Source: a phage. From it: a stretch of DNA of 44,418 nt. The DNA is taken from the sequence record PX502252.1; one strand, 5' to 3'. The position numbers were made by a program, and so were the translations under genes. Of this stretch, positions 1 to 44,418 are shown one piece after another. The first letter of the stretch is position 1. Every line of letters starts with the position of its first letter. The notes beneath the pieces are model-generated. The model was not told where the DNA came from, ran no database searches, and saw nothing but the letters and a program-made list of their open reading frames with translations.

Positions 1-88
1 TATCTGACTATTGCTTCGCATAATATTGATAGGCCATTCCTTCGGGAGTGGCCTTTTCTTTTACCTACTACCTGTAACATTTCATTAA
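1..88. repeat. Exact duplicate of window end (1-88 = 44331-44418); circular-permutation or assembly overlap carrying the last 23 nt of the RNAP gene and its terminator
   Basis: Direct comparison of first and last 88 bases of the window: identical. Confidence 0.9.
31..62 (+). terminator. Hairpin terminator downstream of RNA polymerase gene (copy of 44358-44389)
   Basis: AGGCCATTCC-TTCG-GGAGTGGCCT stem (9 bp, one G-U) with tetraloop, followed by TTTTCTTTT. Confidence 0.6.
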
Positions 89-97
89 CATAAACGT

Positions 98-113
98 GTC
101 TCACATGTGAGAC
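98..113. promoter_or_regulatory. 16-bp perfect palindrome GTCTCACATGTGAGAC (site 1 of 7), immediately upstream of a phage promoter
   Basis: Sequence is its own reverse complement; recurs at 281, 2649, 3757, 8492, 24999, 38880 (variants). Confidence 0.7.
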
Positions 114-115
114 TT

Positions 116-138
116 ATTTACCGGACACTATAGGAGAG
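116..138 (+). promoter_or_regulatory. SP6-type phage RNAP promoter (ATTTACCGGACACTATAGGAGAG)
   Basis: Match to SP6-family promoter core GACACTATAG with conserved upstream ATTTAC; position analogous to T7 phi1.1A. Confidence 0.7.
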
Positions 139-280
139 CCGTCGGAGACGGGAAAGAAAGGGAATATAAAGGATATAAAGGAAGTAATAGGTATTAAAGG
201 TTATATAGGATTACCTAGGAATACCTATTACCTTCTTCCTTCCTCTTATTACTAATTAGAGGAAAGGGCAGACTTAGGTT
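139..280. other. AT-rich promoter-flanked element, candidate primary origin of replication
   Basis: Lies between two phage promoters just after the RNAP gene and before a gene-1.1-like ORF (T7 primary-origin architecture); 5' hairpin CCGTCggaGACGG; inverted repeat GTAATAGGTATT / AATACCTATTAC around CCTAGG; shares TATAGGATTACCTAGG with 32218-32345. Confidence 0.45.
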
Positions 281-296
281 GTCTCACATGTGAGAC
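281..296. promoter_or_regulatory. 16-bp perfect palindrome GTCTCACATGTGAGAC (site 2)
   Basis: Exact copy of the palindrome, 5 bp upstream of promoter at 302. Confidence 0.7.
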
Positions 297-301
297 TTCG
301 T

Positions 302-324
302 ATTTACCGGACAGTATAGATAAG
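302..324 (+). promoter_or_regulatory. SP6-type phage promoter, divergent variant (ATTTACCGGACAGTATAGATAAG)
   Basis: Upstream half matches consensus; core CAGTATAGATA differs at 2 positions from CACTATAGAAG. Confidence 0.5.
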
Positions 325-349
325 ACTAACTCACTTTGGAGATTTAACT

Positions 350-478
350 ATGCGTAACTTTGAGAAGATGACCCGTAAAGCTAATCGTTTTGACATGGAA
401 GAAGGGCAGAAGAAAGGCAAGAAGCTGAACAAACCTGTCCGCGACCGTGCATCTAAACGCGCTGCGTGGGAGTTCTAA
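350..478 (+). CDS. Small basic protein (42 aa), resembles T7 gene 1.1 product
   Basis: ATG with GGAG upstream; MRNFEKMTRKANRFDMEEGQKKGKKLNKPVRDRASKRAAWEF; N-terminus and size match my recollection of T7 gp1.1; below ORF-track size cutoff. Confidence 0.6.
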   Translation: MRNFEKMTRKANRFDMEEGQKKGKKLNKPVRDRASKRAAWEF

Positions 479-481
479 GTT

Positions 482-2470
482 ATGGCTATTATTCAGAATG
501 TACCGTGTCCTGCCTGTCAAAAGAATGGACATGATGTTACCGGCAACCATCTCATGATCTTTGATGATGGTGCTGGCTATTGCAACCGTGGTCACTTCCA
601 CGATAACGGAAAGCCATACTACCATAAGCCCGAAGGTGGTATCGAGATAACCGAGTTGCCTATTACTGGCAATATCAAATATACACCTTCTCAGTTCAAA
701 GAGATGGAGAGGGAAGGGAAGATAAGCGACCCTAAGCTACGCGCCATCGCACTAGGTGGTATGCGTATGAAAGACCGTTGGGAGGTTATGAATGAGCAAG
801 AAAGGGCAGACCAAGAAGCAGAGTGGAAACTCGATGTTGAATGGTTCCTCACGCTTAAGCGTAAGAACCTTGTATCCCGACACATTCGCGGTGACATCGC
901 AGCACTATATGATGTGCGAGTGGGCCATGATGAAGATGGAAGAGTCAATCGTCACTATTATCCACGATTCGAGAAGGGTGAGCTAGTAGGCGCTAAGTGC
1001 CGTACATTACCTAAAGATTTTAAGTTTGGTCACTTAGGTAAACTCTTTGGTATGCAAGACCTTTTCGGGATGAATACTTTGTCTCACGTGTTAGACAAGG
1101 GAAGACGAAAGGATTGCTTACTTATCGTAGGCGGTGAACTTGATGCACTAGCAGCACAGCAGATGCTTCTTGATTCTGCCAAGGGTACTAAGTGGGAAGG
1201 CCAGCCTTATCATGTATGGTCTGTCAATAAGGGTGAGTCTTGCCTCGAAGAGATAGTGCAAAACCGTGAGCACATCGCCCAATTCAAGAAGATTATCTGG
1301 GGCTTCGATGGTGATGAGGTAGGGCAGAAGCAGAACCAGCAAGCGGCTCGCCTGTTCCCCGGCAAATCCTATATCCTTGAATACCCTTCTGGTTGCAAAG
1401 ATGCCAACAAGGCATTGATGGCTGGCAAGGCTAAAGAATTTGTGGATGCTTGGTTTAATGCAAAGTCATCTGATGAAGTCTTTGGTAGCCAGATTAAATC
1501 TATCGCATCTCAAAGAGATAAGCTCAAGGCTGCACGTCCAGAACAAGGGCTGTCATGGCCTTGGCCTAAGCTAAACAAGGTAACGCTGGGTATCCGTAAG
1601 AACCAGCTTATCATTATAGGTGCAGGCTCTGGTGTTGGTAAGACAGAGTTTCTCCGTGAAGTAGTTAAGCACCTCATTGAAGAACACGGTGAATCTGTAG
1701 GCATCATTTCTACAGAAGACCCGATGGTCAAGGTGTCCCGTGCTTTTATCGGCAAATGGATTGATAAGCGTATTGAGTTACCGCCGACCAACGACCCGAA
1801 AGAAGATGGATACCGTGAGGTATTCGACTATACAGAGGAAGAGGCTAATGCTGCCATTGATTATGTAGCTGATACAGGGAAGCTATTTGTGGCTGACCTA
1901 GAGGGTGATTATTCAATGGAGAAGGTAGAGCAAACTTGCCTAGAGTTTGAGGCTATGGGTATTTCTAATATCATCATTGATAACTTAACGGGGATTAAAT
2001 TAGATGAGCGTGCTTTTGGTGGGAAGGTTGGTGCACTTGATGAATGCGTCAAGCGGATTGGTACTATCAAAGACCGACACCCAGTTACTATATTCCTTGT
2101 ATCACACCTTACACGTCCTCCGGCAAACCGTACCCAACACGAAGAAGGTGGCGAGGTTATCCTTTCTGACTTCCGAGGCTCAGGAGCTATCGGATTCTGG
2201 GCATCTTACGCCTTGGGGATTGAGCGTAACACAAGAGCTGAAACGCTTGATGAAAGGACTACCACGTACATCTCATGTGTCAAAGATCGTGACCAAGGTA
2301 TCTACACAGGAACCAAAGTCATGCTTAAGGGTGACATTCAAACCGGACGTTTGAGAGAACCACAGGCTAGAACAAGGTCATTTGATACAGGTGAAGCAAG
2401 GCAACAAGAAGTACCGGATTTACCGGACACTATAGAAGAGACAACCTTTGATGATGAACAGGAGTTTTGA
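482..2470 (+). CDS. DNA primase/helicase (T7 gp4-like)
   Basis: N-terminal Cys4 zinc ribbon (CPACQ...CNRGH), helicase Walker A GAGSGVGKTEF, acidic C-terminus ending DDEQEF; 662 aa. Confidence 0.95.
   Translation: MAIIQNVPCPACQKNGHDVTGNHLMIFDDGAGYCNRGHFHDNGKPYYHKPEGGIEITELPITGNIKYTPSQFKEMEREGKISDPKLRAIALGGMRMKDRWEVMNEQERADQEAEWKLDVEWFLTLKRKNLVSRHIRGDIAALYDVRVGHDEDGRVNRHYYPRFEKGELVGAKCRTLPKDFKFGHLGKLFGMQDLFGMNTLSHVLDKGRRKDCLLIVGGELDALAAQQMLLDSAKGTKWEGQPYHVWSVNKGESCLEEIVQNREHIAQFKKIIWGFDGDEVGQKQNQQAARLFPGKSYILEYPSGCKDANKALMAGKAKEFVDAWFNAKSSDEVFGSQIKSIASQRDKLKAARPEQGLSWPWPKLNKVTLGIRKNQLIIIGAGSGVGKTEFLREVVKHLIEEHGESVGIISTEDPMVKVSRAFIGKWIDKRIELPPTNDPKEDGYREVFDYTEEEANAAIDYVADTGKLFVADLEGDYSMEKVEQTCLEFEAMGISNIIIDNLTGIKLDERAFGGKVGALDECVKRIGTIKDRHPVTIFLVSHLTRPPANRTQHEEGGEVILSDFRGSGAIGFWASYALGIERNTRAETLDERTTTYISCVKDRDQGIYTGTKVMLKGDIQTGRLREPQARTRSFDTGEARQQEVPDLPDTIEETTFDDEQEF
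2418..2440 (+). promoter_or_regulatory. SP6-type phage promoter embedded in 3' end of primase/helicase gene (ATTTACCGGACACTATAGAAGAG)
   Basis: Full consensus match; in-frame encodes LPDTIEE. Confidence 0.65.
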
Positions 2471-2631
2471 TGGAAATTATTAAACCAGTATTGAGTATCG
2501 GTATTGACATCCTATTCATGCTTATGATTGCGGACTATGCTGCACGATACGGATTCAAGAAAGCTGTGAAACTTATAGTTGCATCTGGTTTTATTATGTC
2601 AATGTTCTTTATTGTAACACGCCTTATCTAG
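2470..2631 (+). CDS. Small hydrophobic membrane protein (53 aa)
   Basis: ATG overlaps helicase TGA stop (ATGA coupling); MEIIKPVLSIGIDILFMLMIADYAARYGFKKAVKLIVASGFIMSMFFIVTRLI; two hydrophobic segments; below ORF-track cutoff. Confidence 0.45.
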   Translation: MEIIKPVLSIGIDILFMLMIADYAARYGFKKAVKLIVASGFIMSMFFIVTRLI

Positions 2632-2648
2632 TGTATTTATCAGGGCTT

Positions 2649-2664
2649 GTCTCACATGTGAGAC
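2649..2664. promoter_or_regulatory. 16-bp perfect palindrome GTCTCACATGTGAGAC (site 3)
   Basis: Exact copy; intergenic. Confidence 0.7.
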
Positions 2665-2703
2665 AGGCTCTTATTAAGTACATTAAATAACTGGAGGTTG
2701 ACT

Positions 2704-3318
2704 ATGTATAAATTAGTATTGAATGTAGGTGACTCTGTACGCAATATCAAGAAAGGCTCAAGTCGCTACCTTTGCCGTGGTATCGTAACCTTTGTAGGTG
2801 AGAATTTGTACTATGTAGAATATAGTAATGGTGCTAAACAGTATTACCATAAGAAGACAGCACATAACTTTCTTGAGAAGATTGTCGAATCACTCAATGA
2901 CAAAGTATGTAATGCATATATCAGTATTGCTAATAGCGTTACTGGTGGTACACGTACCACACTTAAGAAAGAGCGCCGCAATGTAATCACTGGTAAGACT
3001 CAAAGTGAAATGGTTAAGCAGTGCGGCACTGCATTAGGTGTTACACAGTTTAATACTCGTGCATTGGGTAAATCCACAGGGCAAGCTATGGTAAAGATTG
3101 GCGAAGCCATGATGCATCCAAATGTGCCTGTACGAATCATGGATGTTGACCATGCAATCACAGAACACGGTACGCAACGACGTGTAATTAATAAGCATTT
3201 TGCCGACACTATAGAAGGTATTATTCGTAAGCAAGGGTTGAAGGGTCTTCACATCTTAAATGGTGAAGAATTACTGTACCTGCCTATCGTTACTGAAGAA
3301 ACATACGTGAATATCTAA
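2704..3318 (+). CDS. Hypothetical protein (204 aa)
   Basis: ATG 6 nt after CTGGAGG; ORF-track frame 2698-3318; no motif recognised. Confidence 0.7.
   Translation: MYKLVLNVGDSVRNIKKGSSRYLCRGIVTFVGENLYYVEYSNGAKQYYHKKTAHNFLEKIVESLNDKVCNAYISIANSVTGGTRTTLKKERRNVITGKTQSEMVKQCGTALGVTQFNTRALGKSTGQAMVKIGEAMMHPNVPVRIMDVDHAITEHGTQRRVINKHFADTIEGIIRKQGLKGLHILNGEELLYLPIVTEETYVNI
3197..3219 (+). promoter_or_regulatory. Possible intragenic phage promoter (CATTTTGCCGACACTATAGAAGG)
   Basis: Core GACACTATAGAAGG exact, upstream region partially matching; in-frame encodes ADTIEG. Confidence 0.4.
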
Positions 3319-3328
3319 GGAGTTAATC

Positions 3329-3547
3329 ATGACTAAGGTATTAATTTATATGCGTGGACCTCATAAATGCTATGCAGTTGTAGCACCAAATGGTGTTAAG
3401 CCCTATAGTACTTCAAAAGGATTGGCATTAATAGGCGCTAGTAGTAGTGCAAGTTTCCAAATGGAACTTTTGGGTCGTTGGACTGAATGGCAATTCCGTG
3501 AGCGTTTTAAAGTCATTGGCAGCTTCATGGTGAAACATGCAGAATAA
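3329..3547 (+). CDS. Hypothetical protein (72 aa)
   Basis: ORF with AAGGAG 7 nt upstream of ATG. Confidence 0.55.
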   Translation: MTKVLIYMRGPHKCYAVVAPNGVKPYSTSKGLALIGASSSASFQMELLGRWTEWQFRERFKVIGSFMVKHAE

Positions 3548-3746
3548 ACATAGTCTTAAAATGCTCGATGGTCATGAAGACCTGCAAGCCAAGATTACTA
3601 ACCAAGCCTTCCTGTTCGCACAGTTAACTATGGCTGAGGCCAAGAAGAATAGTCTCACTCGTGAACAGGTTATCAAGGAGGCCACTTGGGAACCACACCA
3701 AGGTAAATACATGGGCCAGAAATTAACTGTAACACGCAGTCGATAA
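3537..3746 (+). CDS. Hypothetical protein (69 aa)
   Basis: ORF overlapping previous stop by 11 nt; weak SD. Confidence 0.45.
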   Translation: MQNKHSLKMLDGHEDLQAKITNQAFLFAQLTMAEAKKNSLTREQVIKEATWEPHQGKYMGQKLTVTRSR

Positions 3747-3755
3747 GTCAAGGGT

Positions 3756-3780
3756 TGTCTCACGCGTGAGACAGCCTTTT
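3756..3780 (+). terminator. Palindrome variant TGTCTCACGCGTGAGACA followed by GCCTTTT (site 4); hairpin plus T-run
   Basis: 18-bp perfect palindrome with centre CGCG instead of ATGT, then T-tract. Confidence 0.5.
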
Positions 3781-3897
3781 ATCATATTGATTGGAGGTGC
3801 ATTATGCCACGTGATTATGATTCTGATTGGGACTACTATGACTCAATGAATCCAAAACCCGAACGTTCAAATGATTACTACGAAACAGAGGCAATGT

Positions 3898-6408
3898 ATG
3901 AAAACTATTGATTGGAAGAAGGAAGCAGAAGGGCGAATCCTAGTGATGGATGCGGAAGCTAAAGGTCTGCTTGATGCTATCCGCTATGGTCATCGTGAAG
4001 ATGTACACATCATTTGCTGCATGGACTTGCTCACCACTGAGGAGTTCCTCTTCTTCGACCCATATGAGATGCGTGACCCTGAAGCAAGGGAACACCTGAA
4101 AGAGTGGGAAGGACATCAAGATGGAACCTTAGTTGACGGTGTTAACTTCCTGAAGCACTGTGAAGCTATTGTGTCGCAGAACTTCCTAGGATATGACGGT
4201 CTTCTCTTTGAGAAAGCATTCCCTGATATCTGGAAAGGCTTTAATTATACCGAGAAGCGCGGCAAGGGCAGACTCCGTGCCGACCTGTGCCCTATCCGTG
4301 TTGTCGACACGCTGGTGATGAGTCGCCTGTTAAACCCCGATAGACGCCTTCCTCCGCAAGCATATGCCAAAGGTATGGGTAACGTCGCCCCTCACTCAAT
4401 TGAGGCGCACGGCATCCGTATAGGTCGCTATAAACCGGAGAACGAGGACTGGTCTAAACTAACTGACCACATGGTTCACCGTGTACGTGAGGACGTGGCG
4501 ATTGGTCGTGACTTGTTCCTCTGGCTCTTTAACGGGGAATGGATGGAGCACAAACGCCGTGGCGTGAACAAACGTACTGGCCTAGGGATTGAGACAGCCT
4601 TCCACATGGAGTCCATTGTGGCGCTGGAGATGAGCCGTCAGGCAGAGCGTGGATTCCGTCTGGATATTGACAAAGCACTAGCGCGATGCGAAGAACTGGA
4701 CGCTAAGATTGATGAGACAGTCGCAGCGTTCCGTCCGCACATGCCTATGCGTATCAAGTCTAAACCTTTTAAACCGGAAGAAAAGAATGAAGTATGCCAA
4801 CGCGCAAATGAGTATGGAGCTAGCAACAATATACCTACTGTCCTGGACCCCTCACACTTTCTTCATGCCGAGAGACGAGGAGATCGCAAGACAGTATGGA
4901 GTGTCACTACTAAGTCTGGTGATTGGTCGGCTAGTGTCAAGAAAGACTTTCCTCACCTTAGAGGAAACCGTAATGACACGCCAAGCATCAAGTGGATTGG
5001 CGCTTACTCGCCTGTTACTTTCGAAGAGATTCCCTTGGGTAACAGGGATGCAGTTAAGCAAGTGCTCTATGATTATGGATGGAAAGGTGTTGAATTTAAC
5101 GATACCGAGCAAGCGCATCTCGATGAGCACGGAGTGTTACCCAAACCTTGGAGTGGTAAGATAAATGAAAAGTCCCTTACTTTATGGCAAGAAAGAGCCG
5201 CACGTGAAGGTAAAACAGTCCCTGATTGGTGCTTGGGTATCGCTGCATGGTACATACTCGTATCCCGTCGTGGTCAGATACTCAACCGGGGTGACGTTGA
5301 AGCCTTCAACGAGAAGGGAACGTGGCCCTCGCAGGCTGGTGTACGAAAGTGTCGCGGCCTTGTACCTGTAGCATTCAACAAGGAGTTAGGAATCAATGCG
5401 CAGCAATACTACGAGAGGTACGGATGCTGGCCTACGTCAGACAAGGATGACGGAGAGTGGCGTGTGCCAGGCAATGCTGTTACTATTGGCACTAATACGT
5501 TCCGTATGCGTCATCGTAACATTGTTAACATTCCTTCCCGTGGGTTGTATCCTTTACGTGATTTATTCATAGCTAGCAAGGGCAAAATGATACTTGGGTG
5601 TGATGGAGCAGGTCTTGAGCTACGCATCTTAGCCCATTTTATGGGTGATCCTGAGTATATTGATATAGTCTTGAATGGTGATATTCACTCGCACAACCAA
5701 GCAAAGGCTGGATTGCCCTTACGTGACACTGCGAAAACATTTATCTACGCTTTTCTCTACGGATCTGGCATACCAAATCTTGCCGCTGTATGTGGCATGA
5801 CTGAAGCACAGATGAAAGAATGTGTTGCTCGCTTTGAAGTAGAGTTACCTCATTTAGCTAAACTTAAGGAAGGGGTGGAATCCGCTGCTTCAACATTTGG
5901 ATATATGCACGCTGTAGATGGACGCTGGGGACGTGTACGCGTTAGTAATGGTGAGATTAAGATTCACACTTGTCTTAACGTACTGCTACAGATGACTGGC
6001 TCCCTCACTATGAAGTACTCAAAAGTGAAGGCTCTCGCTACTATGCGAAAAGAAGGTGTTGCCCTTGATGAGAATGGAAACCCTGCTATGCTTGTAGATT
6101 ATCATGATGAATGGCAGATGGAAGTACCTGAAGATGAAGTCTTAGAGATTCGCTACTCTATTCCTTCTTCCGAATGGAAAGAGGAAGAGAAACGTCAATA
6201 TCGTGATAGCGAAGGGCGCATGTGGTCTGCACCCAAGATTGTGGAAGGCAATCCTAAAGATGACGAAGAGGTAACAGTACGTCGCAGGTATCATCGTGCT
6301 GGTGAAATCTTAGCTGAATCTATTACGTGGGCTGGAGAATATCTCAAGCTACGTATCCGAATGGATGGCGAATATATGCTTGGATATTCATGGGCTGAAA
6401 CACACTGA
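3898..6408 (+). CDS. DNA polymerase, family A (T7 gp5-like)
   Basis: Exo I motif ILVMDAEAKGL; motif A GCDGAGLELRILAHF; motif B RDTAKTFIYAFLYGSG; motif C YHDEWQ. Start placed at ATG 3898 (AGAGG 7 nt upstream); in-frame ATG 3871 lacks SD. Confidence 0.93.
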   Translation: MKTIDWKKEAEGRILVMDAEAKGLLDAIRYGHREDVHIICCMDLLTTEEFLFFDPYEMRDPEAREHLKEWEGHQDGTLVDGVNFLKHCEAIVSQNFLGYDGLLFEKAFPDIWKGFNYTEKRGKGRLRADLCPIRVVDTLVMSRLLNPDRRLPPQAYAKGMGNVAPHSIEAHGIRIGRYKPENEDWSKLTDHMVHRVREDVAIGRDLFLWLFNGEWMEHKRRGVNKRTGLGIETAFHMESIVALEMSRQAERGFRLDIDKALARCEELDAKIDETVAAFRPHMPMRIKSKPFKPEEKNEVCQRANEYGASNNIPTVLDPSHFLHAERRGDRKTVWSVTTKSGDWSASVKKDFPHLRGNRNDTPSIKWIGAYSPVTFEEIPLGNRDAVKQVLYDYGWKGVEFNDTEQAHLDEHGVLPKPWSGKINEKSLTLWQERAAREGKTVPDWCLGIAAWYILVSRRGQILNRGDVEAFNEKGTWPSQAGVRKCRGLVPVAFNKELGINAQQYYERYGCWPTSDKDDGEWRVPGNAVTIGTNTFRMRHRNIVNIPSRGLYPLRDLFIASKGKMILGCDGAGLELRILAHFMGDPEYIDIVLNGDIHSHNQAKAGLPLRDTAKTFIYAFLYGSGIPNLAAVCGMTEAQMKECVARFEVELPHLAKLKEGVESAASTFGYMHAVDGRWGRVRVSNGEIKIHTCLNVLLQMTGSLTMKYSKVKALATMRKEGVALDENGNPAMLVDYHDEWQMEVPEDEVLEIRYSIPSSEWKEEEKRQYRDSEGRMWSAPKIVEGNPKDDEEVTVRRRYHRAGEILAESITWAGEYLKLRIRMDGEYMLGYSWAETH

Positions 6409-6417
6409 GTTATACTA

Positions 6418-6445
6418 AAGGTCACTTACGAGTGGCCTTTATGAA
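6418..6445 (+). terminator. Hairpin downstream of DNA polymerase (AAGGTCACT-TACG-AGTGGCCTT) with weak T-tract
   Basis: 9-bp stem with tetraloop; 3' arm AGTGGCCT resembles RNAP-downstream terminator. Confidence 0.35.
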
Positions 6446-6476
6446 TAACTTACTCCCACCTATTTTGTATAACAGG

Positions 6477-6499
6477 ATTTACTGGACACTATAGAAGGA
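6477..6499 (+). promoter_or_regulatory. SP6-type phage promoter (ATTTACTGGACACTATAGAAGGA)
   Basis: Consensus match, intergenic. Confidence 0.75.
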
Positions 6500-6562
6500 A
6501 AGCCTAGGTAATCTAGTTTATAAGGTAGTATAGGTAATTAAGTAAATATAGGAGGTATAAAT

Positions 6563-6940
6563 ATGTCTATGGTAACTACTCTGGTATTCGTAGCTCAATA
6601 CTTTCGTGGCTTGGCTAACAAGTTCAAGCAGAAAGCCATCAAGCATATTGAGAAACGTATTGCTGCAATTGAAGATGAGCAGGTTCAAGTAGAGGAGCAG
6701 CGTAGCTCTCAGATGGTTGACTTGCACAATCGACTGTATAAAGACCGTGATGAAATGCGTCACCGTCATGCGAAGGAAGTCGAAGACATGCTTAACCGCC
6801 ATGCGGAAGAACAAGCTAAACTGGAAACAACCTTCCATGAGAATAAGCGTAGCATTGCTCTAGTACATCAAGCTGCATCTGACAGTCTGAAGAAAGAGAT
6901 TGTTATGCTGGAAATTGAACTGGACAACCTAACTAAGTAA
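6563..6940 (+). CDS. Hypothetical protein (125 aa), charged helical/coiled-coil-like
   Basis: ATG with GGAGG upstream; K/E/R-rich. Confidence 0.65.
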   Translation: MSMVTTLVFVAQYFRGLANKFKQKAIKHIEKRIAAIEDEQVQVEEQRSSQMVDLHNRLYKDRDEMRHRHAKEVEDMLNRHAEEQAKLETTFHENKRSIALVHQAASDSLKKEIVMLEIELDNLTK

Positions 6941-6946
6941 GGAGCT

Positions 6947-7246
6947 ATGATGGAAGAAGTAATTCAAGCTAAACATGTAGGTATCATCTTTCGTGATTTA
7001 GAGCAGCGTAAAGTTGCAGGTCACACTCGTCTGGCTAAAGAAGAAGACACAGCAATCACTACTGTTGAACAAGCAGATGCCTATCGTGGGCCAGAGTTTA
7101 CTCAAGGTGAAACTTGTCACCAATTGAGCCTGTCGCTTTGTGATACTATTGCTAGTGTGAATGTTCAAGAAGTTGAAGACGGTGAGATTGTTAGTTACGT
7201 CTACCCTCTAGACACTATTGCACGCATTAAAGTAATTCATAAATAA
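6947..7246 (+). CDS. Hypothetical protein (99 aa)
   Basis: TAAGGAG upstream; start 6947 or 6950. Confidence 0.6.
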   Translation: MMEEVIQAKHVGIIFRDLEQRKVAGHTRLAKEEDTAITTVEQADAYRGPEFTQGETCHQLSLSLCDTIASVNVQEVEDGEIVSYVYPLDTIARIKVIHK

Positions 7247-7267
7247 TTACTGGACACTATAGAACAA
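7245..7267 (+). promoter_or_regulatory. SP6-type phage promoter variant (AATTACTGGACACTATAGAACAA) overlapping stop codon of upstream gene
   Basis: Core ACTGGACACTATAGAA conserved; downstream AAGAG replaced by ACAA. Confidence 0.6.
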
Positions 7268-7455
7268 TAGGACGTGGGTTTGTCAGAGACAGTAAATCCA
7301 AGGTGCTCAGTGAGCGTAAAGCCTAAGCACGTCCTATGATTGTAAAGTGTTGAACCTTATTGTGCATCTTGCACAACCCGATATAGTATCGGGCTTTCTA
7401 GTGAGTACATGCTTGTGCTCAGTACAAAGCTAACTGACAATAGGAGACTAAATAA

Positions 7456-8262
7456 ATGGCACGTTCTGAATTTAACTATGGTGCTGATGTAACTAAGACA
7501 GAGGGTAAGGTATTTAAGAACCCTGAAGTAGGTGATCATGAAGCAGTAATCTCTGGCATCATTCATGTTGGTTCCTTCCAAGACATTTTTAAGAAAGGCA
7601 ATACCACTGAAGTCAAGAAGCCAGCAAACTTTGTTCTTGTTAAGATTGTCCTGATGGGCGACGATGATAAGAACGAAGATGACTCTCGCATGGAACAATG
7701 GATGGCTGTGCCTCTGAAGTCTGGTGATAAGGCAACACTAACTAAGTTCCTGAATGCAGTTGACCCTAAAGAGTTGCTGGGTGGCTTCGATGATTTTATC
7801 GGTGAATGTCTGACTGCAACTATGGTTGGCTCTGGCGACAAGAATGATGATGGTACTTTCAAGTATGTTAACTGGAAAGGCTTTGGTGGTATGCCGGATA
7901 AGCTGAAGAAACTTGTCATTGCTCAGGTTGAAGAAGAGGGTCTGTCTATGACAGGTCATATTACCTTCGACAAGCTGACCAAAGAAATCCTTGATGATAT
8001 TCCTGCTAACTTGGTGCGTCAATACTTCCTGAACGAGACGCCTCGTGGCAAGAACCTGTCTGTTGCTGGCTCTCACGTAGAAGCAATCATCAAAGCTGCT
8101 CGTGAAGAAGACCCAGAGTGGAAGAAAGCTAAGAAGAAAGATGAAGAGGATGCCACTCCAGCTAATCGTAGATCTCTGGATACAGACGAGTCTGTTCCAC
8201 AGGAAGTACCTGAAGCGGAGGACAACCCTGCACCTGAAATGGATGAAGACGCGGAATACTAA
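7456..8262 (+). CDS. Hypothetical protein (268 aa) with acidic C-terminal tail ending in Tyr; candidate ssDNA-binding protein
   Basis: TAGGAGA upstream; C-terminus ...EAEDNPAPEMDEDAEY; function inferred only from tail and position among replication genes. Confidence 0.7.
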   Translation: MARSEFNYGADVTKTEGKVFKNPEVGDHEAVISGIIHVGSFQDIFKKGNTTEVKKPANFVLVKIVLMGDDDKNEDDSRMEQWMAVPLKSGDKATLTKFLNAVDPKELLGGFDDFIGECLTATMVGSGDKNDDGTFKYVNWKGFGGMPDKLKKLVIAQVEEEGLSMTGHITFDKLTKEILDDIPANLVRQYFLNETPRGKNLSVAGSHVEAIIKAAREEDPEWKKAKKKDEEDATPANRRSLDTDESVPQEVPEAEDNPAPEMDEDAEY

Positions 8263-8271
8263 GGAGGGCGG

Positions 8272-8490
8272 ATGAAAGTACAAATTGTAACTCTGCATTG
8301 CAAGAAAGGCATCACCACGCTTGGCGGTGGCACTTTCCACTCCTTCTCCGAAGGAGATACATACTCTGACCTGCACTACATCTGGCGCGATGGGCAGCAC
8401 GTGGTGAACTATAGTGACCCGGCTACGGGGAAACGCCACGGCGTATCGCTTCCGGCGCATGACATTGCTCAGGTGAACACAGTTTTATAA
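8272..8490 (+). CDS. Hypothetical protein (72 aa)
   Basis: Strong SD AAGGAGGG 4 nt upstream of ATG. Confidence 0.6.
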   Translation: MKVQIVTLHCKKGITTLGGGTFHSFSEGDTYSDLHYIWRDGQHVVNYSDPATGKRHGVSLPAHDIAQVNTVL

Positions 8491-8491
8491 A

Positions 8492-8507
8492 GTCTCACGT
8501 GTGAGAC
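8492..8507. promoter_or_regulatory. Palindrome variant GTCTCACGTGTGAGAC (site 5), 15 bp upstream of phage promoter
   Basis: Same arms GTCTCAC/GTGAGAC with centre GT. Confidence 0.65.
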
Positions 8508-8522
8508 AAATCGGTGTCCGGT

Positions 8523-8545
8523 ATTTACTGGACACTATAGAAGAG
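8523..8545 (+). promoter_or_regulatory. SP6-type phage promoter (ATTTACTGGACACTATAGAAGAG)
   Basis: Full consensus match. Confidence 0.8.
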
Positions 8546-8595
8546 AAGAATTTTAATCGGCGATAATGCCATAACCAACAAAAGGAGAATTTAAT

Positions 8596-8970
8596 ATGTT
8601 CAAGATTGAAACTATCGTAAACCGTGTTGTCAAAGGTGCTGCTCTGGTATCCGTTGAGTCTTTCATTATCGTCGATGAAGCTGATCAACTGGTAGCTGGT
8701 ACTAAGGCTTACGATACCCGTGAAGAAGCTCAGGCTAAGATTGACAGCATGGGTAACTTCGCTGCTGGTCTGGAGTTCGCTCGTGCTTGCTTCCCTGAGC
8801 AGGCTGACAAAGCTCAGATTGGTAAGGCTAATATCGTAGCTGAATATCTGGATTGGGTTGCTGCTGGTAAACCAGTGAAAGAAGTTAAGGCTGCTGAAGA
8901 AGCTGAAGCTCCAGCAGCAGAAGAAGTAGCTGCACCGGAAACTCCGGTAAGCGAAGAGGAAGAATTTTGA
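8596..8970 (+). CDS. Small acidic protein (124 aa) ending EEEEF; own promoter and terminator, likely abundant
   Basis: AAAGGAGA SD; flanked by promoter 8523 and terminator 9030; codon usage biased to common codons; C-terminal acidic tail with terminal Phe. Confidence 0.8.
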   Translation: MFKIETIVNRVVKGAALVSVESFIIVDEADQLVAGTKAYDTREEAQAKIDSMGNFAAGLEFARACFPEQADKAQIGKANIVAEYLDWVAAGKPVKEVKAAEEAEAPAAEEVAAPETPVSEEEEF

Positions 8971-9029
8971 TAATAGCAGGTGTTGCCTCTGTTAGTCCTG
9001 GTTGACTATCACGCTCACCTCATCTAATG

Positions 9030-9061
9030 CCCTGTCTGCCTTAGTGTAGGCAGGGTCTTTT
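9030..9061 (+). terminator. Stem-loop plus T-run terminator (CCCTGTCTGCC...GGCAGGGTCTTTT)
   Basis: GC-rich inverted repeat followed by TCTTTT; same architecture as terminator at 18121. Confidence 0.65.
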
Positions 9062-9087
9062 GCGTAATAGTTATTGGAGAATGAATT

Positions 9088-9360
9088 ATGCCGACTATTG
9101 AATCTCGAATTGAACTGGACATTAGCTATAATGCAATCACCAGACAATACATTGGGGTGGCCTATGATTACAAAACTGGTGAGAAGCTAGTGGAGGTGAG
9201 ACAATGGGATGACTATTGGTTAAGACAGAACCTCCATGATGCGGTGTCCTCCTTCTTGAAGGAGTGGCCTACATGCGACCAAACTTCGACTTCGGAGCTA
9301 CAGTATCGGAAGACAATAATCTCATCCTGTGGCCAACTGAAGGTAATAGAATCGCTTTAA
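9088..9360 (+). CDS. Hypothetical protein (90 aa); 3' end overlaps exonuclease start in another frame
   Basis: ATG with GGAGA upstream; overlap of about 88 nt with next gene makes extent uncertain. Confidence 0.4.
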   Translation: MPTIESRIELDISYNAITRQYIGVAYDYKTGEKLVEVRQWDDYWLRQNLHDAVSSFLKEWPTCDQTSTSELQYRKTIISSCGQLKVIESL

Positions 9361-10301
9361 TAGATGCTGATATGCTACCTTATATTGTAGGGTACACAAT
9401 CAGTGACATGACTTATGTACGAGCCACAACTCGTGTTAAGTCAGGACAAGTCCCATCAATCAAAGATACACCTGAGTGTAAGCAAGCATGTGACCGTGTG
9501 AACTCCTTGCTTAACTCTTGGGTGTATGCAGCAGAGTGCGATGCAGCTAAGTTATTCATGACGAAATCAGAAGCTAACTTCCGTGTTCGCCTAGCATTCA
9601 CCAAGCCTTACAAAGGTCAACGTAAGACTGAGAAGCCTCCATTCTTCTATGAATTGCGAGAGCATCTCTTAGAGGTTCATGGTGCAATCTTGGCAGATGG
9701 AGAAGAAGCGGATGACCTCATGAGCATCACACAATGGGATAGCCACCGCCGCTTCCAGCAAGATACAGGTAACGAGTTCCCTATCGGTAGTCCAGAGCAT
9801 AAAGCATTCTCTGACACTTGCATCGTTTCCTTGGATAAGGATTTGATGATTGTTCCCGGTTGGCATCTACAGCCGGGAGGTGAGAAGAAATGGGTAGAGC
9901 CTATGGGTTGGCTTGAGCTACGCCGCAAGGCTAATGGTCAAGTGAAAGACCTTAAAGGTGCTGGCCTCATGTTCCATTATGCACAGATGATTATCGGTGA
10001 TGATATTGATAATTACGCTGGCATACCCGGACGTGGTGCTAAATACGCCTATGATCTTCTCAAAGATTGTAAGACAGAGAAAGAGTTGTACATGGCAGTG
10101 CTTGGTGCATATAAGGCTAAGTTCGGACATGGACAAGTTAAGATTAAGAATTACCGAGGTGGTTATCGTATCGGCAAGGCTTTTGATCTCATGCTTGAAT
10201 GTGGTCGCCTAGCTCACATGGCAAGATTCAAAGGTGACATCTGGCGAGCCGATAAGAATGAAATCTTATGGGGAGAAGGTGATGGATGGCTAGTAAACTA
10301 A
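9273..10301 (+). CDS. 5'-3' exonuclease, FEN family (T7 gp6-like)
   Basis: IALIDADMLPYIV (N-terminal Asp cluster), GEEADDLM, SLDKDLM motifs; ATG 9273 with AAGGAG 8 nt upstream (ORF track shows GTG 9264). Confidence 0.85.
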   Translation: MRPNFDFGATVSEDNNLILWPTEGNRIALIDADMLPYIVGYTISDMTYVRATTRVKSGQVPSIKDTPECKQACDRVNSLLNSWVYAAECDAAKLFMTKSEANFRVRLAFTKPYKGQRKTEKPPFFYELREHLLEVHGAILADGEEADDLMSITQWDSHRRFQQDTGNEFPIGSPEHKAFSDTCIVSLDKDLMIVPGWHLQPGGEKKWVEPMGWLELRRKANGQVKDLKGAGLMFHYAQMIIGDDIDNYAGIPGRGAKYAYDLLKDCKTEKELYMAVLGAYKAKFGHGQVKIKNYRGGYRIGKAFDLMLECGRLAHMARFKGDIWRADKNEILWGEGDGWLVN

Positions 10302-10696
10302 AATCTTCAGAGGTGGCAGCTTATAAGAAAGAGCTTATGGAGAAGCAAGGTTGGAAGTGCCCTCTGTGCGGAGGCAGCCTCAAGGCAGTAAGTCCTATCA
10401 ACCGTGTACTTGACCATGATCATGAGACAGGTTTCTGTCGTGCTGTTGTGTGTCGAGGTTGCAACGGTGCAGAAGGAAAGATTAAAGGTGTTATATCTGG
10501 CTACGGAAAGGCAGGTAATAACCGCTACTTCCAACTACAATGGTTAGAACGCCTGTATAACTACTGGAAGCTACATAGTACACCTCAGACAGATAAGTTA
10601 TATCATAATCATAAAACGGAGGCAGAGAAACGAGAGGCTAAGAATCGTAAAGCTCGCCTTGCTTATGCAAGAAAGAAGGAGGTTAAGAGTAGCTAA
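10286..10696 (+). CDS. Endonuclease VII-like Holliday-junction resolvase
   Basis: CPLCG...DHDHETGFCRAVVCRGCN matches T4 endo VII zinc/His motif pattern. Confidence 0.8.
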   Translation: MASKLKSSEVAAYKKELMEKQGWKCPLCGGSLKAVSPINRVLDHDHETGFCRAVVCRGCNGAEGKIKGVISGYGKAGNNRYFQLQWLERLYNYWKLHSTPQTDKLYHNHKTEAEKREAKNRKARLAYARKKEVKSS

Positions 10697-10960
10697 ACTT
10701 CGTAGCCTTTATAAAGACTCCGAGGTGCTTGATGCAATCGAGCAAGCTACCGACGAGAAAGGTAATGTTAACTATAATGAGATGGCGAAGATTCTATCTA
10801 GCCACCCTGTGGGTAAGAAGATCACCGTCAACTTGCTCGCTATTGGCATGGTCAATTCAAGAAGACCAAGAAGAATGGTGATTACTACCAGACTCTTCTG
10901 CAAGAGGATAAGCGTATCAAAGAAGAGCGTAAGCTCAGGACTCCTGACCGCTACGAGGAT

Positions 10961-11695
10961 TTGGCTATTGTACCATTGCCTGACTCGCCTCATCGAAGTG
11001 TACTGGTAATCCCTGATACTCATGCACCTTATGAGCACCCCGATACCTTAGAGTTCCTTGCAGCAGTGGCAGCACGTTATCGACCAGACACAGTGGTACA
11101 TCTTGGAGATGAGGCAGATAAACATGCCCTGTCATTCCATGATTCGGATCCAAATTTGGACAGTGCTGGCATGGAGTTAGAGAAAGCTCGTGTCTTCATG
11201 CACAAGTTGCACAAGATGTTTCCTGTGATGCGCCTGTGTCACTCTAATCACGGCTCTATGCACTTCCGTAAGGCAAGCGCCAAGGGTATTCCAGTGCAAT
11301 ATCTTCGTACCTACCGAGAAGTCTTCTTCCCGCAGGGAGGTGGCGACCAGTGGGATTGGCAGCATACGCATGTACTTGAGTTGCCGAATGGCGAACAGGT
11401 GGCATTCAAGCATCAACCTGCTGGCTCTGTCCTAGCAGATGCAGCGCATGAGCGTATGAATCTTGTGTGTGGTCACTTGCATGGTAAGATGTCTGTGGAG
11501 TACGCACGTAATACACATGAACAGTATTGGGCTGTGCAGGGTGGCTGCTTAATTGATGAGTCATCCCGTGCATTTGCCTATGGGCGTGAGTCTAAATACA
11601 AGCCAGCATTAGGTTGTGTGGTTATTCTGGAAGGTGTGCCTCATATTGTCCCGATGCAAACCAATAGCGACAACCGTTGGATTGGCAAGATTTAG
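10961..11695 (+). CDS. Calcineurin-like metallophosphoesterase; start codon uncertain (TTG at 10961, no in-frame ATG upstream)
   Basis: VLVIPDTHAPYEHPD (DxH), HLGDEAD (GDxxD), NHG, GHLH motifs; frame open from 10817 without ATG/GTG. Confidence 0.7.
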   Translation: MAIVPLPDSPHRSVLVIPDTHAPYEHPDTLEFLAAVAARYRPDTVVHLGDEADKHALSFHDSDPNLDSAGMELEKARVFMHKLHKMFPVMRLCHSNHGSMHFRKASAKGIPVQYLRTYREVFFPQGGGDQWDWQHTHVLELPNGEQVAFKHQPAGSVLADAAHERMNLVCGHLHGKMSVEYARNTHEQYWAVQGGCLIDESSRAFAYGRESKYKPALGCVVILEGVPHIVPMQTNSDNRWIGKI

Positions 11696-11712
11696 TTGAC
11701 ACTATAGAACAA
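11690..11712 (+). promoter_or_regulatory. SP6-type phage promoter variant (ATTTAGTTGACACTATAGAACAA)
   Basis: Core TGACACTATAGAA conserved; upstream ATTTAG as in SP6 itself. Confidence 0.6.
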
Positions 11713-11795
11713 AGGGCTAGGTAAGACTTTATCGGCTGGCGTATCCAAATGATATTGCACTAGCCCTTGATTGTATAGTGAATGGAGGATTCAAT

Positions 11796-12299
11796 ATGTC
11801 ACACTATGAATGTAAGAAGTGTCATAAGCGTTATGATTACTGTACTTGTGGTCAAGAGAAAACATCTTTTAAAGTTGGAGACAAGGTAATTCGTAATGAA
11901 AAAGATTCGATTCCTTGGAATCAATACTGCAAAGAAGCTGGTATTGACCCTGATAGCCCTGTAACCATAGATGATATTGATGGCATTAACTTGTGCTTTC
12001 GTGAGGTGAGGGGTACAGGTTGGGATTCCAAAAAATTCAAACTTGCATCTGATAAGTTAGACAACAATATGGTAACTCAGCCTAAGCACTACGAGTTCTT
12101 TGATGGCGTAGAGGCAATCACTATCATTGCCCGCAGTATGACTGAAAAGCAATTCGCTGGGTACTGCATGGGTAATGCCCTTAAGTATCGCCTGCGTGCA
12201 GGTAAGAAGTTCAATACTGAAGAAGACCTGAAGAAAGCAGACTACTACAAAGAGCTATTCCAGAAGCACCGTCACGAATGTATTGATGAGGATATTTGA
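11796..12299 (+). CDS. DUF3310-like protein with N-terminal Cys-rich zinc ribbon (167 aa)
   Basis: GGAGGA 6 nt upstream of ATG 11796; CKKCHKRYDYCTC; C-terminal HYEFFDGVEAI...GNALKYRLRAGKK...EDLKKADYY resembles DUF3310 signature. Confidence 0.7.
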   Translation: MSHYECKKCHKRYDYCTCGQEKTSFKVGDKVIRNEKDSIPWNQYCKEAGIDPDSPVTIDDIDGINLCFREVRGTGWDSKKFKLASDKLDNNMVTQPKHYEFFDGVEAITIIARSMTEKQFAGYCMGNALKYRLRAGKKFNTEEDLKKADYYKELFQKHRHECIDEDI

Positions 12300-12300
12300 T

Positions 12301-13248
12301 ATGAATATCTTTGAGTTCCTAGGTCTTCCAGAAGACCACCGCAATCACCCATTCATGCTGGTGAAGCATCGCGGTGAAGTTCCTGAGAAGAAATTAACTT
12401 TTCCATGTTATGCACAGGTGAAACGAGATGGTATCTTTTCTGCTGTTGTTGTTCGCACTGATGGTGTCGTTGGCATTTTTGGTCGCACTGGTAAGAAATT
12501 GGCAAACACTGAAGGACTCGAACAAGCCTTTGCTACCTTTCCGGTTGGCATTTATCTTGGTGAGCTTCAGTCTATGGCCATTGATATCTACCTTGAGGCA
12601 ATCTCTGGGGTTGTGAACCCTAATCGTACCGAGCCACTTGATTTCATAGGCCAGCAGATTAAAGACAACCTGTATATCGACTTCTTCGATATGTTAACCA
12701 TTAAGGCATTCCATGATGGATTCACTGATGTTTCTTATCTCAAACGTTACGATGCTTTACATCGTCGCATCGGCACTCATCTTAGCGGGTACAACGCTAT
12801 TCTTCCTATTACTCCTTGCCATAATGAGCGAGAAGTTGAAGCGTTTGCGCAAGAGCAAATAGATGCAGGCCGAGAGGGTGCTGTGTTTAAACTTGACGTG
12901 GAGTATGAAAGTGGGCACAAGGGCTATCGTCAAACGAAGATCGTTCGTATGGTATCTTACGACCTAACCTGTATTGGGTGGGAGGAAGGAAAAGGTAAGT
13001 ATAAAGGTAAAGTAGCTAACCTCATTTTCAAATGGAAAGGAGGCAAGTCTGTTAAGGCTATGCTGGGTCGTGGCTGGTCACATGAGGATGCAGCCCAAAT
13101 GTATCACGATATTAAGCACGGTGGCGAACTGAACGTCATTGGGAAGATCTTCGCTGTCAAGGCGTTGCAGGAATCTAGCAAGGGAGTCCTGAGACTTCCC
13201 AAGGTTTCTGAATTACGCCACGATAAGGAGGTTCCTGATGTTTATTGA
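12301..13248 (+). CDS. ATP-dependent DNA ligase
   Basis: KxDG adenylation motif (AQVKRDGIF); position and size as in T7-like ligases; start ATG 12301 right after upstream stop (alternative 12286). Confidence 0.85.
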   Translation: MNIFEFLGLPEDHRNHPFMLVKHRGEVPEKKLTFPCYAQVKRDGIFSAVVVRTDGVVGIFGRTGKKLANTEGLEQAFATFPVGIYLGELQSMAIDIYLEAISGVVNPNRTEPLDFIGQQIKDNLYIDFFDMLTIKAFHDGFTDVSYLKRYDALHRRIGTHLSGYNAILPITPCHNEREVEAFAQEQIDAGREGAVFKLDVEYESGHKGYRQTKIVRMVSYDLTCIGWEEGKGKYKGKVANLIFKWKGGKSVKAMLGRGWSHEDAAQMYHDIKHGGELNVIGKIFAVKALQESSKGVLRLPKVSELRHDKEVPDVY

Positions 13249-13363
13249 TTTGAACGAAAAACAGCTTGAATTGTTAATAGAAGCCATTGAGCAATACTAT
13301 TACATGTGGGGCTATCAGTCAGAAGAATTAGACTCCTTATATTCACAACTAAAAGGAGGTTAA
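13238..13363 (+). CDS. Small protein (41 aa)
   Basis: Strong SD AAGGAGG 6 nt upstream; MFIDLNEKQLELLIEAIEQYYYMWGYQSEELDSLYSQLKGG; below ORF-track cutoff. Confidence 0.45.
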   Translation: MFIDLNEKQLELLIEAIEQYYYMWGYQSEELDSLYSQLKGG

Positions 13364-13365
13364 TT

Positions 13366-13563
13366 ATGTCTTTTGATTCTATGAAGGCAACTCGTGCTGT
13401 TGAGGTAGCAGAGGCCATCTTCGAAACTCTATCCTGTGGCATGGAAGTGCCATATACTTTACTGGCTGATGCAGAAGAACTTGGTCTTTCTGTAGAAGCT
13501 ATCCAAGAGAAGGTTGAGGAATTATATGGCACAGACGAAGAAGAAACCGACGATTTCATTTGA
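13366..13563 (+). CDS. Small acidic protein (65 aa)
   Basis: AAAGGAGG SD 5 nt upstream of ATG 13366 (ORF track started upstream at 13306). Confidence 0.6.
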   Translation: MSFDSMKATRAVEVAEAIFETLSCGMEVPYTLLADAEELGLSVEAIQEKVEELYGTDEEETDDFI

Positions 13564-13696
13564 AGGGATGGAGATGCTTGAGGTGATCCTCAAGCCTTCC
13601 TCTCCGAAAGTGACTAAGACTCATGAAGAGTTAGTCGTAGATGAAGTGAAGCGTTACATTATGGATTGTGTTAGAGCACAACTGGTGGTTCAATGA
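13526..13696 (+). CDS. Small basic protein (56 aa), overlapping neighbours
   Basis: GAGGAA upstream of ATG 13526; stop overlaps next start (ATGA). Confidence 0.4.
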   Translation: MAQTKKKPTISFEGMEMLEVILKPSSPKVTKTHEELVVDEVKRYIMDCVRAQLVVQ

Positions 13697-14154
13697 TACG
13701 TCCAGCTTCCTTCCTAGATATTCCTGAGATTATTAATCTCGGAGACAAGTATGTAGAAGAAGAAGTCAAGGTAGTGGCACATCATTCTGCGTCGTGGAAT
13801 GCGGAACAAAGTGCAGCTAACCTATGTGCCTCTCTAATCAGAGAGGATTTATTCCTGTGGGTTGCTGTAGATGAAGGGCAGATTGTAGGCTTCCTGTGGG
13901 CTGGTTATCATGACCTAGCACCTTGGACGCCAGTGCGTGTTGCGTCTGATATTCTCTTCTATATTGTACCGGAGAAGCGAGGGACGCTACTTGGTATGCG
14001 ACTAATCAAAGCCTACAAGCAATGGGCTTTTGAGAAAGGGTGTGCTGAGGTACGCATGTCAATAGCCTCTGGTATTAATGAGGAACGTGTTGGACGTATG
14101 TATAGGCGACTAGGCTTTGAGACGTTCGGCACTGTATATAACTTAAAACTTTAA
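13693..14154 (+). CDS. GNAT-family N-acetyltransferase
   Basis: Acetyl-CoA binding-like segment EKRGTLLGMRLIKAY and C-terminal YRRLGFE typical of GNAT fold. Confidence 0.7.
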   Translation: MIRPASFLDIPEIINLGDKYVEEEVKVVAHHSASWNAEQSAANLCASLIREDLFLWVAVDEGQIVGFLWAGYHDLAPWTPVRVASDILFYIVPEKRGTLLGMRLIKAYKQWAFEKGCAEVRMSIASGINEERVGRMYRRLGFETFGTVYNLKL

Positions 14155-14163
14155 GGAGATAAC

Positions 14164-14373
14164 ATGGGTGTCGTGAAGAAGGCATTTAAAGCAATTGGTC
14201 TTGCATCTGATACGCCGAAAATTGAGGCAGCGAAAGTGCCAGCACAACAACTAGAACGTCAGCCTGAGACGGAAGCAGAAGATGTGACGCTGGGTCAGGA
14301 CGAGGACACCACAACCACTTCTCGTGGTAAGCGTGGGTTAGTTCGCCCTGTAGCATCAAGCTTAGGAGTATAA
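14164..14373 (+). CDS. Hypothetical protein (69 aa) upstream of portal
   Basis: AAGGAGA SD; position analogous to small T7 virion genes 6.7/7.3. Confidence 0.6.
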   Translation: MGVVKKAFKAIGLASDTPKIEAAKVPAQQLERQPETEAEDVTLGQDEDTTTTSRGKRGLVRPVASSLGV

Positions 14374-14377
14374 TATA

Positions 14378-15925
14378 ATGCAAGACACCGACCTTGAGTA
14401 CGGTGGTAAGCGGTCGAAGATACCTAAGCTTTGGGAGAAGCTATCTACTAAGCGTAACCCTTTCATGGACAGGGCAAAGCACTATGCGAGGTTGACTTTG
14501 CCTTATCTCATGAATGAGGAGGGAGACAACAATACCTCTCAGAATGGGTGGCAAGGTGTAGGTGCTCAGGCTACTAACCACTTAGCTAACAAGTTAGCGC
14601 AAGTTCTCTTCCCGGCTCAACGCTCTTTCTTCCGAGTAGACTTGACAGCAAAAGGGGAGAAGATATTAAACAACAGAGGTCTTAAGAAGACCAAATTAGC
14701 TACACTGTTTGCTCAAGTAGAGACTGCTGCTATGAAGCAATTAGAGCAACGGCAGTTCCGCCCAGCGGTGGTGGAGTGCTTCAAGCATTTGATTGTTGCT
14801 GGCAACTGTATGTTGTACAAGCCAAGCAAGGGTGCAATCAGTGCTATACCTATGCACCACTATGTAGTTAATAGAGATGCCAATGGTGAACTGCTGGATA
14901 TTATCTTACTGCAAGAGAAGGCTCTCAAGACATTCGACCCTGCAACTCGCATGGCTATTGAAGTAGGCATGAAAGGTAAGAAGTGTAAAGATAGTGATAA
15001 TGTAAAACTTTATACACATGCCAAGTATGAAGGTGAAGGTTTTTGGGAACTAAAGCAATCTGCTGATGATATTCCTGTAGGTAAGGTGAGTAAAATCAAA
15101 TCAGAAAAGCTACCTTTCATTCCACTGACTTGGAAGCGAAGCTATGGTGAGGATTGGGGTCGGCCTCTTGCAGAGGATTATTCTGGAGACTTATTCGTAA
15201 TCCAATTCCTATCCGAAGCAGTTGCCCGTGGCGCTGCTTTGATGGCCGACATTAAATACCTGATTCGTCCAGGTGCTCAGACAGATGTAGACCACTTTGT
15301 TAACTCAGGTACAGGTGAAGTAATTACTGGCGTGGAAGAAGACATCCATATTGTACAGTTAGGTAAGTATGCAGATCTAACACCCATAAGTGCTGTACTA
15401 GAGGTTTATACCCGCCGCATAGGTGTAGTCTTCATGATGGAGACAATGACACGTAGGGATGCAGAACGTGTAACTGCTGTAGAGATACAGAGAGATGCTC
15501 TTGAGATTGAGCAGAACATGGGTGGTGTGTATTCCCTCTTTGCAACTACCATGCAGACGCCCGTGGCTATGTGGGGTTTGCTTGATGCAGGTGACTCTTT
15601 CACTAGTGACCTAGTAGACCCTGTTATCATCACAGGCATTGAAGCGTTAGGTCGCATGGCAGAGTTGGATAAGCTGGCTAACTTTGCTCAGTATATGGCA
15701 TTACCTATGAGTTGGCCTGAGCCGGTACAGGCAGCAGTAAACTGGCCGGATTATATGGATTGGGTTCGGGGTCAGATCTCTGCTGAACTTCCATTCTTAA
15801 AGTCAGAAGAGCAGATGAAGCAAGAACAAGCACAGATGGCACAAGCACAGCAAGAGCAGATGCTTAATGAAGGAGTAGCTAAAGCTGTGCCGGGTGTCAT
15901 TCAACAAGAACTTAAGGAGGCGTAA
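14378..15925 (+). CDS. Portal (head-tail connector) protein, T7 gp8-like
   Basis: 515 aa; position before scaffold and capsid; N-terminal region resembles T7 gp8; acidic/Q-rich C-terminus. Confidence 0.88.
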   Translation: MQDTDLEYGGKRSKIPKLWEKLSTKRNPFMDRAKHYARLTLPYLMNEEGDNNTSQNGWQGVGAQATNHLANKLAQVLFPAQRSFFRVDLTAKGEKILNNRGLKKTKLATLFAQVETAAMKQLEQRQFRPAVVECFKHLIVAGNCMLYKPSKGAISAIPMHHYVVNRDANGELLDIILLQEKALKTFDPATRMAIEVGMKGKKCKDSDNVKLYTHAKYEGEGFWELKQSADDIPVGKVSKIKSEKLPFIPLTWKRSYGEDWGRPLAEDYSGDLFVIQFLSEAVARGAALMADIKYLIRPGAQTDVDHFVNSGTGEVITGVEEDIHIVQLGKYADLTPISAVLEVYTRRIGVVFMMETMTRRDAERVTAVEIQRDALEIEQNMGGVYSLFATTMQTPVAMWGLLDAGDSFTSDLVDPVIITGIEALGRMAELDKLANFAQYMALPMSWPEPVQAAVNWPDYMDWVRGQISAELPFLKSEEQMKQEQAQMAQAQQEQMLNEGVAKAVPGVIQQELKEA

Positions 15926-16824
15926 TGTCTTTTGAAATTATTAATGAACCTGTAAGTCAGTCTGACGTTACTGAATCTAAGGAGGCTGCTGATGTTAATA
16001 CTACCGACAACGATTCTACTGTTGATTCTTCTGGCAGCGATGTACAAGCTGACACAAGCAGTACAGATGTACAAGACACCAGAGGAGAAGATGCTGGAGA
16101 AGATGGAGCGGGAGCAGAGGCTGGTGGACAGGATGATAAATCTGAGCCAAATGACACCACAGATGCGCGGTTCTTCTTCGGTGAACAAGAAGTAGAGATT
16201 GAGATTCCTGATGACGTGTCAACTGCCTTGAAAGAGAAAGGTATTGATGCTATGCAGGTTGCCAAGGAGTTGTATGGCGAAGGTGGTAAATTTGAACTCA
16301 AGGAAGAGACAAAGCAGAAGTTGTATGATGCTTTTGGTAAGTTTGCTGTAGACGCCTACCTGAATGGCCTTAAGGCCTCCAACGAAGCATTCATGCTCAA
16401 AGCTGAGACTCAAGCAAAAGAGGCGGAGGCTGCTGATGCTCAGCGCTTCACTGATATTGCATCTGAGGTTGGAGGGGAAGAAGGTTGGTCACGCCTTGAA
16501 GAGTGGGCGCTTGAAACCCTCTCGGATGAGGAGCTAACCGCGTTTAATGCTGTTATGGCCTCTGGCAACCAGTACCTGCAACAATATGCTGTTCGTGAAC
16601 TGGAAGGTCGCCGTAAGCAAGCGCAAGGGGACGATAAGCCGTCTCTGATTGAGCCATCAGCACCTGCTAAGGCTAATGAGGATAACGGGCCATTAACTCG
16701 CGATCAGTATGTACATGCCATTGCAACTCTGAGCCAGAAGTATGGTAATGACCGTAAGGCTATGGCAGAAGCTCAGGCTAAACTGGATGCCCGTCGCCGT
16801 GCTGGCATGGCTCGCGGTATCTAA
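15925..16824 (+). CDS. Capsid assembly (scaffolding) protein, T7 gp9-like
   Basis: Highly acidic, D/E/A-rich 299 aa protein between portal and major capsid. Confidence 0.85.
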   Translation: MSFEIINEPVSQSDVTESKEAADVNTTDNDSTVDSSGSDVQADTSSTDVQDTRGEDAGEDGAGAEAGGQDDKSEPNDTTDARFFFGEQEVEIEIPDDVSTALKEKGIDAMQVAKELYGEGGKFELKEETKQKLYDAFGKFAVDAYLNGLKASNEAFMLKAETQAKEAEAADAQRFTDIASEVGGEEGWSRLEEWALETLSDEELTAFNAVMASGNQYLQQYAVRELEGRRKQAQGDDKPSLIEPSAPAKANEDNGPLTRDQYVHAIATLSQKYGNDRKAMAEAQAKLDARRRAGMARGI

Positions 16825-16830
16825 TTCAGT

Positions 16831-16853
16831 ATTTACTGGACACTATAGAAGGG
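16831..16853 (+). promoter_or_regulatory. SP6-type phage promoter (ATTTACTGGACACTATAGAAGGG) upstream of major capsid gene
   Basis: Full consensus match. Confidence 0.8.
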
Positions 16854-16903
16854 AGAAAAGTTCTCCCTAGTTATCAATTTGATTTATAAGGAGATTATAA
16901 CAC

Positions 16904-18112
16904 ATGTCTACACCGAATACTCTGACTAACGTTGCTGTATCTGCGTCCGGTGAGGTTGACAGCCTTCTCATTGAGAAGTTTAATGGTAAAGTCAATGAGC
17001 AGTACCTGAAAGGTGAGAACATTCTGTCTTACTTTGATGTACAAACTGTTACTGGCACTAACACAGTGAGCAACAAATATTTGGGCGAGACTGAGTTGCA
17101 GGTGCTGGCACCGGGTCAGTCTCCTAATGCCACCCCTACTCAGGCGGATAAAAACCAGTTGGTAATTGATACCACTGTCATTGCTCGTAACACTGTGGCT
17201 CACATCCACGATGTACAAGGTGACATCGACAGCCTGAAACCTAAACTGGCTATGAACCAAGCCAAGCAACTGAAACGTCTGGAAGACCAGATGGCAATTC
17301 AGCAGATGCTGTTAGGCGGCATTGCTAACACCAAAGCAAAACGTGACAAGCCTCGCGTAAAAGGTCATGGCTTCTCTATCAACGTTAACGTAACTGAAAG
17401 TGAAGCACTGGCTAACCCGCAGTATGTCATGGCTGCGGTAGAATATGCTCTGGAGCAACAGCTTGAGCAGGAAGTGGACATCTCTGATGTAGCTATCATG
17501 ATGCCATGGAAGTTCTTCAATGCTCTGCGTGATGCGGATCGTATTGTAGATAAGACTTACACTATTAGCCAATCTGGTGCAACCATTAACGGTTTCGTTC
17601 TGTCTTCTTACAACTGCCCTGTGATCCCATCTAACCGATTCCCTACCTTTACTCAGGGTCAGGCTCACCACCTGTTGTCTAATGAAGATAATGGCTATCG
17701 TTATGACCCCATCGCAGAGATGAATGGTGCAGTTGCTGTGCTGTTTACTGCCGACGCACTGCTTGTAGGTCGGACTATTGAAGTGACTGGTGACATCTTC
17801 TATGAGAAGAAAGAGAAGACTTACTATATCGATACCTTCATGGCTGAAGGTGCAATCCCTGATCGCTGGGAGGCTGTGTCTGTAGTTACCACTAAACGCA
17901 ACGGAACCTCTGGTGCTGCTCAGGGTGCAGGCGACGACCACGACACTGTACTGGCTCGTGCACAGCGTAAGGCTGTATATGTCAAGACCGCAGGCGCTGC
18001 GGCTGCATTCTCTGCTGCACCCGTAGGTATCCAAGCAGAAGACCTAGTAGCGGCGGTACGTGCTGTAATGGTAAATGACATCAAGCCTACTGCACTGAAA
18101 CCTACTGAGTAA
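16904..18112 (+). CDS. Major capsid protein, T7 gp10-like
   Basis: 402 aa; dedicated promoter and terminator; position after scaffold. Confidence 0.92.
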   Translation: MSTPNTLTNVAVSASGEVDSLLIEKFNGKVNEQYLKGENILSYFDVQTVTGTNTVSNKYLGETELQVLAPGQSPNATPTQADKNQLVIDTTVIARNTVAHIHDVQGDIDSLKPKLAMNQAKQLKRLEDQMAIQQMLLGGIANTKAKRDKPRVKGHGFSINVNVTESEALANPQYVMAAVEYALEQQLEQEVDISDVAIMMPWKFFNALRDADRIVDKTYTISQSGATINGFVLSSYNCPVIPSNRFPTFTQGQAHHLLSNEDNGYRYDPIAEMNGAVAVLFTADALLVGRTIEVTGDIFYEKKEKTYYIDTFMAEGAIPDRWEAVSVVTTKRNGTSGAAQGAGDDHDTVLARAQRKAVYVKTAGAAAAFSAAPVGIQAEDLVAAVRAVMVNDIKPTALKPTE

Positions 18113-18120
18113 TAACCTAT

Positions 18121-18156
18121 GCCCTATCTACCTTGCGTAGGTAGGGTTCTTTTGTT
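18121..18156 (+). terminator. Stem-loop plus T-run terminator after capsid gene (GCCCTATCTACC...GGTAGGGTTCTTTTG)
   Basis: Same architecture as 9030-9061. Confidence 0.7.
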
Positions 18157-18167
18157 TAGGAGGATTC

Positions 18168-18908
18168 ATGCCTTTAATTCAAAATACAAGTGATGTTGGG
18201 CGTATCATGGCTGAGGCTTCCTTCAATATCATTGATAGTAAGCTGGAGGCAGTCAACCTGTGTATGCGAGCTATTGGTCGTGAGGGTGTGGATTCCCTTG
18301 ACTCTGGCGACTTAGATGCTGAAGATGCTAACAAGATTATTGATATTGTCTCACAACGCTTCCAATACAACAAGGGTGGTGGTTGGTGGTTTAACAGAGA
18401 ACCTAATTGGCTACTTAAACCTGACACAAATGGTGAAGTGAACATGCCTAACAATTGTCTTGCTGTTCTCCAATGTTATGCTCTAGGTGAACGTAAAGTA
18501 CCTATGACTATACGCGCAGGCAAGTTGTACTCTGTTTGGAATCACACTTTCGATATGTCAAAGTATGTGAATCAGGATGGGCGTATTAGGTTGACTCTGG
18601 TAACATTACTGCCTTTCGAGCATCTACCTGCAAGTGTAATGCAGGCCATTGCCTATCAGGCTGCCGTAGAGTTTATTGTGTCTAAAGATGCAGATAAGAC
18701 TAAACTACAAGCACACCAGCAGATTGCAGCACAATTGATGATTGATGTTCAGTCAGAGCAGTCTTCTCAGAAGAGACTTAATATGCTTGTACATAACCCC
18801 ACTCAGCGCAACTTTGGCATCATGGCAGGTGGATCTCAGAATGTACCAGCGTTCTCCTATTCACCTTATGACACTTACCCTGTAAGGCCGTGGGAGGTTG
18901 ATAGATAA
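18168..18908 (+). CDS. Tail tubular protein A, T7 gp11-like
   Basis: 246 aa; synteny after capsid. Confidence 0.85.
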   Translation: MPLIQNTSDVGRIMAEASFNIIDSKLEAVNLCMRAIGREGVDSLDSGDLDAEDANKIIDIVSQRFQYNKGGGWWFNREPNWLLKPDTNGEVNMPNNCLAVLQCYALGERKVPMTIRAGKLYSVWNHTFDMSKYVNQDGRIRLTLVTLLPFEHLPASVMQAIAYQAAVEFIVSKDADKTKLQAHQQIAAQLMIDVQSEQSSQKRLNMLVHNPTQRNFGIMAGGSQNVPAFSYSPYDTYPVRPWEVDR

Positions 18909-21313
18909 TGGAAGTACAAGGTTCTTTAGGTCGTCAGATTCAAGGTATTAGCCAACAACCAGCAGCAGTACGGTTAGACGGTCAATGTACTGATATGGTT
19001 AATATGGTTCCAGATGTAGTCAACGGTACACAATCCCGCATGGGTAGCACTCATATTGCAAAGCTAATGGAAGCAGGCAGTGACAATATGGCAACACATC
19101 ACTATAGAAGAGGGGATGGGGTAGAAGAGTATTTCTTTGTCATGAAGAAAGGTAGCGTGCCAGAAATATTTGACAAAGAAGGGCGTAAATGCACTGTGAT
19201 CTCTCAGGATGCACCTATGGCTTATCTTGCTGAGGTTGTGAACCCGAGAGAAGACGTGCAGTTCATGACTATTGCTGATGTAACATTTATGCTTAACAGG
19301 CGTAAAGTAGTGAAAGCTCGTAGTGATAAGTCTCCAAGTGTGGGAAACAAGGCTATTGTGTTTTCTGCCTACGGGCAGTATGGCACTTCGTACACTATCT
19401 CTATTAACGGCGAGCAAGCGGCGACCTTCAAAACTCCAGATGGAAGTGACCCTAGTCATGTAGAACAGATTCGCACTGAGTACCTAGCCACTAAGCTATA
19501 TGAGAGTTTACAGACATGGAGTAAAGCGTCACAGTACACCTTGCAAAGAGAAGGCACTAGTATCTACATTGAAACTAAAGATGGTAGTGATTTCACTATT
19601 ACTACCACAGATGGGGCCAAGGGTAAGGACTTGGTTGCCATAAAGAACCGAGTGTCATCTACAGACTTACTTCCCTCAAGAGCACCAGAAGGGTACAAGG
19701 TACAGGTGTGGCCTACAGGGAGTAAACCAGAATCTAGGTATTGGCTAGAGGCTGTACCTAAAGAAGGAGGTAACTTAGTTGCTTGGCAAGAAACTATTGC
19801 AGCAGATGTGTTACTTGGATTTGATAAAGATACTATGCCCTATATTATAGAGCGTACAGGTATTGTAGGAGGTGTGGCGCAGTTTAAGATAAGGCACGGT
19901 GATTGGGAAGATCGTAAGGTAGGAGATGACCTGACTAACCCTATGCCTTCTTTTATTGATGAAGATGTACCACAGGCGATTGGCGGTATGTTCATGGTGC
20001 AGAACCGTCTTTGTGTTACAGCAGGCGAAGCCGTCATAGCAACTAGGACTTCTCACTTCTTTGACTTCTTTCGTTTCTCCGCAGTATCTGCTGTGGCAAC
20101 AGACCCTTTCGATATTTTCTCAGATGCAAGTGAGGTATACCAGCTTAAACATGCAGTAACCCTAGATGGGGCAACAGTATTATTCGCAGATACATCTCAG
20201 TTCATACTTCCGGGGGATAAAGTATTAGAGAAATCTAATGTCATACTCAAGCCTGCTACAACTTTCGAAGTTGACAACAGGGTGCCACCTGTGGCAACTG
20301 GTGAGTCCGTGATGTTTGCTACAAGTGAGGGTGCTTACTCTGGTGTGCGTGAGTTTTATACCGATTCTTACAGCGACACTAAGAAGGCGCAGGCTGTTAC
20401 TAGTCATGTTAACAAGTTGATAGAAGGTAATATCACTCATATGGTAGCGAGCACTAATATCAACAGATTACTTGTAGTAACAGACAAAGACCCTAATATT
20501 GTCTATTGCTACGACTGGTTGTGGCAAGGGACAGATCGTGTACAGTCTGCATGGCATAAGTGGGTGTGGCCTAAAGATACTTTGATTCGCTCTATGGTCT
20601 ATTCCTCAGAGATGTTATATCTCATTGTAGAACGAGGTAATACTGGTTTGTATCTAGAGGTTATGGATATGGGTGATGCTCTTACTTATGGTTTAGTTGA
20701 CAGAATTAGACTGGATAGGCAAGCAGAGTTGATCTTCACCTATGATGCTAATACAGACCAGTGGGTTTCTAATGAGTTGCCTTGGAAGCCTACTGACCCA
20801 GCCTTACTTGAGTGTGTGATAATTCAAGGGTGGCCTGCTTATATTGGTGGTTCTTTTCATTTTGAATATGATGAAGCCAGTAATAAGCTAATTACAACTT
20901 TTGATTTATCAGAAGAAGGCACTAATGCTATAGCTGTCGTAGGGCAGTTGTATCAGCAGGAGTTTGAGCCAACACAGGTCGTTATTCGAGATAACCAAGA
21001 TAGAGTGTCCTACATAGATGTGCCAGTGGTAGGCCTGGTTCACCTTAACTTGGATAAATACCCTGACTTTGAAGTTCATATCAAGAACTTAAAGAGTGGC
21101 AAATTAAGAAAGGCTTTGGCATCTAACAGGAAAGGCGGGGCACTTAATAATGTTGTTGGTTATGTCAAGCCAGAAGAGGGGTCATTCAAATTTCCACTAA
21201 GATCCCTTAGTACAGATACTGTTTATCGTATCATTGTTAACTCCCCTCATACATTCCAACTCAGGGATATTGAGTGGGAAGGTTCGTATAACCCAACTAA
21301 GAGGAGGGTATAA
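18908..21313 (+). CDS. Tail tubular protein B, T7 gp12-like
   Basis: 801 aa; synteny. Confidence 0.88.
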   Translation: MEVQGSLGRQIQGISQQPAAVRLDGQCTDMVNMVPDVVNGTQSRMGSTHIAKLMEAGSDNMATHHYRRGDGVEEYFFVMKKGSVPEIFDKEGRKCTVISQDAPMAYLAEVVNPREDVQFMTIADVTFMLNRRKVVKARSDKSPSVGNKAIVFSAYGQYGTSYTISINGEQAATFKTPDGSDPSHVEQIRTEYLATKLYESLQTWSKASQYTLQREGTSIYIETKDGSDFTITTTDGAKGKDLVAIKNRVSSTDLLPSRAPEGYKVQVWPTGSKPESRYWLEAVPKEGGNLVAWQETIAADVLLGFDKDTMPYIIERTGIVGGVAQFKIRHGDWEDRKVGDDLTNPMPSFIDEDVPQAIGGMFMVQNRLCVTAGEAVIATRTSHFFDFFRFSAVSAVATDPFDIFSDASEVYQLKHAVTLDGATVLFADTSQFILPGDKVLEKSNVILKPATTFEVDNRVPPVATGESVMFATSEGAYSGVREFYTDSYSDTKKAQAVTSHVNKLIEGNITHMVASTNINRLLVVTDKDPNIVYCYDWLWQGTDRVQSAWHKWVWPKDTLIRSMVYSSEMLYLIVERGNTGLYLEVMDMGDALTYGLVDRIRLDRQAELIFTYDANTDQWVSNELPWKPTDPALLECVIIQGWPAYIGGSFHFEYDEASNKLITTFDLSEEGTNAIAVVGQLYQQEFEPTQVVIRDNQDRVSYIDVPVVGLVHLNLDKYPDFEVHIKNLKSGKLRKALASNRKGGALNNVVGYVKPEEGSFKFPLRSLSTDTVYRIIVNSPHTFQLRDIEWEGSYNPTKRRV

Positions 21314-22038
21314 TGGCAGTAATGGCAACAGTAGGATCAAGCCTAGCCAGTATGTTCTCCAGTAGTGCAGGTGCTGCGGCTGCTAGTAGTGCTGCTGGTA
21401 GTGCCGCCGCTGGGAGTGGGGGTGTGCTTGGCTCTGTCGGAAGTTTCTTAGGTGGAAGCTCTGCTGGCTTTTCTAATGCAGGTTTGTTGTCTGCTGGACT
21501 ACAAGGCTTAAACTTACTAGGCGGCCTATTCGGTGGACGAGATACCGCTAAGGCTATGCAGAAAGCACAAGAAGAAGAGTGGAGACAAAGGCTAGAAGCC
21601 ACACGTGAAGCCTATTCTTCTGTGGCAAATGCAGAACGGTCTGCTGCAAAGCAATATCATTCTGACTTCCTTAATAATCAAATTTCACTGATGCAGCAAC
21701 GAGCGCAAGTTGCAGTAATGGCAGGTGCTACTGGAACAGGTGGTAGCTCCATCACATCCATGCTCAATGATTTGACGGCAGAAGGTGGTCGTAATCAGTC
21801 AACCATTATAGATAATTATGAGAATCAGCAAATCAACTTTGCCAACCAGTTGAAGTCTATTCAACGCAGTGGACAGATGCAGATGCGAACGTTTGACAAA
21901 CCTTCCGCTTTGGGTACTTTGGTGAAAGGTATACCAAGCCTTGCATCTTCCTATGTCACCGGAAGTAAAGCAGGTATGGCGCTTGGCAAGGCTATCACTG
22001 AGTCTCGTACTTATTCATCAGGAACTAGAGGAGTTTAA
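21313..22038 (+). CDS. Internal virion protein (Gly/Ala/Ser-rich N-terminus)
   Basis: 241 aa; low-complexity AAAASSAAGSAAAGSGG region; position of T7 gp13/14. Confidence 0.75.
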   Translation: MAVMATVGSSLASMFSSSAGAAAASSAAGSAAAGSGGVLGSVGSFLGGSSAGFSNAGLLSAGLQGLNLLGGLFGGRDTAKAMQKAQEEEWRQRLEATREAYSSVANAERSAAKQYHSDFLNNQISLMQQRAQVAVMAGATGTGGSSITSMLNDLTAEGGRNQSTIIDNYENQQINFANQLKSIQRSGQMQMRTFDKPSALGTLVKGIPSLASSYVTGSKAGMALGKAITESRTYSSGTRGV

Positions 22039-24981
22039 ATGGCAATTGAACGTCAAGCTGTACAAGGTTTAGAAAGAGTACAGTCAAGGGGCGCGCCAAC
22101 ACCTATGTCTTTCACACCACGACAAGTGAGTATCTCAGGGGGCGCTGATGCCTCCGGTAGTAGATTTTTGGAAGACTTAGTAAACGCCGCAAGTAGTGTG
22201 GCTGATGTCACTACTGCTATCCTTAATCAGCAAGTAGAAGACGATAAGGTTCGCCAGATGGATAGGGCTTTGTCTGGCATGATGCCTTCTGAGGATGCCA
22301 CGGTAGGCGGTGCTCGTGCTCATATGCTGGTTAGTTTACAAAATGATGTAATCGCACAGACAACTGCGCTACAAGCAGAAGCACAGCGATTTCAAGGTAG
22401 TGACGAGGATTGGGAAAACTATGTAGTTCAATCTCGTAATGAGGTACAAAATAGATTATGGCAAAGTTATCCAGAGCTTCGTGGTGACAAAGATTCTATG
22501 AGGCTTGTCACTAACGCGTTCATGGAGCAGCAACCTAGAATTACTGCAACTAGAGCAGAGGCTAAACTTCGTCAAGAAGAAGAAGCACGAATGCAATCTA
22601 TGCAGTCTCGTATTATCATGGCTACAAGGGACGTAGCGCCAGATGCCACTGGTGCAGCTCTTATCCAGCTACAAAAAGAAGCACTGGCGATGGGTCTTAG
22701 TAAACCTGAGTTTGATCAAATGGTTGCTAAGATTGCATCTGAAAGAGCGGCAGTAGGAGATGATAGTCTTATTCAGGGAACCAAGGCATTGGTGGATGAT
22801 AAGGGTGTCTCTTTGTATGACCGTGTTGGTGCTTTGCAAACTGGAGAAATTCAAGCTAACAGAACTTGGGCTGCTCAGAATCAGGTTGCCCTCTTCGAGA
22901 AGAAAGATGCAGCTATAAAGGCATTCGATGCAGGGCAACTTACTCGCGAAGAGTTACTTCAGGTAATGCAGAATCACAATGAATTGACTGGTGGCACTGC
23001 TTGGTCTGATAGCGAGATCAAGGCTATCTTCGATAGGCAAGCTAAGGTTAATGCAGAGAAAGCAAAGCTCGAAGATCTTATTGCACGAGGTGAATCTGGG
23101 TCGCCTTTAGGCTTACAGGACATTAGTAAGGATGACAGAAAGACATATGCTGAAGCCTTAGTTAGTACCTACACTAAGCTGGCAGAAGATGAAATTGCTC
23201 GTACTGGTGCAACGGGAGAACAGGCTGAAGCTATTCGCGGTAGGTATGAGCAGATGCGTTATCTTAAATTGGGTCAACAGCTTATTGAAGACCCGATCAT
23301 TAAGGAAAGGTATTCGTCGCTTATGCAGCTATCCTCTGCCAACCTCAAGGATATGAATGTTGAACCTGAAGCACTGCAAACTATCATGCGAGCACGTGAT
23401 TCTATTCCAGAGGATGCACGTCGTGCTGTTATGGGAGACAAAGAATATGCCTTTGTTGAGAACTATGACTTAGCAACTCGCATGGGATATAACACAGGTC
23501 AAGCTATTGAGTTTGCACAGAATGCCTCTCGCGGCGAGAAATTACAAGGTTCTGTGCTCAAAGAACTTAATGATGATGTAGATGGAGTAGTTAGTGACAT
23601 TGCAGGAGGTAGCTGGCTCACTTTTGGTGATAACATGAGTGAAATGGGACGTGACATTATGATGGAGGAGGCAAGTACAATTGCTAGAGCAATGAAGGTT
23701 GCAGGCCATAATAATGACACTATTAAGCGTCACCTTAAATCCTATCTTACAAGCCAGTATACACAATTGTCAGAAGGTTTCTTTACTCAAGGTGTTCTTG
23801 TAAAAGGAGACATTCGTACATTAGGGGACACTATAGGAGTAAACCAAGGAGACGTCCCAATGGCTCTCCGTCAGTACCTAGATAATAACAAACAAGCTCT
23901 ACTAGATGCATCAGGTGGGTTAGAGGAAGGCGACCTGTATTTTGATGTAGATGCGCAGCGTGGCCTCTTTACTATACGTGCAGGCTCTGGTCGTGTGCCT
24001 GTTACACAGGCAATGCCTTTGTCTGAAATCAAAGGTCAATCCTTGCTTAAGCAACGGTATGATGCAGAGGTTAAAGCACGTGATGAAGGGCGTAAGAATT
24101 TTGAAGCACAACAAATGCGAATGTGGGGTGCAGGTGGATATCAAGCACAGCCACCTGCAAAGACTACAGCCAAAACTGTAGGCTCACGTGGTATTGCTGA
24201 CTTCTTAATGTCTCCCGCCTTTGCATCAGGTGAAAGATTGCCAGCAAACTTTGAGTTTGGCTATAAGAGGAATAATATGGACTTTTATAACTATGTGGCT
24301 AAGACTGAGAATAGCGCCAATGTAGGGTTCGACCGAGTAGCGGGAGTTTATACACCATACAAAGATGCACATGGTCAGTCTGTAGGTTATGGTCACTTCC
24401 TTACTGCTGAAGAGAAGAAGAACGGATACATTATGATTGGTACAGAGAAAGTGCCATTCACTCCGGGGCAATCTCAATTAACACCAGAACGTGCCATGCG
24501 CCTCCTACAGCAAGACTTGAAGAGCCATGTGCCAAGCACTTCAGGGTGGGCTGTTCCCTTCGAAGAGATGCACCCAGGTGTTCAGCGTGGCCTTATGGAT
24601 TTGTCCTATAACTTAGGTAAAGGAGGCATCCAGAATGCTCCTAAGGCATATGCTGCGTTTAAGGCTGGCAAGTTTACTGATGGCTTTATCGAGATGTTAT
24701 CTACTGCATCTACTGAAGGTAAACGTAGCACTGGGTTGTTGGTTCGTAGGGCAGAAGCATATAATCTTGCCCAGAGCGGAGGTGCTGTTCCTAAGATTAG
24801 TGAAGTAGAGACACGAGCAGATGGGTCCATGTATGTGAAGTTTGCAGGTCAGATGTCAGAGGCTTTCGTAAGTAAATCAATCTATAATCAGATTGGTAAG
24901 GATGGGTGGATGCAAGTGTACCCTCCAAAACAAGGTGCGCTTGCACCTAACACTCAGGTTGGTAGAATCAAACTAAGCTAG
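22039..24981 (+). CDS. Internal virion protein with C-terminal T4-lysozyme-like (GH24) muramidase domain
   Basis: 980 aa; segment E...YTPYKDAHGQSVGYGHFLT matches the E/D/T catalytic region pattern of T4 lysozyme (YKDTEGYYTIGIGHLLT). Confidence 0.8.
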   Translation: MAIERQAVQGLERVQSRGAPTPMSFTPRQVSISGGADASGSRFLEDLVNAASSVADVTTAILNQQVEDDKVRQMDRALSGMMPSEDATVGGARAHMLVSLQNDVIAQTTALQAEAQRFQGSDEDWENYVVQSRNEVQNRLWQSYPELRGDKDSMRLVTNAFMEQQPRITATRAEAKLRQEEEARMQSMQSRIIMATRDVAPDATGAALIQLQKEALAMGLSKPEFDQMVAKIASERAAVGDDSLIQGTKALVDDKGVSLYDRVGALQTGEIQANRTWAAQNQVALFEKKDAAIKAFDAGQLTREELLQVMQNHNELTGGTAWSDSEIKAIFDRQAKVNAEKAKLEDLIARGESGSPLGLQDISKDDRKTYAEALVSTYTKLAEDEIARTGATGEQAEAIRGRYEQMRYLKLGQQLIEDPIIKERYSSLMQLSSANLKDMNVEPEALQTIMRARDSIPEDARRAVMGDKEYAFVENYDLATRMGYNTGQAIEFAQNASRGEKLQGSVLKELNDDVDGVVSDIAGGSWLTFGDNMSEMGRDIMMEEASTIARAMKVAGHNNDTIKRHLKSYLTSQYTQLSEGFFTQGVLVKGDIRTLGDTIGVNQGDVPMALRQYLDNNKQALLDASGGLEEGDLYFDVDAQRGLFTIRAGSGRVPVTQAMPLSEIKGQSLLKQRYDAEVKARDEGRKNFEAQQMRMWGAGGYQAQPPAKTTAKTVGSRGIADFLMSPAFASGERLPANFEFGYKRNNMDFYNYVAKTENSANVGFDRVAGVYTPYKDAHGQSVGYGHFLTAEEKKNGYIMIGTEKVPFTPGQSQLTPERAMRLLQQDLKSHVPSTSGWAVPFEEMHPGVQRGLMDLSYNLGKGGIQNAPKAYAAFKAGKFTDGFIEMLSTASTEGKRSTGLLVRRAEAYNLAQSGGAVPKISEVETRADGSMYVKFAGQMSEAFVSKSIYNQIGKDGWMQVYPPKQGALAPNTQVGRIKLS

Positions 24982-24998
24982 TGTTATACTCAAGGTTT

Positions 24999-25014
24999 GT
25001 CTCACATGTGAGAC
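24999..25014. promoter_or_regulatory. 16-bp perfect palindrome GTCTCACATGTGAGAC (site 6), between internal virion protein genes
   Basis: Exact copy, flanked by T/A extending palindrome to 18 bp. Confidence 0.7.
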
Positions 25015-25048
25015 ATGCCTTTATGAATGACACTAACTAGGAGGTAAC

Positions 25049-28000
25049 ATGGTTGATAGTATTAACCAAAACTGGGTGGCGGTGACTCAACGCAAGTTAC
25101 CGCCTACCTTCTCTCAAGTTGCTGAAGCCGAACGTAGGGTAGAAGACCAGAGAGCTAAGGATAAAGTATTTCAAACAGCAATAGAAAGTGAGTGGGCTTT
25201 GTACGGTGGACAACGTGCCTATGAACGCCACACTACAGAGTTTACTGAACAAGAAGGTTATGAAGTACCTGAATCAACTAAGGATGAACTATCCAAGTTG
25301 TATGGGTATGAAATAGCGCAAGACATAGTTAAGAATGTGAAGTCTCCAGAAGAGTTGCAATTCCGTATGTCTAATGCTGCTGCTGATAAAGACAGAGCAG
25401 ACATCTTAGCACGTAATGGTTTCACAGGTTTTAGCGCACAGATTGCTGCTGGCATTCTTGACCCTGTAGGTTGGGCGGCTTCTCTAGTAGCTGCACCTGT
25501 AGCTGGTGCTGTCAAAGTAGGTCGTCTAGGTAGGATTATCAAGACGGCTGCCTTATCTGGTGCTGAAAATGCTGCATTAGAAGCTGTGCTTGCACAAGGT
25601 GATTACCAACGAGGTGTCGATGATGTACTGGCTGCTGCCGGGTTTGGTATGATTATGGGCGGTACTATTGGCGCTGCAACTAGGGAACGCATAGCCAGTG
25701 CTGGTTCTCGTACAGCGGCAGAGAGAGCAGAGGTTGTATTTGATGACTTGGACACCGTAGTAAAAGGTGCTGATGAGTTTGACTCGTCTGCTGCTCGTGC
25801 TGTACGTGAGGCCATGGAGTATGACGCGTATATGGCAGCACGTAATTATGAACCACTTCGTGCAAGAGAGGTGGATGCAGATATGGCAATTCTATCTCAC
25901 ACAGACAACTTGAAAGCCAATGCGTCGGTAAGGATGAGTGCTAGTGAGAAAGGACTACTGAAGAAACAGATACGCCAACTGGAAGCAGAAGCAGCCACAC
26001 TTAAGGGGAAGAAGATAGATGCTGTAGCAGAGGCTGCCGCCGCTAAGGGTGCACCTAAATCTGCTGCGGACAGATTGGATTTAGATGTTCAGAAGAAAGC
26101 ACTGGCACGTAGATTCGATGAACCACTTGCTGATTTACAAGCGCGTCTAGATGAGTTGAATGCCAAGTTATCTCGTGCGAACAATGTAGGTAAGGCTAAG
26201 GAGGAGCTTAAGAGATTCTCATCGCTGTCCCGTGAAGATCAAATAAAGGAACTAGGTTTAGACGCACCAATGCGTAAGGTGGAGATGACCCGTGCTGTAC
26301 GCGATGCAGTAGCTGCAATCCGTGCCGAACGTAAGAAGACACCTACCGAAATACATGCTGGACAAGTTGCAGAAGAGGCAATCAAACAAAAGGCAGATGA
26401 CTCTATTGGTGCTAAACGTGTTGAAGGTTCAGAGATTGCAGGCGAGCAGTTTGACTTATCTAAAAACATGGAAGAGCTTATGGACGACTTGGCACGAGAA
26501 GCATATCAGTCAGATGTGCGGCCTATTAATCTTAAGGGTCTAGGTTCGGTGTCTTCTGTGATTCTTAACTCAGAGAACCCTGTGTTCCGAGGTCTAGGCC
26601 TTCGTCTGCTTGAAAATGCTCAGGGTGGTGCATATCAAGGTAAGACAGCTTCTATCTTATCAGATGTGTATGGCAACCTTATTCGTCATGCAGAACGTAA
26701 CAGGTACAATGATGGTTTCTCTCAATTCATCAAAGATAACAACCTGCGTGCAGTAGATTATCTTAATCCTGCAACGACACGGGATTTCAATAATCAGATT
26801 TATACAGCAATTGTTCGTGGCATACCAGAAGATACACCTCGTGGTGTTAAACTGGCAGCCGAAGGTATTGCTGATAAACTCAAGAAAGCACTTGAGATTC
26901 GTAAGCAAGCAGGAGAGCATGGATTCGAGGATGTACAATCTGCTAAGGATTACATCCCTGTTATCTATGACGGTATCAAAATCACAGAGGCAGTTAACAA
27001 GCTAGGTAGCAGTGAAGCTGTCATACACTTGCTGTCTAAAGGTTATCAGACAGGCAAGTACAAGCTTGGCAAGAAAGCTGCTGATGCACTAGCCAAAGTC
27101 CAGTATATTCGCGCATCTGACTCTACCCTCTCTAGTCGTGTTGCATTCGATAGAGTGGTATCCCAGCAGCAGCAGGTTCAGTTGATTGAGGATCTGAAGA
27201 AAGCAGGAGTACCAGATCGTATCATTGATAATTTCATTGAAGGTACGGAATTAGCAGAAATGGCTGAATCGGTATCCAATCGAGCTAAAGCCAGTATGGG
27301 TATTAATACGCAAGCCGAATACGGTGGTTTGAAGGTGCAGGATTTGCTTAATACCAACGTAGGTGAGCTAACTGAGAACTACGGCAAAGAGGCAGCGGGT
27401 GGTGCTGCATTAGCTGCTATGGGTTTCCCTACTCGCCAATCTGTGCTGAACGCAATAGATGCCGCAGAACGCGCAGGCCGCAATATGGCGGGGTCAAATG
27501 CTAAGGCAATCAAACAGCTTAGGTCTGAGGCAGAAATGCTAAGAGATGCCGTTAAGCTTATTTACGGCAACACTATAGACGCCGACCCTAACTCTGGAAT
27601 TGTCAGGGGCACTAGACGTGTCCGCGAGATTACAGGCTTGTTACGATTAGGCCAAATGGGCTTCGCTCAGATACCCGAACTGGCACGTGCAATCTCTAAG
27701 ATGGGGCTAGGGACTGTGCTGAAGTCTGTACCTGCCACTAAGTTCTTACGTTCGAGAGCGGCTCGTAAAGGTGGCACGGCTCAGGGTGAGCTGCTTGAAC
27801 CTGAACTGCGGGAAATGGAGGAACTCTTAGGCTATATCGGGGAAGATAACTGGCTTACAGGGTGGAACGTCCGTCATGATGAGTTCGGAGAAACTGCTGA
27901 TAACCTAGGTAAGCTGTCCGCTATTATTGATAATGGCTTGGCTATGGGTAGTAGAATCAACACAATTCTCTCTGGTTTTAAAGCAGTACAAGGTGGTTCA

Positions 28001-28852
28001 GAGAAAATTGTAGCTCGCTCTATCAATAAGAGACTAAAGCAACATTTGATGGGTGAGCGACAGCTACCCAAAGCAGACCTTGAAGAAGTTGGCCTAAGTG
28101 AAGATGTCATGAAGAGACTTAAACGTCACTTTGATGATAACCCAATGTACGCTGATTACAACGGTGAAAAAGTTCGTATGATGAACTTTGATGCTATGGA
28201 GCCAGATCTGAGAGAAACAGTAGGTGTTGCTGTGCGAAGAATGTCAGGCCGTCTTATTCAACGTAACTTCATTGGTGATGAAGGTATCTGGATGAACAAA
28301 TGGTGGGGTAAAGCATTAACTCAGTTTAAGTCATTCTCTATCGTCTCTATTGAGAAACAGTTAATCCATGATTTACGAGGTGATAAGATTCAGGCTGCAC
28401 AGATACTTGCATGGTCTACTTTACTAGGTTATGCATCTTATTCACTACAGATGCAGCTGCAAGCGATTGGTAGGGAAGATAGAGACAAGTTCTTGAGGGA
28501 TAAGTTTGACACACAGAACATCGCTATGGGTGTCTTTAATAAACTCCCACAAGTTGCAGGCTTCGGTCTTGCTGGTGATGCTTTGGCAACCTTTGGCCTA
28601 ATGCCAGACTCCATGATGCAAGCACCGGGACGTATGGGCTTCCGTCAGCAAGGATTTGGTGATTTGGTAGCAGGTGCTGGTGTAATCAGTGATACAGTTA
28701 ATTTGTCACAAGCACTGGTTAAGTATGCCAGTGGGGATGATGATGTCTCTACTAGGCAGTTGGTGGACAAGGTGCGTCGCCTTGTTCCTTTGGCAAATAC
28801 TATTGGTGTAGGTCAGATGACTAAAGCCAGTGTAGACTTATTGGAGGATTGA
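25049..28852 (+). CDS. Internal virion (core/ejection) protein, T7 gp16-like
   Basis: 1267 aa; size and position. Confidence 0.85.
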   Translation: MVDSINQNWVAVTQRKLPPTFSQVAEAERRVEDQRAKDKVFQTAIESEWALYGGQRAYERHTTEFTEQEGYEVPESTKDELSKLYGYEIAQDIVKNVKSPEELQFRMSNAAADKDRADILARNGFTGFSAQIAAGILDPVGWAASLVAAPVAGAVKVGRLGRIIKTAALSGAENAALEAVLAQGDYQRGVDDVLAAAGFGMIMGGTIGAATRERIASAGSRTAAERAEVVFDDLDTVVKGADEFDSSAARAVREAMEYDAYMAARNYEPLRAREVDADMAILSHTDNLKANASVRMSASEKGLLKKQIRQLEAEAATLKGKKIDAVAEAAAAKGAPKSAADRLDLDVQKKALARRFDEPLADLQARLDELNAKLSRANNVGKAKEELKRFSSLSREDQIKELGLDAPMRKVEMTRAVRDAVAAIRAERKKTPTEIHAGQVAEEAIKQKADDSIGAKRVEGSEIAGEQFDLSKNMEELMDDLAREAYQSDVRPINLKGLGSVSSVILNSENPVFRGLGLRLLENAQGGAYQGKTASILSDVYGNLIRHAERNRYNDGFSQFIKDNNLRAVDYLNPATTRDFNNQIYTAIVRGIPEDTPRGVKLAAEGIADKLKKALEIRKQAGEHGFEDVQSAKDYIPVIYDGIKITEAVNKLGSSEAVIHLLSKGYQTGKYKLGKKAADALAKVQYIRASDSTLSSRVAFDRVVSQQQQVQLIEDLKKAGVPDRIIDNFIEGTELAEMAESVSNRAKASMGINTQAEYGGLKVQDLLNTNVGELTENYGKEAAGGAALAAMGFPTRQSVLNAIDAAERAGRNMAGSNAKAIKQLRSEAEMLRDAVKLIYGNTIDADPNSGIVRGTRRVREITGLLRLGQMGFAQIPELARAISKMGLGTVLKSVPATKFLRSRAARKGGTAQGELLEPELREMEELLGYIGEDNWLTGWNVRHDEFGETADNLGKLSAIIDNGLAMGSRINTILSGFKAVQGGSEKIVARSINKRLKQHLMGERQLPKADLEEVGLSEDVMKRLKRHFDDNPMYADYNGEKVRMMNFDAMEPDLRETVGVAVRRMSGRLIQRNFIGDEGIWMNKWWGKALTQFKSFSIVSIEKQLIHDLRGDKIQAAQILAWSTLLGYASYSLQMQLQAIGREDRDKFLRDKFDTQNIAMGVFNKLPQVAGFGLAGDALATFGLMPDSMMQAPGRMGFRQQGFGDLVAGAGVISDTVNLSQALVKYASGDDDVSTRQLVDKVRRLVPLANTIGVGQMTKASVDLLED

Positions 28853-29811
28853 TGAGTTACACATTCACTGAACATACAGCGAATGGCACTCAAACTACTT
28901 TCCCCTTCCGGTTCGCTGGGAGGGACAAGGGGTACTTGAGGGCTTCTGATATTTTAGTTGAAGTAAGAAATGATGGTGTATGGAACACGGTAAGCGGTTG
29001 GACACTTACAGGCACTAACCAGATAACCTTTAATGTACCACCAGCGGCAAATACAAAACTTCGCATCAGGCGCGTTGTAGAGAAAGAAGAGCCTTATGCA
29101 GAGTTTGACCGTGGTGTGACCTTAGATATGAAATCTCTCAATAACTCCTTTATACACCTTTTGGAAGTATCTCAGGAGCTACTGGATGGTTTCTATCCAG
29201 ATGGTTACTTTGTAAAGCAAGATACATCTTGGGGTGGACATAAGATTACTGATTTGGCTGATGGCACAAATCCGGGAGATGCAGTAAATAAAGGACAGCT
29301 TGATGCCATCGACAAGAAGCATACAGATTGGAACGCCAAACAGGACATTGAGATTGCTGGCCTTAAAGCAGGTATGACTTCTGGTATTGCGCACAGAACT
29401 GTCCCTTGGTATACGATCGCACAAGGAGGTGAGATTTCCGTAAAGCCTCCTTATGAATTTCAAGATGCACTAGTTTTCCTTAATGGGGTATTACAACACC
29501 AAATCGTAGGCGCATACTCTATAAGCAACAACACTATTACTTTCGCAGAGCCACTTGTGGCTGGCACAGAGGTGTACGTGTTGGTGGGGAGTCGTGTGGC
29601 TACATCTGAACCTAATATTCAGTTAGAGCTGAACTTTGACTTAGTAGAAGGTCAACAAGTAGTAAAGATTGGCTCTGCATTTAAGTATATTGAGGTTTAT
29701 CTTGATGGACTATTACAACCTAAACTTGCTTATCAGGTAGATGGTGACATTGTTACTTTCTCAGAGGGAGTACCAGAATGTCGGATGACTGCTAAGATTA
29801 TCACAGCATAA
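28852..29811 (+). CDS. Tail fibre adaptor protein (T7 gp17 N-terminal domain-like)
   Basis: N-terminus FTEHTANGTQTTFPFRF...TKLRIRR resembles tail-attachment domain of T7 gp17; 320 aa. Confidence 0.7.
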   Translation: MSYTFTEHTANGTQTTFPFRFAGRDKGYLRASDILVEVRNDGVWNTVSGWTLTGTNQITFNVPPAANTKLRIRRVVEKEEPYAEFDRGVTLDMKSLNNSFIHLLEVSQELLDGFYPDGYFVKQDTSWGGHKITDLADGTNPGDAVNKGQLDAIDKKHTDWNAKQDIEIAGLKAGMTSGIAHRTVPWYTIAQGGEISVKPPYEFQDALVFLNGVLQHQIVGAYSISNNTITFAEPLVAGTEVYVLVGSRVATSEPNIQLELNFDLVEGQQVVKIGSAFKYIEVYLDGLLQPKLAYQVDGDIVTFSEGVPECRMTAKIITA

Positions 29812-29820
29812 GGAGGTGGG

Positions 29821-30015
29821 ATGATAAACTCCGAACTGGTAGACAATGGTGTGAAGCTAGCGCCACCTGCATTAGTCTCAGGTGGGTACTTCCTCGGTAT
29901 CAGTTGGGACAATTGGGTACTGATAGCAACATTCATTTATACAGTGTTGCAGATTGGCGATTGGTTCTATACTAAATATACAATATGGAGGAAGAAGCGT
30001 GAGCGTGCACAATAA
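29821..30015 (+). CDS. Holin-like small membrane protein (64 aa)
   Basis: AGGAGG SD; hydrophobic segment WVLIATFIYTVLQIG and basic C-terminus RKKRERAQ; position equals T7 gene 17.5. Confidence 0.6.
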   Translation: MINSELVDNGVKLAPPALVSGGYFLGISWDNWVLIATFIYTVLQIGDWFYTKYTIWRKKRERAQ

Positions 30016-30298
30016 ACATGCAGCCACAGAGGATGAAGTAGGCATCCTGCATGGCGCTATTACGAAGATGTTTAATAAGAAAGCAAAGGCTATACTGGAC
30101 ACTATAGAAGCAGACCCTGATTCTGCTATGCACCTAGTGTCAGGTAAAGATATTGGAGCCATGTGTAAATGGGTTTTAGATAATGGCATTACTGCCACCC
30201 CTGCTGCACAGCAGGAGGAGTCCAAGTTATCTAAGCGCCTCAAGGCTATCCGAGAGGCGTCCAGTGGCAAGATCATTCAGTTCACTAAGGAGGATTGA
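29999..30298 (+). CDS. Terminase small subunit (start uncertain)
   Basis: Immediately upstream of large terminase with stop/start overlap; GTG 29999 has GGAGGA 6 nt upstream; ORF track extends to 29954. Confidence 0.55.
   Translation: MSVHNKHAATEDEVGILHGAITKMFNKKAKAILDTIEADPDSAMHLVSGKDIGAMCKWVLDNGITATPAAQQEESKLSKRLKAIREASSGKIIQFTKED
30091..30113 (+). promoter_or_regulatory. SP6-type phage promoter embedded in small terminase gene (TATACTGGACACTATAGAAGCAG)
   Basis: Core ACTGGACACTATAGAAG exact; in-frame encodes ILDTIEA. Confidence 0.55.
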
Positions 30299-32193
30299 TG
30301 GCTAAGGCAAGAGAATCACAAGCGGAGGCTCTTGCCAGATGGGAGATGCTACACGAGTTACAGCAGACCTTCCCTTATACCGCAGAAGGTTTGCTTCTCT
30401 TTGCTGATACAGTTATTCATAATTTAATTGCAGGTAGCCCTCATCTGATTCGTATGCAGGCAGACATCTTGAAATTCCTATTCTATGGACACAAGTATCG
30501 CCTCATCGAAGCGCCCCGTGGTATCGCTAAAACTACGCTGGCAGCAATCTATACGGTATTCCGTATCATTCATGAACCTCATAAGCGTATCATGGTTGTA
30601 TCACAAAACGCCAAGCGAGCAGAGGAAATCGCAGGTTGGGTTGTCAAAATCTTCCGAGGATTGGACTTCCTAGAGTTTATGCTGCCAGACATTTACGCTG
30701 GCGACCGTGCATCAGTTAAGGCATTCGAGATTCACTATACACTGCGTGGAAGCGACAAGTCTCCTTCTGTATCCTGCTACTCTATTGAAGCAGGTATGCA
30801 GGGTGCTCGTGCAGACATCATTCTAGCAGATGACGTTGAATCTATGCAGAATGCGCGTACCGCAGCAGGTCGTGCATTGCTTGAGGAATTAACCAAGGAG
30901 TTTGAATCTATCAACCAGTTTGGTGATATTATCTACCTTGGTACACCACAGAATGTGAACTCTATTTACAACAACCTTCCTGCACGCGGTTATTCTGTTC
31001 GTATCTGGACTGCTCGTTACCCTTCGGTAGAGCAAGAGCAATGTTATGGTGACTTCCTTGCACCTATGATCGTGCAGGATATGAAGGACAACCCAGCATT
31101 GCGAACAGGTTATGGTTTGGATGGCAACAGTGGCGCTCCTTGTGCACCTGAAATGTATGATGATGATGTCTTGATTGAGAAGGAAATCTCACAAGGTGCT
31201 GCTAAGTTCCAACTTCAGTTCATGCTTAACACTCGCATGATGGATGCTGACAGATACCCATTACGCCTGAACACTCTAATCTTCACCTCGTTTGGTACAG
31301 AGGAAGTCCCTGTGATGCCTACGTGGAGCAATGATTCCATAAACATCATTGGTGATGCACCTAAGTATGGTAACAAGCCTACAGATTTCATGTACAGACC
31401 TGTGGCACGTCCATACGAATGGGGTGCTGTTACACGCAAGATTATGTATATCGACCCAGCTGGTGGCGGTAAGAACGGGGATGAGACTGGCGTAGCCATC
31501 GTATTCCTGCACGGCACATTCATTTATGTATATCAGTGCTTTGGTGTGCCGGGCGGATACCGAGAATCGTCCCTGAATCGCATTGTGCAGGCCGCAAAGC
31601 AGGCGGGTGTTAAAGAGGTATTCATTGAGAAAAACTTTGGTCATGGTGCGTTTGAGGCTGTTATAAAGCCATACTTTGAAAGGGAGTGGCCTGTGACTAT
31701 CGAAGAAGACTACGCCACTGGTCAAAAAGAACTCCGTATCATCGAGACATTAGAGCCGCTGATGACCGCGCATAGACTTATCTTCAATGCTGAGATGGTC
31801 AAGTCGGATTTCGCTTCAGTACAGAATTACCCTCTGGAATTGCGGATGTCTTATAGTTTGTTCCACCAAATGTCGAACATCACTATTGAGAAGAACAGCC
31901 TCCGGCATGATGACCGCTTAGACGCTCTGTATGGCGCTGTGCGTCAATTAACTTCTCAGATAGACTATGACGAGGTTACTCGTATTAATCGCCTCAGAGC
32001 GCAGGAGATGCGCGATTATATACAGGCGATGAACACACCTAAACTTCGTCGGGCTATGCTGTACGGAGACTATGGTGATGAGCGAAGAACAACCAACACA
32101 TCCTTGGCAATGCAGCAGAGAGTTTACGGGCAGAATTGGAGGAACCGCTCAGGCTCTAGAAATACACTTTCCTCAAGGATTTCAAGGATTTAG
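30298..32193 (+). CDS. Terminase large subunit, T7 gp19-like
   Basis: Walker A-like PRGIAKTT, Walker B ADIILADDVE; 632 aa. Confidence 0.92.
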   Translation: MAKARESQAEALARWEMLHELQQTFPYTAEGLLLFADTVIHNLIAGSPHLIRMQADILKFLFYGHKYRLIEAPRGIAKTTLAAIYTVFRIIHEPHKRIMVVSQNAKRAEEIAGWVVKIFRGLDFLEFMLPDIYAGDRASVKAFEIHYTLRGSDKSPSVSCYSIEAGMQGARADIILADDVESMQNARTAAGRALLEELTKEFESINQFGDIIYLGTPQNVNSIYNNLPARGYSVRIWTARYPSVEQEQCYGDFLAPMIVQDMKDNPALRTGYGLDGNSGAPCAPEMYDDDVLIEKEISQGAAKFQLQFMLNTRMMDADRYPLRLNTLIFTSFGTEEVPVMPTWSNDSINIIGDAPKYGNKPTDFMYRPVARPYEWGAVTRKIMYIDPAGGGKNGDETGVAIVFLHGTFIYVYQCFGVPGGYRESSLNRIVQAAKQAGVKEVFIEKNFGHGAFEAVIKPYFEREWPVTIEEDYATGQKELRIIETLEPLMTAHRLIFNAEMVKSDFASVQNYPLELRMSYSLFHQMSNITIEKNSLRHDDRLDALYGAVRQLTSQIDYDEVTRINRLRAQEMRDYIQAMNTPKLRRAMLYGDYGDERRTTNTSLAMQQRVYGQNWRNRSGSRNTLSSRISRI

Positions 32194-32194
32194 T

Positions 32195-32217
32195 ATTTAC
32201 TGGACACTATAGGAGGA
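32195..32217 (+). promoter_or_regulatory. SP6-type phage promoter (ATTTACTGGACACTATAGGAGGA)
   Basis: Consensus match directly after terminase stop. Confidence 0.75.
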
Positions 32218-32345
32218 AGACCAAGAGAATAAAGGAGTATTATAGGATAATATAGGATTACCTAGGTTATATAGGTATGCCTTAGTATGGGTGTACTCCT
32301 GTACACCTATTCCTACTTACTATTTACTTATACATATAAGGAGTG
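32218..32345. other. AT-rich promoter-proximal element sharing TATAGGATTACCTAGG with region 139-280; candidate secondary origin
   Basis: 16-bp identical core and similar AT-rich TAGG-containing flanks. Confidence 0.4.
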
Positions 32346-32349
32346 TTAG

Positions 32350-32631
32350 ATGGCTAATGATTATAGTAATCAGCCTTTAACTGGTCGTTATGACCGTAAA
32401 CAGATTACACCAACTAGTGAAGCATTAATGCTCCCTGTTGTTACAGAGGAGTCTATTAAGAAGAAAGCCAATGTTATCAATGATGCAACCAAATCTGGTA
32501 AACAGAAAGCAGCAATGGTATGTCGTCCTGTAGGTGGCACTCTTGAGATTGCCATTGCTACTGGTAGCAAAGAGGATGCAGACTGGTTGTCTGTTAAAAT
32601 GGATGGCGTTGGCCTTATTACACCAGCTTAA
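32350..32631 (+). CDS. Paralog-family small protein 1 (93 aa)
   Basis: AAGGAG SD; shares IN...SGKQKAAMV...IAIATGS...W core with next two ORFs. Confidence 0.7.
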   Translation: MANDYSNQPLTGRYDRKQITPTSEALMLPVVTEESIKKKANVINDATKSGKQKAAMVCRPVGGTLEIAIATGSKEDADWLSVKMDGVGLITPA

Positions 32632-32648
32632 TAAAAGGAGAAGATAAT

Positions 32649-32936
32649 ATGTCTAAGTATGGCGATGCAGGTACTACTACTGGTCAGGCTTTTCGTGTAA
32701 AAGCAGTACAAACTATTGCAACTGCAATCCCTATGCCTATCGTGGCAGAAGCTGACCTTAAAAAGAAAGATCATCCAATTAATATTGAACACCTATCTGG
32801 TAAGCAGAAAGGTGCTATGGTGGTTGTAGATAAGGGAGATAATAGCCTTTATATTGCTATTGCACGTGGTTCTGCACCAACTGACCAGTGGGATGTAACT
32901 ACTATGGAAGCTGTACCTGTAACACCAGGAGCTTAA
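32649..32936 (+). CDS. Paralog-family small protein 2 (95 aa)
   Basis: AAGGAGAAG SD; INIEHLSGKQKGAMVVV...IAIARGSAPTDQW. Confidence 0.7.
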   Translation: MSKYGDAGTTTGQAFRVKAVQTIATAIPMPIVAEADLKKKDHPINIEHLSGKQKGAMVVVDKGDNSLYIAIARGSAPTDQWDVTTMEAVPVTPGA

Positions 32937-32937
32937 T

Positions 32938-33627
32938 ATGCTGGGAGTAACAGGACAACGCAATAAGAATGTAGCCACCAAAGTAGTGGCTGATTTAGCT
33001 ACTGCTGCTACTGTCGAGGAATTACGAGATCAACATAGCTCTATTAACCGTGCTGACCTTTCTGGTAAACAAGAAGGTTCCGCTGTTATTGTTAAGAAAG
33101 AAGATGGGAATTATTCTATCTTTGTAGCAACAGGAAGCAAGCCGACTGATGTGTGGAAAGAGTTGTCTCCAACAATACCAGAGCAAGAGATGCCTGCTGA
33201 ATATATTGATATGATTGATGTTCAAATTCATCAAGATTCTGCAAGCAACTTACGCATAGACTCTTCTCGCACTAGTTTAATACAAACACCAATGTGGGAT
33301 ACTGAAGGTGAGTTGTTATTCCGTAATACACTAAGTGCAACATGTTCTTGTACTATTCTTGTTGATGGTGCGTCTGGTGTTCGTCAGGATTTTACTTTTA
33401 AGATTAATGGACTTTTAGAGCAGGAAGAGCAGTATTATGATATTGACACACTTATGTGCTCTATTCACTCTGCAACAGCAACTAATGGCCTTACCTTGTG
33501 TATGCCAGATGCTAAAAGTGCAAAGACTAATAAAATGGTAGTTAAGATCGACACTATGCAGTCATTAGCTATGAGCTTTGATCTTAACTTCCTTGTAGAA
33601 TGGACGTCACCAACGAGGTTACTATAA
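32938..33627 (+). CDS. Paralog-family protein 3 (229 aa), conserved N-terminal domain plus C-terminal extension
   Basis: INRADLSGKQEGSAVIV...IFVATGSKPTDVW then about 140 aa unique region. Confidence 0.7.
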   Translation: MLGVTGQRNKNVATKVVADLATAATVEELRDQHSSINRADLSGKQEGSAVIVKKEDGNYSIFVATGSKPTDVWKELSPTIPEQEMPAEYIDMIDVQIHQDSASNLRIDSSRTSLIQTPMWDTEGELLFRNTLSATCSCTILVDGASGVRQDFTFKINGLLEQEEQYYDIDTLMCSIHSATATNGLTLCMPDAKSAKTNKMVVKIDTMQSLAMSFDLNFLVEWTSPTRLL

Positions 33628-33971
33628 TGCTAAATCAATACTTCAAGCGTAAAGAGTTTGCTTGCCGTTGTGGGTGCGGCACATCTACTGTTGATGCTGA
33701 GTTACTACAGGTAATCACAGATGTGCGTGAGCACTTTGGTTCTCCTGTAGTTATCACTTCTGGGCATCGCTGTGCTAAGCACAATGCTAATGTAGGGGGA
33801 GCTAAAAACTCCATGCATCTTACTGGTAAGGCTGCTGACATTAAGGTACGAGGCATCTTACCATCTGAAGTGCATAAGTATCTTACTGATAAGTACCAAG
33901 GCAAATATGGGATTGGTAAGTACAACTCCTTCACCCATATTGATGTACGGGATGGGTGTGCACGATGGTAG
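33627..33971 (+). CDS. Endolysin, zinc peptidase M15 family (L-alanyl-D-glutamate / D-Ala-D-Ala peptidase type)
   Basis: SGHRCAKHNANVGGAKNSMHLTGKAADI and FTHIDVR motifs (His/Asp zinc ligands of M15); start ATG 33627 with GAGG upstream (alternative 33600). Confidence 0.8.
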   Translation: MLNQYFKRKEFACRCGCGTSTVDAELLQVITDVREHFGSPVVITSGHRCAKHNANVGGAKNSMHLTGKAADIKVRGILPSEVHKYLTDKYQGKYGIGKYNSFTHIDVRDGCARW

Positions 33972-34079
33972 GTTGTGTTGCATGGTGTGAACGCATGGTT
34001 GCTAAGGCTTCAGAGGAAGGTAACTATGAAGATTGGCAGAACTACTCAACTTTATTAGCTCAATGGAAAGGGAGATGCA

Positions 34080-34229
34080 ATGAAAAAGCTGTTCAAGTCT
34101 AAGAAGGTTGTAGGTGCACTAGTTGCATTGGCAATTGCTCTTGTTTCTGTAGGTCTTGGCGTAGACCTTGGCTCTGGCACGGAATCCTCTGTGACAGATG
34201 TGGTCTGCCAAGTGATCACCTGTGAATAA
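34080..34229 (+). CDS. Small membrane protein (49 aa), lysis-cassette associated
   Basis: AGGGAG SD; N-terminal basic then hydrophobic VVGALVALAIALVSVGLGV; below ORF-track cutoff. Confidence 0.4.
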   Translation: MKKLFKSKKVVGALVALAIALVSVGLGVDLGSGTESSVTDVVCQVITCE

Positions 34230-34443
34230 GTTTCTAGAAGTGCTGGCAGGTATTATTGGCCTGCTTGTATCTGCTAAGAAGAAACAAGAAGAGAAGGAGG
34301 CACAAAGTGAAGCGAATCATGCTAGCGACAATCCTGCTGATTGGTTCGCTGATAATTTCCGGGTGTCAGCAGGCGCTACAAGAGAAGAAAGGTGTGAAGC
34401 CGCTGAAGCCGACGCTGACGGCAGTTTACGAAATGGACGGTAA
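34222..34443 (+). CDS. Putative i-spanin (Rz-like), GTG start
   Basis: N-terminal TM FLEVLAGIIGLLVSA followed by charged helical region; contains overlapping o-spanin in +1 frame. Confidence 0.45.
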   Translation: MNKFLEVLAGIIGLLVSAKKKQEEKEAQSEANHASDNPADWFADNFRVSAGATREERCEAAEADADGSLRNGR

Positions 34444-34516
34444 GGTCTGCTTCAGTAAGCCTGACGCTACACAATTAGGTTTGTATATTCTTTCACTAGA
34501 GCGTGGATATAATTAA
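34307..34516 (+). CDS. Putative o-spanin (Rz1-like) outer-membrane lipoprotein, overlapping i-spanin
   Basis: Lipoprotein signal peptide KRIMLATILLIGSLIISG|C with lipobox ISGC; AAGGAGG 5 nt upstream of GTG 34307 (ATG 34319 alternative). Confidence 0.6.
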   Translation: MKRIMLATILLIGSLIISGCQQALQEKKGVKPLKPTLTAVYEMDGKVCFSKPDATQLGLYILSLERGYN

Positions 34517-34545
34517 TACATAGCTTTATGTATCAGTGTCTTACG

Positions 34546-34568
34546 ATTTACTGGACACTATAGAAGAG
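34546..34568 (+). promoter_or_regulatory. SP6-type phage promoter (ATTTACTGGACACTATAGAAGAG) upstream of receptor-binding protein genes
   Basis: Full consensus match; ORF track's 34536 start runs through it, so true CDS start is downstream. Confidence 0.8.
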
Positions 34569-34646
34569 ATAAATAGTGCCGTTCATTTGAGCGGCCTATT
34601 ACTAGCCAATCTTCATAGGGAGGGTTGGAAAGTAATAGGAGACAAT

Positions 34647-35714
34647 ATGGCTAAACTTACTAAAGTCTTCCAAGGCAGGGATGGTAAAGGTCAAGAGGAC
34701 TTTTATACCGGAGGTGGATGGAGCGGAGCCGATGGTGAGTCCGGTAGTATTTATAAAACTGTAGGCTCTCCACAAGAGAGTGCATCTAGGTGGAGATTTT
34801 CATTAAAAGAAAATGAACTAGTAGAAGAGCCTACCATCTGGTTAAATAAACGAACCAAAGTGTCTAGAAGTGATGGCATTAAAAGGTGGGATGCTGGCAA
34901 TTTATATTGCGGCCTAGATAAGATAGAAGGAGATGCATATGCTGCATCTTTAACTGGTGCAGCAAGACACCTAGGTGGGGAAGGGGATGTGATAGGTGTG
35001 CACGGAAGAGGTTGTGCCTATCATGGAAAAGCAAAAGTATGGGGTGGGTGGTTTTACGCTGCATCCAGAGTAGATAGCGAAGTTGTTGCAGGAGAAGCAC
35101 CTATTGATATGATAGGTGTTGAAATAAACTTAAACCATAAAAGAGAGGACATCTCTTGGACACCAGCAGAGGGTAAAGGCTTATACCGAGGCCTTGTAGT
35201 CACTACGGCAGATGGTGGAAAAAGATGCCATATAGGTATAGATGTTGGAGCACAAACCAGTAATAAATCAGAACCTTGGTATGTAGGGCTACGCATAAGA
35301 AAGGACAGCATAGTTCCTTTCAATGATGAAAGAGAAGGTAATGCGGCATCTGCAATATTAATAGAAGGCTCTACTCTACAATCCAAGGCGTATGGTGGTT
35401 TATCATTTAAGAATGGAACCCTAGCATATGGTATAGATTTTACAGGTATAGCTTTGATTGACAACCAAGCTGCATTGGTAATGAAAGATGACCATAGGAT
35501 CCGTTGGGGTTCAAGGGTGTCATCTAGATACATCTCAGGCAACAGTGTAACTGGTCAAGTAAATTTCAATAACTATGCAATTGCAGTAAATGGCAATAAA
35601 GTTATTGGAGAGCAACAACAAGCCATAAGTAATGCATCACAAGGTACAGAGGTTGATACTATAAATAATATCTTAGAAGCCCTAAGATCTCACGGACTAA
35701 TTAAGAGAGGTTAA
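34647..35714 (+). CDS. Putative tail fibre / receptor-binding protein 1 (355 aa), function unassigned
   Basis: TAGGAGA SD before ATG 34647; Gly-rich; located in the tailspike module; no confident domain call. Confidence 0.55.
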   Translation: MAKLTKVFQGRDGKGQEDFYTGGGWSGADGESGSIYKTVGSPQESASRWRFSLKENELVEEPTIWLNKRTKVSRSDGIKRWDAGNLYCGLDKIEGDAYAASLTGAARHLGGEGDVIGVHGRGCAYHGKAKVWGGWFYAASRVDSEVVAGEAPIDMIGVEINLNHKREDISWTPAEGKGLYRGLVVTTADGGKRCHIGIDVGAQTSNKSEPWYVGLRIRKDSIVPFNDEREGNAASAILIEGSTLQSKAYGGLSFKNGTLAYGIDFTGIALIDNQAALVMKDDHRIRWGSRVSSRYISGNSVTGQVNFNNYAIAVNGNKVIGEQQQAISNASQGTEVDTINNILEALRSHGLIKRG

Positions 35715-35718
35715 TATT

Positions 35719-35862
35719 ATGAAGGAAGAAGTTATTAAAAATATCTTAAAGTTTATGAGTCGAGTTGAATTACATGGGTATGAAGTTCCTGCTTTTGTTA
35801 TTTGTATGGACTCGCTTGAAGCTATGCTTCTATCAAGCAATGAAGACAAAGCGGATGTTTAA
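35719..35862 (+). CDS. Small protein (47 aa) between the two receptor-binding genes
   Basis: ATG 4 nt after upstream stop, GAGAGG upstream; followed by hairpin terminator; below ORF-track cutoff. Confidence 0.35.
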   Translation: MKEEVIKNILKFMSRVELHGYEVPAFVICMDSLEAMLLSSNEDKADV

Positions 35863-35868
35863 ACAGTG

Positions 35869-35890
35869 GCAGTGCGTAAGCACTGCTTTT
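35869..35890 (+). terminator. Hairpin GCAGTGC-GTAA-GCACTGC followed by TTTT
   Basis: Perfect 7-bp stem, GNRA-like tetraloop, T-tract. Confidence 0.55.
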
Positions 35891-35946
35891 CACGCAACTT
35901 TTCTTAAAGGTTATCATGGTGGTAGCCTTTCAGAAAAGGAGGGTAC

Positions 35947-37605
35947 ATGCTGCAACGATTAAGTGCTTCCTTAGTGAAGTACAAGAGCAAGCTCATAGGA
36001 GCTACCTATAGGTTGCTTGGTGATAAACTTTTAGAGCTAAATAGTGTATCAGATTTTGGTGCAATACCTAATCTTGAAACAGATAGTACTAACTCCATTC
36101 AAGCTGCAATTGATGCGACCCCGTCTGGTGGTACTCTAGGCTTCTATGGTGGGCCTTATAGATTTGGTACTGTTACAGTGGATAAACCAATTACACTAGT
36201 TGGAGATGCAGATTTGCAGTTTGAGTGCATTCGTATCAAGACAAGTAAGTTTCGTAGTTTCTTGACAGGAACACTAACTGCTGCAAGATACGACAGTGCA
36301 TGTCGTGCATTTCAAATCTTAGCCTATGAAGATGGGGAAGATTATGAGGACATCAAGGTACATGGTGCACGTTTCGAGGGTTTCTTCTATAACACAGACT
36401 TCCGAGGCCGTTCTTACGATGCGTCAGAAAGTGATCCCGCTAACAGAGTGGTTCGGGATACCTCCATTATGGGTTGTACTTCAGTTCAACCTAAAGATGG
36501 TAAAGACAGAGGGCACTTTCAACACGTAGGTGTTACCAATGCCAAGTGCATAGGTAACTCAACGTATGGTGGTAAGAATGCTACTTCTTATAACTTCATT
36601 AATGGTAATGGCTCTTTGGTGGTTATTGGTAATTATGACCATGACAATGAATACGGCTCCTTAGAGATTGAGAATAACAAGATAAGCTATGGTGTGGTTA
36701 CTGGTAATATCTTCCATAAACAACTATGGATAGATGATACTAGCAATATTAATGTAATAGGTAACACCTGTACAGATAGGATTTACATTACTGCACAATC
36801 TAACAACTCTGAGAACGTATCAGTAGTGGGGAATAATGTACCACGCATCTACGTCAGTAAGTTTGGTCAAAGCCCAACAGGGCGTCACCGTAACTTGACT
36901 ATACGTGGTAATCATATCACTGGCAAGGATGTTCCTAACTGTATCTTCTTAGATGATTCTGTTGATTCCGCTTCTATTGAAGGTAATGATTGTTATGGTG
37001 TGTCTGGTGTTAAAGGCATAGCCATTACTCGTCATGCAGATGCTAACCATACAGTGCGTCATAATAACTTACATGGCACTAACTTACTCTTTAGTGGTTC
37101 GGGCGGAAAAGTTTATAGTTATGACAACTTTGATGTTGGAGTTGATGAATCCCCTGTGGCAGACAGAACTGACGCAGTGCACATTGACAACCTTCTTCGT
37201 GTAAATGATGAGTACCTTGATTTGCCAGGAAAGTACCTATACAAATCTAAGTATACAAGAGACATTACACAAGGTGGCTCAACCACTATTGAGTTACCTG
37301 TAACCACAAGTGGTTCTTTGGCTTTTCGTGGTATTAGTTTATGGGTTCTTATCCGTAACACTTCTACGGGGAACTTGTCTTCTTATCGTGTAGATGGAAG
37401 ACATGCAGTAAGTGGTTCTTCTGTGACTGTTAGCTTTGGAGAGAAGTATGGGGTATTAGGAGTGAATACTGGTGATGTTACTGTTAGTAATGATGCCTCT
37501 ACGACTACTCTTATTCGTATCAAGGTAAGCAATGAGCATGTAAGTCAGACAATGCAGGTTACAGTTGTACCAGAGGTAACAAGCAGATTAGGGACTGAAG
37601 AGTAA
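35947..37605 (+). CDS. Tailspike with pectate-lyase-like right-handed beta-helix (polysaccharide depolymerase)
   Basis: AAAGGAGGG SD; N-terminal VSDFGAIPN...TDSTNSIQAAIDATPSGGTL...TLVGD typical of beta-helix depolymerase start; repeated GN-containing rungs (VIGNYD, VIGNTC, VVGNNV, IRGNHI, IEGNDC). Confidence 0.8.
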   Translation: MLQRLSASLVKYKSKLIGATYRLLGDKLLELNSVSDFGAIPNLETDSTNSIQAAIDATPSGGTLGFYGGPYRFGTVTVDKPITLVGDADLQFECIRIKTSKFRSFLTGTLTAARYDSACRAFQILAYEDGEDYEDIKVHGARFEGFFYNTDFRGRSYDASESDPANRVVRDTSIMGCTSVQPKDGKDRGHFQHVGVTNAKCIGNSTYGGKNATSYNFINGNGSLVVIGNYDHDNEYGSLEIENNKISYGVVTGNIFHKQLWIDDTSNINVIGNTCTDRIYITAQSNNSENVSVVGNNVPRIYVSKFGQSPTGRHRNLTIRGNHITGKDVPNCIFLDDSVDSASIEGNDCYGVSGVKGIAITRHADANHTVRHNNLHGTNLLFSGSGGKVYSYDNFDVGVDESPVADRTDAVHIDNLLRVNDEYLDLPGKYLYKSKYTRDITQGGSTTIELPVTTSGSLAFRGISLWVLIRNTSTGNLSSYRVDGRHAVSGSSVTVSFGEKYGVLGVNTGDVTVSNDASTTTLIRIKVSNEHVSQTMQVTVVPEVTSRLGTEE

Positions 37606-37754
37606 TGCCATTAATCAAATCAGTTAAGCAAAGTGCTGTACGCCAGAACACAGAAGAACTTATTCAATCAGGACGTGACCCTAAGCAGGCTTATGCCATT
37701 GCCAAGGATGTACAACGTCGTGCAATGAAGAAACCTTCTGCATCTTCTGCGTAA
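37605..37754 (+). CDS. Small basic protein (49 aa), translationally coupled to tailspike
   Basis: ATG overlaps tailspike TAA (TAATG); MPLIKSVKQSAVRQNTEELIQSGRDPKQAYAIAKDVQRRAMKKPSASSA. Confidence 0.4.
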   Translation: MPLIKSVKQSAVRQNTEELIQSGRDPKQAYAIAKDVQRRAMKKPSASSA

Positions 37755-37893
37755 GCAGGTTAATATCTTAGTTTACACAAGGACAGACCTATGATAGCTC
37801 ACAGCACACCCCTGAGTGCCGCTCTGGATTCTATGAATTGTTCCCTGACTATCTAGGTTTGCTCTTAGTGTATTCCAAAGGAGGTCACATGTA

Positions 37894-38154
37894 ATGTTGG
37901 TTGTATCTAGTAAGAAGAAGCAGAGTGAAATGGATAAGATAGTTCAGACTGGCCTTGCTGCTAAGTCTGGTCAACCTCTTAATACTGGAACTGGTTCAAT
38001 TGACAAGATTGTTGAAACAGGCAAACAGGCCATGTCTGTTGGGTTGGACAAGAGTGAAAGGAAGCAGGCTGAGTTCAATAAGATCATTGAGTTCGGTAAG
38101 GAAGCTAAGAGGAAGTTCTTAAGGCCGTCTGCGGTAGAACCAGTAAGACACTAG
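37894..38154 (+). CDS. Small protein (86 aa) with three internal [DN]KI[VI][QE]xG repeats
   Basis: AAGGAGG SD; repeats DKIVQTG, DKIVETG, NKIIEFG; last gene before repeat-dense terminal region. Confidence 0.5.
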   Translation: MLVVSSKKKQSEMDKIVQTGLAAKSGQPLNTGTGSIDKIVETGKQAMSVGLDKSERKQAEFNKIIEFGKEAKRKFLRPSAVEPVRH

Positions 38155-38159
38155 GAAAC

Positions 38160-38900
38160 ATCTTAGTGTTGTACAAGGAATAACCAAAGTCAAAATTTTG
38201 ATGTAGGCGTGTGTGAGGTGTCTCGCCCTCGCCCTCGCCGGGATGTCCCCATAGGGTGGCCTGAGGGAATCCGTCTCCGACGGGCAGGGCTGATGCACTC
38301 CTTGTACTAGCTTAGTAGTACACAAGGGATGACCGTACTAGTTAGCTGGTACAGCCTAGTCTTTGCTCATGTACTAGCAAGGTGGAACGCCGGAGAACGC
38401 CTAGGACGGCCTAGGGATGGCTTAGTGGTGGACAAGGTGATTGCCTTAGTGAAGCCTCTTAGTGCATTCCTGAGGCTATTCAGGGCCATTCCTGAGCGTT
38501 TGACAGGGTGGGCGTGGGTGGGCTATCTGTTCGTTTCGTCGCTGGCGCTCCTCACTTCGTTTCGCCTAGCGCTCCACTCACAAGCCTGACGTGTACCTTA
38601 GTCACTACCTTAGGTTGTTCCTTGATGGATAGCTTAGGTTAACCTTAGTGGATTGCCTTAGTTAAAGCCTTAGTGCTTCACTTAGTATCAGCTTAGTAGT
38701 GTACCTTAGTCAGTCTTAGTGTTAGACCTTAGTGACTACATAGCTACGCTATAAGATGCAAATAGGTCGCGGTCGGTAGACCGCTAATAAGAAGTAATAG
38801 TAATAAGATGCAGTAGGAGGAACACCAGAAACCTAGTCAGCCTAGCCTATCCTAGCTCTGTATCTATTGCGTTTCCTTAGTCTCACATGTTAGACAACCT
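38160..38900. repeat. Non-coding, repeat-dense genome-terminus region (GC-rich block then array of about 11 CTTAGT/CCTTAGT units); probable site of terminal repeat/concatemer junction
   Basis: CTCGCC x3, TACTAG x3, ATTCCTGAG x2, TTCGTTTCG x2, then CTTAGT repeats every 10-14 bp (38590-38750); no SD-led ORFs; analogous to T7 terminal-repeat heptamer arrays. Confidence 0.6.
38880..38895. promoter_or_regulatory. Palindrome variant GTCTCACATGTTAGAC (site 7, one mismatch)
   Basis: 15/16 match to the recurrent palindrome. Confidence 0.5.
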
Positions 38901-38962
38901 AGGTTTATCATAGTAGTTGTGACATGTATCACATAAATAATCTATCTTAGTGAAACTTAGTG

Positions 38963-38991
38963 TTGACACAGGCAATCAACAGGTATACATT
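38963..38991 (+). promoter_or_regulatory. Candidate host sigma70 early promoter (TTGACA - 17 bp - TACATT)
   Basis: Perfect -35 hexamer, 17-bp spacer, -10 with 3/6 match; positioned at start of early region. Confidence 0.4.
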
Positions 38992-39212
38992 AGCAATCAC
39001 TGAGGCGGACCTAGCAAGCTGCCTCAGGTTATAAGCAGGAGAATTGATGCGTAAGCCGTAGCTAGCGGATGTAGTCGCATGAAGGCTTGAGTAAGGGGCC
39101 GTTTAATACCTTCTTCTTCTGGAGACAAAGCTTATAATACCGCTCTTTAACAATTTGCTTAGTGTAACCTATGTATGCCGTGGTTAATTACTTATTGAAT
39201 GAGGTATTAACT

Positions 39213-39290
39213 ATGGGTAAGTTCCTTGCTGGTTTCATCCTTGCCACTGCTATCTTTGATAATGCAGCATTGGCTCTGGGTTTGTATTAA
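39213..39290 (+). CDS. Tiny hydrophobic peptide (25 aa)
   Basis: GAGG 8 nt upstream; MGKFLAGFILATAIFDNAALALGLY. Confidence 0.3.
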   Translation: MGKFLAGFILATAIFDNAALALGLY

Positions 39291-39311
39291 TAGACACAAG
39301 AGGGATTAACT

Positions 39312-39422
39312 ATGAGTTTAGCGACAACGAGTTACGAAGAATTATATGAAACCTACTACAACGCATTGGATGAAGGAGAAGAAGCATTATCCTTTGCTGA
39401 GTTTATGGAGGCTTTATCATGA
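39312..39422 (+). CDS. Small acidic early protein (36 aa)
   Basis: AGAGGGA SD; stop overlaps next start (ATGA). Confidence 0.4.
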   Translation: MSLATTSYEELYETYYNALDEGEEALSFAEFMEALS

Positions 39423-39601
39423 TTCTGAATAACCGTGAACTATCCGTTCTCTTCACCTTGTTATGCTATCTGATATATAGAAATGAGTCACTCAGTGATG
39501 ATGAGTTGTCTTTGTATCACCGCTTTCTTAACGATGGTTGGGTGGATACATTAAACCAGAAACGTGACTTGATGAAGGAGCTAACCAATGTATCAGCATG
39601 A
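39419..39601 (+). CDS. Early hypothetical protein (60 aa)
   Basis: ATGA-coupled to upstream ORF. Confidence 0.5.
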   Translation: MILNNRELSVLFTLLCYLIYRNESLSDDELSLYHRFLNDGWVDTLNQKRDLMKELTNVSA

Positions 39602-39812
39602 AGTTTTCTTTGAATCAGCCAGCGAAGCTATTCGCTTCTTTGAGGACATGCTGCGAAATGGTGTAGGTGTGCATGTACATAGCTTTCTACTAGATTATGA
39701 CACTGAATATCACCGCGTTACCTTGGTGTCTGAGTACGACCATCAAACGATTACCGAGTATCTAGGTAGCGAAGATTATGATTACGACCAAGTAATCACA
39801 ACAAACCTATAA
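39588..39812 (+). CDS. Early acidic hypothetical protein (74 aa)
   Basis: GAAGGAG 7 nt upstream of ATG. Confidence 0.6.
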   Translation: MYQHEVFFESASEAIRFFEDMLRNGVGVHVHSFLLDYDTEYHRVTLVSEYDHQTITEYLGSEDYDYDQVITTNL

Positions 39813-39991
39813 ATTAACTATTGACAGCCACGGCATACAAGGTTACATTAAGCATCAAGACGGCGACGTCTTTAAACATCCCGCTCTTTAACAATTTGGA
39901 TAGTCGCTTCTTAGTCTGGATAGGTTAAACCTAGGAGATTCTCTTGAGTCTCCTATAATGTAACCTAACTAACTAAATGAGGATTAATAAC

Positions 39992-40345
39992 ATGGCTATG
40001 TCTAATATGACTTACTCTCAGGTTTACAACACCGCTCACGCTGCATTAGTTGAACGTATCTGGGATGATGCTATTGATTGTATTGATAACGCACATGATG
40101 CAATCCATGAGGCGGCGGATAGGGCTGTACCAATCTATTATGCTGACATCTTCTCGGTGATGGCGAGTGAAGGCATTGATCATTTCTTCGAAGACTCCGG
40201 CCTGATGCCAGACGCTAAGGATGTAACGGTAGTATTGCAAGCCCGTATCTATGAGCAACTCACAATTGATCTGTGGGAACGTGTTCAGGATATGATTGAT
40301 GCATACATCGACTCCGCCGAAGATTTAGAAGAAGAGGAAGAATAA
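39992..40345 (+). CDS. ocr: Ocr-like DNA-mimic anti-restriction protein (T7 gene 0.3 homologue)
   Basis: 117 aa starting MAMSNMTY; shares HDAIH...[33 protein letters not shown]...[15 protein letters not shown] and acidic C-terminus with T7 Ocr as I recall it. Confidence 0.75.
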
Positions 40346-40346
40346 G

Positions 40347-40460
40347 ATGGAAAAACAATACAATTTCATCTTTTCAGACGGTGTGACCTTAAAATGTTCC
40401 TTGCGATTCGCACAGATTCGCGAGGAAGTGCTAGGAACTACATACAAACTATTTAGCTGA
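40347..40460 (+). CDS. Small early protein (37 aa)
   Basis: ATG 2 nt after ocr stop, GAGGAAG upstream; 3' end overlaps phage promoter. Confidence 0.35.
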   Translation: MEKQYNFIFSDGVTLKCSLRFAQIREEVLGTTYKLFS

Positions 40461-40473
40461 CACTATAAGAGAG
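40451..40473 (+). promoter_or_regulatory. SP6-type phage promoter variant (ATTTAGCTGACACTATAAGAGAG)
   Basis: Core TGACACTATA conserved; +1 region AAGAGAG shifted by one. Confidence 0.55.
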
Positions 40474-40533
40474 GGTTTAACAGGGTGCTCTTGCGAGAGT
40501 GCCCGATTAAATCAACTTAACGAGGTGTTAAAT

Positions 40534-40710
40534 ATGAAATACATACTGATTGCTATGTTTTCTGGCTTCATTGGCTATGCTGGTGCTTCTTATGACAACT
40601 ACAGAAGTAAGCAATTGGCTGCTGAAAAGTGGGATAAAACCTACTTTGCTTGTATGAAACAAGGTAATTTGATGCAAGATTGCATACTTAAAGCGCACAG
40701 CGAAGAGTGA
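40534..40710 (+). CDS. Small early protein with N-terminal hydrophobic signal/TM segment (58 aa)
   Basis: GAGG 8 nt upstream; MKYILIAMFSGFIGYAGA...; three Cys. Confidence 0.55.
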   Translation: MKYILIAMFSGFIGYAGASYDNYRSKQLAAEKWDKTYFACMKQGNLMQDCILKAHSEE

Positions 40711-40774
40711 TGAGCCTATAGCCTACTTAAGTGGGCTATGTGAACATCATTCATTAACTCAAAAGGTGACTATT

Positions 40775-41659
40775 ATGACTACTGAAAACACCCTCCTGTC
40801 TGTTCGTGAAGCTGCAACCGCTGAGATCAAGCAACACTTAGACAATATCGGCACTTCTTACATCAAAGTTGGCGCTTGTCTTAATGAGTTACGCGGTGAC
40901 TTTGAAGGTCAAAAAGACTTTTTGGCTTATGTAGAAGCAGAAATTGGAATCAAGAAAGCACAATGTTACAAGCTGATGAGTGTAGCCCGTGTCTTTGAAG
41001 GCGATGATCGCTTTAAAGGCGTGGCGATGCGTGTAATGCTGGCACTTATTCCTTTCGCTGATGAAAATATCATCATGGAGAAAGCCGCAGAACTTGCCGC
41101 AGCGGGCAAGCTGGACACTAACGCCGTGAACGCCCTGATTGAGCCTAAGAAAGAGCCAAAGTCTGAGACGGTACAACCCAAGGCTGAGCCTGTAAAACCG
41201 CAGGAGAACGCGACTGCGTCCGCAGAATCACAGGAAACGCAAGCGCCGCAGGAAGTGCCGCCAGCAAGTGAGTCTGATGACGACGAATCAGCACCGTGGG
41301 AAGAGGAAAGCAAGCCGGAAGCGCCTAAGGCCGCGCCACTGGATAACACGGCTAACACTGAGAACGCCGCCATGTCTGGCCTGCTGGCACAAATTAAGTC
41401 ACTGACTGAGCAATTACAGGCAGCTAACGACCGCATCGCCGCCCTAACCAGTGCACGCGAAAGCAAGAAAGCCGCCGCTCCTATGCTCCCGCAATTCAAA
41501 TCTTCTTGCTTTTACGCTCGCTTAGGATTGAGCGCTGAGGAGGCAACGAAGAAAACAGCGGTGAACAAGGCACGCCGCGAACTGGTTAAGCTGGGATATG
41601 GTGAAGGCCATGAGGCATGGGCTTTAATCTCTGAGGCAGTAGAAGAATTAACTAAGTAA
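40775..41659 (+). CDS. Early protein (294 aa), two domains joined by acidic P/E/A/K-rich low-complexity linker; function unknown
   Basis: Position of T7 gene 0.7 but no kinase motifs recognised; ATG 40775 preferred over GTG 40766. Confidence 0.7.
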   Translation: MTTENTLLSVREAATAEIKQHLDNIGTSYIKVGACLNELRGDFEGQKDFLAYVEAEIGIKKAQCYKLMSVARVFEGDDRFKGVAMRVMLALIPFADENIIMEKAAELAAAGKLDTNAVNALIEPKKEPKSETVQPKAEPVKPQENATASAESQETQAPQEVPPASESDDDESAPWEEESKPEAPKAAPLDNTANTENAAMSGLLAQIKSLTEQLQAANDRIAALTSARESKKAAAPMLPQFKSSCFYARLGLSAEEATKKTAVNKARRELVKLGYGEGHEAWALISEAVEELTK

Positions 41660-41722
41660 CCTTATCGGTGGCATCTTCTTAGGTGTCACCTATTAAGGTT
41701 TCTTTCACTAGGAGTAAACAAG

Positions 41723-44350
41723 ATGCAAGATTTACACGCTATCCAGCTTCAGCTTGAAGAGGAAATGTTTAACGGCGGTATTCGTCGCTTTGAAGCAGAC
41801 CAACAACGCCAGATTGCATCAGGTAATGAATCCGATACGGCATGGAATCGTCGCCTATTGTCGGAACTTATCGCACCTATGGCTGAAGGTATTCAGGCTT
41901 ATAAGGAAACCTACGAAGGCAAGAAAGGACGCGCACCGCGTGCACTGGCTTTCATTAACTGCGTAGAGAACGAAGTGGCAGCATATATCACGATGAAGAT
42001 CGTAATGGATATGCTTAACACTGATGTAACCTTGCAAGCCATAGCAATGAATGTAGCTGATCGCATCGAAGACCAAGTACGCTTCAGCAAGCTGGAAGGT
42101 CACGCCGCCAAATACTTTGAGAAAGTAAAGAAGTCGCTTAAGGCAAGTAAGACTAAATCATATCGCCATGCGCACAACGTAGCGGTGGTGGCTGAGAAGT
42201 CAGTAGCTGACCGTGACTCTGATTTCTCTCGCTGGGAAGCATGGCCTAAAGATACCTTGCTACAAATCGGTATGACCTTGCTAGAAATACTGGAGAATAG
42301 TGTATTCTTCAATGGTCATCCTGTTTTCCTCCGCACCTTGCGCACTAATGGTGGTAAGCATGGTGTTTACTACTTACAGACCAGTGAACATGTAGGGAAA
42401 TGGATTACAGCATTCAAAGAACATGTAGCGCAACTAAGCCCAGCGTATGCACCTTGCGTTATACCTCCACGTCCGTGGGTTTCTCCTTTTAATGGTGGAT
42501 TTCACACTGAGAAGGTGGCAAGCCGCATCCGTCTAGTTAAAGGAAACCGCGAGCACGTCCGCAAGTTAACCAAAAAGCAGATGCCAGCGGTTTACAAGGC
42601 TGTTAACGCTTTGCAGGAGACTAAATGGCAGGTTAATAAAGAAGTCTTGCAGGTAGTAGAAGACGTTATCCGTCTCGACCTTGGCTATGGTGTACCTTCA
42701 TTTAAACCACTCATCGACCGCGAGAATAAGCCAGCTAACCCAGTGCCGTTAGAATTCCAGCACTTGCGAGGCCGTGAGTTGAAAGAAATGTTAACGCCGG
42801 AACAATGGCAAGCCTTCATTAACTGGAAAGGTGAATGTACCAAGCTGTATACCGCAGAGACTAAGCGCGGCAGCAAGTCGGCGGCAACCGTTCGCATGGT
42901 AGGGCAGGCCCGTAAATACAGCCAGTTTGACGCTATTTATTTTGTATATGCACTGGATAGCCGTTCACGCGTTTATGCGCAATCTAGCACGCTCTCACCG
43001 CAATCAAACGACTTAGGCAAGGCGCTCCTACGGTTTACCGAAGGGCAGACTATAAACAGCGCTGAGGCGCTTAAGTGGTTTTTGGTGAACGGGGCGAATA
43101 ACTGGGGTTGGGATAAGAAAACCTTTGACGTGCGCACCGCTAACGTGTTGGATGGTGAATTCCAAGACATGTGCCGCGATATTGCAGCCGACCCGCTGAC
43201 CTTTACTCAATGGGTAAATGCTGATTCTCCTTACGGTTTCCTTGCATGGTGCTTTGAATACGCGCGTTATCTAGATGCGCTGGATGAAGGCACGCAAGAC
43301 CAATTCATGACGCACCTACCAGTACACCAAGATGGTAGCTGTTCCGGCATCCAGCACTACAGCGCTATGCTACGCGACGAAGTCGGTGCTAAGGCGGTAA
43401 ACCTTAAACCATCCAACGAGCCGCAAGACATTTATGGCGCGGTTGCTCAGGTTGTTATCCAGAAGAATTACGCCTACATGAATGCAGATGATGCGGAAAC
43501 TTTCACATCTGGAAGTGTAACCCTTACAGGTGCAGAACTGCGCAGCATGGCTAACGCGTGGGATATGATTGGGATCACTCGCGGCCTGACCAAGAAACCC
43601 GTTATGACCCTGCCATACGGCTCCACACGCTTAACCTGCCGTGAATCGGTGATTGATTATATCGTTGATTTGGAAGAAAAAGAGGCACAACGAGCTATCG
43701 CCGAAGGGCGGACGGCGAATCCTGTGCACCCTTTTGATAATGACCGTAAAGACTACCTGACACCGGGCGCGGCATATAACTATATGACTGCTCTCATCTG
43801 GCCTTCCATCTCTGAGGTTGTGAAAGCTCCGATAGTTGCCATGAAAATGATTCGCCAGCTTGCACGTTTCGCAGCTAAGAGGAACGAAGGATTAGAATAC
43901 CCCTTACCGACTGGCTTCATCTTGCAACAAAAGATAATGGCAACCGATATGCTTCGCGTATCCACTTGCTTGATGGGTGAAATCAAGATGAGTCTCCAGA
44001 TTGAAACAGATGTAGTTGATGAAACGGCAATGATGGGTGCGGCTGCTCCTAACTTCGTGCACGGTCATGATGCTAGCCACCTGATTCTGACTGTATGTGA
44101 CCTAGTGGATAAAGGTATTACATCCATTGCAGTCATCCATGATTCTTTCGGCACTCATGCAGGACGTACCGCAGACCTGCGGGATAGCTTAAGGGCAGAA
44201 ATGGTTAAGATGTATCAAGACCATAATGCCTTGCAAAACCTGCTGGATGTGCACGAAGAACGTTGGTTAGTAGATACCGGAATCCAAGTACCAGAGCAAG
44301 GAGAGTTTGACCTTAACGAAATCTTAGTATCTGACTATTGCTTCGCATAA
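41723..44350 (+). CDS. Single-subunit DNA-directed RNA polymerase, SP6-type
   Basis: 875 aa; N-terminus [32 protein letters not shown] and long stretches match SP6 RNAP as I recall it; motifs [14 protein letters not shown] and VHDSFGTH; cognate promoters throughout genome. Confidence 0.97.
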
Positions 44351-44357
44351 TATTGAT

Positions 44358-44389
44358 AGGCCATTCCTTCGGGAGTGGCCTTTTCTTTT
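44358..44389 (+). terminator. Hairpin terminator immediately downstream of RNAP stop
   Basis: AGGCCATTCC-TTCG-GGAGTGGCCT followed by TTTTCTTTT; same as 31-62. Confidence 0.65.
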
Positions 44390-44418
44390 ACCTACTACCT
44401 GTAACATTTCATTAACAT

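What the first reader, a model, noticed from the sequence alone, without database searches (positions are those of the whole stretch)
7268..7440. Structured leader upstream of the 268-aa gene
Downstream of the promoter at 7245 there is a long-range inverted repeat TAGGACGTG ... CACGTCCTA (about 50 nt apart) and two tandem 7-bp-stem hairpins (TTGTGCA-TCT-TGCACAA and CCCGATA-TAG-TATCGGG). This could be an RNase III processing site or translational control element, as found between T7 genes.
Basis: seen in the sequence. Interest (0 to 1): 0.45.

Follow-up and report, generated by a model that had tools for sequence, protein, structure and literature searches.

The report
Promoter-fused RNA hairpin plus three-hairpin leader
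The untranslated leader in front of this SP6-like phage's probable DNA-binding (SSB) gene really is a conserved folded RNA, most likely an mRNA processing and stability signal like those known in phage T7, so it is a solid but fairly ordinary regulatory feature.

Summary
The window is an SP6/K1-5-like phage. The region is the 209-nt leader between an SP6-type promoter (start about 7262) and a 268-aa gene whose model has an OB fold, so probably the phage SSB.

The long-range inverted repeat (7268-7276/7328-7336) is the upper stem of a conserved hairpin family fused to the promoter. Its lower stem pairs promoter bases -8 to -1 with the conserved flank UGAUUGUAWAGUG. A second copy sits at promoter 11698. 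Across 26 variants, 94.7% of pairs hold and 7 pairs show compensatory changes.

The family resembles T7 RNase III sites. A model built from T7 sites scores distant family members at borderline levels and finds about 8 canonical sites elsewhere in this genome. It does not score this copy.

The two 7-bp hairpins plus a third (7360-7430) form an optional, single-copy module in about half of the relatives. It is 93-99% conserved, with changes mostly in loops. It is too short for RNase III, and I read it as a leaky terminator or stability module.

No conserved masking of the ribosome-binding site was found. Cleavage is untested.

The parts
7245..7266 (+). SP6-type phage promoter (-17 to +5); transcription start G at 7262; initially transcribed GAACAA
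   Evidence: Exact core GACACTATAGAA at 7253-7264. It is one of 9 exact copies and about 12 promoter-like sites, all on the + strand. It aligns with the SP6 and K1-5 promoters upstream of gene 18/16.
7254..7350 (+). Hairpin 1 in the form present in read-through transcripts: lower stem (promoter -8..-1 with 7343-7350), G.G mismatch, 2 bp, 2x2 internal loop, 10-bp upper stem, branched apex
   Evidence: The arms are 23 nt and 83% complementary. The fold of 7250-7354 gives -33.4 kcal/mol, z -3.2. On 26 short-form relatives, 94.7% of cells pair against 31-45% when partners are slid, and 7 pairs show compensatory change.
7268..7276 (+).
   Evidence: Long-form variants keep the pairing: L049 has UAGGGUGUG/CACAUCCUA (one compensatory change, one G-U), and mutPK1A2 has UAGGAUGUG (U.G).
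7328..7336 (+). 3' arm of the inverted repeat (CACGUCCUA)
7277..7327 (+). Apical 51-nt insert of the 'long form' (two small hairpins); absent from most relatives, which have an 8-nt loop instead
   Evidence: Alignment. The insert is found in only 11 of 84 related GenBank records. On its own it does not fold better than shuffles (z -0.25).
7337..7350 (+). Conserved 3' flank UGAUUGUAAAGUGU; pairs with +2..+3 and promoter -8..-1; predicted zone of RNase III cleavage (inferred)
   Evidence: Columns 40-46 are invariant in 26 variants. The pair between promoter -7 and the flank covaries: CG 20, GU 2, UG 2, GC 1, UA 1. The flank resembles T7 R1.1 CCUUUAUGAUUG.
7346..7359 (+). Variable spacer; relatives carry 1-3 copies of GTTGAT here
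7360..7376 (+). Hairpin 2 (7 bp, loop UCU), first hairpin of optional module 2
   Evidence: The stem is invariant in 14 variants and the loop varies (UCU, UAU, UGU).
7377..7399 (+). Hairpin 3 (7 bp, loop UAG) followed by CUUUCU: weak intrinsic-terminator look-alike
   Evidence: It is a terminator-pattern hit and is annotated as an ARNold terminator in phage R4596. The apex is hypervariable, with more than 8 versions, while the stem is kept. NTNC80A has a compensatory CCCCA/UGGGG.
7393..7430 (+). Hairpin 4 (14-15 pairs with conserved C.C and G.G mismatches, loop UGCU); most conserved part of module 2
   Evidence: The fold gives -14.4 kcal/mol, z -2.9. All cells pair in 14 variants. The only changes are in the loop or preserve pairing as G-U or U-G.
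7442..7458 (+). Shine-Dalgarno AGGAG (7442-7446) and ATG (7456) of the 268-aa gene (K1-5 gp16 / SP6 gp18; probable SSB)
   Evidence: The structure model has an OB fold, and the top PDB matches are ssDNA-binding proteins.
11698..11785 (+). Paralogous promoter-fused hairpin upstream of the DUF3310 gene (ATG 11796): same GAACAA and UGAUUGUAUAGUG flanks, different upper stem (AGGGCUAG/CUAGCCCU)
   Evidence: The fold gives -33.0 kcal/mol, z -5.0. The family model scores it 29.5 bits, E 3.5e-5.
6402..6458 (+). Context: canonical T7-type RNase III-site look-alike just after the DNA polymerase gene
   Evidence: The T7-derived model scores it 49.3 bits, E 8.7e-10.

Best explanation
The leader is a two-part mRNA processing and stability region.

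**Part 1 (7254-7350).** This is a hairpin fused to the promoter. In transcripts that read through from upstream promoters, promoter bases -8 to -1 pair with the conserved flank UGAUUGUAAAGUGU. The result is an irregular helix of about 22 bp equivalents with an internal loop. I infer that host RNase III cuts it on the 3' side, around 7337-7345. The cut would leave upstream mRNAs with a protective 3' hairpin and give the SSB-gene mRNA a defined 5' end. This is how T7 sites work, especially R3.8, R6.5 and R13, which also overlap promoters. Transcripts started at 7262 carry only the upper two-thirds of the helix.

**Part 2 (7360-7430).** This is an optional insert of three abutting hairpins between the hairpin and the ribosome-binding site. 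I infer that it tunes expression of the SSB gene in two ways. It could act as a structural barrier to 5'-end-dependent decay of the processed mRNA. Through hairpin 3 plus CUUUCU, it could also act as a leaky terminator or pause site for the phage polymerase.

**Shown:** the structures, their conservation and covariation, their strand specificity, and their modular presence or absence.

**Inferred:** the enzyme, the cleavage position, and the effect on expression.
For: **The structure is real and acts as RNA on the + strand.**
- Covariation: 7 pairs with compensatory changes and 94.7% of cells paired.
- Many G-U pairs, which would be C.A mismatches on the other strand.

**The lower stem uses promoter bases.**
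- The pair at promoter -7 covaries in three lineages. That points to a role in read-through RNA.

**The hairpin belongs to a family.**
- There is a second copy at 11698, and two or three copies per genome in relatives.

**There is a link to RNase III sites.**
- The T7-site model R1 recovers T7 R6.5, which was not in its training set.
- It finds 8 intergenic sites in this window, each just 5' of a start codon.
- It scores hairpin-1 family members in L065 and L063 at 21.9-23 bits, E 0.04-0.075.
- In the other direction, the family model's top two hits in T7 are the R1.1 and R0.3 upper stems. Its best non-family hit in the window is the canonical site at 6417-6440.
- L065/L063 upper stems AAGGUCAUCUUCGGGUGGCCUU nearly equal T7 R1 CAGGUCAUCUGCGGGUGGCCUG.

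**The position fits.**
- In relatives with minimal leaders, the predicted cut lies 27-33 nt before the AUG. By my count from the recalled T7 cleavage coordinates and the annotated gene starts, T7 sites lie 22-42 nt before the AUG.

**No strong antideterminant is visible.**
- Assuming a homologous register, the proximal-box positions read G-C, A-U, U-A, A-U, with no G-C at positions 2 or 4 (rules from PMC1540722).

**Conservation is high.**
- The leader is 95-98% identical to SP6, while the flanking genes are 55-87% identical.

**Module 2.**
- z -4.9.
- Variable columns are enriched in unpaired positions: 7 of 16 unpaired against 9 of 56 paired, Fisher p 0.036.
- The hairpin 3 tail resembles the genome's three strong terminators, which end GGGU-(U)CUUUUG.
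Against: - The T7-site model gives no hit (E up to 10) on 7262-7440, and none on the copy at 11700-11785. The family model also misses this long-form copy.
- No Rfam family matches.
- No experimental end-mapping is available. The SP6 and K1-5 genome papers could not be read.
- The apex of this copy is branched rather than a simple tetraloop, so the distal-box rule cannot be applied.
- Module 2 shows almost no covariation: 1 compensatory pair, and most pairs are invariant.
- Module 2 is absent from about half of the relatives, including phages whose SSB protein is 96% identical to this one. It is therefore dispensable.
- Its terminator-like tail has only 4 U in 6, and its stem is 7 bp against 11 bp in the genome's clear terminators.
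Confidence: 0.5

Rival explanations
1. Hairpin 1 is simply a 5'-terminal stabiliser of transcripts started at 7262. It would protect them from RppH and from RNase E 5'-end-dependent decay, with no RNase III involvement.
For: The hairpin begins within a few nucleotides of the start site in all family members. Protection by 5' stem-loops is an established principle in E. coli (my own knowledge).
Against: The minimum-energy fold of the promoter-initiated RNA leaves 5 nt (GAACA) unpaired at the 5' end. That is more than a good stabiliser tolerates. The conserved pairing and the covarying pair involving promoter bases -8..-1 exist only in read-through RNA.
Confidence: 0.15
2. The promoter, hairpin 1, the spacer, hairpin 2 and hairpin 3 with its U-rich tail together make a short non-coding RNA of about 135-140 nt, ending near 7396-7400. 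It would act in trans, and read-through of the leaky terminator would give the SSB-gene mRNA.
For: A terminator-like hairpin is present. Nucleotide conservation is unusually high for non-coding DNA. The module is optional and exchanged between lineages.
Against: Hairpin 4, the most conserved element, lies downstream of the putative terminator. The single-stranded spacer varies in length. The U tract is short. No E. coli or plasmid sequence is similar to the leader, though that search does not test for short target complementarity.
Confidence: 0.12
3. The leader is a translational operator for autoregulation by the downstream SSB-like protein, as in T4 gene 32. The structured element would nucleate cooperative binding over the unstructured A-rich ribosome-binding region.
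For: The downstream gene has an OB fold and an acidic tail. Hairpin 4 is followed by an unstructured stretch, UAACUGACAAUAGGAGACUAAAUAAAUG. The C.C and G.G mismatches in hairpin 4 are conserved, which suggests protein recognition.
Against: Module 2 is missing in phages whose protein is 96% identical to this one. No pseudoknot was found. No conserved pairing covers the SD.
Confidence: 0.08
4. The repeats act at the DNA level: a replication origin primed from the promoter, a cruciform, or palindromic operators for a dimeric protein.
For: The T7 primary origin combines promoters with the R1.1 region (my own knowledge). Hairpins 2 and 3 are perfect 17-bp palindromes.
Against: G-U pairs make the structures strand-specific. 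There is no AT-rich tract and no GC-skew inflection. The apex of hairpin 3 is hypervariable, which is unlike an operator.
Confidence: 0.05
5. Module 2 and the apical insert are functionless passengers left by recombination between phage lineages.
For: All four combinations of long or short hairpin with or without module 2 exist. Phages without these parts are viable.
Against: Identity is 93-99% across carriers whose neighbouring genes have diverged to 55-87%. Substitutions avoid stems or preserve pairing.
Confidence: 0.1

Closest known systems
Phage T7 RNase III sites that overlap late promoters (R3.8, R6.5, R13)
   Same: The hairpin is built partly from promoter nucleotides. In T7 R3.8 the 5' arm is the initiation region of phi3.8, and in R6.5 the promoter sits inside the hairpin (folds). 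Both lie just upstream of the next gene, and both are read by a single-subunit phage RNA polymerase.
   Different: The sequence differs. The helix has a G.G mismatch plus a 2x2 loop rather than the T7 bubble. This copy has a branched 51-nt apex. Cleavage is untested here. The T7 cleavage coordinates were recalled from memory (Dunn and Studier 1983) and checked only for consistency with folds.
Canonical T7 RNase III sites (R0.3, R0.5, R1, R1.1, R1.3, R4.7, R18.5)
   Same: The upper-stem base AAGG/CCUU and the 3' flank UGAUUG are shared. Distant family members have nearly the T7 R1 upper stem and score 22-23 bits with the T7 model. The same genome carries about 8 canonical copies.
   Different: This copy is not detected by the T7 model. 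The 5' CUC bulge is absent, the internal loop is smaller, and the lower stem is the promoter itself.
Intrinsic (class I) terminators of T7-like phages, such as T-phi and the window's own 9029-9056 and 18121-18147
   Same: Hairpin 3 ends in GGG followed by CUUUCU, like the genome's terminators, which end GGGU(U)CUUUUG.
   Different: The stem is 7 bp against 11 bp and the U run is shorter. It lies inside a 5' leader rather than after a gene. It is flanked directly by two other hairpins.
T4 gene 32 autoregulatory leader
   Same: A structured element lies upstream of an unstructured ribosome-binding region of an SSB gene.
   Different: There is no pseudoknot, the module is optional among close relatives, and there is no binding evidence.

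Membership tests
T7-type RNase III processing site (canonical) | Matches the sequence and structure profile of known T7 sites | tested here: not met
   Model R1 was built from 7 T7 sites. It gives no hit with E up to 10 in 7262-7440 or 11700-11785 with filters off. It does hit 8 other window sites, and family members in L063 and L065 at 21.9-23 bits.
T7-type RNase III processing site (canonical) | Irregular double helix of about two turns (about 20-22 bp) with an internal loop at the cleavage site | tested here: met
   The arms are 23 nt and 83% complementary. The order is 8 bp, a G.G mismatch, 2 bp, a 2x2 loop and 10 bp. The length requirement comes from PMC1540722.
T7-type RNase III processing site (canonical) | Proximal and distal box determinants, with no G-C at proximal-box positions 2 and 4 | tested here: inconclusive
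   By inspection, assuming a homologous register, pb1 is G-C, pb2 A-U, pb3 U-A (canonical is A-U) and pb4 A-U, so no antideterminant is present. The distal box cannot be assigned because the apex is branched. Rules are from PMC1540722.
T7-type RNase III processing site (canonical) | Lies about 20-40 nt upstream of the next start codon | tested here: inconclusive
   The distance is 27-33 nt in minimal-leader relatives and at the 11698 copy. In this window it is about 117 nt because module 2 intervenes.
T7-type RNase III processing site (canonical) | Cleaved by host RNase III in vivo or in vitro | not testable with these tools
   No transcript-end data were found in the searchable literature.
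T7 promoter-overlapping RNase III sites (R3.8/R6.5/R13 type) | Promoter nucleotides form part of the processed hairpin | tested here: met
   Promoter -8..-1 pairs with 7343-7350. Across 26 variants 87.5% of cells pair, and the -7 pair covaries.
Intrinsic terminator for phage or host RNA polymerase (hairpin 3) | Stable G+C-rich stem followed directly by a run of U | tested here: inconclusive
   It passes a lenient pattern scan: 7 pairs, 4 G-C, tail CTTTCTAGTG. ARNold gave -8.5 in R4596. It is clearly weaker than the terminators at 31-54, 9029-9056 and 18121-18147.
Any curated RNA family (Rfam 15) | Score at or near a family's gathering threshold | tested here: not met
   Only chance-level matches were found, the best at 21.7 bits against a gathering score of 70, and none lay on the + strand hairpins.
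5'-terminal mRNA stabiliser hairpin | No more than about 1-2 unpaired nucleotides at the 5' end of the promoter-initiated RNA | tested here: inconclusive
   The MFE fold leaves 5 nt unpaired. The centroid forms two weak pairs inside the leading GAACA, which leaves 3 nt unpaired.
Mobile or repeated element (MITE-like) | Multiple copies in the genome or in other genomes at other sites | tested here: not met
   Model R3 of module 2 finds only 7357-7436 in the window and nothing in 20 related loci or T7. blastn finds it only at this locus.

The most novel reading that the evidence does not exclude
The leader, made of the long branched hairpin plus the three-hairpin module, may be a horizontally exchanged non-coding RNA cassette under strong sequence constraint. 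Its product would be released by RNase III and/or the leaky terminator. It would act in its own right, for example as a trans-acting phage small RNA, a decoy for a host dsRNA- or 5'-triphosphate-sensing defence, or the operator of SSB autoregulation. On this reading it is more than a processing signal.
Probability: 0.12. Interest if true: 0.65.

Novelty: new variant of a known kind. Interest (0 to 1): 0.33.

Why it matters
It suggests that SP6-like phages, the source of a standard laboratory RNA polymerase, share T7's strategy of fusing RNA-processing hairpins to middle promoters. They add a distinct, covarying variant of it.

It also gives concrete, testable cleavage and termination positions for the mRNA of the probable SSB gene.

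Natural variants carry all four combinations of modules. They are ready-made material for measuring how such leaders tune mRNA stability and expression.

The result does not change any general principle.

Tried and rejected
- **Rfam scan of 6800-7900 at E up to 10:** only chance hits.
- **T7-site covariance model on the finding itself:** no hit.
- **Replication-origin idea:** no AT-rich tract and no GC-skew change.
- **Small ORFs:** MIVKC at 7337-7354 has no SD. The ATG at 7410 is in frame with the gene in SP6 but out of frame here, so it is not a conserved coding extension (sequence inspection).
- **SD sequestration:** the MFE of the full leader pairs 7268-7276 with codons 2-4 and 7280-7286 with 7434-7440. 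Relatives lack these complementarities.
- **Host origin:** no similarity in 5,426 E. coli genomes or 72,556 plasmids.
- **Mobile-element idea:** the 9-nt direct repeat ACAATAGGA at 7264 and 7437 prompted it. The module is single-copy, and the repeat also flanks the minimal hairpin in relatives.
- **Minus-strand gene:** the 113-aa ORF at 7357-7698 (-) has a TTG start and lies antisense to the conserved gene. I treated it as spurious.
- **Literature:** no paper in the library describes RNase III sites or transcript mapping in SP6-like phages. The SP6 and K1-5 genome papers were not held.

Full report
**What the window is.** The 301 nt around the finding match 84 phage records. Nearly all are SP6/K1-5-like podoviruses (Molineuxvirinae: Vectrevirus, Zindervirus). 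The best match is Escherichia phage PSK8 at 95.6%, and SP6 itself matches at 90.8%. The finding lies in the 209-nt gap between a 99-aa ORF (K1-5 gp15.5 homologue, 6947-7246) and a 268-aa ORF (7456-8262; K1-5 gp16 / SP6 gp18). The 268-aa protein has no Pfam or PDB sequence match. An AlphaFold model (pLDDT 74.7) has an OB fold, and its best PDB matches are ssDNA-binding proteins: PrgE at E 1.7e-4, then RPA, PriB and SSB. With its acidic tail ending in an aromatic residue, it is probably the phage SSB, the analogue of T7 gp2.5. The tail comparison rests on my own knowledge.

**Checking the observation.** The promoter core GACACTATAGAA is at 7253-7264, so transcription should start at G7262. It is one of 9 exact copies, all on the + strand. 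The inverted repeat is longer than reported. Its 23-nt arms, 7254-7276 and 7328-7350, are 83% complementary, so the 5' arm begins 8 nt upstream of the start site, inside the promoter. Besides the two 7-bp hairpins there is a third, imperfect hairpin at 7393-7430, and all three abut without linkers. Folding energies beat shuffles: whole leader z -4.3, 7355-7436 z -4.9, 7250-7354 z -3.2.

**Comparative anatomy: two independent modules.** I aligned the gap from 12 GenBank relatives and from about 50 metagenomic and viral loci.
- Every member with this promoter type has a hairpin right after the start site. Most have a short form, for example UAGGUCG-GCUUAGU-UCGGCCUA.
- The window, SP6, CrRp3, PSK8 and a few others have a long form, in which 51 nt replace the loop. 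Only 11 of 84 records carry it.
- The three-hairpin block, which I call module 2, is present in 42 of 84 records. It is absent from, for example, the ACG-C91 group, whose gap is only 77 nt.
- All four combinations of long or short hairpin with or without module 2 occur.
- The leader is 95-98% identical to SP6, whereas the flanking genes are 55-87% identical.

**Hairpin 1 is a conserved, covarying, promoter-fused RNA structure.** A second copy sits at the promoter at 11698. It has the same flanks (GAACAA ... UGAUUGUAUAGUG) but a different upper stem, AGGGCUAG/CUAGCCCU. Relatives carry two or three copies per genome, always at promoters that start GAACAA.
- On 26 distinct short-form sequences, 94.7% of cells form pairs, against 31-45% when partners are slid.
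- Seven pairs show compensatory changes, and no shuffle reaches the observed covariation.
- Frequent G-U pairs make the structure specific to the + strand, which means RNA.
- The lower stem pairs promoter -8..-1 with the 3' flank, with 87.5% of cells paired. The pair at -7 covaries in three lineages: C-G, G-C, G-U, U-A, U-G. These bases are transcribed only in RNA that reads through from upstream promoters, so the element is selected at least partly for that RNA.

**Is it an RNase III site?** I built a covariance model from seven canonical T7 sites. The cleavage coordinates were recalled from Dunn and Studier 1983, and the folds are consistent with them.
- The model recovers T7 R6.5, which was left out of training.
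- In the window it finds strong matches at 6402-6458 (49.3 bits), 24976-25040 (39.7), 40702-40757 (27.2) and 3734-3798 (22.6), plus four weaker ones. All are on the + strand, intergenic, and just 5' of a start codon. This phage therefore carries sites that match the T7 RNase III-site profile.
- The model does not hit 7262-7440 or the copy at 11700-11785. Canonical membership is not met for this copy.
- It does score family members in more distant SP6-like phages at the borderline: L065 at 23.0 and 21.9 bits, L063 at 22.6 bits, E 0.04-0.075. Their upper stems, AAGGUCAUCUUCGGGUGGCCUU, nearly equal T7 R1.
- In the other direction, a model of the hairpin-1 family has its top two T7 hits on the R1.1 and R0.3 upper stems. 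Its best non-family hit in the window is on the canonical site at 6417-6440. Each of these hits is individually non-significant, but their placement on known sites is striking.
- The 3' flank CCUAUGAUUG resembles T7 R1.1 CCUUUAUGAUUG at the cleavage point.
- T7 R3.8, R6.5 and R13 likewise embed promoter bases in the hairpin.
- Under published rules (an 11-bp minimum and about 22-bp optimal helix, and no G-C at proximal-box positions 2 and 4; PMC1540722), this hairpin has adequate length and no antideterminant. The distal box cannot be assigned.

I conclude that hairpin 1 works like, and is probably derived from, T7-type RNase III sites. I put that at about 0.55. It is a distinct promoter-fused variant, and cleavage remains unproven.

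**Module 2.** It is single-copy and found only at this locus. It has no host or plasmid counterpart.
- Among 14 variants, 99% of cells pair but most pairs never vary. There is one compensatory change (NTNC80A, CCCCA/UGGGG) and three wobble-preserving changes.
- Variable columns are enriched in unpaired positions, p 0.036.
- The apex of hairpin 3 is hypervariable, with more than 8 versions, and the upstream spacer carries 1-3 copies of GTTGAT.
- Hairpin 3 plus CUUUCU passes a lenient terminator scan and was annotated as a terminator in phage R4596. It is much weaker than the genome's three clear terminators, which have 10- or 11-bp stems followed by a longer run of U.
- Seven-bp stems are too short for RNase III.
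- Hairpin 4 has invariant C.C and G.G mismatches and is the most constrained part. Its role is unknown.
- My working reading is a barrier against 5'-end-dependent decay of the processed mRNA, combined with a leaky terminator or pause. Confidence is low, about 0.3. Because the module is absent from phages whose SSB is 96% identical to this one, it can only modulate expression.

**Rejected ideas.** The following found no support: Rfam families, a replication origin, small ORFs, conserved masking of the ribosome-binding site, a host-derived sequence and a mobile element.

**Verdict.** The feature is a new variant of a known kind and of modest interest.

Noticed in passing
window 98-113, 281-296, 1081-1096, 2649-2664, 3757-3772, 8492-8507, 24999-25014, 38880-38895: A 16-bp palindrome, GTCTCAC(A/G)(T/C)GTGAGAC, occurs 8 times on the + strand against 0.19 expected. 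Three copies form the apex of T7-type RNase III-like hairpins. Others sit about 10-15 nt upstream of phage promoters (98->124, 281->310, 8492->8531). It also appears in the gp16 leader of the distant relative L069.
   Followed up: partly
window 2626-2690, 3734-3798, 6402-6458, 24976-25040, 35895-35948, 39918-39972, 40702-40757, 41651-41709: About eight matches to a covariance model of canonical T7 RNase III sites (49 to 18 bits). All are on the + strand, intergenic, and immediately 5' of a start codon. I could not check whether this is already described for SP6 or K1-5.
   Followed up: partly
window 7346-7359 and homologous positions in L003, L006, L009: The hexamer GTTGAT varies from 1 to 3 copies in the spacer between hairpin 1 and module 2 among close relatives.
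   Followed up: no
window 7383-7387: The apex of hairpin 3 has at least 8 different sequences among relatives that are otherwise 93-99% identical. In the window and Sem1 the apex UAUAGUA is complementary to part of the promoter core (pair I7).
   Followed up: no
L066 5840-6000, L067, L068, L071 1375-1500: In more distant Klebsiella-type relatives, the leader of the same gene starts with the hairpin CAGGUGCUCACUCUUUGAGUGGGUAUCUG. A long-range stem follows that encloses a 60-130 nt interior differing completely between phages. The segment GUAUCUG can pair either 5' or 3', giving two exclusive folds.
   Followed up: partly
window 7277-7327: The 51-nt apical insert looks like two degenerate RNase III-site upper stems. 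GGGTTTGTC..GACAG resembles the site at 3734-3798, and AAGGTGCTCA..TGAGCG..GCCTAAG resembles T7 R1.3. The 9-mer GTGCTCAGT is repeated in the 3' arm of hairpin 4 (7303 and 7415).
   Followed up: no
window 7208-7223: A promoter-like sequence, CTAGACACTATTGCAC, lies inside the 99-aa ORF, 42 nt upstream of the real promoter core and 81% identical to it (family D1).
   Followed up: no
window 7456-8262: The 268-aa protein is annotated as hypothetical everywhere, and mis-annotated as an HNH endonuclease in NTNC80A. Its model has an OB fold matching ssDNA-binding proteins, so it is probably the SSB of SP6-like phages.
   Followed up: partly

What the first reader, a model, noticed from the sequence alone, without database searches (positions are those of the whole stretch)
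9030..18156. Two terminators of a shared architecture follow the most highly expressed genes
GCCCTGTCTGCCTTAGTGTAGGCAGGGTCTTTTG (after the 124-aa gene) and GCCCTATCTACCTTGCGTAGGTAGGGTTCTTTTG (after the major capsid gene) are clearly related, suggesting a conserved phage-RNAP terminator class comparable to T7 Tphi.
Basis: seen in the sequence. Interest (0 to 1): 0.4.

Follow-up and report, generated by a model that had tools for sequence, protein, structure and literature searches.

The report
Two known SP6-type phage transcription terminators
The two related hairpins are real transcription stop signals of an SP6/K1-5-like phage; one is base-for-base identical to the SP6 "t5" terminator already shown to stop SP6 RNA polymerase, so the finding is correct but ordinary.

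Summary
Both sequences are present exactly (9029-9062 and 18121-18154, + strand). The window is a circularly permuted Vectrevirus genome (K1-5/K1E/SP6 group). Each hairpin has an 11-bp stem containing G·U pairs, followed by (U)CUUUUG. Each closes a cassette of phage promoter, gene and terminator: P8523-gene 18-T_A, and P16831-major capsid-T_B. A covariance model finds exactly these two sites in the window and the two equivalent sites in SP6. A model built only from capsid-terminator orthologues still finds T_A (E 1e-6). Across relatives the stem is 99% paired, and 6 of 11 pairs show compensatory changes. Both elements are 100% identical to SP6. T_B is the SP6 "t5" class I terminator, where SP6 RNAP terminates 85% and T7 RNAP 16% in published single-molecule assays. 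No phage promoter lies between T_A and 11693 or between T_B and 23822, so genes 19-22 and 32-35 depend on read-through, as T7 genes 11-12 do behind Tphi. Two caveats apply: high expression of gene 18 is inferred rather than shown, and the resemblance to T7 Tphi lies in position and mechanism, not sequence. Already known; low interest.

The parts
8523..8545 (+). Phage-RNAP promoter ATTTACTGGACACTATA|GAAGAG in front of gene 18 (predicted +1 = G8540)
   Evidence: K1-5/SP6-type promoter consensus. There are 15 matches on the + strand against 0.2 expected. SP6 has the equivalent promoter at 14289.
8596..8970 (+). Gene 18 homologue, 124 aa, function unknown, with an invariant acidic C-terminus ...SEEEEF
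   Evidence: 91% identical to SP6 gp18. Matches phrog_4429, unknown function. 202 homologues were found; the listed hits come largely from ~44-kb contigs. AAGGAG Shine-Dalgarno.
9029..9062 (+). Terminator T_A: stem 9029-9039 / 9046-9056 (11 bp, 3 G.U), loop 9040-9045, tail CUUUUG 9057-9062
   Evidence: RNA MFE -18.3 kcal/mol, z -4.0; antisense only -9.8. CM R1 50.7 bits, E 2.5e-12. 100% identical to SP6 14733-14766.
9088..11695 (+). Genes 19-22 (small 'DNA repair' protein, exonuclease, endonuclease VII, phosphoesterase), which have no phage promoter of their own
   Evidence: No promoter motif between 8532 and 11699. Gene names come from the K1E annotation.
16831..16853 (+). Phage-RNAP promoter ATTTACTGGACACTATA|GAAGGG in front of the major capsid gene (predicted +1 = G16848)
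   Evidence: The SP6 equivalent at 22400-22438 is the 'P8' promoter used by Song et al..
16904..18112 (+). Major capsid protein gene (402 aa)
   Evidence: phrog_267 major head protein, E 4.9e-94. Annotated as such in relatives.
18121..18154 (+). Terminator T_B (= SP6 t5): stem 18121-18131 / 18137-18147 (11 bp, 2 G.U), loop 18132-18136, tail UCUUUUG 18148-18154
   Evidence: MFE -16.4 to -17.5 kcal/mol; antisense -12.2. CM R1 53.2 bits, E 4e-13. Identical to the SP6 t5 oligonucleotide. Annotated as a terminator in MK373771.
18168..23821 (+). Tail tubular A/B and internal virion genes 32-35, promoterless up to the next promoter at 23822
   Evidence: No promoter motif between 16840 and 23828. phrog_446 tail protein.

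Best explanation
T_A and T_B are class I (hairpin plus U-run) intrinsic terminators for the phage's own single-subunit RNA polymerase. They work as leaky stops, that is, as attenuators. The nascent RNA folds into an 11-bp stem with a CCC/GGG base and G.U wobbles. The stem is followed 6-7 nt later by the end of a short rU:dA hybrid, and the polymerase is displaced and releases RNA at about 9060-9062 and 18152-18154. Each terminator closes a promoter-gene-terminator cassette (gene 18; major capsid), producing an abundant short mRNA with a protective 3' hairpin. The fraction that reads through is about 15% if the published SP6 value applies. That read-through is the only phage-RNAP transcription reaching the promoterless genes behind each terminator: nucleases 19-22 behind T_A, and tail and internal virion genes 32-35 behind T_B. 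Shown: sequence, structure, covariation, positions, and identity to SP6 t5. Taken from the literature: termination by SP6 RNAP at the identical sequence. Inferred: that this phage's RNAP (85% identical to SP6 RNAP) behaves the same way, that T_A terminates, the exact 3' ends, and the stoichiometric role.
For: Both sites are present exactly. Hairpin plus T-run, top-ranked in the window. The sense strand folds far better than the antisense strand. Among 19 distinct orthologues 99% of cells pair and 6/11 pairs show double changes, against 36-61% paired when the partner is slid. There are exactly two CM hits per genome in the window and SP6, at the same two positions in 20-odd IMG/VR contigs and in Era103. 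Consensus phage promoters lie directly upstream of both genes, with none downstream until 11693 and 23822; SP6 has the same layout. T_B is identical to SP6 t5, where SP6 RNAP terminates at 85.3% and T7 RNAP at 16.2%, at a nearly single site. The RNAP is 85% identical to SP6 RNAP. T7 has the same phi10-gene10-Tphi-11-12-phi13 layout. UAB_Phi78 and SP6 are reported to have terminators after the RNAP gene, after genes of unknown function, and after the capsid gene (PMC4837284).
Against: No termination data exist for T_A or for this phage's own polymerase. No RNA-seq was found for any SP6-like phage. The U-run is short (4 U). Some related lineages lack a T_A of this class: L144-146 carry other hairpins without a U-run, so a terminator at this position is not indispensable. 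T_A is not annotated as a terminator in MK373773, although T_B is.
Confidence: 0.85

Rival explanations
1. The hairpins act mainly on the host E. coli RNA polymerase as ordinary rho-independent terminators, not on the phage enzyme.
For: They fit the generic intrinsic-terminator pattern and are picked up by ARNold-type predictors.
Against: They lie in middle and late regions that are driven by phage promoters. A separate strong hairpin sits directly after the RNAP gene, where early host transcription should end (31-54 = 44358-44381). SP6 RNAP terminates at 85% on the identical T_B. The two roles are not mutually exclusive.
Confidence: 0.05
2. They are RNA processing or stability elements (RNase III-type sites or 3' protective hairpins) that do not release the polymerase.
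For: They are conserved intergenic stem-loops in a T7-like phage, and T7 has RNase III sites between its genes (established knowledge).
Against: The stems are only 11 bp with no internal loop. A conserved U-run follows every orthologue. Termination at the identical T_B has been measured. A stabilising effect on the terminated RNA is expected as well, not as an alternative.
Confidence: 0.04
3. The extreme conservation (100% identity to SP6) reflects module-boundary sequences kept by recombination between mosaic phages, and the T_A/T_B likeness is just shared ancestry without polymerase-specific meaning.
For: The 73-nt T_A cassette and the 63-nt T_B cassette are identical to SP6, while the flanking genes are 80-90% identical. 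Gene 19 diverges sharply after about codon 6 among relatives. One contig has an ORF inserted between gene 18 and T_A.
Against: The compensatory changes in the stems show selection on the RNA structure itself. This reading explains the conservation, not the function, and it is compatible with the best explanation.
Confidence: 0.06

Closest known systems
SP6 t5 terminator (class I, after the SP6 major capsid gene; Song et al. 2024, NAR, PMC11347151)
   Same: T_B is identical to it over 63 nt, covering the hairpin, the U-run and the downstream RBS. It occupies the same position, between the capsid gene and tail tubular protein A, and is driven by the equivalent of promoter P8.
   Different: The host phage is a Vectrevirus. 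Its promoter consensus is TACTGGACACTATAG rather than TAGGTGACACTATAG, and its RNAP is 85% identical to SP6 RNAP. Efficiency with this polymerase has not been measured.
SP6 hairpin after gene 18 (SP6 14733-14766); probably one of the 'seven SP6 RNAP terminators' that Song et al. count, possibly t4 by genome order (my inference)
   Same: T_A is 100% identical to it through the gene 19 start codon. It sits between the same promoter and gene 18 on one side and gene 19 on the other.
   Different: The window and K1-5-type phages carry a 57-nt spacer between the gene 18 stop codon and the hairpin, which SP6 lacks. I found no experimental test of this element.
T7 Tphi (class I terminator after gene 10)
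   Same: The layout matches: strong late promoter, major capsid gene, hairpin plus U-run ending in G, then promoterless tail tubular genes that depend on read-through. The stem base is CCC(C)/(G)GGG in both.
   Different: There is no detectable sequence relationship (R1 9.5 bits, E 0.32). Tphi is a 15-bp, -28 kcal/mol hairpin with U6, against 11 bp, -16 to -18 kcal/mol and U4 here. T7 has no second terminator of this kind in its DNA-metabolism region.

Membership tests
Class I (hairpin-dependent) intrinsic terminators of single-subunit phage RNAPs | Stable G+C-based RNA hairpin on the transcribed sense strand | tested here: met
   MFE -18.3 (z -4.0) and -16.4/-17.5 kcal/mol. The antisense strand gives -9.8 and -12.2 because the G.U pairs become C.A.
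Class I (hairpin-dependent) intrinsic terminators of single-subunit phage RNAPs | Run of U directly 3' of the stem | tested here: met
   GGGU-CUUUUG and GGGU-UCUUUUG. A U-run is present in all 19 distinct orthologues.
Class I (hairpin-dependent) intrinsic terminators of single-subunit phage RNAPs | Co-oriented with and downstream of phage promoters, in an intergenic position | tested here: met
   Promoters at 8523 and 16831 on the same strand. The hairpins lie between ORFs.
Class I (hairpin-dependent) intrinsic terminators of single-subunit phage RNAPs | Structure maintained by compensatory substitutions | tested here: met
   99% of cells paired; 6/11 pairs and 29 cells with changes on both sides; 0/500 shuffles reach the covariation score; slid controls give 36-61% paired.
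Class I (hairpin-dependent) intrinsic terminators of single-subunit phage RNAPs | Release of RNA by the cognate polymerase at the site | not testable with these tools
   Literature only: SP6 RNAP terminates at 85.3% on the sequence identical to T_B. There are no data for T_A or for this phage's RNAP.
SP6 t5 / SP6-group terminator sequence class | Sequence and structure match to the capsid-terminator orthologue model | tested here: met
   With R2, built without any T_A sequence: T_B 55.4 bits, T_A 32.3 bits (E 1.2e-6), and nothing else below E 3 in window plus SP6. R1 gives two hits per genome.
T7 Tphi as a homologous sequence family | Detectable sequence/structure similarity to Tphi | tested here: not met
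   R1 scores Tphi at 9.5 bits, E 0.32 in 4.6 kb. The stem length and loop differ.
Class II (hairpin-independent) T7-RNAP pause/termination signals | Conserved ATCTGTT element followed by a U-run | tested here: not met
   Neither 34-mer contains ATCTGTT. T_B has only ATCTACC and T_A only TGTCTGCC (sequences).
RNase III processing sites of T7-like phages | Duplex of about two helical turns, usually with an internal loop | tested here: not met
   Uninterrupted 11-bp stems with 5-6 nt loops.
Any curated Rfam family | Match at the gathering threshold | tested here: not met
   0 matches in the whole window.

The most novel reading that the evidence does not exclude
The SP6-group hairpins may form a polymerase-specific terminator class, meaning that features beyond 'hairpin plus U-run' are read by SP6-type RNAPs. 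Candidate features are the AUG-CCC stem base, the conserved internal U.G wobble, and the GGGU(U)CUUUUG tail. This could explain why SP6 RNAP stops at 85% and T7 RNAP at only 16% on t5. It could also explain why the same motif is kept at exactly two sites per genome across genera, possibly with copying between the two sites.
Probability: 0.15. Interest if true: 0.4.

Novelty: already known. Interest (0 to 1): 0.15.

Why it matters
The result confirms the transcription map of this phage. There are two monocistronic high-output cassettes, gene 18 and the major capsid, and two blocks of genes whose dose is set by terminator read-through. That is useful for annotation and for engineering SP6/K1-5-type phages or SP6-RNAP expression systems. 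The only open points of wider interest are that T_A has never been measured, and that the 85% versus 16% difference between SP6 and T7 RNAP on t5 hints at polymerase-specific terminator recognition.

Tried and rejected
- Rfam scan of the window: no family matched.
- The primary SP6/K1-5 genome papers (Scholl 2004, Dobbins 2004) are not held. The published numbering of T_A therefore could not be checked.
- Literature searches for transcriptomes of SP6-like phages found nothing.
- A degenerate pattern scan of IMG/VR returned a mixture of SP6-like contigs and unrelated contigs that match by construction. It was used only as a sanity check.
- Concerted evolution of T_A and T_B within genomes: within-genome similarity is slightly higher than cross-genome similarity (permutation 512/40320). 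However, the eight lineages fall into only three clades, and Era103 T_A is as close to SP6 T_B as to its own T_B. I do not claim it.
- Function of gp18: no Pfam, NCBIfam or PDB match. The AlphaFold model has mean pLDDT 60, too poor for a fold search. gp16 has no PDB relative either.
- Chance similarity is rejected.
Full report
**Observation.** Both quoted 34-mers occur once each, at 9029-9062 and 18121-18154 on the + strand, and never in shuffled sequence. The first lies 58 nt after the stop codon of a 124-aa ORF (8596-8970). The second lies 8 nt after the stop codon of a 402-aa ORF (16904-18112), which is the major head protein (phrog_267, E 5e-94). Together with a hairpin directly after the RNA polymerase gene, they are the three strongest hairpin-plus-T-run sites in the window.

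**What the window is.** It is a phage of the SP6/K1-5/K1E group (Autographiviridae, Molineuxvirinae, Vectrevirus). The region around T_A is 97% identical to K1-5, and the capsid region is up to 92% identical to phage LL11. Bases 1-91 repeat exactly at 44328-44418, so the window is a circularly permuted assembly with an overlap. The RNA polymerase (41723-44350) is 85% identical to SP6 RNAP.

**Anatomy.**
- T_A is GCCCUGUCUGC / CUUAGU / GUAGGCAGGGU followed by CUUUUG.
- T_B is GCCCUAUCUAC / CUUGC / GUAGGUAGGGU followed by UCUUUUG.
- Each forms an 11-bp stem, with three G.U pairs in T_A and two in T_B.
- Folding energies are -18.3 kcal/mol for T_A and -16.4 to -17.5 kcal/mol for T_B. The antisense strands reach only -9.8 and -12.2, because G.U pairs become C.A. 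That asymmetry points to a function in the + strand RNA.
- All stem differences between the two copies preserve pairing (G-C to A-U; G.U to A-U).

**Are they related beyond chance, and how many copies are there?**
- I collected the sequences downstream of gene 18 and of the capsid gene from IMG/VR relatives.
- Nineteen distinct hairpins align with 99% of cells paired. Six of 11 pairs have changes on both sides, 0/500 shuffles reach the covariation score, and sliding the partner gives only 36-61% pairing.
- A covariance model of this alignment finds exactly two sites in the window (53.2 and 50.7 bits) and the two equivalent sites in SP6. The next hits have E>7.
- A second model, built only from capsid-terminator orthologues, still finds T_A at 32.3 bits (E 1.2e-6) and nothing else.
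- In 29 further contigs the same two positions are hit.
- In the distant Erwinia phage Era103 the two best hits lie after the gp18 homologue and after the capsid gene.
- A few lineages have other hairpins without a U-run behind gene 18. One has an ORF inserted between gene 18 and T_A.
- In GenBank phages the 65-nt T_A cassette occurs once in each of 96 records, 73 of them at 99% identity or more. The 61-nt T_B cassette occurs once in each of 86 records.

**Transcription context.**
- Fifteen + strand sites carry the promoter core motif, most of them full TATTTACTGGACACTATAGAAG-type phage promoters. None is on the - strand.
- Full-consensus promoters sit directly before gene 18 (8523-8545) and before the capsid gene (16831-16853). 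Both genes have an AAGGAG ribosome-binding site.
- No promoter lies between T_A and 11693 or between T_B and 23822. Genes 19-22 (exonuclease, endonuclease VII and others) and genes 32-35 (tail tubular and internal virion proteins) can therefore be reached by the phage polymerase only by read-through.
- SP6 has the same layout. T7 has phi10-gene 10-Tphi-genes 11, 12-phi13.

**What is already known.**
- Song et al. 2024 (PMC11347151) tested a class I terminator 't5' of SP6 together with the SP6 'P8' promoter.
- Their oligonucleotide SP6-B is the SP6 sequence after the capsid gene. It is identical to the window over 63 nt, from AATAACCUAUGCCC through the start of the next gene.
- Their P8 is the SP6 capsid promoter.
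- SP6 RNAP terminated at t5 at 85.3%, at a nearly single site. T7 RNAP terminated there at 16.2%.
- They state that SP6 has seven RNAP terminators. T_A is 100% identical to SP6 14733-14766 and onward through the gene 19 start codon.
- For the SP6-like phage UAB_Phi78, terminators are reported after the RNAP gene, after genes of unknown function, and after the capsid gene, at the same positions as in SP6 (PMC4837284).
- A GenBank record of a close relative annotates T_B as a terminator.

**Mechanism.** These are leaky class I intrinsic terminators for the phage polymerase.
- Shown here: sequence, fold, covariation, copy number and position.
- From the literature: release of RNA by SP6 RNAP at the identical T_B sequence.
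- Inferred: the same behaviour with this phage's polymerase, termination at T_A, 3' ends at about 9060-9062 and 18152-18154, and the role of read-through in setting the dose of the downstream genes.

**Comparison with T7 Tphi.** The position and logic are the same, but no sequence relationship is detectable (9.5 bits, E 0.32). Tphi is a longer and stronger hairpin with six U. The hairpins do not fit class II signals, since neither contains ATCTGTT. They do not fit RNase III sites, because the stems are too short. They match no Rfam family.

**The 'most highly expressed genes' claim.** It is reasonable for the capsid gene. For gene 18 it is an inference from the cassette architecture only. gp18 is a very conserved small protein of unknown function with an invariant acidic tail ending in F. 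No family or structure match was found, and the AlphaFold model was poor.

**Verdict.** The elements are already known, and one has been tested experimentally in SP6. What remains is an untested T_A and a hint of polymerase-specific terminator recognition. Interest is low.

Noticed in passing
window 1-91 and 44328-44418: The two ends of the window are identical (91 nt, 100%). The window is therefore a circularly permuted assembly with an overlap, and the unique length is 44327 bp.
   Followed up: yes
window 31-54 (= 44358-44381): A strong hairpin, AGGCCATTCCTTCGGGAGTGGCCT followed by TTTCTTTT, sits 8 nt after the RNA polymerase gene. It is probably the early (host RNAP) terminator. SP6 has an equivalent at 6034-6055 and Era103 at 6989-7021. 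It is not of the T_A/T_B class.
   Followed up: partly
window 98-113, 281-296, 2649-2664, 3757-3772, 8492-8507, 24999-25014 (1 mismatch: 1081, 38880): The 16-nt perfect palindrome GTCTCACNNGTGAGAC has 8 matches at up to 2 mismatches (6 exact, 2 with one mismatch) against 0.15 expected. The six exact copies are intergenic or just upstream of phage promoters. It is present in K1E/K1-5-type contigs and in Erwinia phage Era103 (4 copies) but absent from SP6. It could be a protein-binding site or an RNA processing hairpin; its function is unknown.
   Followed up: partly
window 8596-8970 (gp18) and 7456-8262 (gp16): Both proteins end in acidic tails with a terminal aromatic residue (...SEEEEF...EMDEDAEY). 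This is reminiscent of the polymerase-binding tails of T7 gp2.5 and gp4 (my recollection, not tested). Neither has a Pfam, NCBIfam or PDB match. The gp18 AlphaFold model has pLDDT 60.
   Followed up: partly
window 9063-9105 and loci L005-L026: The stretch GCGTAATAGTTATTGGAGAATGAATTATGCCGACTATTGAA (RBS and first ~6 codons of gene 19) is almost invariant, even where the T_A stem differs. The rest of gene 19 is replaced by unrelated sequences in different phages. This looks like a mosaic junction or a constrained translation-initiation region.
   Followed up: partly
window 7377-7393: The hairpin CCCGATATAGTATCGGG followed by CTTTCTAGTG lies between the promoter at 7248 and gene 16. It is conserved in SP6 at 13136-13152 with a single loop change. 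It may be another of the SP6 terminators or a 5'-UTR element.
   Followed up: no
window 8971-9028: A 57-nt spacer lies between the gene 18 stop codon and T_A. It is shared with K1-5/K1E-type phages and absent from SP6, where the hairpin follows the stop codon by a few bases.
   Followed up: no
loci L144-L146 (about 10370-10470) and L140 (10280-10860): In one lineage, T_A is replaced by covarying hairpins without a U-run, followed by the conserved sequence TAGGTTGTTACTTAATAAATGGAGAG. In another contig an extra ORF is inserted between gene 18 and T_A.
   Followed up: no

What the first reader, a model, noticed from the sequence alone, without database searches (positions are those of the whole stretch)
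10659..11009. Frame anomaly upstream of the phosphoesterase: no ATG start, and an overlapping ORF whose 3' half looks non-coding
The phosphoesterase frame is open from 10817 but contains no ATG or GTG before the catalytic DxH motif; the only candidate start is TTG 10961 with an SD only 2 nt away. The region 10697-10817 is open only in the -1 frame, which reads as plausible protein (…DEKGNVNYNEMAKILSSHPVGKK) but then degenerates into Cys/Trp-rich sequence. This is consistent with a -1 frameshift (sequencing error, programmed event or pseudogenisation) joining an N-terminal segment to the phosphoesterase, or with an unusual start.
Basis: seen in the sequence. Interest (0 to 1): 0.55.

Follow-up and report, generated by a model that had tools for sequence, protein, structure and literature searches.

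The report
Broken phage phosphoesterase gene (one-base deletion)
The odd reading frames are one ordinary phage phosphoesterase gene, intact in every relative examined except one, that in this genome has lost one base and its start codon, so it is a recently broken gene or an assembly error, not a new mechanism.

Summary
The window is a K1-5/SP6-like coliphage genome (genus Vectrevirus). In the 5 GenBank and 27 IMG/VR relatives I examined base by base, down to 76% protein identity and including an SP6-length contig, the segment at window 10689-11695 is one uninterrupted 1008-nt gene. It encodes a 335-aa K1-5 gp22-type metallo-phosphoesterase (PHROG 221). Its TTG/GTG/ATG start follows a GGAGG Shine-Dalgarno and overlaps the endonuclease VII stop.

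The window carries two changes found in no relative:
- One C is deleted from a CCC run (ATCACCCGT to ATCACCGT, 10825-10826, codon 46/47). This puts codons 47-335 in the -1 frame.
- The start codon is changed from GTG to GTA (10689-10691).

Putting one C back gives a 335-aa protein with no window-specific amino acid. No other gene in the 44 kb is frame-broken. There is no slippery heptamer and no homopolymer of 4 or more, and no relative shares the frame arrangement. Programmed frameshifting and a "separate small gene plus TTG start" are therefore rejected.

Most likely this is a very recent real inactivation of a dispensable gene. An assembly error for the deletion cannot be excluded without reads. 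Klebsiella phage IME184 has an independent one-base deletion in the same gene. The finding is ordinary and of low interest.

The parts
10286..10696 (+). Endonuclease VII gene (K1-5 gp21 orthologue). Its last codon and stop overlap the phosphoesterase start. The last residue is Ser here and Gly in all 32 relatives.
10676..10682 (+). Shine-Dalgarno AAGGAGG of the native phosphoesterase start, 6 nt upstream of 10689; conserved in relatives
10689..10691 (+). Mutated start codon GTA. Relatives have TTG (19), GTG (9) or ATG (4) at this exact position. The A at 10691 is unique to the window.
10689..10826 (+). Codons 1-46 of the phosphoesterase (first part of the N-terminal helical domain), in the native upstream frame
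10825..10826 (+). Site of the one-base deletion. CC here is CCC in the nearest relatives (ATCACCCGT), and every relative aligned has one more base at this point. It is the only position in a 4-kb alignment where the window alone has a gap.
10826..11695 (+). Codons 47-335 plus stop of the phosphoesterase, now in the -1 frame. This covers the rest of the N-terminal domain, the linker and the whole metallophosphoesterase core. It is 99.7% identical in protein to K1-5 gp22.
10827..11009 (+). Out-of-frame tail of the 116-aa ORF (61 nonsense codons plus TAA 11007-11009). It is long only because the +1 frame of this gene is poor in stops.
10961..10963 (+). TTG (codon Leu92 of the native protein), the only conceivable internal start for a 244-aa catalytic-domain product. 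GAGG at 10955-10958 lies only 2 nt upstream. The sequence is invariant in relatives because it encodes E-D-L.
11009..11023 (+). IPDTH, the first metallophosphoesterase motif (D-x-H)
11696..11709 (+). SP6-type phage promoter core TTGACACTATAGAA immediately after the phosphoesterase stop; one of 10 such sites in the window

Best explanation
Window 10689-11695 is the orthologue of K1-5 gene 22. This is a 335-codon gene for a protein with an N-terminal helical domain of about 80 aa, a linker, and a calcineurin-like metallophosphoesterase core. In this genome it carries two derived, genome-specific lesions. One C is deleted from a CCC run at 10825-10826, which throws codons 47-335 into the -1 frame. 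The start codon has changed from GTG to GTA at 10689-10691.

Shown:
- The gene is one ORF in every relative examined.
- Both lesions are unique to the window.
- The rest of the gene is unaltered.
- No other gene is frame-broken.

Inferred:
- Ribosomes no longer start efficiently at 10689.
- Any that did would terminate at TAA 11007 after 46 native and 61 nonsense residues, so no full-length enzyme is made.
- The gene is therefore a very recent loss-of-function allele of a dispensable phage gene.
- The 116-aa ORF and the TTG-initiated 244-aa ORF are by-products of the deletion, not genes.
For: - DNA alignment with K1-5, LL11, R4596 and Raoultella phage P3a shows exactly one gap and the GTG/TTG to GTA change.
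- Every listed record of the 68 phage records matching 10670-10900 spans one base more than the query. The closest, KAW1A4500, is 99.1% identical, 2 differences in 232 nt.
- All 32 relatives examined have one 1008-nt ORF with no internal stop, an NTG start at the same position behind GGAGG, and a conserved (I/V)TRQLA(R/K)YW motif across the deletion point.
- Restoring one C yields 335 aa with no window-unique residue. The gene differs from its nearest relatives at 36-46 nt but only 1-2 aa. The window-unique states in the gene are the start-codon A, one other substitution at 11041 that changes no residue, and the deletion.
- tblastn of all 52 K1-5 and 46 P3a proteins finds only this gene split between frames.
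- A 2451-nt blastn alignment with KAW1A4500 has a single gap.
- A 4-kb alignment with 22 relatives has only 7 window-unique states between 9189 and 12630, and the only gap private to the window is at 10825.
- PHROG 221 spans the full 335 aa. 119 of the 120 best homologues are full-length.
- The G at the third start-codon position is also the first base of the invariant terminal Gly codon of endonuclease VII (32 of 32 relatives), so the change is unusual on two counts.
Against: - No reads are available, so the deletion could be an assembly or consensus error. The relative KAW1A4500 itself has annotated frameshifts in its RNA polymerase gene, and its helicase gene is split into several CDSs. That shows such errors occur in this group.
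- The remaining 289 codons show no decay at all. That fits a very recent lesion equally well as an error.
- Neither lesion was found in any other record or contig, so there is no independent confirmation.
- That the gene is dispensable is inferred, not shown. No paper on its function was found.
Confidence: 0.72

Rival explanations
1. Sequencing or assembly artefact. The phage has an intact gene, and the missing C (and perhaps the G to A) are consensus errors.
For: - The deletion lies in a short homopolymer (CCC to CC).
- The rest of the gene is perfectly preserved, with no window-unique amino acid.
- Related deposited genomes contain evident frameshift errors in essential genes.
- The lesions are seen nowhere else.
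Against: - None of the other roughly 50 genes is frame-broken, so the assembly is not generally indel-prone.
- A 3-base run is a weak error hotspot.
- A second, independent disabling change, a substitution in the start codon, sits 135 nt away in the same gene. Window-unique changes in the surrounding 3.4 kb are otherwise only about 1 per 500 nt. Two random errors both falling on disabling positions of one gene is improbable.
Confidence: 0.22
2. The gene is broken, but the catalytic domain is still made. Translation starts at TTG 10961 and gives a 244-aa phosphoesterase that lacks the N-terminal domain. This is compatible with the best explanation and concerns residual function only.
For: - ORF 10961-11695 contains the whole metallophosphoesterase core. 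In the AF2 model the core begins at residue 104, and TTG is codon 92.
- It matches Pfam Metallophos and PHROG 221.
- GAGG lies upstream.
Against: - The SD-to-start spacing is only 2 nt, and TTG is a weak start (optimal spacing of about 5-9 nt is from my own knowledge).
- The sequence is invariant in relatives because it encodes E-D-L, so it is no evidence for a start.
- 119 of the 120 best homologues keep the N-terminal domain. The one short entry is itself a frameshifted gene.
Confidence: 0.12
3. Programmed -1 ribosomal frameshift (or transcriptional slippage) that normally joins the two frames into the full-length enzyme.
For: - The required shift is -1, and slipping at C10826 would recreate the native protein exactly.
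- The local RNA folds somewhat better than shuffles (z = -2.8).
Against: - There is no X XXY YYZ heptamer in the zero frame between the TAA at 10814-10816 and the end of the ORF, and no homopolymer of 4 or more.
- The predicted stem encloses the site instead of lying downstream of it.
- All 32 relatives encode the protein in one frame.
- The start codon is also lost, so there would be little to frameshift.
Confidence: 0.01
4. Two real genes: a small upstream protein (116 aa) and a TTG-initiated phosphoesterase.
For: Both ORFs exist.
Against: - The 116-aa ORF matches PHROG 221 only over its first 50 or so residues, and the rest is out-of-frame sequence.
- It has no credible start: GTA at the native site, and no SD before TTG 10659 or ATG 10665.
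- Exact-sequence look-ups of both products, with several alternative starts, find nothing among 15 billion proteins.
- No relative has this arrangement except the independently frameshifted IME184.
Confidence: 0.01

Closest known systems
K1-5 gene 22 product (YP_654123.1, 'metallo-phosphoesterase'), with its K1E gp22 and other Vectrevirus orthologues and a 43,769-bp SP6-length IMG/VR contig; PHROG 221
   Same: - Same genomic position: exonuclease, endonuclease VII, phosphoesterase, promoter, nucleotide kinase.
- About 90% nt identity.
- Protein identity 87% over aa 1-46 and 99.7% over aa 47-335.
- Same SD and the same overlap with the endonuclease VII stop.
   Different: The window's copy lacks one C at codon 46/47 and has GTA in place of the TTG/GTG start, so it is not a single translatable ORF.
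Klebsiella phage IME184 (MZ398244.1), phosphoesterase annotated as two CDSs (QYC97015, QYC97016)
   Same: The same gene is split by a one-base deletion in its 5' third, also 1007 nt instead of 1008, and the catalytic-domain ORF is left intact.
   Different: This is an independent event: AA to A at gene position 244 (codon 82), in a different lineage. Its TTG start is retained.
Calcineurin-like metallophosphoesterases of known structure (LpxH, Vps29, GpdQ, SapH, YfcE); Pfam PF00149
   Same: - Same fold for residues 104-335 of the AF2 model (Foldseek probability 1.0, E 4e-6 to 6e-4).
- D-x-H, GD-x-x-D, NH and GH-x-H motif residues are invariant in the family alignment.
   Different: - Only 10-16% identity and TM-scores of 0.3-0.6.
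- No sequence-level PDB match.
- The extra N-terminal helical domain is absent from these proteins.
- The substrate is unknown.
T7 gene 10A/10B programmed -1 frameshift (from my own knowledge of the T7 supergroup)
   Same: A -1 frame relation between two overlapping ORFs in a T7-supergroup phage.
   Different: T7 gene 10 has a slippery sequence, and the arrangement is conserved among relatives. Here there is neither.

Membership tests
K1-5 gp22-type phage metallo-phosphoesterase (PHROG 221 / Pfam PF00149) | Sequence match to the family profile over the catalytic domain | tested here: met
   The 244-aa ORF matches PHROG 221 at E 9.7e-84. It matches Pfam Metallophos at 21.9 bits against a cut-off of 21.5.
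K1-5 gp22-type phage metallo-phosphoesterase (PHROG 221 / Pfam PF00149) | Metal-binding motifs D-x-H, GD-x-x-D, (G/S)NH, GH-x-H present | tested here: met
   IPDTH, HLGDEAD, SNHGS and GHLHG are present in the window translation. The corresponding columns are invariant in the 49-sequence alignment.
K1-5 gp22-type phage metallo-phosphoesterase (PHROG 221 / Pfam PF00149) | One uninterrupted ORF of about 335 codons that includes the N-terminal helical domain | tested here: not met
   The gene is split at 10825-10826 into two frames. All 32 relatives and 119 of the 120 best homologues are intact. By descent the window's copy is a disrupted member (pseudogene or error).
K1-5 gp22-type phage metallo-phosphoesterase (PHROG 221 / Pfam PF00149) | NTG start codon 6-8 nt after GGAGG, overlapping the endonuclease VII stop | tested here: not met
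   The window has GTA at 10689-10691. Relatives have TTG (19), GTG (9) or ATG (4).
K1-5 gp22-type phage metallo-phosphoesterase (PHROG 221 / Pfam PF00149) | Phosphoesterase activity and substrate | not testable with these tools
   No paper on its function was found. The fold search gives only the generic metallophosphoesterase fold.
Programmed -1 ribosomal frameshift | Slippery heptamer X XXY YYZ in the zero frame at the shift site | tested here: not met
   No canonical heptamer anywhere in 10689-11007.
Programmed -1 ribosomal frameshift | Stimulatory structure a few nt downstream of the slip site | tested here: inconclusive
   Region 10800-10920 folds at -34.9 kcal/mol (z = -2.8), but the main stem encloses the deletion site rather than following it.
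Programmed -1 ribosomal frameshift | Two-frame arrangement conserved in related genomes | tested here: not met
   All 32 relatives examined are single-frame. All listed GenBank matches have the extra base.
Transcriptional slippage recoding | Long homopolymer tract at the frame junction | tested here: not met
   No run of 4 or more identical bases in 10689-11009.

The most novel reading that the evidence does not exclude
The gene was knocked out under selection rather than by drift or error. Two observations leave this open. This genome carries two independent disabling hits (start-codon loss and frameshift), and Klebsiella phage IME184 carries an independent frameshift in the same 5' third of the gene. 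That could reflect recurrent selection to remove the N-terminal helical domain or the whole protein, for example because a host defence senses it. The intact catalytic-domain ORF might be kept and weakly expressed from TTG 10961.
Probability: 0.08. Interest if true: 0.4.

Novelty: already known. Interest (0 to 1): 0.1.

Why it matters
It matters mainly for annotation. The 116-aa ORF and the TTG-initiated 244-aa ORF should not be called as genes. The locus should be annotated as a disrupted (frameshifted, start-less) orthologue of K1-5 gene 22, or corrected if reads show an error.

If the lesion is real, the conserved gp22-type phosphoesterase is dispensable for propagation of a Vectrevirus on its isolation host. 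That is a small, useful piece of information about a widespread phage gene of unknown role. The phage would also be a natural knock-out for testing that role.

Tried and rejected
- **Programmed -1 frameshift or transcriptional slippage:** rejected. There is no slippery heptamer and no homopolymer of 4 or more. The predicted stem encloses the site rather than following it. Relatives are single-frame.
- **Separate small upstream gene:** rejected. Only the first 50 or so residues match the family, and there is no valid start.
- **Overlapping gene in the +1 frame.** The 324-nt open +1 frame is present in close relatives but shrinks or disappears in divergent ones. The +1 frame is stop-poor along the whole gene (4-17 stops against 21-46 in the +2 frame). 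It is a composition effect and explains the long nonsense tail.
- **Search for the same lesions elsewhere.** The exact 26-mer spanning the deletion and the 25-mer spanning GTA are absent from IMG/VR and JGI metagenome contigs. No GenBank phage record is identical over 10670-10900.
- **Exact look-up of the truncated products.** Six start variants were tried against the 15-billion-protein collection, and none was found.
- **Function of the enzyme.**
  - There is no sequence-level PDB hit.
  - Foldseek gives only the generic metallophosphoesterase fold.
  - Three literature searches found nothing on the gene's role.
- **Local burst of low-quality sequence:** not seen. There are only 7 window-unique states in 3.4 kb around the gene.

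Full report
**What the window is.** Megablast of 10250-11750 against GenBank phages finds 98 records. Nearly all are K1-5/K1E-like coliphages (genus Vectrevirus, Autographiviridae, the SP6 supergroup), at up to 96.8% identity. The local gene order is exonuclease, endonuclease VII, metallo-phosphoesterase, phage promoter, nucleotide kinase, as in K1-5 genes 20-23.

**Checking the observation.**
- ORFs 10659-11009 (116 aa, TTG) and 10961-11695 (244 aa, TTG) exist and overlap in different frames.
- The phosphoesterase frame opens after TAA 10814-10816. Before the IPDTH motif (11009-11023) it has no ATG or GTG, only TTG 10961, TTG 10976 and weak CTG/ATC/ATT codons.
- GAGG at 10955-10958 lies 2 nt before TTG 10961.
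- One detail is wrong. A second frame (ORF 10729-10881, open from 10693 to 10881) is also open across 10697-10817.

**What it is.** In K1-5, LL11, R4596, KAW1A4500 and Raoultella phage P3a the phosphoesterase is annotated as one 1008-nt CDS. It starts at the position equal to window 10689 and overlaps the endonuclease VII stop. A DNA alignment shows exactly two relevant differences in the window:
- The start codon reads GTA. The nearest relatives have GTG, and K1-5 and LL11 have TTG.
- One C is missing from ATCACCCGT, leaving ATCACCGT (CC at 10825-10826).

I extended the comparison to 27 IMG/VR loci found with the K1-5 protein. Together with the five GenBank loci, all 32 relatives, down to 76% protein identity and including a 43,769-bp SP6-length contig, have these features:
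- A 1008-nt ORF with no internal stop.
- A start of TTG (19), GTG (9) or ATG (4) at the same position behind GGAGG.
- The conserved peptide (I/V)TRQLA(R/K)YW across the point where the window loses a base.

Further database evidence points the same way:
- All listed GenBank matches to 10670-10900 span one base more than the query. The closest, KAW1A4500, differs at only 2 of 232 positions.
- tblastn places aa 1-46 of the orthologues at 10689-10826 and aa 47-335 at 10826-11692 in the -1 frame.
- PHROG 221 covers the entire 335 aa, so the N-terminal part belongs to the family's architecture.
- Of the 120 best hits in the 5.8-billion-cluster protein database, 119 are full-length (329-348 aa) down to 49% identity.

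**How recent, and how specific.**
- Re-inserting one C gives a 335-aa protein with no amino acid that is unique to the window.
- The gene differs from its nearest relatives at 36-46 nucleotides but only 1-2 residues. Purifying selection therefore acted until very recently.
- The only window-unique states in the gene are A10691 (start codon), C11041 (which changes no residue) and the deletion.
- A10691 also converts the terminal Gly of endonuclease VII to Ser. That Gly is invariant in 32 of 32 relatives.
- Genome-wide, none of the other K1-5 or P3a proteins is split across frames in the window. The few multi-HSP cases are paralogue hits or a large insertion in the same frame.
- A 2451-nt alignment with KAW1A4500 has one gap.
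- In a 4-kb alignment with 22 relatives, only 7 window-unique states occur between 9189 and 12630. The only gap private to the window is at 10825. The lesions therefore do not lie in a locally noisy stretch.

**Mechanism (inference).**
- With GTA in place of the start, initiation at the native site should be negligible.
- Any ribosome that did start there would read 46 native codons and then 61 nonsense codons to TAA 11007.
- The long nonsense tail exists because the +1 frame of this gene is poor in stops (4-17 stops against 21-46 in the +2 frame). This open frame shrinks or vanishes in divergent relatives, so it is not an overlapping gene.
- The 244-aa ORF would contain the entire catalytic core. 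An AlphaFold2 model of an 87%-identical homologue (pLDDT 84, pTM 0.81) has this layout:
  - Helical N-terminal domain, residues 1-80, with helices at 10-20, 29-37, 47-55 and 72-80.
  - Linker, residues 81-103.
  - Metallophosphoesterase core from residue 104.
- Foldseek matches the model to LpxH, Vps29, GpdQ, SapH and YfcE.
- TTG 10961 is codon 92. With only 2 nt between GAGG and TTG, and no evidence that relatives use it, expression of the 244-aa ORF is doubtful.

**Real mutation or error?** This cannot be settled without reads.
- For a real lesion:
  - The assembly is otherwise free of frame breaks.
  - The run is only three bases long.
  - A second, independent disabling substitution sits in the same gene.
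  - In a viable phage, disabling changes can persist only in dispensable genes, so two in one gene is what a real loss looks like.
- For an error:
  - The remaining 289 codons are completely undecayed.
  - Deposited relatives are known to contain frameshift errors. KAW1A4500 has annotated frameshifts in its RNA polymerase gene, and its helicase gene is split into several CDSs.
- My estimate is about 0.7 real and about 0.2 artefact.

**Rejected readings.**
- A programmed -1 frameshift would need a slippery heptamer, and there is none. There is no homopolymer of 4 or more for transcriptional slippage.
- The modestly stable local fold (z = -2.8) encloses the site instead of following it.
- The arrangement is not conserved.

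**A parallel case.** The single short hit (P0046, 229 aa) comes from Klebsiella phage IME184. Its record annotates two adjacent 'phosphoesterase' CDSs that together span 1007 nt. Alignment with five relatives shows an independent one-base deletion (AA to A) at gene position 244, codon 82. Breaks in the 5' third of this gene therefore recur in deposited genomes. Whether they are errors or real losses is unknown.

**Comparison with what is known, and verdict.** By descent the locus is a disrupted member of the K1-5 gp22 / PHROG 221 metallo-phosphoesterase family. It meets the sequence and motif criteria. It fails the 'single ORF' and 'NTG start' criteria. The enzyme's substrate and role are unknown. 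Nothing here is mechanistically new. It is an ordinary frameshifted, start-less gene or an assembly error. Interest is low. The practical outcome is an annotation correction and, if the lesion is real, evidence that the gene is dispensable.

Noticed in passing
L036 (Klebsiella phage IME184, MZ398244.1) 384-1390: An independent one-base deletion (AA to A at gene position 244, codon 82) splits the orthologous phosphoesterase into two annotated CDSs of 106 and 229 aa. This is a second broken copy of the same gene in another lineage.
   Followed up: yes
window 2424, 3203, 6483, 7251, 8529, 11696, 16837, 30096, 32201, 34552 (+ strand): There are ten SP6-type phage promoter cores (T/C-G/T-GACACTATAGAA), all on the + strand, against 0.55 expected by chance. 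The one at 11696 starts directly after the phosphoesterase stop codon and is the only one with TTGACAC instead of TGGACAC.
   Followed up: partly
window 1-44418 (junction near 38,000-39,400): The window is circularly permuted relative to K1-5. Gene 8 and the primase/helicase gene lie at 350-2467, the RNA polymerase gene at 41723-44347, and K1-5 genes 1-2 at 39419-39809. The physical genome ends must therefore lie around 38-39.4 kb. This is typical of an assembly opened at an arbitrary point.
   Followed up: no
window 10693-10881 and 10689-11009; relatives L001-L026: The +1 frame of the phosphoesterase gene is unusually poor in stops. In close relatives it is open for 324 nt from the start. This is not conserved in divergent relatives, so it looks like a codon-composition effect rather than an overlapping gene.
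   Followed up: yes
window 32350-33624: Three tandem paralogous small genes cross-match K1-5 gp41 and gp42 and a third P3a gene at 30-75% identity. RefSeq labels them 'acetyl-CoA acetyltransferase', which looks doubtful for proteins of about 90 aa.
   Followed up: no
window 25049-28849 and 34587-37600: The internal virion protein (K1-5 gp36 orthologue) is of the long P3a type, 1268 aa at 97% identity, with about 660 nt absent from K1-5. The tailspike region matches K1-5 and P3a spikes only over short N-terminal adaptor segments, so this phage probably has a different receptor or capsule specificity.
   Followed up: no
L005 (Escherichia phage vB_EcoP_KAW1A4500, MK373773.1) 3903-8927: The closest relative over the finding region has annotated frameshifts in its RNA polymerase gene, and its helicase gene is split into several CDSs. 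In essential genes these are presumably sequencing errors, a caution about sequence quality in this phage group.
   Followed up: no

What the first reader, a model, noticed from the sequence alone, without database searches (positions are those of the whole stretch)
13693..14154. GNAT acetyltransferase in the replication/late junction
Not part of the canonical T7 core. Phage GNAT enzymes can modify host or phage targets (for example acetylation of host proteins or aminoglycosides), so this is a candidate host-takeover or accessory function.
Basis: partly seen in the sequence, partly recalled or inferred. Interest (0 to 1): 0.45.

Follow-up and report, generated by a model that had tools for sequence, protein, structure and literature searches.

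The report
Conserved pre-portal GNAT acetyltransferase gene
The gene is a real acetyltransferase (GNAT) of an SP6/K1E-like phage that is already annotated in relatives; it is a conserved, strongly selected gene next to the virion-assembly genes rather than a sporadic accessory gene, and what it acetylates is still unknown.

Summary
The ORF at 13693-14154 (+, 153 aa) exists exactly as described. It passes Pfam's GNAT threshold, and its AlphaFold model (pLDDT 90) has the complete GNAT fold.

The window is a Vectrevirus (SP6/K1E-like) genome, and the gene is the orthologue of K1E gene 27, which GenBank already annotates as an acetyltransferase.

It does not behave like a loose accessory gene:
- dN/dS against K1E is 0.05.
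- The block GNAT, small T7-gp7.3-like protein, portal, scaffold, capsid recurs in several Autographiviridae lineages.
- The same family (phrog_1249) lies between tail tubular B and the first internal virion protein in other podophages. That is the slot of T7 gp13.
- LUZ19 Rac, the GNAT that triggers cleavage of host RNA polymerase alpha, occupies the same pre-portal slot.
- T7 gp7 ("host range") occupies it too, and its model is a degenerate GNAT fold.

It scores far below the curated cut-offs of AAC(6'), ArsN1 and RimI.

My best reading is an active acetyl-CoA-dependent N-acetyltransferase, co-transcribed with the portal gene, that acts on a protein during virion morphogenesis. A Rac-like host target is the main rival. 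The substrate is unproven. Interest is modest.

The parts
13693..14154 (+). GNAT N-acetyltransferase gene (153 aa), orthologue of K1E gene 27
   Evidence: ORF. Pfam Acetyltransf_1 at 41 bits against a gathering score of 20.7. phrog_1249 at 1e-54. AF2 model pLDDT 90 with a full GNAT fold. 98% identical to the NTNC80A 'N-acetyltransferase domain-containing protein'. dN/dS 0.05.
13969..13995 (+). Motif A region (residues 93-101, PEKRGTLLG), the b4-a3 loop that binds the pyrophosphate of acetyl-CoA in GNATs. It is the variant R96-G-T-L-L-G101, with Leu where the consensus Q/R-x-x-G-x-G/A has Gly.
   Evidence: It aligns with RGKGLG of PA4866. R96 is present in 66 of 66 family members, G97 in 60 of 66, and G/A101 in 63 of 66.
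14068..14118 (+). b5-a4 region and motif B (residues 126-142, SGINEERVGRMYRRLGF)
   Evidence: S126, G127, I128 and G141 are conserved in at least 94% of members. Y137 is Tyr in 49 and Phe in 16 of 66. Helix a4 spans residues 130-139 in the model.
13684..13688 (+). Shine-Dalgarno-like GGTGG, 4 nt before the ATG
   Evidence: Read directly from the sequence.
13514..13696 (+). Upstream 60-aa ORF (K1E gene 26 homologue, phrog_6507). Its stop overlaps the GNAT start (ATGA), which suggests translational coupling.
14164..14373 (+). Downstream 69-aa ORF (K1E gene 28 homologue), related to the T7 gp7.3 tail-channel/adsorption protein. Its AAGGAG ribosome-binding site overlaps the GNAT stop codon.
   Evidence: phrog_9033 at 3e-16 and phrog_1320 at 2e-9. 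phrog_1320 is the family of T7 gp7.3. The role of gp7.3 is taken from PMC11784390.
14378..15925 (+). Portal (head-tail connector) gene, the first large structural gene. It follows the GNAT and small-ORF pair in all relatives examined.
11690..11710 (+). Nearest upstream SP6-type phage promoter (ATTTAGTTGACACTATAGAAC). No further promoter match occurs until 16831.
   Evidence: Eight matches were found where 0 are expected by chance.
18121..18147 (+). First strong terminator-like hairpin downstream (11-bp stem plus T run), after the major capsid gene. On this basis the GNAT gene is predicted to share transcripts with the ligase, portal and scaffold genes.
   Evidence: The transcript structure is inferred, not measured.

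Best explanation
The gene encodes a small, single-domain, catalytically competent GNAT. It would use acetyl-CoA (or a similar acyl-CoA) to N-acylate an amine.

It is the SP6/K1E-group member of a podophage-wide family (phrog_1249) whose genes always lie inside the virion-morphogenesis block. In SP6-like, Colwellvirinae, Gajwadongvirus and Rhizobium-phage genomes the gene sits just before a gp7.3-like tail-channel protein and the portal. In cobaviruses, Yersinia phage YeP6 and an Acinetobacter phage it sits between tail tubular protein B and the first internal (ejection) virion protein, which is the position of T7 gp13 (IVP-A).

I infer that it is a non-structural morphogenetic enzyme. It would be made from the same phage-RNAP transcripts as the portal and scaffold, and it would acetylate a phage protein destined for the tail channel or ejectosome (a gp7.3-like or gp14/15/16-like protein) so that particles become fully infective.

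What is shown: the ORF, the fold, family membership, conserved motifs, purifying selection, the synteny, and the two alternative positions.

What is inferred: enzymatic activity, the timing of expression, and above all the identity of the substrate.
For: GNAT identity:
- Pfam hit above threshold.
- AF2 model pLDDT 90.2 with the full GNAT topology.
- 834 PDB fold matches at E<=1e-3; all 50 listed are GNAT-fold proteins.

Competence as an enzyme:
- R96 is invariant.
- The motif A loop, S126-G127-I128 and the motif B sequence (M/L)(Y/F)xRLGF are conserved across 66 family members.
- dN/dS is 0.05.

Fixed neighbourhood:
- GNAT, small ORF, portal, scaffold, capsid is found in K1E, Era103, Vp670, Njord, ECBP5 and RHEph27.
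- In a portal-anchored IMG/VR sample, 12 of 62 loci with enough upstream sequence carry it. These include all 11 of the best-scoring portal relatives.
- Six more loci carry a very divergent GNAT-like ORF upstream of the portal (hhalign E=6.6e-6).

The same family in the IVP-A slot:
- YeP6 has tubular A (phrog_394), tubular B (phrog_376), GNAT (phrog_1249, E=1.5e-44), then an internal virion protein (phrog_418).
- Acinetobacter phage MD-2021a and Roseobacter phage CRP-5 have the GNAT in the same place.
- R3, D9, E23, G66, R96 and G141 are shared by members from both positions.
- The closest viral structures to the model include the GNATs of CRP-4 (TM 0.87) and VpV262 (TM 0.76).

Literature:
- T7 IVP-A (gp13) is a non-structural protein required for morphogenesis and 'matches as an acetyltransferase'. 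The phiRIO-1 group carries an acetyltransferase gene in that slot (PMC4819975).
- The cobavirus GNAT 'could correspond to gp13 from T7' (PMC6775973).

Complementary layout:
- In the window, LUZ19, Vp670 and RHEph27, tubular B is followed directly by the gp14-like protein, with no gp13-slot gene.
- T7, which has gp13, keeps only a degenerate GNAT fold (gp7, 'host range') in the pre-portal slot.

Expression:
- There is no phage promoter between 11690 and 16831, and no strong terminator before 18121.

Absence from virions:
- gp7 and gp13 are not in the list of proteins detected in the virion proteome of a T7-like phage (PMC4517105). This fits an enzyme or assembly factor rather than a structural protein.
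Against: - No acetylated virion protein is known for any of these phages, and no experiment exists on SP6/K1E gp27. Ten literature searches found none.
- The only member of this positional class with experimental data, LUZ19 Rac, acts on the host: RNAP alpha is cleaved and global lysine acetylation rises (PMC7552054).
- Gene position is circumstantial evidence.
- Many marine relatives with the same small ORFs before the portal have no recognisable GNAT, so the enzyme is not universally required.
- Sequence links from this family to T7 gp7 and gp13 are not significant (hhalign E=0.04 and 0.019). Those links rest on fold, position and published HHpred statements.
- Motif A departs from the consensus, with Leu at the fourth position.
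- The best structural matches in PDB are small-molecule enzymes: the PAT/ArsN/BAR family at TM 0.75-0.80, and the polyamine acetyltransferase DpA.
Confidence: 0.4

Rival explanations
1. Rac-like host takeover. The GNAT would acetylate one or more host proteins in mid-infection and so shut down host functions. In LUZ19, Rac indirectly causes removal of the RNAP alpha C-terminal domain. This would favour transcription by the phage RNAP.
For: - LUZ19 gp28 (Rac) is a GNAT in the same slot: small ORF, GNAT, small virion protein, portal.
- Rhizobium phage RHEph27 has a phrog_1249 GNAT in a phiKMV-type layout, directly after the RNAP gene.
- Rac's only other significant PHROG hit is phrog_1249 (E=5e-4).
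- hhalign of this family against Rac gives E=7e-5 to 1e-4.
- An HMM of the broad family finds Rac proteins at E=1e-5 to 9e-4.
- Experimental data on Rac are in PMC7552054.
Against: - BLASTP finds no similarity to Rac, and Rac belongs to a different PHROG (phrog_3986).
- Rac lacks the family's motif B region.
- In the Rac paper, the GNAT at the same position in LKA1 does not cause alpha cleavage, so the effect is genus-specific.
- Host-takeover genes of these phages normally lie in the early region. This family appears only inside virion modules, including the gp13 slot far from any early gene.
Confidence: 0.25
2. Small-molecule acetyltransferase. The enzyme would acetylate a free amine such as a polyamine, an amino acid or amino-acid analogue, or an aminoglycoside. 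It could, for example, adjust the polyamine pool during DNA packaging or detoxify a compound.
For: - The closest solved structures and sequences are small-molecule enzymes: PA4866 (E=5e-5), the PAT/ArsN/BAR family at TM 0.75-0.80, and the polyamine acetyltransferase DpA at TM about 0.7.
- The conserved acidic residues D9, E22-E24 and D86 would suit a cationic acceptor.
Against: - All NCBIfam equivalog hits are far below their cut-offs: AAC(6') 27 against 140, ArsN1 about 20 against 170-210, mycothiol synthase 20 against 163.
- GNAT fold similarity does not predict substrate.
- A detoxifying or metabolic enzyme would not be expected to keep a fixed place among virion-assembly genes in phages of very different hosts.
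Confidence: 0.12
3. Assembly chaperone with little or no catalysis. The GNAT fold would serve as a scaffold that helps load ejection or tail-channel proteins, as may be the case for T7 gp7 and gp13.
For: - The T7 gp7 model is a GNAT fold without helix a4 and with a degenerate motif A, yet the gene is retained.
- gp13 is described as an assembly protein (PMC4819975).
Against: Unlike gp7, the window protein keeps the whole cofactor-binding apparatus: an invariant R96, the motif A loop, a4 and motif B, all under strong constraint. That is hard to explain without cofactor binding.
Confidence: 0.1
4. Anti-defence enzyme or GNAT toxin-like factor. Examples would be acetylation of a defence protein, as AcrVA5 does, or of aminoacyl-tRNA, as TacT and AtaT do.
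For: Phage and prophage GNATs of this kind exist (AcrVA5 is cited in PMC7552054). GNAT toxins appear among the fold matches of T7 gp7.
Against: - There is no DUF1778-type antitoxin neighbour.
- The gene shows none of the variable, island-like distribution typical of anti-defence genes.
- It is conserved in position across hosts from Escherichia to Rhizobium.
Confidence: 0.05

Closest known systems
K1E gene 27 / SP6-group 'acetyltransferase' (PHROG phrog_1249)
   Same: Orthologue. Its DNA is about 83% identical to K1E gene 27 over the coding sequence, and the protein is 98% identical to the NTNC80A protein. It has the same length and the same neighbours: ligase, gp25, gp26, GNAT, gp28, portal.
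   Different: Nothing of substance differs. The family has an annotation but no experimentally known function.
LUZ19/phiKMV Rac (gp28), a GNAT that triggers cleavage of host RNAP alpha (PMC7552054)
   Same: Both have the GNAT fold, a similar size (157 against 153 aa) and the same genomic slot directly before a small virion protein and the portal. There is weak but significant profile similarity.
   Different: BLAST detects no similarity. Rac is in a different PHROG (3986) and has a different C-terminal third with no canonical motif B. The host is Pseudomonas. The alpha-cleavage phenotype is restricted to Phikmvvirus and is untested here.
T7 gp13 (IVP-A, Pfam PF11090) and the acetyltransferase genes at the IVP-A position of phiRIO-1/SIO1/cobavirus-type podophages (PMC4819975, PMC6775973)
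   Same: The IVP-A-position GNATs of CRP-5, YeP6 and MD-2021a belong to the same PHROG as the window protein and share its conserved residues. In the literature, gp13 is a non-structural morphogenesis protein that matches acetyltransferases.
   Different: In the window the gene lies before the portal, not after tail tubular B. T7 gp13 itself has no significant sequence match to this family.
T7 gp7 ('host range' protein, phrog_2746)
   Same: It occupies the same slot, immediately before gp7.3 and the portal. Its predicted structure is a GNAT-like fold. There are reciprocal weak PHROG hits with the Rac family.
   Different: It is 133 aa, lacks helix a4 and motif B, and has a degenerate motif A. 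It has no Pfam or NCBIfam hit. Its sequence similarity to the window family is not significant (E=0.04-0.08).
Phosphinothricin / methionine-sulfoximine / arsinothricin N-acetyltransferases (PA4866, BAR, ArsN1)
   Same: These are the best sequence and structure matches among solved structures: E=5e-5 and TM up to 0.80.
   Different: Identity is only 19-25%. NCBIfam ArsN1 scores are about 20 bits against cut-offs of 170-210. The genomic context is entirely different.

Membership tests
GNAT superfamily (Pfam Acetyltransf_1, PF00583) | Match to the family HMM above the curated gathering score | tested here: met
   41.1 bits against 20.7, E=2.4e-10. Acetyltransf_7 (36.6 against 27) and Acetyltransf_10 (24.0 against 23.6) also pass.
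GNAT superfamily (Pfam Acetyltransf_1, PF00583) | Fold b1-a1-a2-b2-b3-b4-a3-b5-a4-b6(-b7) | tested here: met
   The AF2 model (pLDDT 90.2) has exactly this order of elements. There are 834 PDB matches at E<=1e-3, with TM up to 0.80.
GNAT superfamily (Pfam Acetyltransf_1, PF00583) | Motif A, Q/R-x-x-G-x-G/A, in the b4-a3 loop | tested here: inconclusive
   The sequence is R96-G97-T98-L99-L100-G101. Arg is invariant and the last Gly/Ala is present in 63 of 66 members, but the central Gly is replaced by Leu, Met or Arg throughout the family.
GNAT superfamily (Pfam Acetyltransf_1, PF00583) | Binds acetyl-CoA and transfers the acyl group to an amine | not testable with these tools
   This needs biochemistry: ITC or DSF with acyl-CoAs, and a CoA-release assay.
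PHROG phrog_1249 (podophage acetyltransferase) | Full-length match to the family profile | tested here: met
   E=1.2e-54, residues 1-151. Relatives from Era103, Vp670, Njord, ECBP5, RHEph27, CRP-5, YeP6 and MD-2021a all match it.
Rac (LUZ19 gp28, phrog_3986) | Sequence membership in the Rac family | tested here: not met
   BLASTP shows no similarity. The window protein does not hit phrog_3986 even at E<=1. Only superfamily-level profile similarity is seen.
Rac (LUZ19 gp28, phrog_3986) | Position directly before the first small virion protein and the portal | tested here: met
   Searches compared.
Rac (LUZ19 gp28, phrog_3986) | Expression causes cleavage of host RNAP alpha and growth arrest | not testable with these tools
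   This needs expression in E. coli followed by an RpoA western blot or mass spectrometry.
T7 IVP-A (gp13, Pfam Phage_T7_Gp13 PF11090) | Match to PF11090 / phrog_308 | tested here: not met
   The window protein hits neither family. hhalign against gp13 gives E=0.019-0.08, which is not significant.
T7 IVP-A (gp13, Pfam Phage_T7_Gp13 PF11090) | Gene located between tail tubular B and IVP-B | tested here: not met
   In the window, tubular B (18908-21313) is followed directly by the gp14-like gene at 21313-22038. Other phrog_1249 members do occupy that slot.
Aminoglycoside 6'-N-acetyltransferases (NCBIfam AAC(6') models) | Score above the curated cut-off of any AAC(6') model | tested here: not met
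   The best score is 27 bits against a cut-off of 140. The others score 15-22 bits against cut-offs of 225-325.
PAT/ArsN1 amino-acid-analogue N-acetyltransferases | Score above the curated cut-off | tested here: not met
   20.4-20.7 bits against 170-210, despite the best structural similarity in PDB.
RimI (ribosomal protein S18 N-terminal acetyltransferase, TIGR01575) | Score above the curated cut-off | tested here: not met
   20.6 bits against 86.4.
GNAT toxins of type II toxin-antitoxin systems (TacT/AtaT) | Adjacent DUF1778-type antitoxin gene | tested here: not met
   Neither flanking small ORF gives a significant Pfam hit or any DUF1778 hit. Their PHROG families are phage-specific.

The most novel reading that the evidence does not exclude
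Podophages may share an ancient 'morphogenetic acyltransferase'. One GNAT family would sit either before the portal or in the gp13 (IVP-A) slot, and it would acylate a tail-channel or ejection protein as a step needed for infectious particles. On this reading T7 gp7 ('host range') and gp13 are degenerate remnants, and the action of Rac on host RNA polymerase is a derived extra function. The SP6/K1E-group enzyme described here would be a tractable, fully canonical representative in which to find the substrate.
Probability: 0.25. Interest if true: 0.6.

Novelty: already known. Interest (0 to 1): 0.3.

Why it matters
As a sequence feature this is ordinary. It is an annotated acetyltransferase gene that nearly every SP6/K1E-like phage carries.

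It matters only through what remains unknown. No function has been assigned to this family, yet it is conserved, strongly constrained and always embedded in the virion-assembly block of short-tailed phages. It is linked by position and fold to three poorly understood proteins: LUZ19 Rac, T7 gp7 and T7 gp13.

If the enzyme modifies an ejection or tail-channel protein, that would reveal a covalent maturation step in podophage assembly. It would also explain two old T7 genes. If instead it acts like Rac, it would extend acetylation-driven host shut-off to enterobacterial phages used in therapy.

Either way, the gene is not a resistance determinant: it matches no AAC, ArsN or PAT model. That is relevant when therapeutic phages are screened for safety.

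Tried and rejected
- **Aminoglycoside, arsinothricin or RimI assignment.** All NCBIfam scores are far below their cut-offs. Rejected.
- **Direct homology to Rac by BLASTP.** None was found. Only profile-level similarity exists.
- **Homologues of Rac and T7 gp7.** The search for homologous proteins returned 1 and 11 proteins. The search for related loci returned only near-identical loci. The Rac and gp7 profiles therefore stayed shallow.
- **Sequence links to T7 gp7 and gp13.** hhalign of the window family against T7 gp7 and gp13, including a broadened 206-sequence profile, gave E=0.02-0.08. The alignments were collinear but not significant.
- **Exhaustive profile search.** It showed a large family: 1212 representatives at E<=1e-10. 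The ten clusters I looked up carried no informative names, and no genomic context could be fetched for them.
- **GNAT toxin-antitoxin idea.** No antitoxin-like neighbour is present.
- **DNA-modifying (Mom-like) GNAT.** I considered this only from the literature list. The protein is a canonical small acetyl-CoA-type GNAT and nothing supports the idea, so I did not pursue it.
- **Terminator-like hairpin inside the ORF (13829-13846).** It is weak, and such sites were found at only about twice the number seen in shuffled sequence. I treat it as chance.
- **Literature.** Ten searches found no study of the SP6/K1E/K1-5 protein itself.
Full report
**Observation.** It runs from ATG 13693 to TAA 14154 on the + strand and encodes 153 aa. 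It has a GGTGG ribosome-binding site 4 nt upstream. Its start overlaps the stop of the preceding 60-aa ORF by 4 bases (ATGA). The AAGGAG site of the following 69-aa ORF overlaps its own stop codon.

- Pfam Acetyltransf_1 matches at 41.1 bits, against a gathering score of 20.7. Acetyltransf_7 and Acetyltransf_10 also pass.
- PHROGs places it in phrog_1249 'acetyltransferase' at E=1e-54.
- An AlphaFold2 model built on 42 homologues has mean pLDDT 90.2 and the textbook GNAT order b1-a1-a2-b2-b3-b4-a3-b5-a4-b6-b7.
- Foldseek finds 834 PDB chains at E<=1e-3. All 50 listed are GNAT-fold proteins, with TM up to 0.80.

**Identity of the phage and the gene.**
- The surrounding 2 kb is 85-94% identical to Vectrevirus genomes such as NTNC80A, LL11 and K1E. 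The window is a circularly permuted SP6/K1E-like genome, not T7 itself.
- The gene is the orthologue of K1E gene 27, which RefSeq already labels 'acetyltransferase'. Its neighbours are ligase (24), 25, 26, GNAT (27), 28, portal (29), scaffold and capsid.
- The protein is 98% identical to a deposited, annotated protein. As a feature it is therefore already known.

**Is it a loose accessory gene?** The evidence says no.
- dN/dS against K1E is 0.053 at dS of about 1.
- tblastn finds it in 250 phage records. The records listed are almost all 35-50 kb podophages, with hosts from Escherichia, Klebsiella, Salmonella, Proteus and Erwinia to Vibrio, Pseudomonas syringae, Rhizobium and Roseobacter relatives.
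- The block GNAT, small ORF, portal, scaffold, capsid is the same in Era103 (Molineuxvirinae), Vp670 and Njord (Colwellvirinae) and ECBP5 (Gajwadongvirus). Rhizobium phage RHEph27 keeps the GNAT before the portal but with three small ORFs between them.
- I anchored a sample of 80 IMG/VR loci on the portal gene. Of 62 loci with at least 1.2 kb upstream, 12 carry a family member just upstream of the portal. These include all 11 of the best-scoring portal relatives.
- Six further loci carry a very divergent GNAT-like ORF about 750 nt upstream (hhalign E=6.6e-6).
- Most marine relatives have only small ORFs there, so the gene is characteristic of a large clade but not universal.
- An exhaustive profile search found 1212 cluster representatives at E<=1e-10, nearly all 144-165 aa. 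Of ten I looked up, none had an informative name. The largest contigs (58 kb to 2.3 Mb) belonged to fused double-length forms.

**Transcription context.**
- Eight SP6-type promoters match in the window where none is expected by chance.
- The nearest upstream promoter is at 11690 and the next is at 16831, before the capsid gene.
- The first strong terminator-like hairpin is at 18121-18147, after the capsid gene.
- The GNAT gene is therefore predicted to be transcribed by the phage RNAP on the same RNAs as the ligase, portal and scaffold genes. This is inferred from sequence, not measured.

**What else sits in this slot?** In LUZ19 (phiKMV-like) the layout is gp27 (83 aa), gp28 GNAT (157 aa), gp29 (a small virion protein), then the portal. 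gp28 is Rac. According to PMC7552054:
- its expression causes cleavage of host RNAP alpha at Q244-E245 and raises lysine acetylation;
- it requires its acetyl-CoA pocket;
- it is not itself a protease;
- the GNAT at the same position in LKA1 does not cause the cleavage.

Rac shows no BLASTP similarity to the window protein and belongs to another PHROG (3986). However:
- its only other significant PHROG hit is phrog_1249 (E=5e-4);
- hhalign gives E=7e-5 to 1e-4;
- an HMM of the broadened family finds Rac proteins at E=1e-5 to 9e-4;
- RHEph27 has a phrog_1249 GNAT in the phiKMV-type layout, right after the RNAP gene.

In T7 the order is 6.7, 7, 7.3, 7.7 (HNH), 8 (portal).
- The window's 69-aa ORF belongs to phrog_1320, the gp7.3 family. 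gp7.3 is a tail-channel protein needed for adsorption-competent particles (PMC11784390).
- T7 gp7, labelled only 'host range', has no Pfam or NCBIfam match.
- Its AF2 model (pLDDT 90.6) is b1-a1-a2-b2-b3-b4-a3-b5-b6, a GNAT fold without a4. It has 248 PDB matches at E<=1e-3, and all 50 listed are GNAT-fold proteins.
- Its motif A is degenerate.
- Sequence similarity to the window family is not significant (E=0.04-0.08), although reciprocal weak PHROG hits link gp7 and Rac.

The statement 'not part of the canonical T7 core' therefore needs qualifying. T7 has a GNAT-fold protein, apparently degenerate, in the same place.

**A second position for the same family.** Members of phrog_1249 also lie between tail tubular protein B and the first internal virion protein.
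- Yersinia phage YeP6 has tubular A (phrog_394), tubular B (phrog_376), GNAT (phrog_1249, E=1.5e-44), then an internal virion protein (phrog_418).
- Acinetobacter phage MD-2021a and Roseobacter phage CRP-5 have the GNAT in the same place.
- These proteins share R3, D9, E23, G66, R96, L104 and G141 with the pre-portal members.
- The closest viral structure models to the window protein include the CRP-4 and VpV262 GNATs.
- This is the slot of T7 gp13 (IVP-A). Hardies et al. (PMC4819975) describe gp13 as a non-structural protein that is required for morphogenesis and 'matches as an acetyltransferase'. They note acetyltransferase genes at this position in the phiRIO-1 group.
- Bischoff et al. (PMC6775973) equate the cobavirus GNAT with gp13.
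- I could not confirm a gp13 link by sequence.
- In the window, LUZ19, Vp670 and RHEph27 there is no gene in the gp13 slot.
- gp13 homologues detectable by tblastn were found in 1197 records, and those listed are T7-like phages of 37-41 kb.
- In a T7-like virion proteome, neither gp7 nor gp13 is among the proteins reported as detected (PMC4517105).

**Mechanism.**
- Family-wide conservation covers the cofactor side: an invariant R96, the motif A loop R-G-T-L-L-G with Leu in place of the central Gly, S126-G127-I128, and motif B (M/L)(Y/F)xRLGF.
- It also covers a set of acidic and aromatic residues on the acceptor side: D9, Y20, E23, W69, W78, D86 and Y90.
- This is the pattern of an active enzyme with a specific acceptor that is probably cationic.
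- The closest solved relatives are small-molecule enzymes (PA4866, PAT/ArsN/BAR, DpA) and N-terminal acetyltransferases (Naa60, a RimI-like protein). Every curated NCBIfam model scores far below its cut-off, so no substrate can be transferred by homology.

I weigh the context most heavily. The family occurs in two alternative places, and both lie inside the virion-assembly block, next to proteins that are ejected through the tail. On that basis my preferred reading (about 0.4) is a non-structural morphogenetic acetyltransferase acting on a tail-channel or ejection protein. A Rac-like host target comes next (about 0.25), then a small-molecule substrate (about 0.12), a mostly non-catalytic chaperone (about 0.1) and an anti-defence role (about 0.05). 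None of these was tested directly.

**Verdict.**
- The 'GNAT' interpretation is supported. The 'accessory, host-takeover or aminoglycoside' interpretation is only partly supported.
- The feature itself is already annotated in public genomes, so novelty is low and interest modest.
- The useful by-products are the two-position pattern of phrog_1249, the positional link to Rac, and the GNAT-like fold of T7 gp7. Together they turn 'what do gp7, gp13, Rac and gp27 do?' into a single testable question.

Noticed in passing
L009 2131-2532 (T7 gene 7; protein P0044): The T7 'host range' protein gp7 has no Pfam or NCBIfam family. Even so, it is confidently predicted (pLDDT 90.6) to adopt a GNAT-like fold that lacks helix a4 and has a degenerate motif A. 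It occupies the same slot before gp7.3 and the portal as the window GNAT and LUZ19 Rac. Its family also has an invariant Cys/His-rich set (D72, H74, C113, H121) that might bind a metal.
   Followed up: partly
window 32350-32631, 32649-32936, 32938-33627 (+): Three consecutive paralogous ORFs (93, 95 and 229 aa) lie after the terminase gene. They share an N-terminal domain of about 80 aa (TGQ...IN...LSGKQKGAMV...IAIATGSKPTDxW). All three hit phrog_2725, labelled 'acetyl-CoA acetyltransferase', but none has a Pfam hit. The label, which has been copied into published phage annotations (PMC4837284), looks unfounded.
   Followed up: partly
window 14164-14373 (+): The 69-aa ORF between the GNAT and the portal is a short relative of the T7 gp7.3 tail-channel/adsorption protein (phrog_1320, E=2e-9). 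It is Lys-rich at the N-terminus and ends in a basic motif, RGKRGLVRPV. It is a candidate substrate for, or partner of, the GNAT.
   Followed up: partly
window 2418, 3197, 6477, 8523, 11690, 16831, 34546, 40451 (+): Eight SP6-type phage promoters with the core ATTTAC(T/C)GGACACTATAGAAG, where 0 are expected by chance. There is none between the ligase operon promoter (11690) and the capsid promoter (16831).
   Followed up: partly
whole window: The window is a circular permutation of a Vectrevirus genome. The primase/helicase gene is at 482-2470 and the DNA polymerase gene at 3871-6408. The phage RNA polymerase gene (41723-44350) is at the right end instead of near the left end.
   Followed up: no
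L057, L058, L076, L083, L087, L093 (ORFs about 720-770 nt upstream of the portal): A clade of uncultured podophages carries a very divergent GNAT-like ORF of 166-202 aa, some copies with a basic N-terminal extension. It is separated from the portal by three small ORFs. hhalign against the broadened family profile gives E=6.6e-6.
   Followed up: partly
window 13829-13846 (+): A 7-bp hairpin followed by a T-rich stretch inside the GNAT coding sequence was flagged as terminator-like. It is weak and probably chance.
   Followed up: no
window 18121-18147 (+): A strong terminator-like hairpin (11-bp stem plus T run) lies immediately after the major capsid gene. It is analogous in position to T7 Tphi.
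   Followed up: no

What the first reader, a model, noticed from the sequence alone, without database searches (positions are those of the whole stretch)
24300..24660. T4-lysozyme-like muramidase domain inside the 980-aa internal virion protein
In T7 the peptidoglycan-cleaving domain is a lytic transglycosylase at the N-terminus of gp16. Here a GH24-type motif (YTPYKDAHGQSVGYGHFLT) lies in the C-terminal part of the gp15-position protein, indicating a different enzyme class and placement for cell-wall penetration during ejection.
Basis: partly seen in the sequence, partly recalled or inferred. Interest (0 to 1): 0.5.

Follow-up and report, generated by a model that had tools for sequence, protein, structure and literature searches.

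The report
Known lysozyme domain on phage ejection protein
The 980-residue internal virion protein of this SP6/K1-5-like phage does end in a T4/P22-type lysozyme domain that most likely cuts the cell wall during DNA ejection, but this arrangement is already published and annotated for the phage group, so the finding is correct and ordinary.

Summary

The interpretation also holds:
- The N-terminal 720 residues model as a T7 gp15-like tunnel protein.
- The gene lies between a gp14-family gene and a gp16-like gene.
- The gp16-like protein has no SLT domain.
- The phage has its own holin and M15 peptidase endolysin.

None of this is new. The window is an SP6/K1-5-like phage, and this gene is 96.7% identical in nucleotides to the phage LL11 gene annotated "lysozyme domain-containing protein". 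A review table credits Moak and Molineux (2004), whose paper reported virion-associated peptidoglycan hydrolase activities, for listing SP6 gp36 and its K1-5 counterpart as virion-associated lysozymes. phiKMV gp36 has been characterised biochemically. A 2026 preprint counts this "lysozyme at the C-terminus of the tunnel protein" layout in 31 of 127 Autographivirales genomes.

Minor open points are a 10-residue insert after the putative catalytic Glu757 and a conserved 65-residue C-terminal beta module.

The parts
22039..24981 (+). 980-aa internal virion (ejection) protein. It is the orthologue of SP6 gp36, LL11 gp41 and K1E gp35.
   Evidence: ORF list and translation. phrog_4290 'lysozyme domain-containing protein' matches end to end, E = 0, 1463.6 bits. 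The gene is 96.7% identical in nucleotides to the LL11 gene and 75% to SP6 gene 36.
22039..24138 (+). gp15-like, mostly alpha-helical body (aa 1 to about 700). It is the presumed periplasmic tunnel part.
   Evidence: AlphaFold2 model of aa 1-720: pLDDT 78.1; aa 1-63 and 75-87 are disordered. The only significant Foldseek PDB matches are T7 entries 7k5c_A, 9jyy_G and 7eyb_A (E 1.3e-8 to 5.2e-5, probability 1.00, about 670-740 aligned columns, low TM 0.23-0.31). hhalign aligns aa 290-642 with phiKMV gp36 aa 302-673 (E 8e-5). There is no sequence-level match to T7 gp15.
24262..24774 (+). GH24 (T4/P22-type) lysozyme domain, aa 742-912. The Pfam match covers aa 771-906 (nt 24349..24756).
24307..24309 (+). 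Codon GAG for Glu757, the putative catalytic acid.
   Evidence: Invariant in 47 of 47 homologues that go down to 36% identity. In the model it is the last residue of the helix aa 742-757, just before the beta hairpin, which is where Glu11 sits in T4 lysozyme. The equivalence is inferred. No sequence alignment reached this residue.
24364..24381 (+). Asp776 (GAT, 24364..24366) to Ser781 (TCT, 24379..24381). These are the counterparts of T4 lysozyme Asp20 and Thr26.
   Evidence: Profile and hhalign alignments place 'YKDahG-sVGyGH' on T4 lysozyme 'YKDTEGYYTIGIGH'. Asp776 is present in 38 of 47 homologues; the rest carry an insertion with an Asp close by. Position 781 is Ser, Thr or Asn.
24781..24978 (+). 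Conserved C-terminal beta-rich module, aa 915-980, of unknown role.
   Evidence: Four strands at high pLDDT. Invariant D928 G929 F935 G956 W957 G975. No Pfam hit. phiKMV gp36 ends shortly after its lysozyme fold and has no counterpart.
21313..22038 (+). gp14-like internal virion protein (context).
   Evidence: PF24072 T7_gp14, E 1.7e-26; phrog_805.
25049..28852 (+). gp16-like internal virion protein that lacks the N-terminal lytic transglycosylase domain (context).
   Evidence: The phrog_342 alignment starts at profile position 208. BLASTP aligns aa 77-233 here with T7 gp16 aa 274-423. No SLT or any other muralytic Pfam domain, whole or in pieces, while T7 gp16 gives SLT at 108.6 bits.
29821..30015 (+). 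Holin (context: a separate lysis system).
   Evidence: PF10746 Phage_holin_2_2, E 3.2e-28.
33600..33971 (+). Endolysin of the lysis cassette, an M15 peptidase (context: the GH24 domain is not the lysis enzyme).
   Evidence: PF08291 Peptidase_M15_3, 113.7 bits. The orthologues SP6 gp46 and LL11 gp49 are annotated as endolysin.

Best explanation
The 980-aa protein is the ejected periplasmic tunnel protein of an SP6/K1-5-like podovirus. It corresponds to T7 gp15 and carries a GH24 lysozyme domain fused to its C-terminal part.

Proposed mechanism: the protein is packaged in the internal core of the capsid together with the gp14-like and gp16-like proteins. At infection it is expelled through the tail. 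While it assembles into the trans-periplasmic conduit, its lysozyme domains cleave the MurNAc-GlcNAc bonds of the murein locally. That lets the conduit and the gp16-like protein reach the inner membrane. This is the job the N-terminal SLT domain of gp16 does in T7.

Shown here: the GH24 sequence match and fold, conservation of the candidate catalytic residues, the gp15-like fold of the body, synteny, the absence of SLT from the gp16-like protein, and the presence of a separate lysis cassette.

Taken from the literature: a review lists the SP6 and K1-5 orthologues as virion-associated lysozymes, citing Moak and Molineux 2004, and a cryo-EM study shows the equivalent domain in a phiKMV-like virion core.

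Inferred: that this particular protein is active, that it is a hydrolase rather than a lytic transglycosylase, and when and where it acts during ejection.
For: GH24 domain:
- PF00959 above the curated threshold.
- PDB profile hits to T4 lysozyme; hhalign E 1.3e-6.
- AlphaFold2 pLDDT 90.4.

Candidate catalytic residues:
- Glu757 is invariant in 47/47 homologues.
- Asp776 and Ser781 align with T4 lysozyme Asp20 and Thr26.

Ejection protein context:
- gp14-family gene upstream and gp16-like gene downstream.
- The N-terminal model matches T7 ejectosome tunnel and virion core chains specifically.
- The body is homologous to phiKMV gp36, whose own C-terminus also carries PF00959 and aligns with this domain.

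No alternative wall-cutting domain:
- The gp16-like protein lacks SLT.

Not the lysis enzyme:
- Holin and M15 endolysin lie elsewhere in the window.

Literature:
- K1E and K1-5 gp15-like homologues 'contain lysozyme activity' (PMC8954989).
- The Ar-KM cryo-EM preprint reports a lysozyme domain at gp42 residues 740-881 and a survey of configurations (bioRxiv 10.64898/2026.05.18.726046).
- gp14-like + gp15-like + gp16-like total 241 + 980 + 1267 = 2488 aa, inside the 2378 +/- 162 aa reported there.
Against: - No activity data exist for this exact protein.
- The Glu-to-Asp spacing is unusual. The pattern here is E-18-D-4-S. From my own knowledge, T4-type lysozymes have E-8-D/C-5-T, and phiKMV gp36 reads E-8-D-4-S.
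- No alignment reached Glu757, so its catalytic role is inferred from conservation and its position in the model.
- Asp776 is replaced in 9 of 47 homologues in the raw alignment. Re-alignment shows an inserted loop with a nearby Asp.
- TM-scores to the T7 chains are low (0.23-0.31), and there is no sequence-level similarity to T7 gp15. The gp15 relationship therefore rests on local fold similarity plus synteny.
- The GH24 fold also includes lytic transglycosylases such as lambda R (my own knowledge), so 'muramidase' is not proven.
Confidence: 0.9

Rival explanations
1. The GH24 domain is the phage's soluble endolysin, used for host lysis at the end of infection, as the original GenBank name of the LL11 orthologue suggests ('putative soluble endolysin').
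For: The LL11 GenBank record MH729818 carries that name, and the RefSeq note says 'putative endolysin'. The weaker PHROG matches are endolysin families. The closest solved folds are endolysins.
Against: - The domain makes up only about 170 of 980 residues in a protein whose body matches the T7 ejectosome and core chains.
- The gene sits in the structural operon between the gp14-like and gp16-like genes.
- The window has its own holin and M15 peptidase endolysin, plus spanin-like ORFs as annotated in LL11 and SP6.
- The SP6 orthologue is described as an internal head protein.
Confidence: 0.03
2. The domain keeps the lysozyme fold but is catalytically dead. It would serve only as a structural or peptidoglycan-binding module of the conduit.
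For: The Glu-to-Asp spacing is unusual because of a 10-residue insert. Ser replaces the Thr of T4 lysozyme. Asp776 is not strictly conserved. No assay has been done on this protein.
Against: - Glu757, Asn758, Gly783, Gly785, His786 and Thr789 are invariant across homologues down to 36% identity.
- phiKMV gp36 has the same D-4-S arrangement and is reported as an active lysozyme.
- A review lists the SP6 and K1-5 orthologues as virion-associated lysozymes, citing Moak and Molineux 2004. SP6 is 91% identical over this domain.
Confidence: 0.04
3. The domain is active but works as a lytic transglycosylase that produces 1,6-anhydro-MurNAc, as lambda R does within GH24. In that case the chemistry would be the same as T7 gp16 and only the fold would differ.
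For: GH24 contains both hydrolases and the lambda transglycosylase (my own knowledge). Fold and profile matches cannot tell the two chemistries apart. The altered Glu-to-Asp geometry could affect the water-activating residue.
Against: The counterparts of T4 lysozyme Asp20 and Thr26, which are associated with hydrolysis, are present. The best structural matches are hydrolytic lysozymes and muramidases (P22, DLP12, 8b2s, SpmX). The literature calls the orthologues lysozymes, although that table does not show product analysis.
Confidence: 0.1
4. The protein is a T4 gp5-like baseplate hub or tail lysin, as several database records name it.
For: Names given to orthologues include 'baseplate hub subunit / lysozyme', 'baseplate hub' and 'tail lysin'. 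T4 gp5 also carries a GH24 domain.
Confidence: 0.01

Closest known systems
SP6 gp36, K1E gp35 and the K1-5 orthologue (listed as gp35 or gp38); phrog_4290 'lysozyme domain-containing protein'; LL11 gp41
   Same: These are direct orthologues. The profile matches end to end (E = 0). Nucleotide identity is 96.7% to LL11 and 75% to SP6. The lysozyme domain is 91% identical in amino acids to SP6. Gene order is the same. A review lists them as virion-associated lysozymes of about 107-109 kDa.
   Different: Nothing of substance. The lysozyme domain here is closer to SP6 (91%) than to the K1-type Vectrevirus phages (about 64%).
phiKMV gp36 and Ar-KM gp42 (Krylovirinae): gp15-like tunnel protein with a C-terminal lysozyme domain
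   Same: The architecture is the same: a helical body plus a C-terminal PF00959 domain. The 'YKDAxGxSVGxGH' block is shared and aligned. The gp16-like partner has no SLT. phiKMV gp36 is reported as an active, thermostable lysozyme, and the domain is seen by cryo-EM in the virion core.
   Different: The relationship is distant (hhalign E 8e-5 for the body, 3.7e-6 for the domain). phiKMV has the canonical 8-residue Glu-to-Asp spacing, and this protein has 18. phiKMV lacks the 65-aa C-terminal beta module.
T7 gp16 N-terminal SLT (GH23) lytic transglycosylase domain
   Same: The presumed role is the same: a wall-cutting activity carried by an ejected internal core protein.
T7 gp15 (periplasmic tunnel protein; PDB 7k5c, 7eyb, 9jyy)
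   Same: It occupies the same position in the operon. The N-terminal 720 aa match it specifically by fold.
   Different: There is no detectable sequence similarity, and TM-scores are low. T7 gp15 (747 aa) has no lysozyme domain (no Pfam family).
GH24 endolysins and muramidases: P22 gp19, DLP12 RrrD, phage 21 R21, T4 lysozyme, fungal muramidase 8b2s
   Different: Those are free-standing lysis enzymes of about 150-250 aa. This domain is embedded in a 980-aa virion protein, has a 10-residue insert after the catalytic Glu, and shares only 14-24% identity.

Membership tests
GH24 / Pfam PF00959 Phage_lysozyme | Sequence match to the family profile above the curated gathering score | tested here: met
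   The excised aa 716-980 scored 34.9 bits against a cut-off of 22.3, E 2.2e-8, covering aa 771-906 and profile positions 8-124 of 125. The full-length scan gave no hit; phiKMV gp36 behaves the same way.
GH24 / Pfam PF00959 Phage_lysozyme | T4/P22 lysozyme fold: an N-terminal helix, a beta hairpin lobe and a helical C-lobe | tested here: met
GH24 / Pfam PF00959 Phage_lysozyme | Catalytic glutamate at the end of the first helix (T4 lysozyme Glu11) | tested here: inconclusive
   Glu757 is invariant in 47/47 homologues and ends the helix aa 742-757 in the model. No sequence alignment extends to it, and no residue-level superposition was available.
GH24 / Pfam PF00959 Phage_lysozyme | Counterparts of T4 lysozyme Asp20 and Thr26 in the beta hairpin | tested here: met
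   Asp776 and Ser781 align with Asp20 and Thr26. Position 781 is Ser, Thr or Asn across homologues. Asp776 is present in 38/47, and the rest have a loop insertion with an Asp nearby.
T4-type 'true lysozyme' catalytic signature (E-8 aa-D/C-5 aa-T; recalled from the endolysin literature) | Canonical spacing of the three catalytic residues | tested here: not met
   The pattern here is E757-18 aa-D776-4 aa-S781. phiKMV gp36, reported as an active lysozyme, reads E-8-D-4-S. The D-4-S part is therefore compatible with activity. The 10-residue insert after the Glu is specific to the SP6-like group.
GH24 / Pfam PF00959 Phage_lysozyme | Muramidase activity on peptidoglycan | not testable with these tools
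   Only indirect evidence is available: a review lists the SP6 and K1-5 orthologues as virion-associated lysozymes, citing Moak and Molineux 2004.
SP6 gp36-type internal virion protein (phrog_4290) | End-to-end homology and conserved gene order (gp14-like, this protein, gp16-like, adaptor/tail fibre) | tested here: met
   phrog_4290 covers aa 1-979 against profile positions 1-969 of 969. 46 full-length homologues at 36-97% identity. The gene order is identical in LL11 and SP6.
T7 gp15-like periplasmic tunnel protein | Gene between the gp14-like and gp16-like internal core genes | tested here: met
   PF24072 T7_gp14 upstream and phrog_342 downstream.
T7 gp15-like periplasmic tunnel protein | Structural similarity to T7 gp15 | tested here: met
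   Foldseek hits 7k5c_A E 1.3e-8, 9jyy_G 2.9e-8 and 7eyb_A 5.2e-5, with the next hit at 0.43. TM is only 0.23-0.31 and the model pLDDT is 78. That these chains are gp15 is my reading of their length (about 650 aa) and entry titles.
T7 gp15-like periplasmic tunnel protein | Detectable sequence homology to T7 gp15 | tested here: not met
   hhalign of the 47-sequence profile against T7 gp15 gave probability 0.2% and E 0.32. The full-length profile against the PDB hits only lysozymes.
T7 gp15-like periplasmic tunnel protein | Packaged in the virion core and ejected to form the conduit | not testable with these tools
   A review describes SP6 gp36 as an internal head protein, and cryo-EM shows the equivalent protein in the phiKMV-like phage Ar-KM.
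GH23 / SLT lytic transglycosylase on gp16 (the T7 arrangement) | SLT domain at the N-terminus of the gp16-like protein | tested here: not met
   No SLT in 25049..28852, whether scanned whole, as the first 300 aa, or in five overlapping pieces. T7 gp16 as control gives PF01464 at 108.6 bits. Homology to T7 gp16 begins about 200 residues into T7 gp16.
T4 gp5-type baseplate hub lysozyme | OB-fold N-terminal domain and C-terminal beta-helix flanking the lysozyme domain | tested here: not met
   The N-terminal 720 aa are predicted to be almost entirely helical and match only T7 ejectosome and core chains. After the lysozyme fold there is only a 65-aa module.

The most novel reading that the evidence does not exclude
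The SP6-like version of the virion lysozyme may be more than a simple copy of the phiKMV or T4 enzyme. It has two group-specific, strongly conserved additions:
- a 10-residue insert between the catalytic Glu757 and the Asp/Ser hairpin;
- a 65-residue C-terminal beta module (aa 915-980) that phiKMV gp36 lacks.

These could form a regulatory or docking device. For example, they might keep the enzyme silent inside the capsid, or anchor it to murein or to the gp16-like protein after ejection. That has not been described.
Probability: 0.12. Interest if true: 0.3.

Novelty: already known. Interest (0 to 1): 0.1.

Why it matters
The finding illustrates an accepted point. Podoviruses of the T7 supergroup all need a wall-cutting activity on their ejected core proteins, but they have placed different enzymes (GH23 SLT or GH24 lysozyme) on different carriers (gp16 or gp15-like) at equivalent heights in the assembled conduit. 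For this window it adds nothing new.

Its practical value is for annotation:
- This gene should be named [quoted passage not shown].
- The neighbouring gp16-like gene should not inherit "endolysin domain" or "lytic exotransglycosylase" from T7 gp16.
- Full-length Pfam scans miss the domain.

Tried and rejected
- Whole-protein Pfam scan: no family at E 0.01. This was a false negative, resolved by scanning the excised domain.
- phmmer of the whole protein against the PDB: only a weak GH24 muramidase hit, E 0.52.
- Word-indexed homologue search with the excised domain: only 3 hits. The full-length query was needed to get 46.
- hhalign against T7 gp15: nothing. The relationship appeared only at the fold level.
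- Pfam on the last 70 aa: nothing. Neither fold search gave a match that could be assigned to that module, because lysozyme hits dominate.
- Dobbins et al. 2004 (the SP6 genome paper) is not in the held library. What it and Moak and Molineux 2004 reported is cited second hand from PMC4837284 and PMC5380687.
- Endolysin, baseplate hub and dead-enzyme readings were considered and rejected (see the rival explanations).
- I did not use the large representative-protein search, because the family was already well sampled.
Full report
WHAT IS THERE

The window is essentially a whole genome of an SP6/K1-5-like podovirus (Autographiviridae, Molineuxvirinae). The nearest records are Escherichia phage LL11 and Citrobacter phage CrRp3, with 90-93% nucleotide identity over the first 22 kb. 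The gene in question is 96.7% identical to LL11 and 75% to SP6.

The ORF at 22039..24981 (+) encodes 980 aa. It is the only G[YIL]GH match in all six frames of the window. The reported interval 24300..24660 corresponds to aa 754-874.

IS IT A GH24 LYSOZYME DOMAIN?

Yes. Four lines of evidence agree.

- Pfam. A scan of the whole protein returned nothing. The excised C-terminal 265 aa hit PF00959 Phage_lysozyme at 34.9 bits against a curated cut-off of 22.3 (E 2.2e-8, aa 771-906). phiKMV gp36, the characterised virion lysozyme, behaves the same way: no hit for the full length, 29 bits for the last 198 aa.
- Profile searches. A 25-sequence profile of the domain hits T4 lysozyme chains in the PDB (E 8e-5 and weaker). 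hhalign against T4 lysozyme gives E 1.3e-6.
- Structure prediction. An AlphaFold2 model of aa 716-980 is confident (pLDDT 90.4, pTM 0.85).

From the model, the fold spans about aa 742-912 (nt 24262..24774).

CATALYTIC RESIDUES

I aligned 46 full-length homologues at 36-97% identity. Glu757, Asn758, Gly763, Gly783, Gly785, His786 and Thr789 are invariant.

The profile alignments place Asp776 and Ser781 on T4 lysozyme Asp20 and Thr26. Position 781 is Ser, Thr or Asn. Asp776 is present in 38 of 47 homologues, and the remainder carry a loop insertion with an Asp close by.

Glu757 ends the helix aa 742-757 just before the beta hairpin, which is the position of Glu11 in T4 lysozyme. No sequence alignment reached it, and I could not superpose coordinates. 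Its catalytic role is therefore inferred from conservation and its position in the model.

The spacing is E-18-D-4-S. phiKMV gp36 reads E-8-D-4-S, and T4-type lysozymes are E-8-D/C-5-T (my own knowledge). The SP6-like group thus has a 10-residue insert after the Glu.

WHAT CARRIES THE DOMAIN

- The upstream gene 21313..22038 is a T7 gp14-family protein (PF24072, E 1.7e-26).
- The downstream gene 25049..28852 is gp16-like (phrog_342).
- Portal, capsid, tube and nozzle genes precede them.

The N-terminal 720 aa have no sequence similarity to T7 gp15. Their AlphaFold2 model is almost all helical (pLDDT 78, disordered at aa 1-63 and 75-87). It matches three T7 entries and nothing else significantly: the ejectosome periplasmic tunnel 7k5c_A (E 1.3e-8) and the virion core entries 9jyy_G (2.9e-8) and 7eyb_A (5.2e-5). 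The next hit is at E 0.43. TM-scores are low (0.23-0.31), which fits a long, hinged helical protein. Reading these chains as gp15 is my inference from their length and entry titles.

The body also aligns with phiKMV gp36 (aa 290-642 against 302-673, hhalign E 8e-5). "gp15-position protein" is therefore justified by synteny and by fold, not by sequence.

DOES THE GP16-LIKE PROTEIN STILL HAVE A TRANSGLYCOSYLASE?

No.

- T7 gp16, used as a positive control, gives SLT PF01464 at 108.6 bits.
- The 1267-aa protein here gives no muralytic family when scanned whole, as its first 300 aa, or as five overlapping pieces. I scanned the pieces because the whole-protein scan had already produced one false negative.
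- Its PHROG alignment starts at profile position 208. BLASTP aligns its aa 77-233 with T7 gp16 aa 274-423. The roughly 200-residue SLT-plus-tape segment of T7 gp16 is simply absent.

NOT THE LYSIS ENZYME

The window has a T7-family holin (29821..30015, PF10746) and an M15 peptidase endolysin (33600..33971, PF08291 at 113.7 bits). Spanin genes are annotated in the same region of LL11 and SP6.

MECHANISM (BEST EXPLANATION, CONFIDENCE ABOUT 0.9)

The protein is packaged in the internal core and ejected at infection. It forms the periplasmic conduit, and its C-terminal GH24 domains cut the glycan strands locally so that the conduit and the gp16-like protein can reach the inner membrane.

- Shown here: the sequence match, fold, conservation, synteny and absence of SLT.
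- From the literature: the listing of orthologues as virion-associated lysozymes and the location of the domain in the virion core.
- Inferred: activity of this exact protein, hydrolase as opposed to transglycosylase chemistry, and timing.

COMPARISON WITH WHAT IS KNOWN

The arrangement is already described.

- RefSeq names the LL11 and SP6 orthologues "lysozyme domain-containing protein".
- A 2016 genome paper notes that the C-terminus of SP6 gp36 resembles cell-wall lysozymes, citing Dobbins 2004 and Scholl 2004 (PMC4837284).
- A 2017 review tabulates SP6 gp36 (107 kDa) and K1-5 gp38 (109 kDa) as virion-associated lysozymes, citing Moak and Molineux 2004. [quoted passage not shown] It lists phiKMV gp36 as a characterised thermostable C-terminal lysozyme (PMC5380687).
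- A 2022 review states that the gp15-like homologues of K1E and K1-5 contain the lysozyme activity that T7 carries on gp16 (PMC8954989).
- A 2026 preprint on the phiKMV-like phage Ar-KM shows the domain (gp42 residues 740-881) by cryo-EM in the virion core. It surveys 205 Autographivirales genomes. Of 127 with an identifiable domain, 86 have it at the N-terminus of the gp16-like protein, 31 at the C-terminus of the tunnel protein, and 10 centrally in the tunnel protein (bioRxiv 10.64898/2026.05.18.726046).
- The three ejection proteins here total 2488 aa, within the 2378 +/- 162 aa reported in that preprint.
- tblastn finds the domain in 163 phage records, almost all SP6/K1-like phages of enterobacteria.

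VERDICT

The finding is already known, and interest is low (0.1).

The only loose ends are small: the group-specific 10-residue insert after Glu757, and the conserved 65-aa C-terminal beta module (aa 915-980). That module has no Pfam match and no counterpart in phiKMV gp36.

RIVAL READINGS

- Soluble endolysin: contradicted by the evidence above.
- Baseplate hub: contradicted by the evidence above.
- Catalytically dead fold: contradicted by the evidence above.
- Lytic transglycosylase chemistry within the GH24 fold: cannot be excluded computationally, but the presence of the Asp20 and Thr26 counterparts makes it less likely.

Noticed in passing
window 24781..24978 (aa 915-980 of the 980-aa protein): A conserved beta-rich module of about 65 residues follows the lysozyme fold. 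It has four strands at pLDDT above 90 and invariant D928 G929 F935 G956 W957 G975. It has no Pfam match, and phiKMV gp36 has no counterpart. Its role is unknown; docking or murein binding are guesses.
   Followed up: partly
window 24307..24366 (aa 757-776): A 10-residue insert lies between the invariant Glu757 and the Asp776/Ser781 hairpin. The spacing is E-18-D-4-S, against E-8-D-4-S in phiKMV gp36. It contains the invariant Asn758 and Gly763.
   Followed up: partly
window 22039..24981 and locus L004 1867..4563 (phiKMV gp36): Full-length hmmscan against Pfam misses the PF00959 domain in both proteins, while the excised domains pass the curated threshold. This probably explains the inconsistent public names for the orthologues: hypothetical protein, baseplate hub, tail lysin, putative soluble endolysin.
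   Followed up: yes
window 25049..28852: Public records call the gp16-like protein 'internal virion protein with endolysin domain' or 'peptidoglycan lytic exotransglycosylase'. No SLT or other muralytic domain is detectable, whole or in pieces. The name appears to have been transferred from T7 gp16.
   Followed up: yes
window 32350..33240: There are three tandem paralogous modules of about 95 aa: ORFs 32350..32631 and 32649..32936, and the N-terminus of 32938..33627. They share 28-39% identity and the motif INxxxLSGKQ(K/E)G...IAxATGS...D.W. LL11 and SP6 records call two of them 'acetyl-CoA acetyltransferase', which looks doubtful. The 229-aa ORF has no Pfam hit.
   Followed up: partly
window 1..44418 (RNA polymerase 41723..44350; primase/helicase 482..2470): At 44.4 kb the window is about one genome length (LL11 is 45.2 kb). 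It appears circularly permuted relative to reference records, with the early-region RNA polymerase at its 3' end.
   Followed up: no
window 34536..37605: The two tailspike-like ORFs are 392 aa (no Pfam hit) and 552 aa (weak pectate-lyase-like match, 23 bits, below the cut-off). They lie in the part of the window least covered by the nearest phages: only 57-76% of 25000..44418 aligns. This suggests a receptor-binding module swapped relative to LL11, which has a K5 lyase.
   Followed up: no
window 24262..24774 compared with other phages: The lysozyme domain is 91% identical in amino acids to SP6 (genus Zindervirus) but only about 64% identical to the K1-type Vectrevirus phages, although the nearest whole genomes are classified as Vectrevirus. 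This hints at mosaic exchange of this gene.
   Followed up: no
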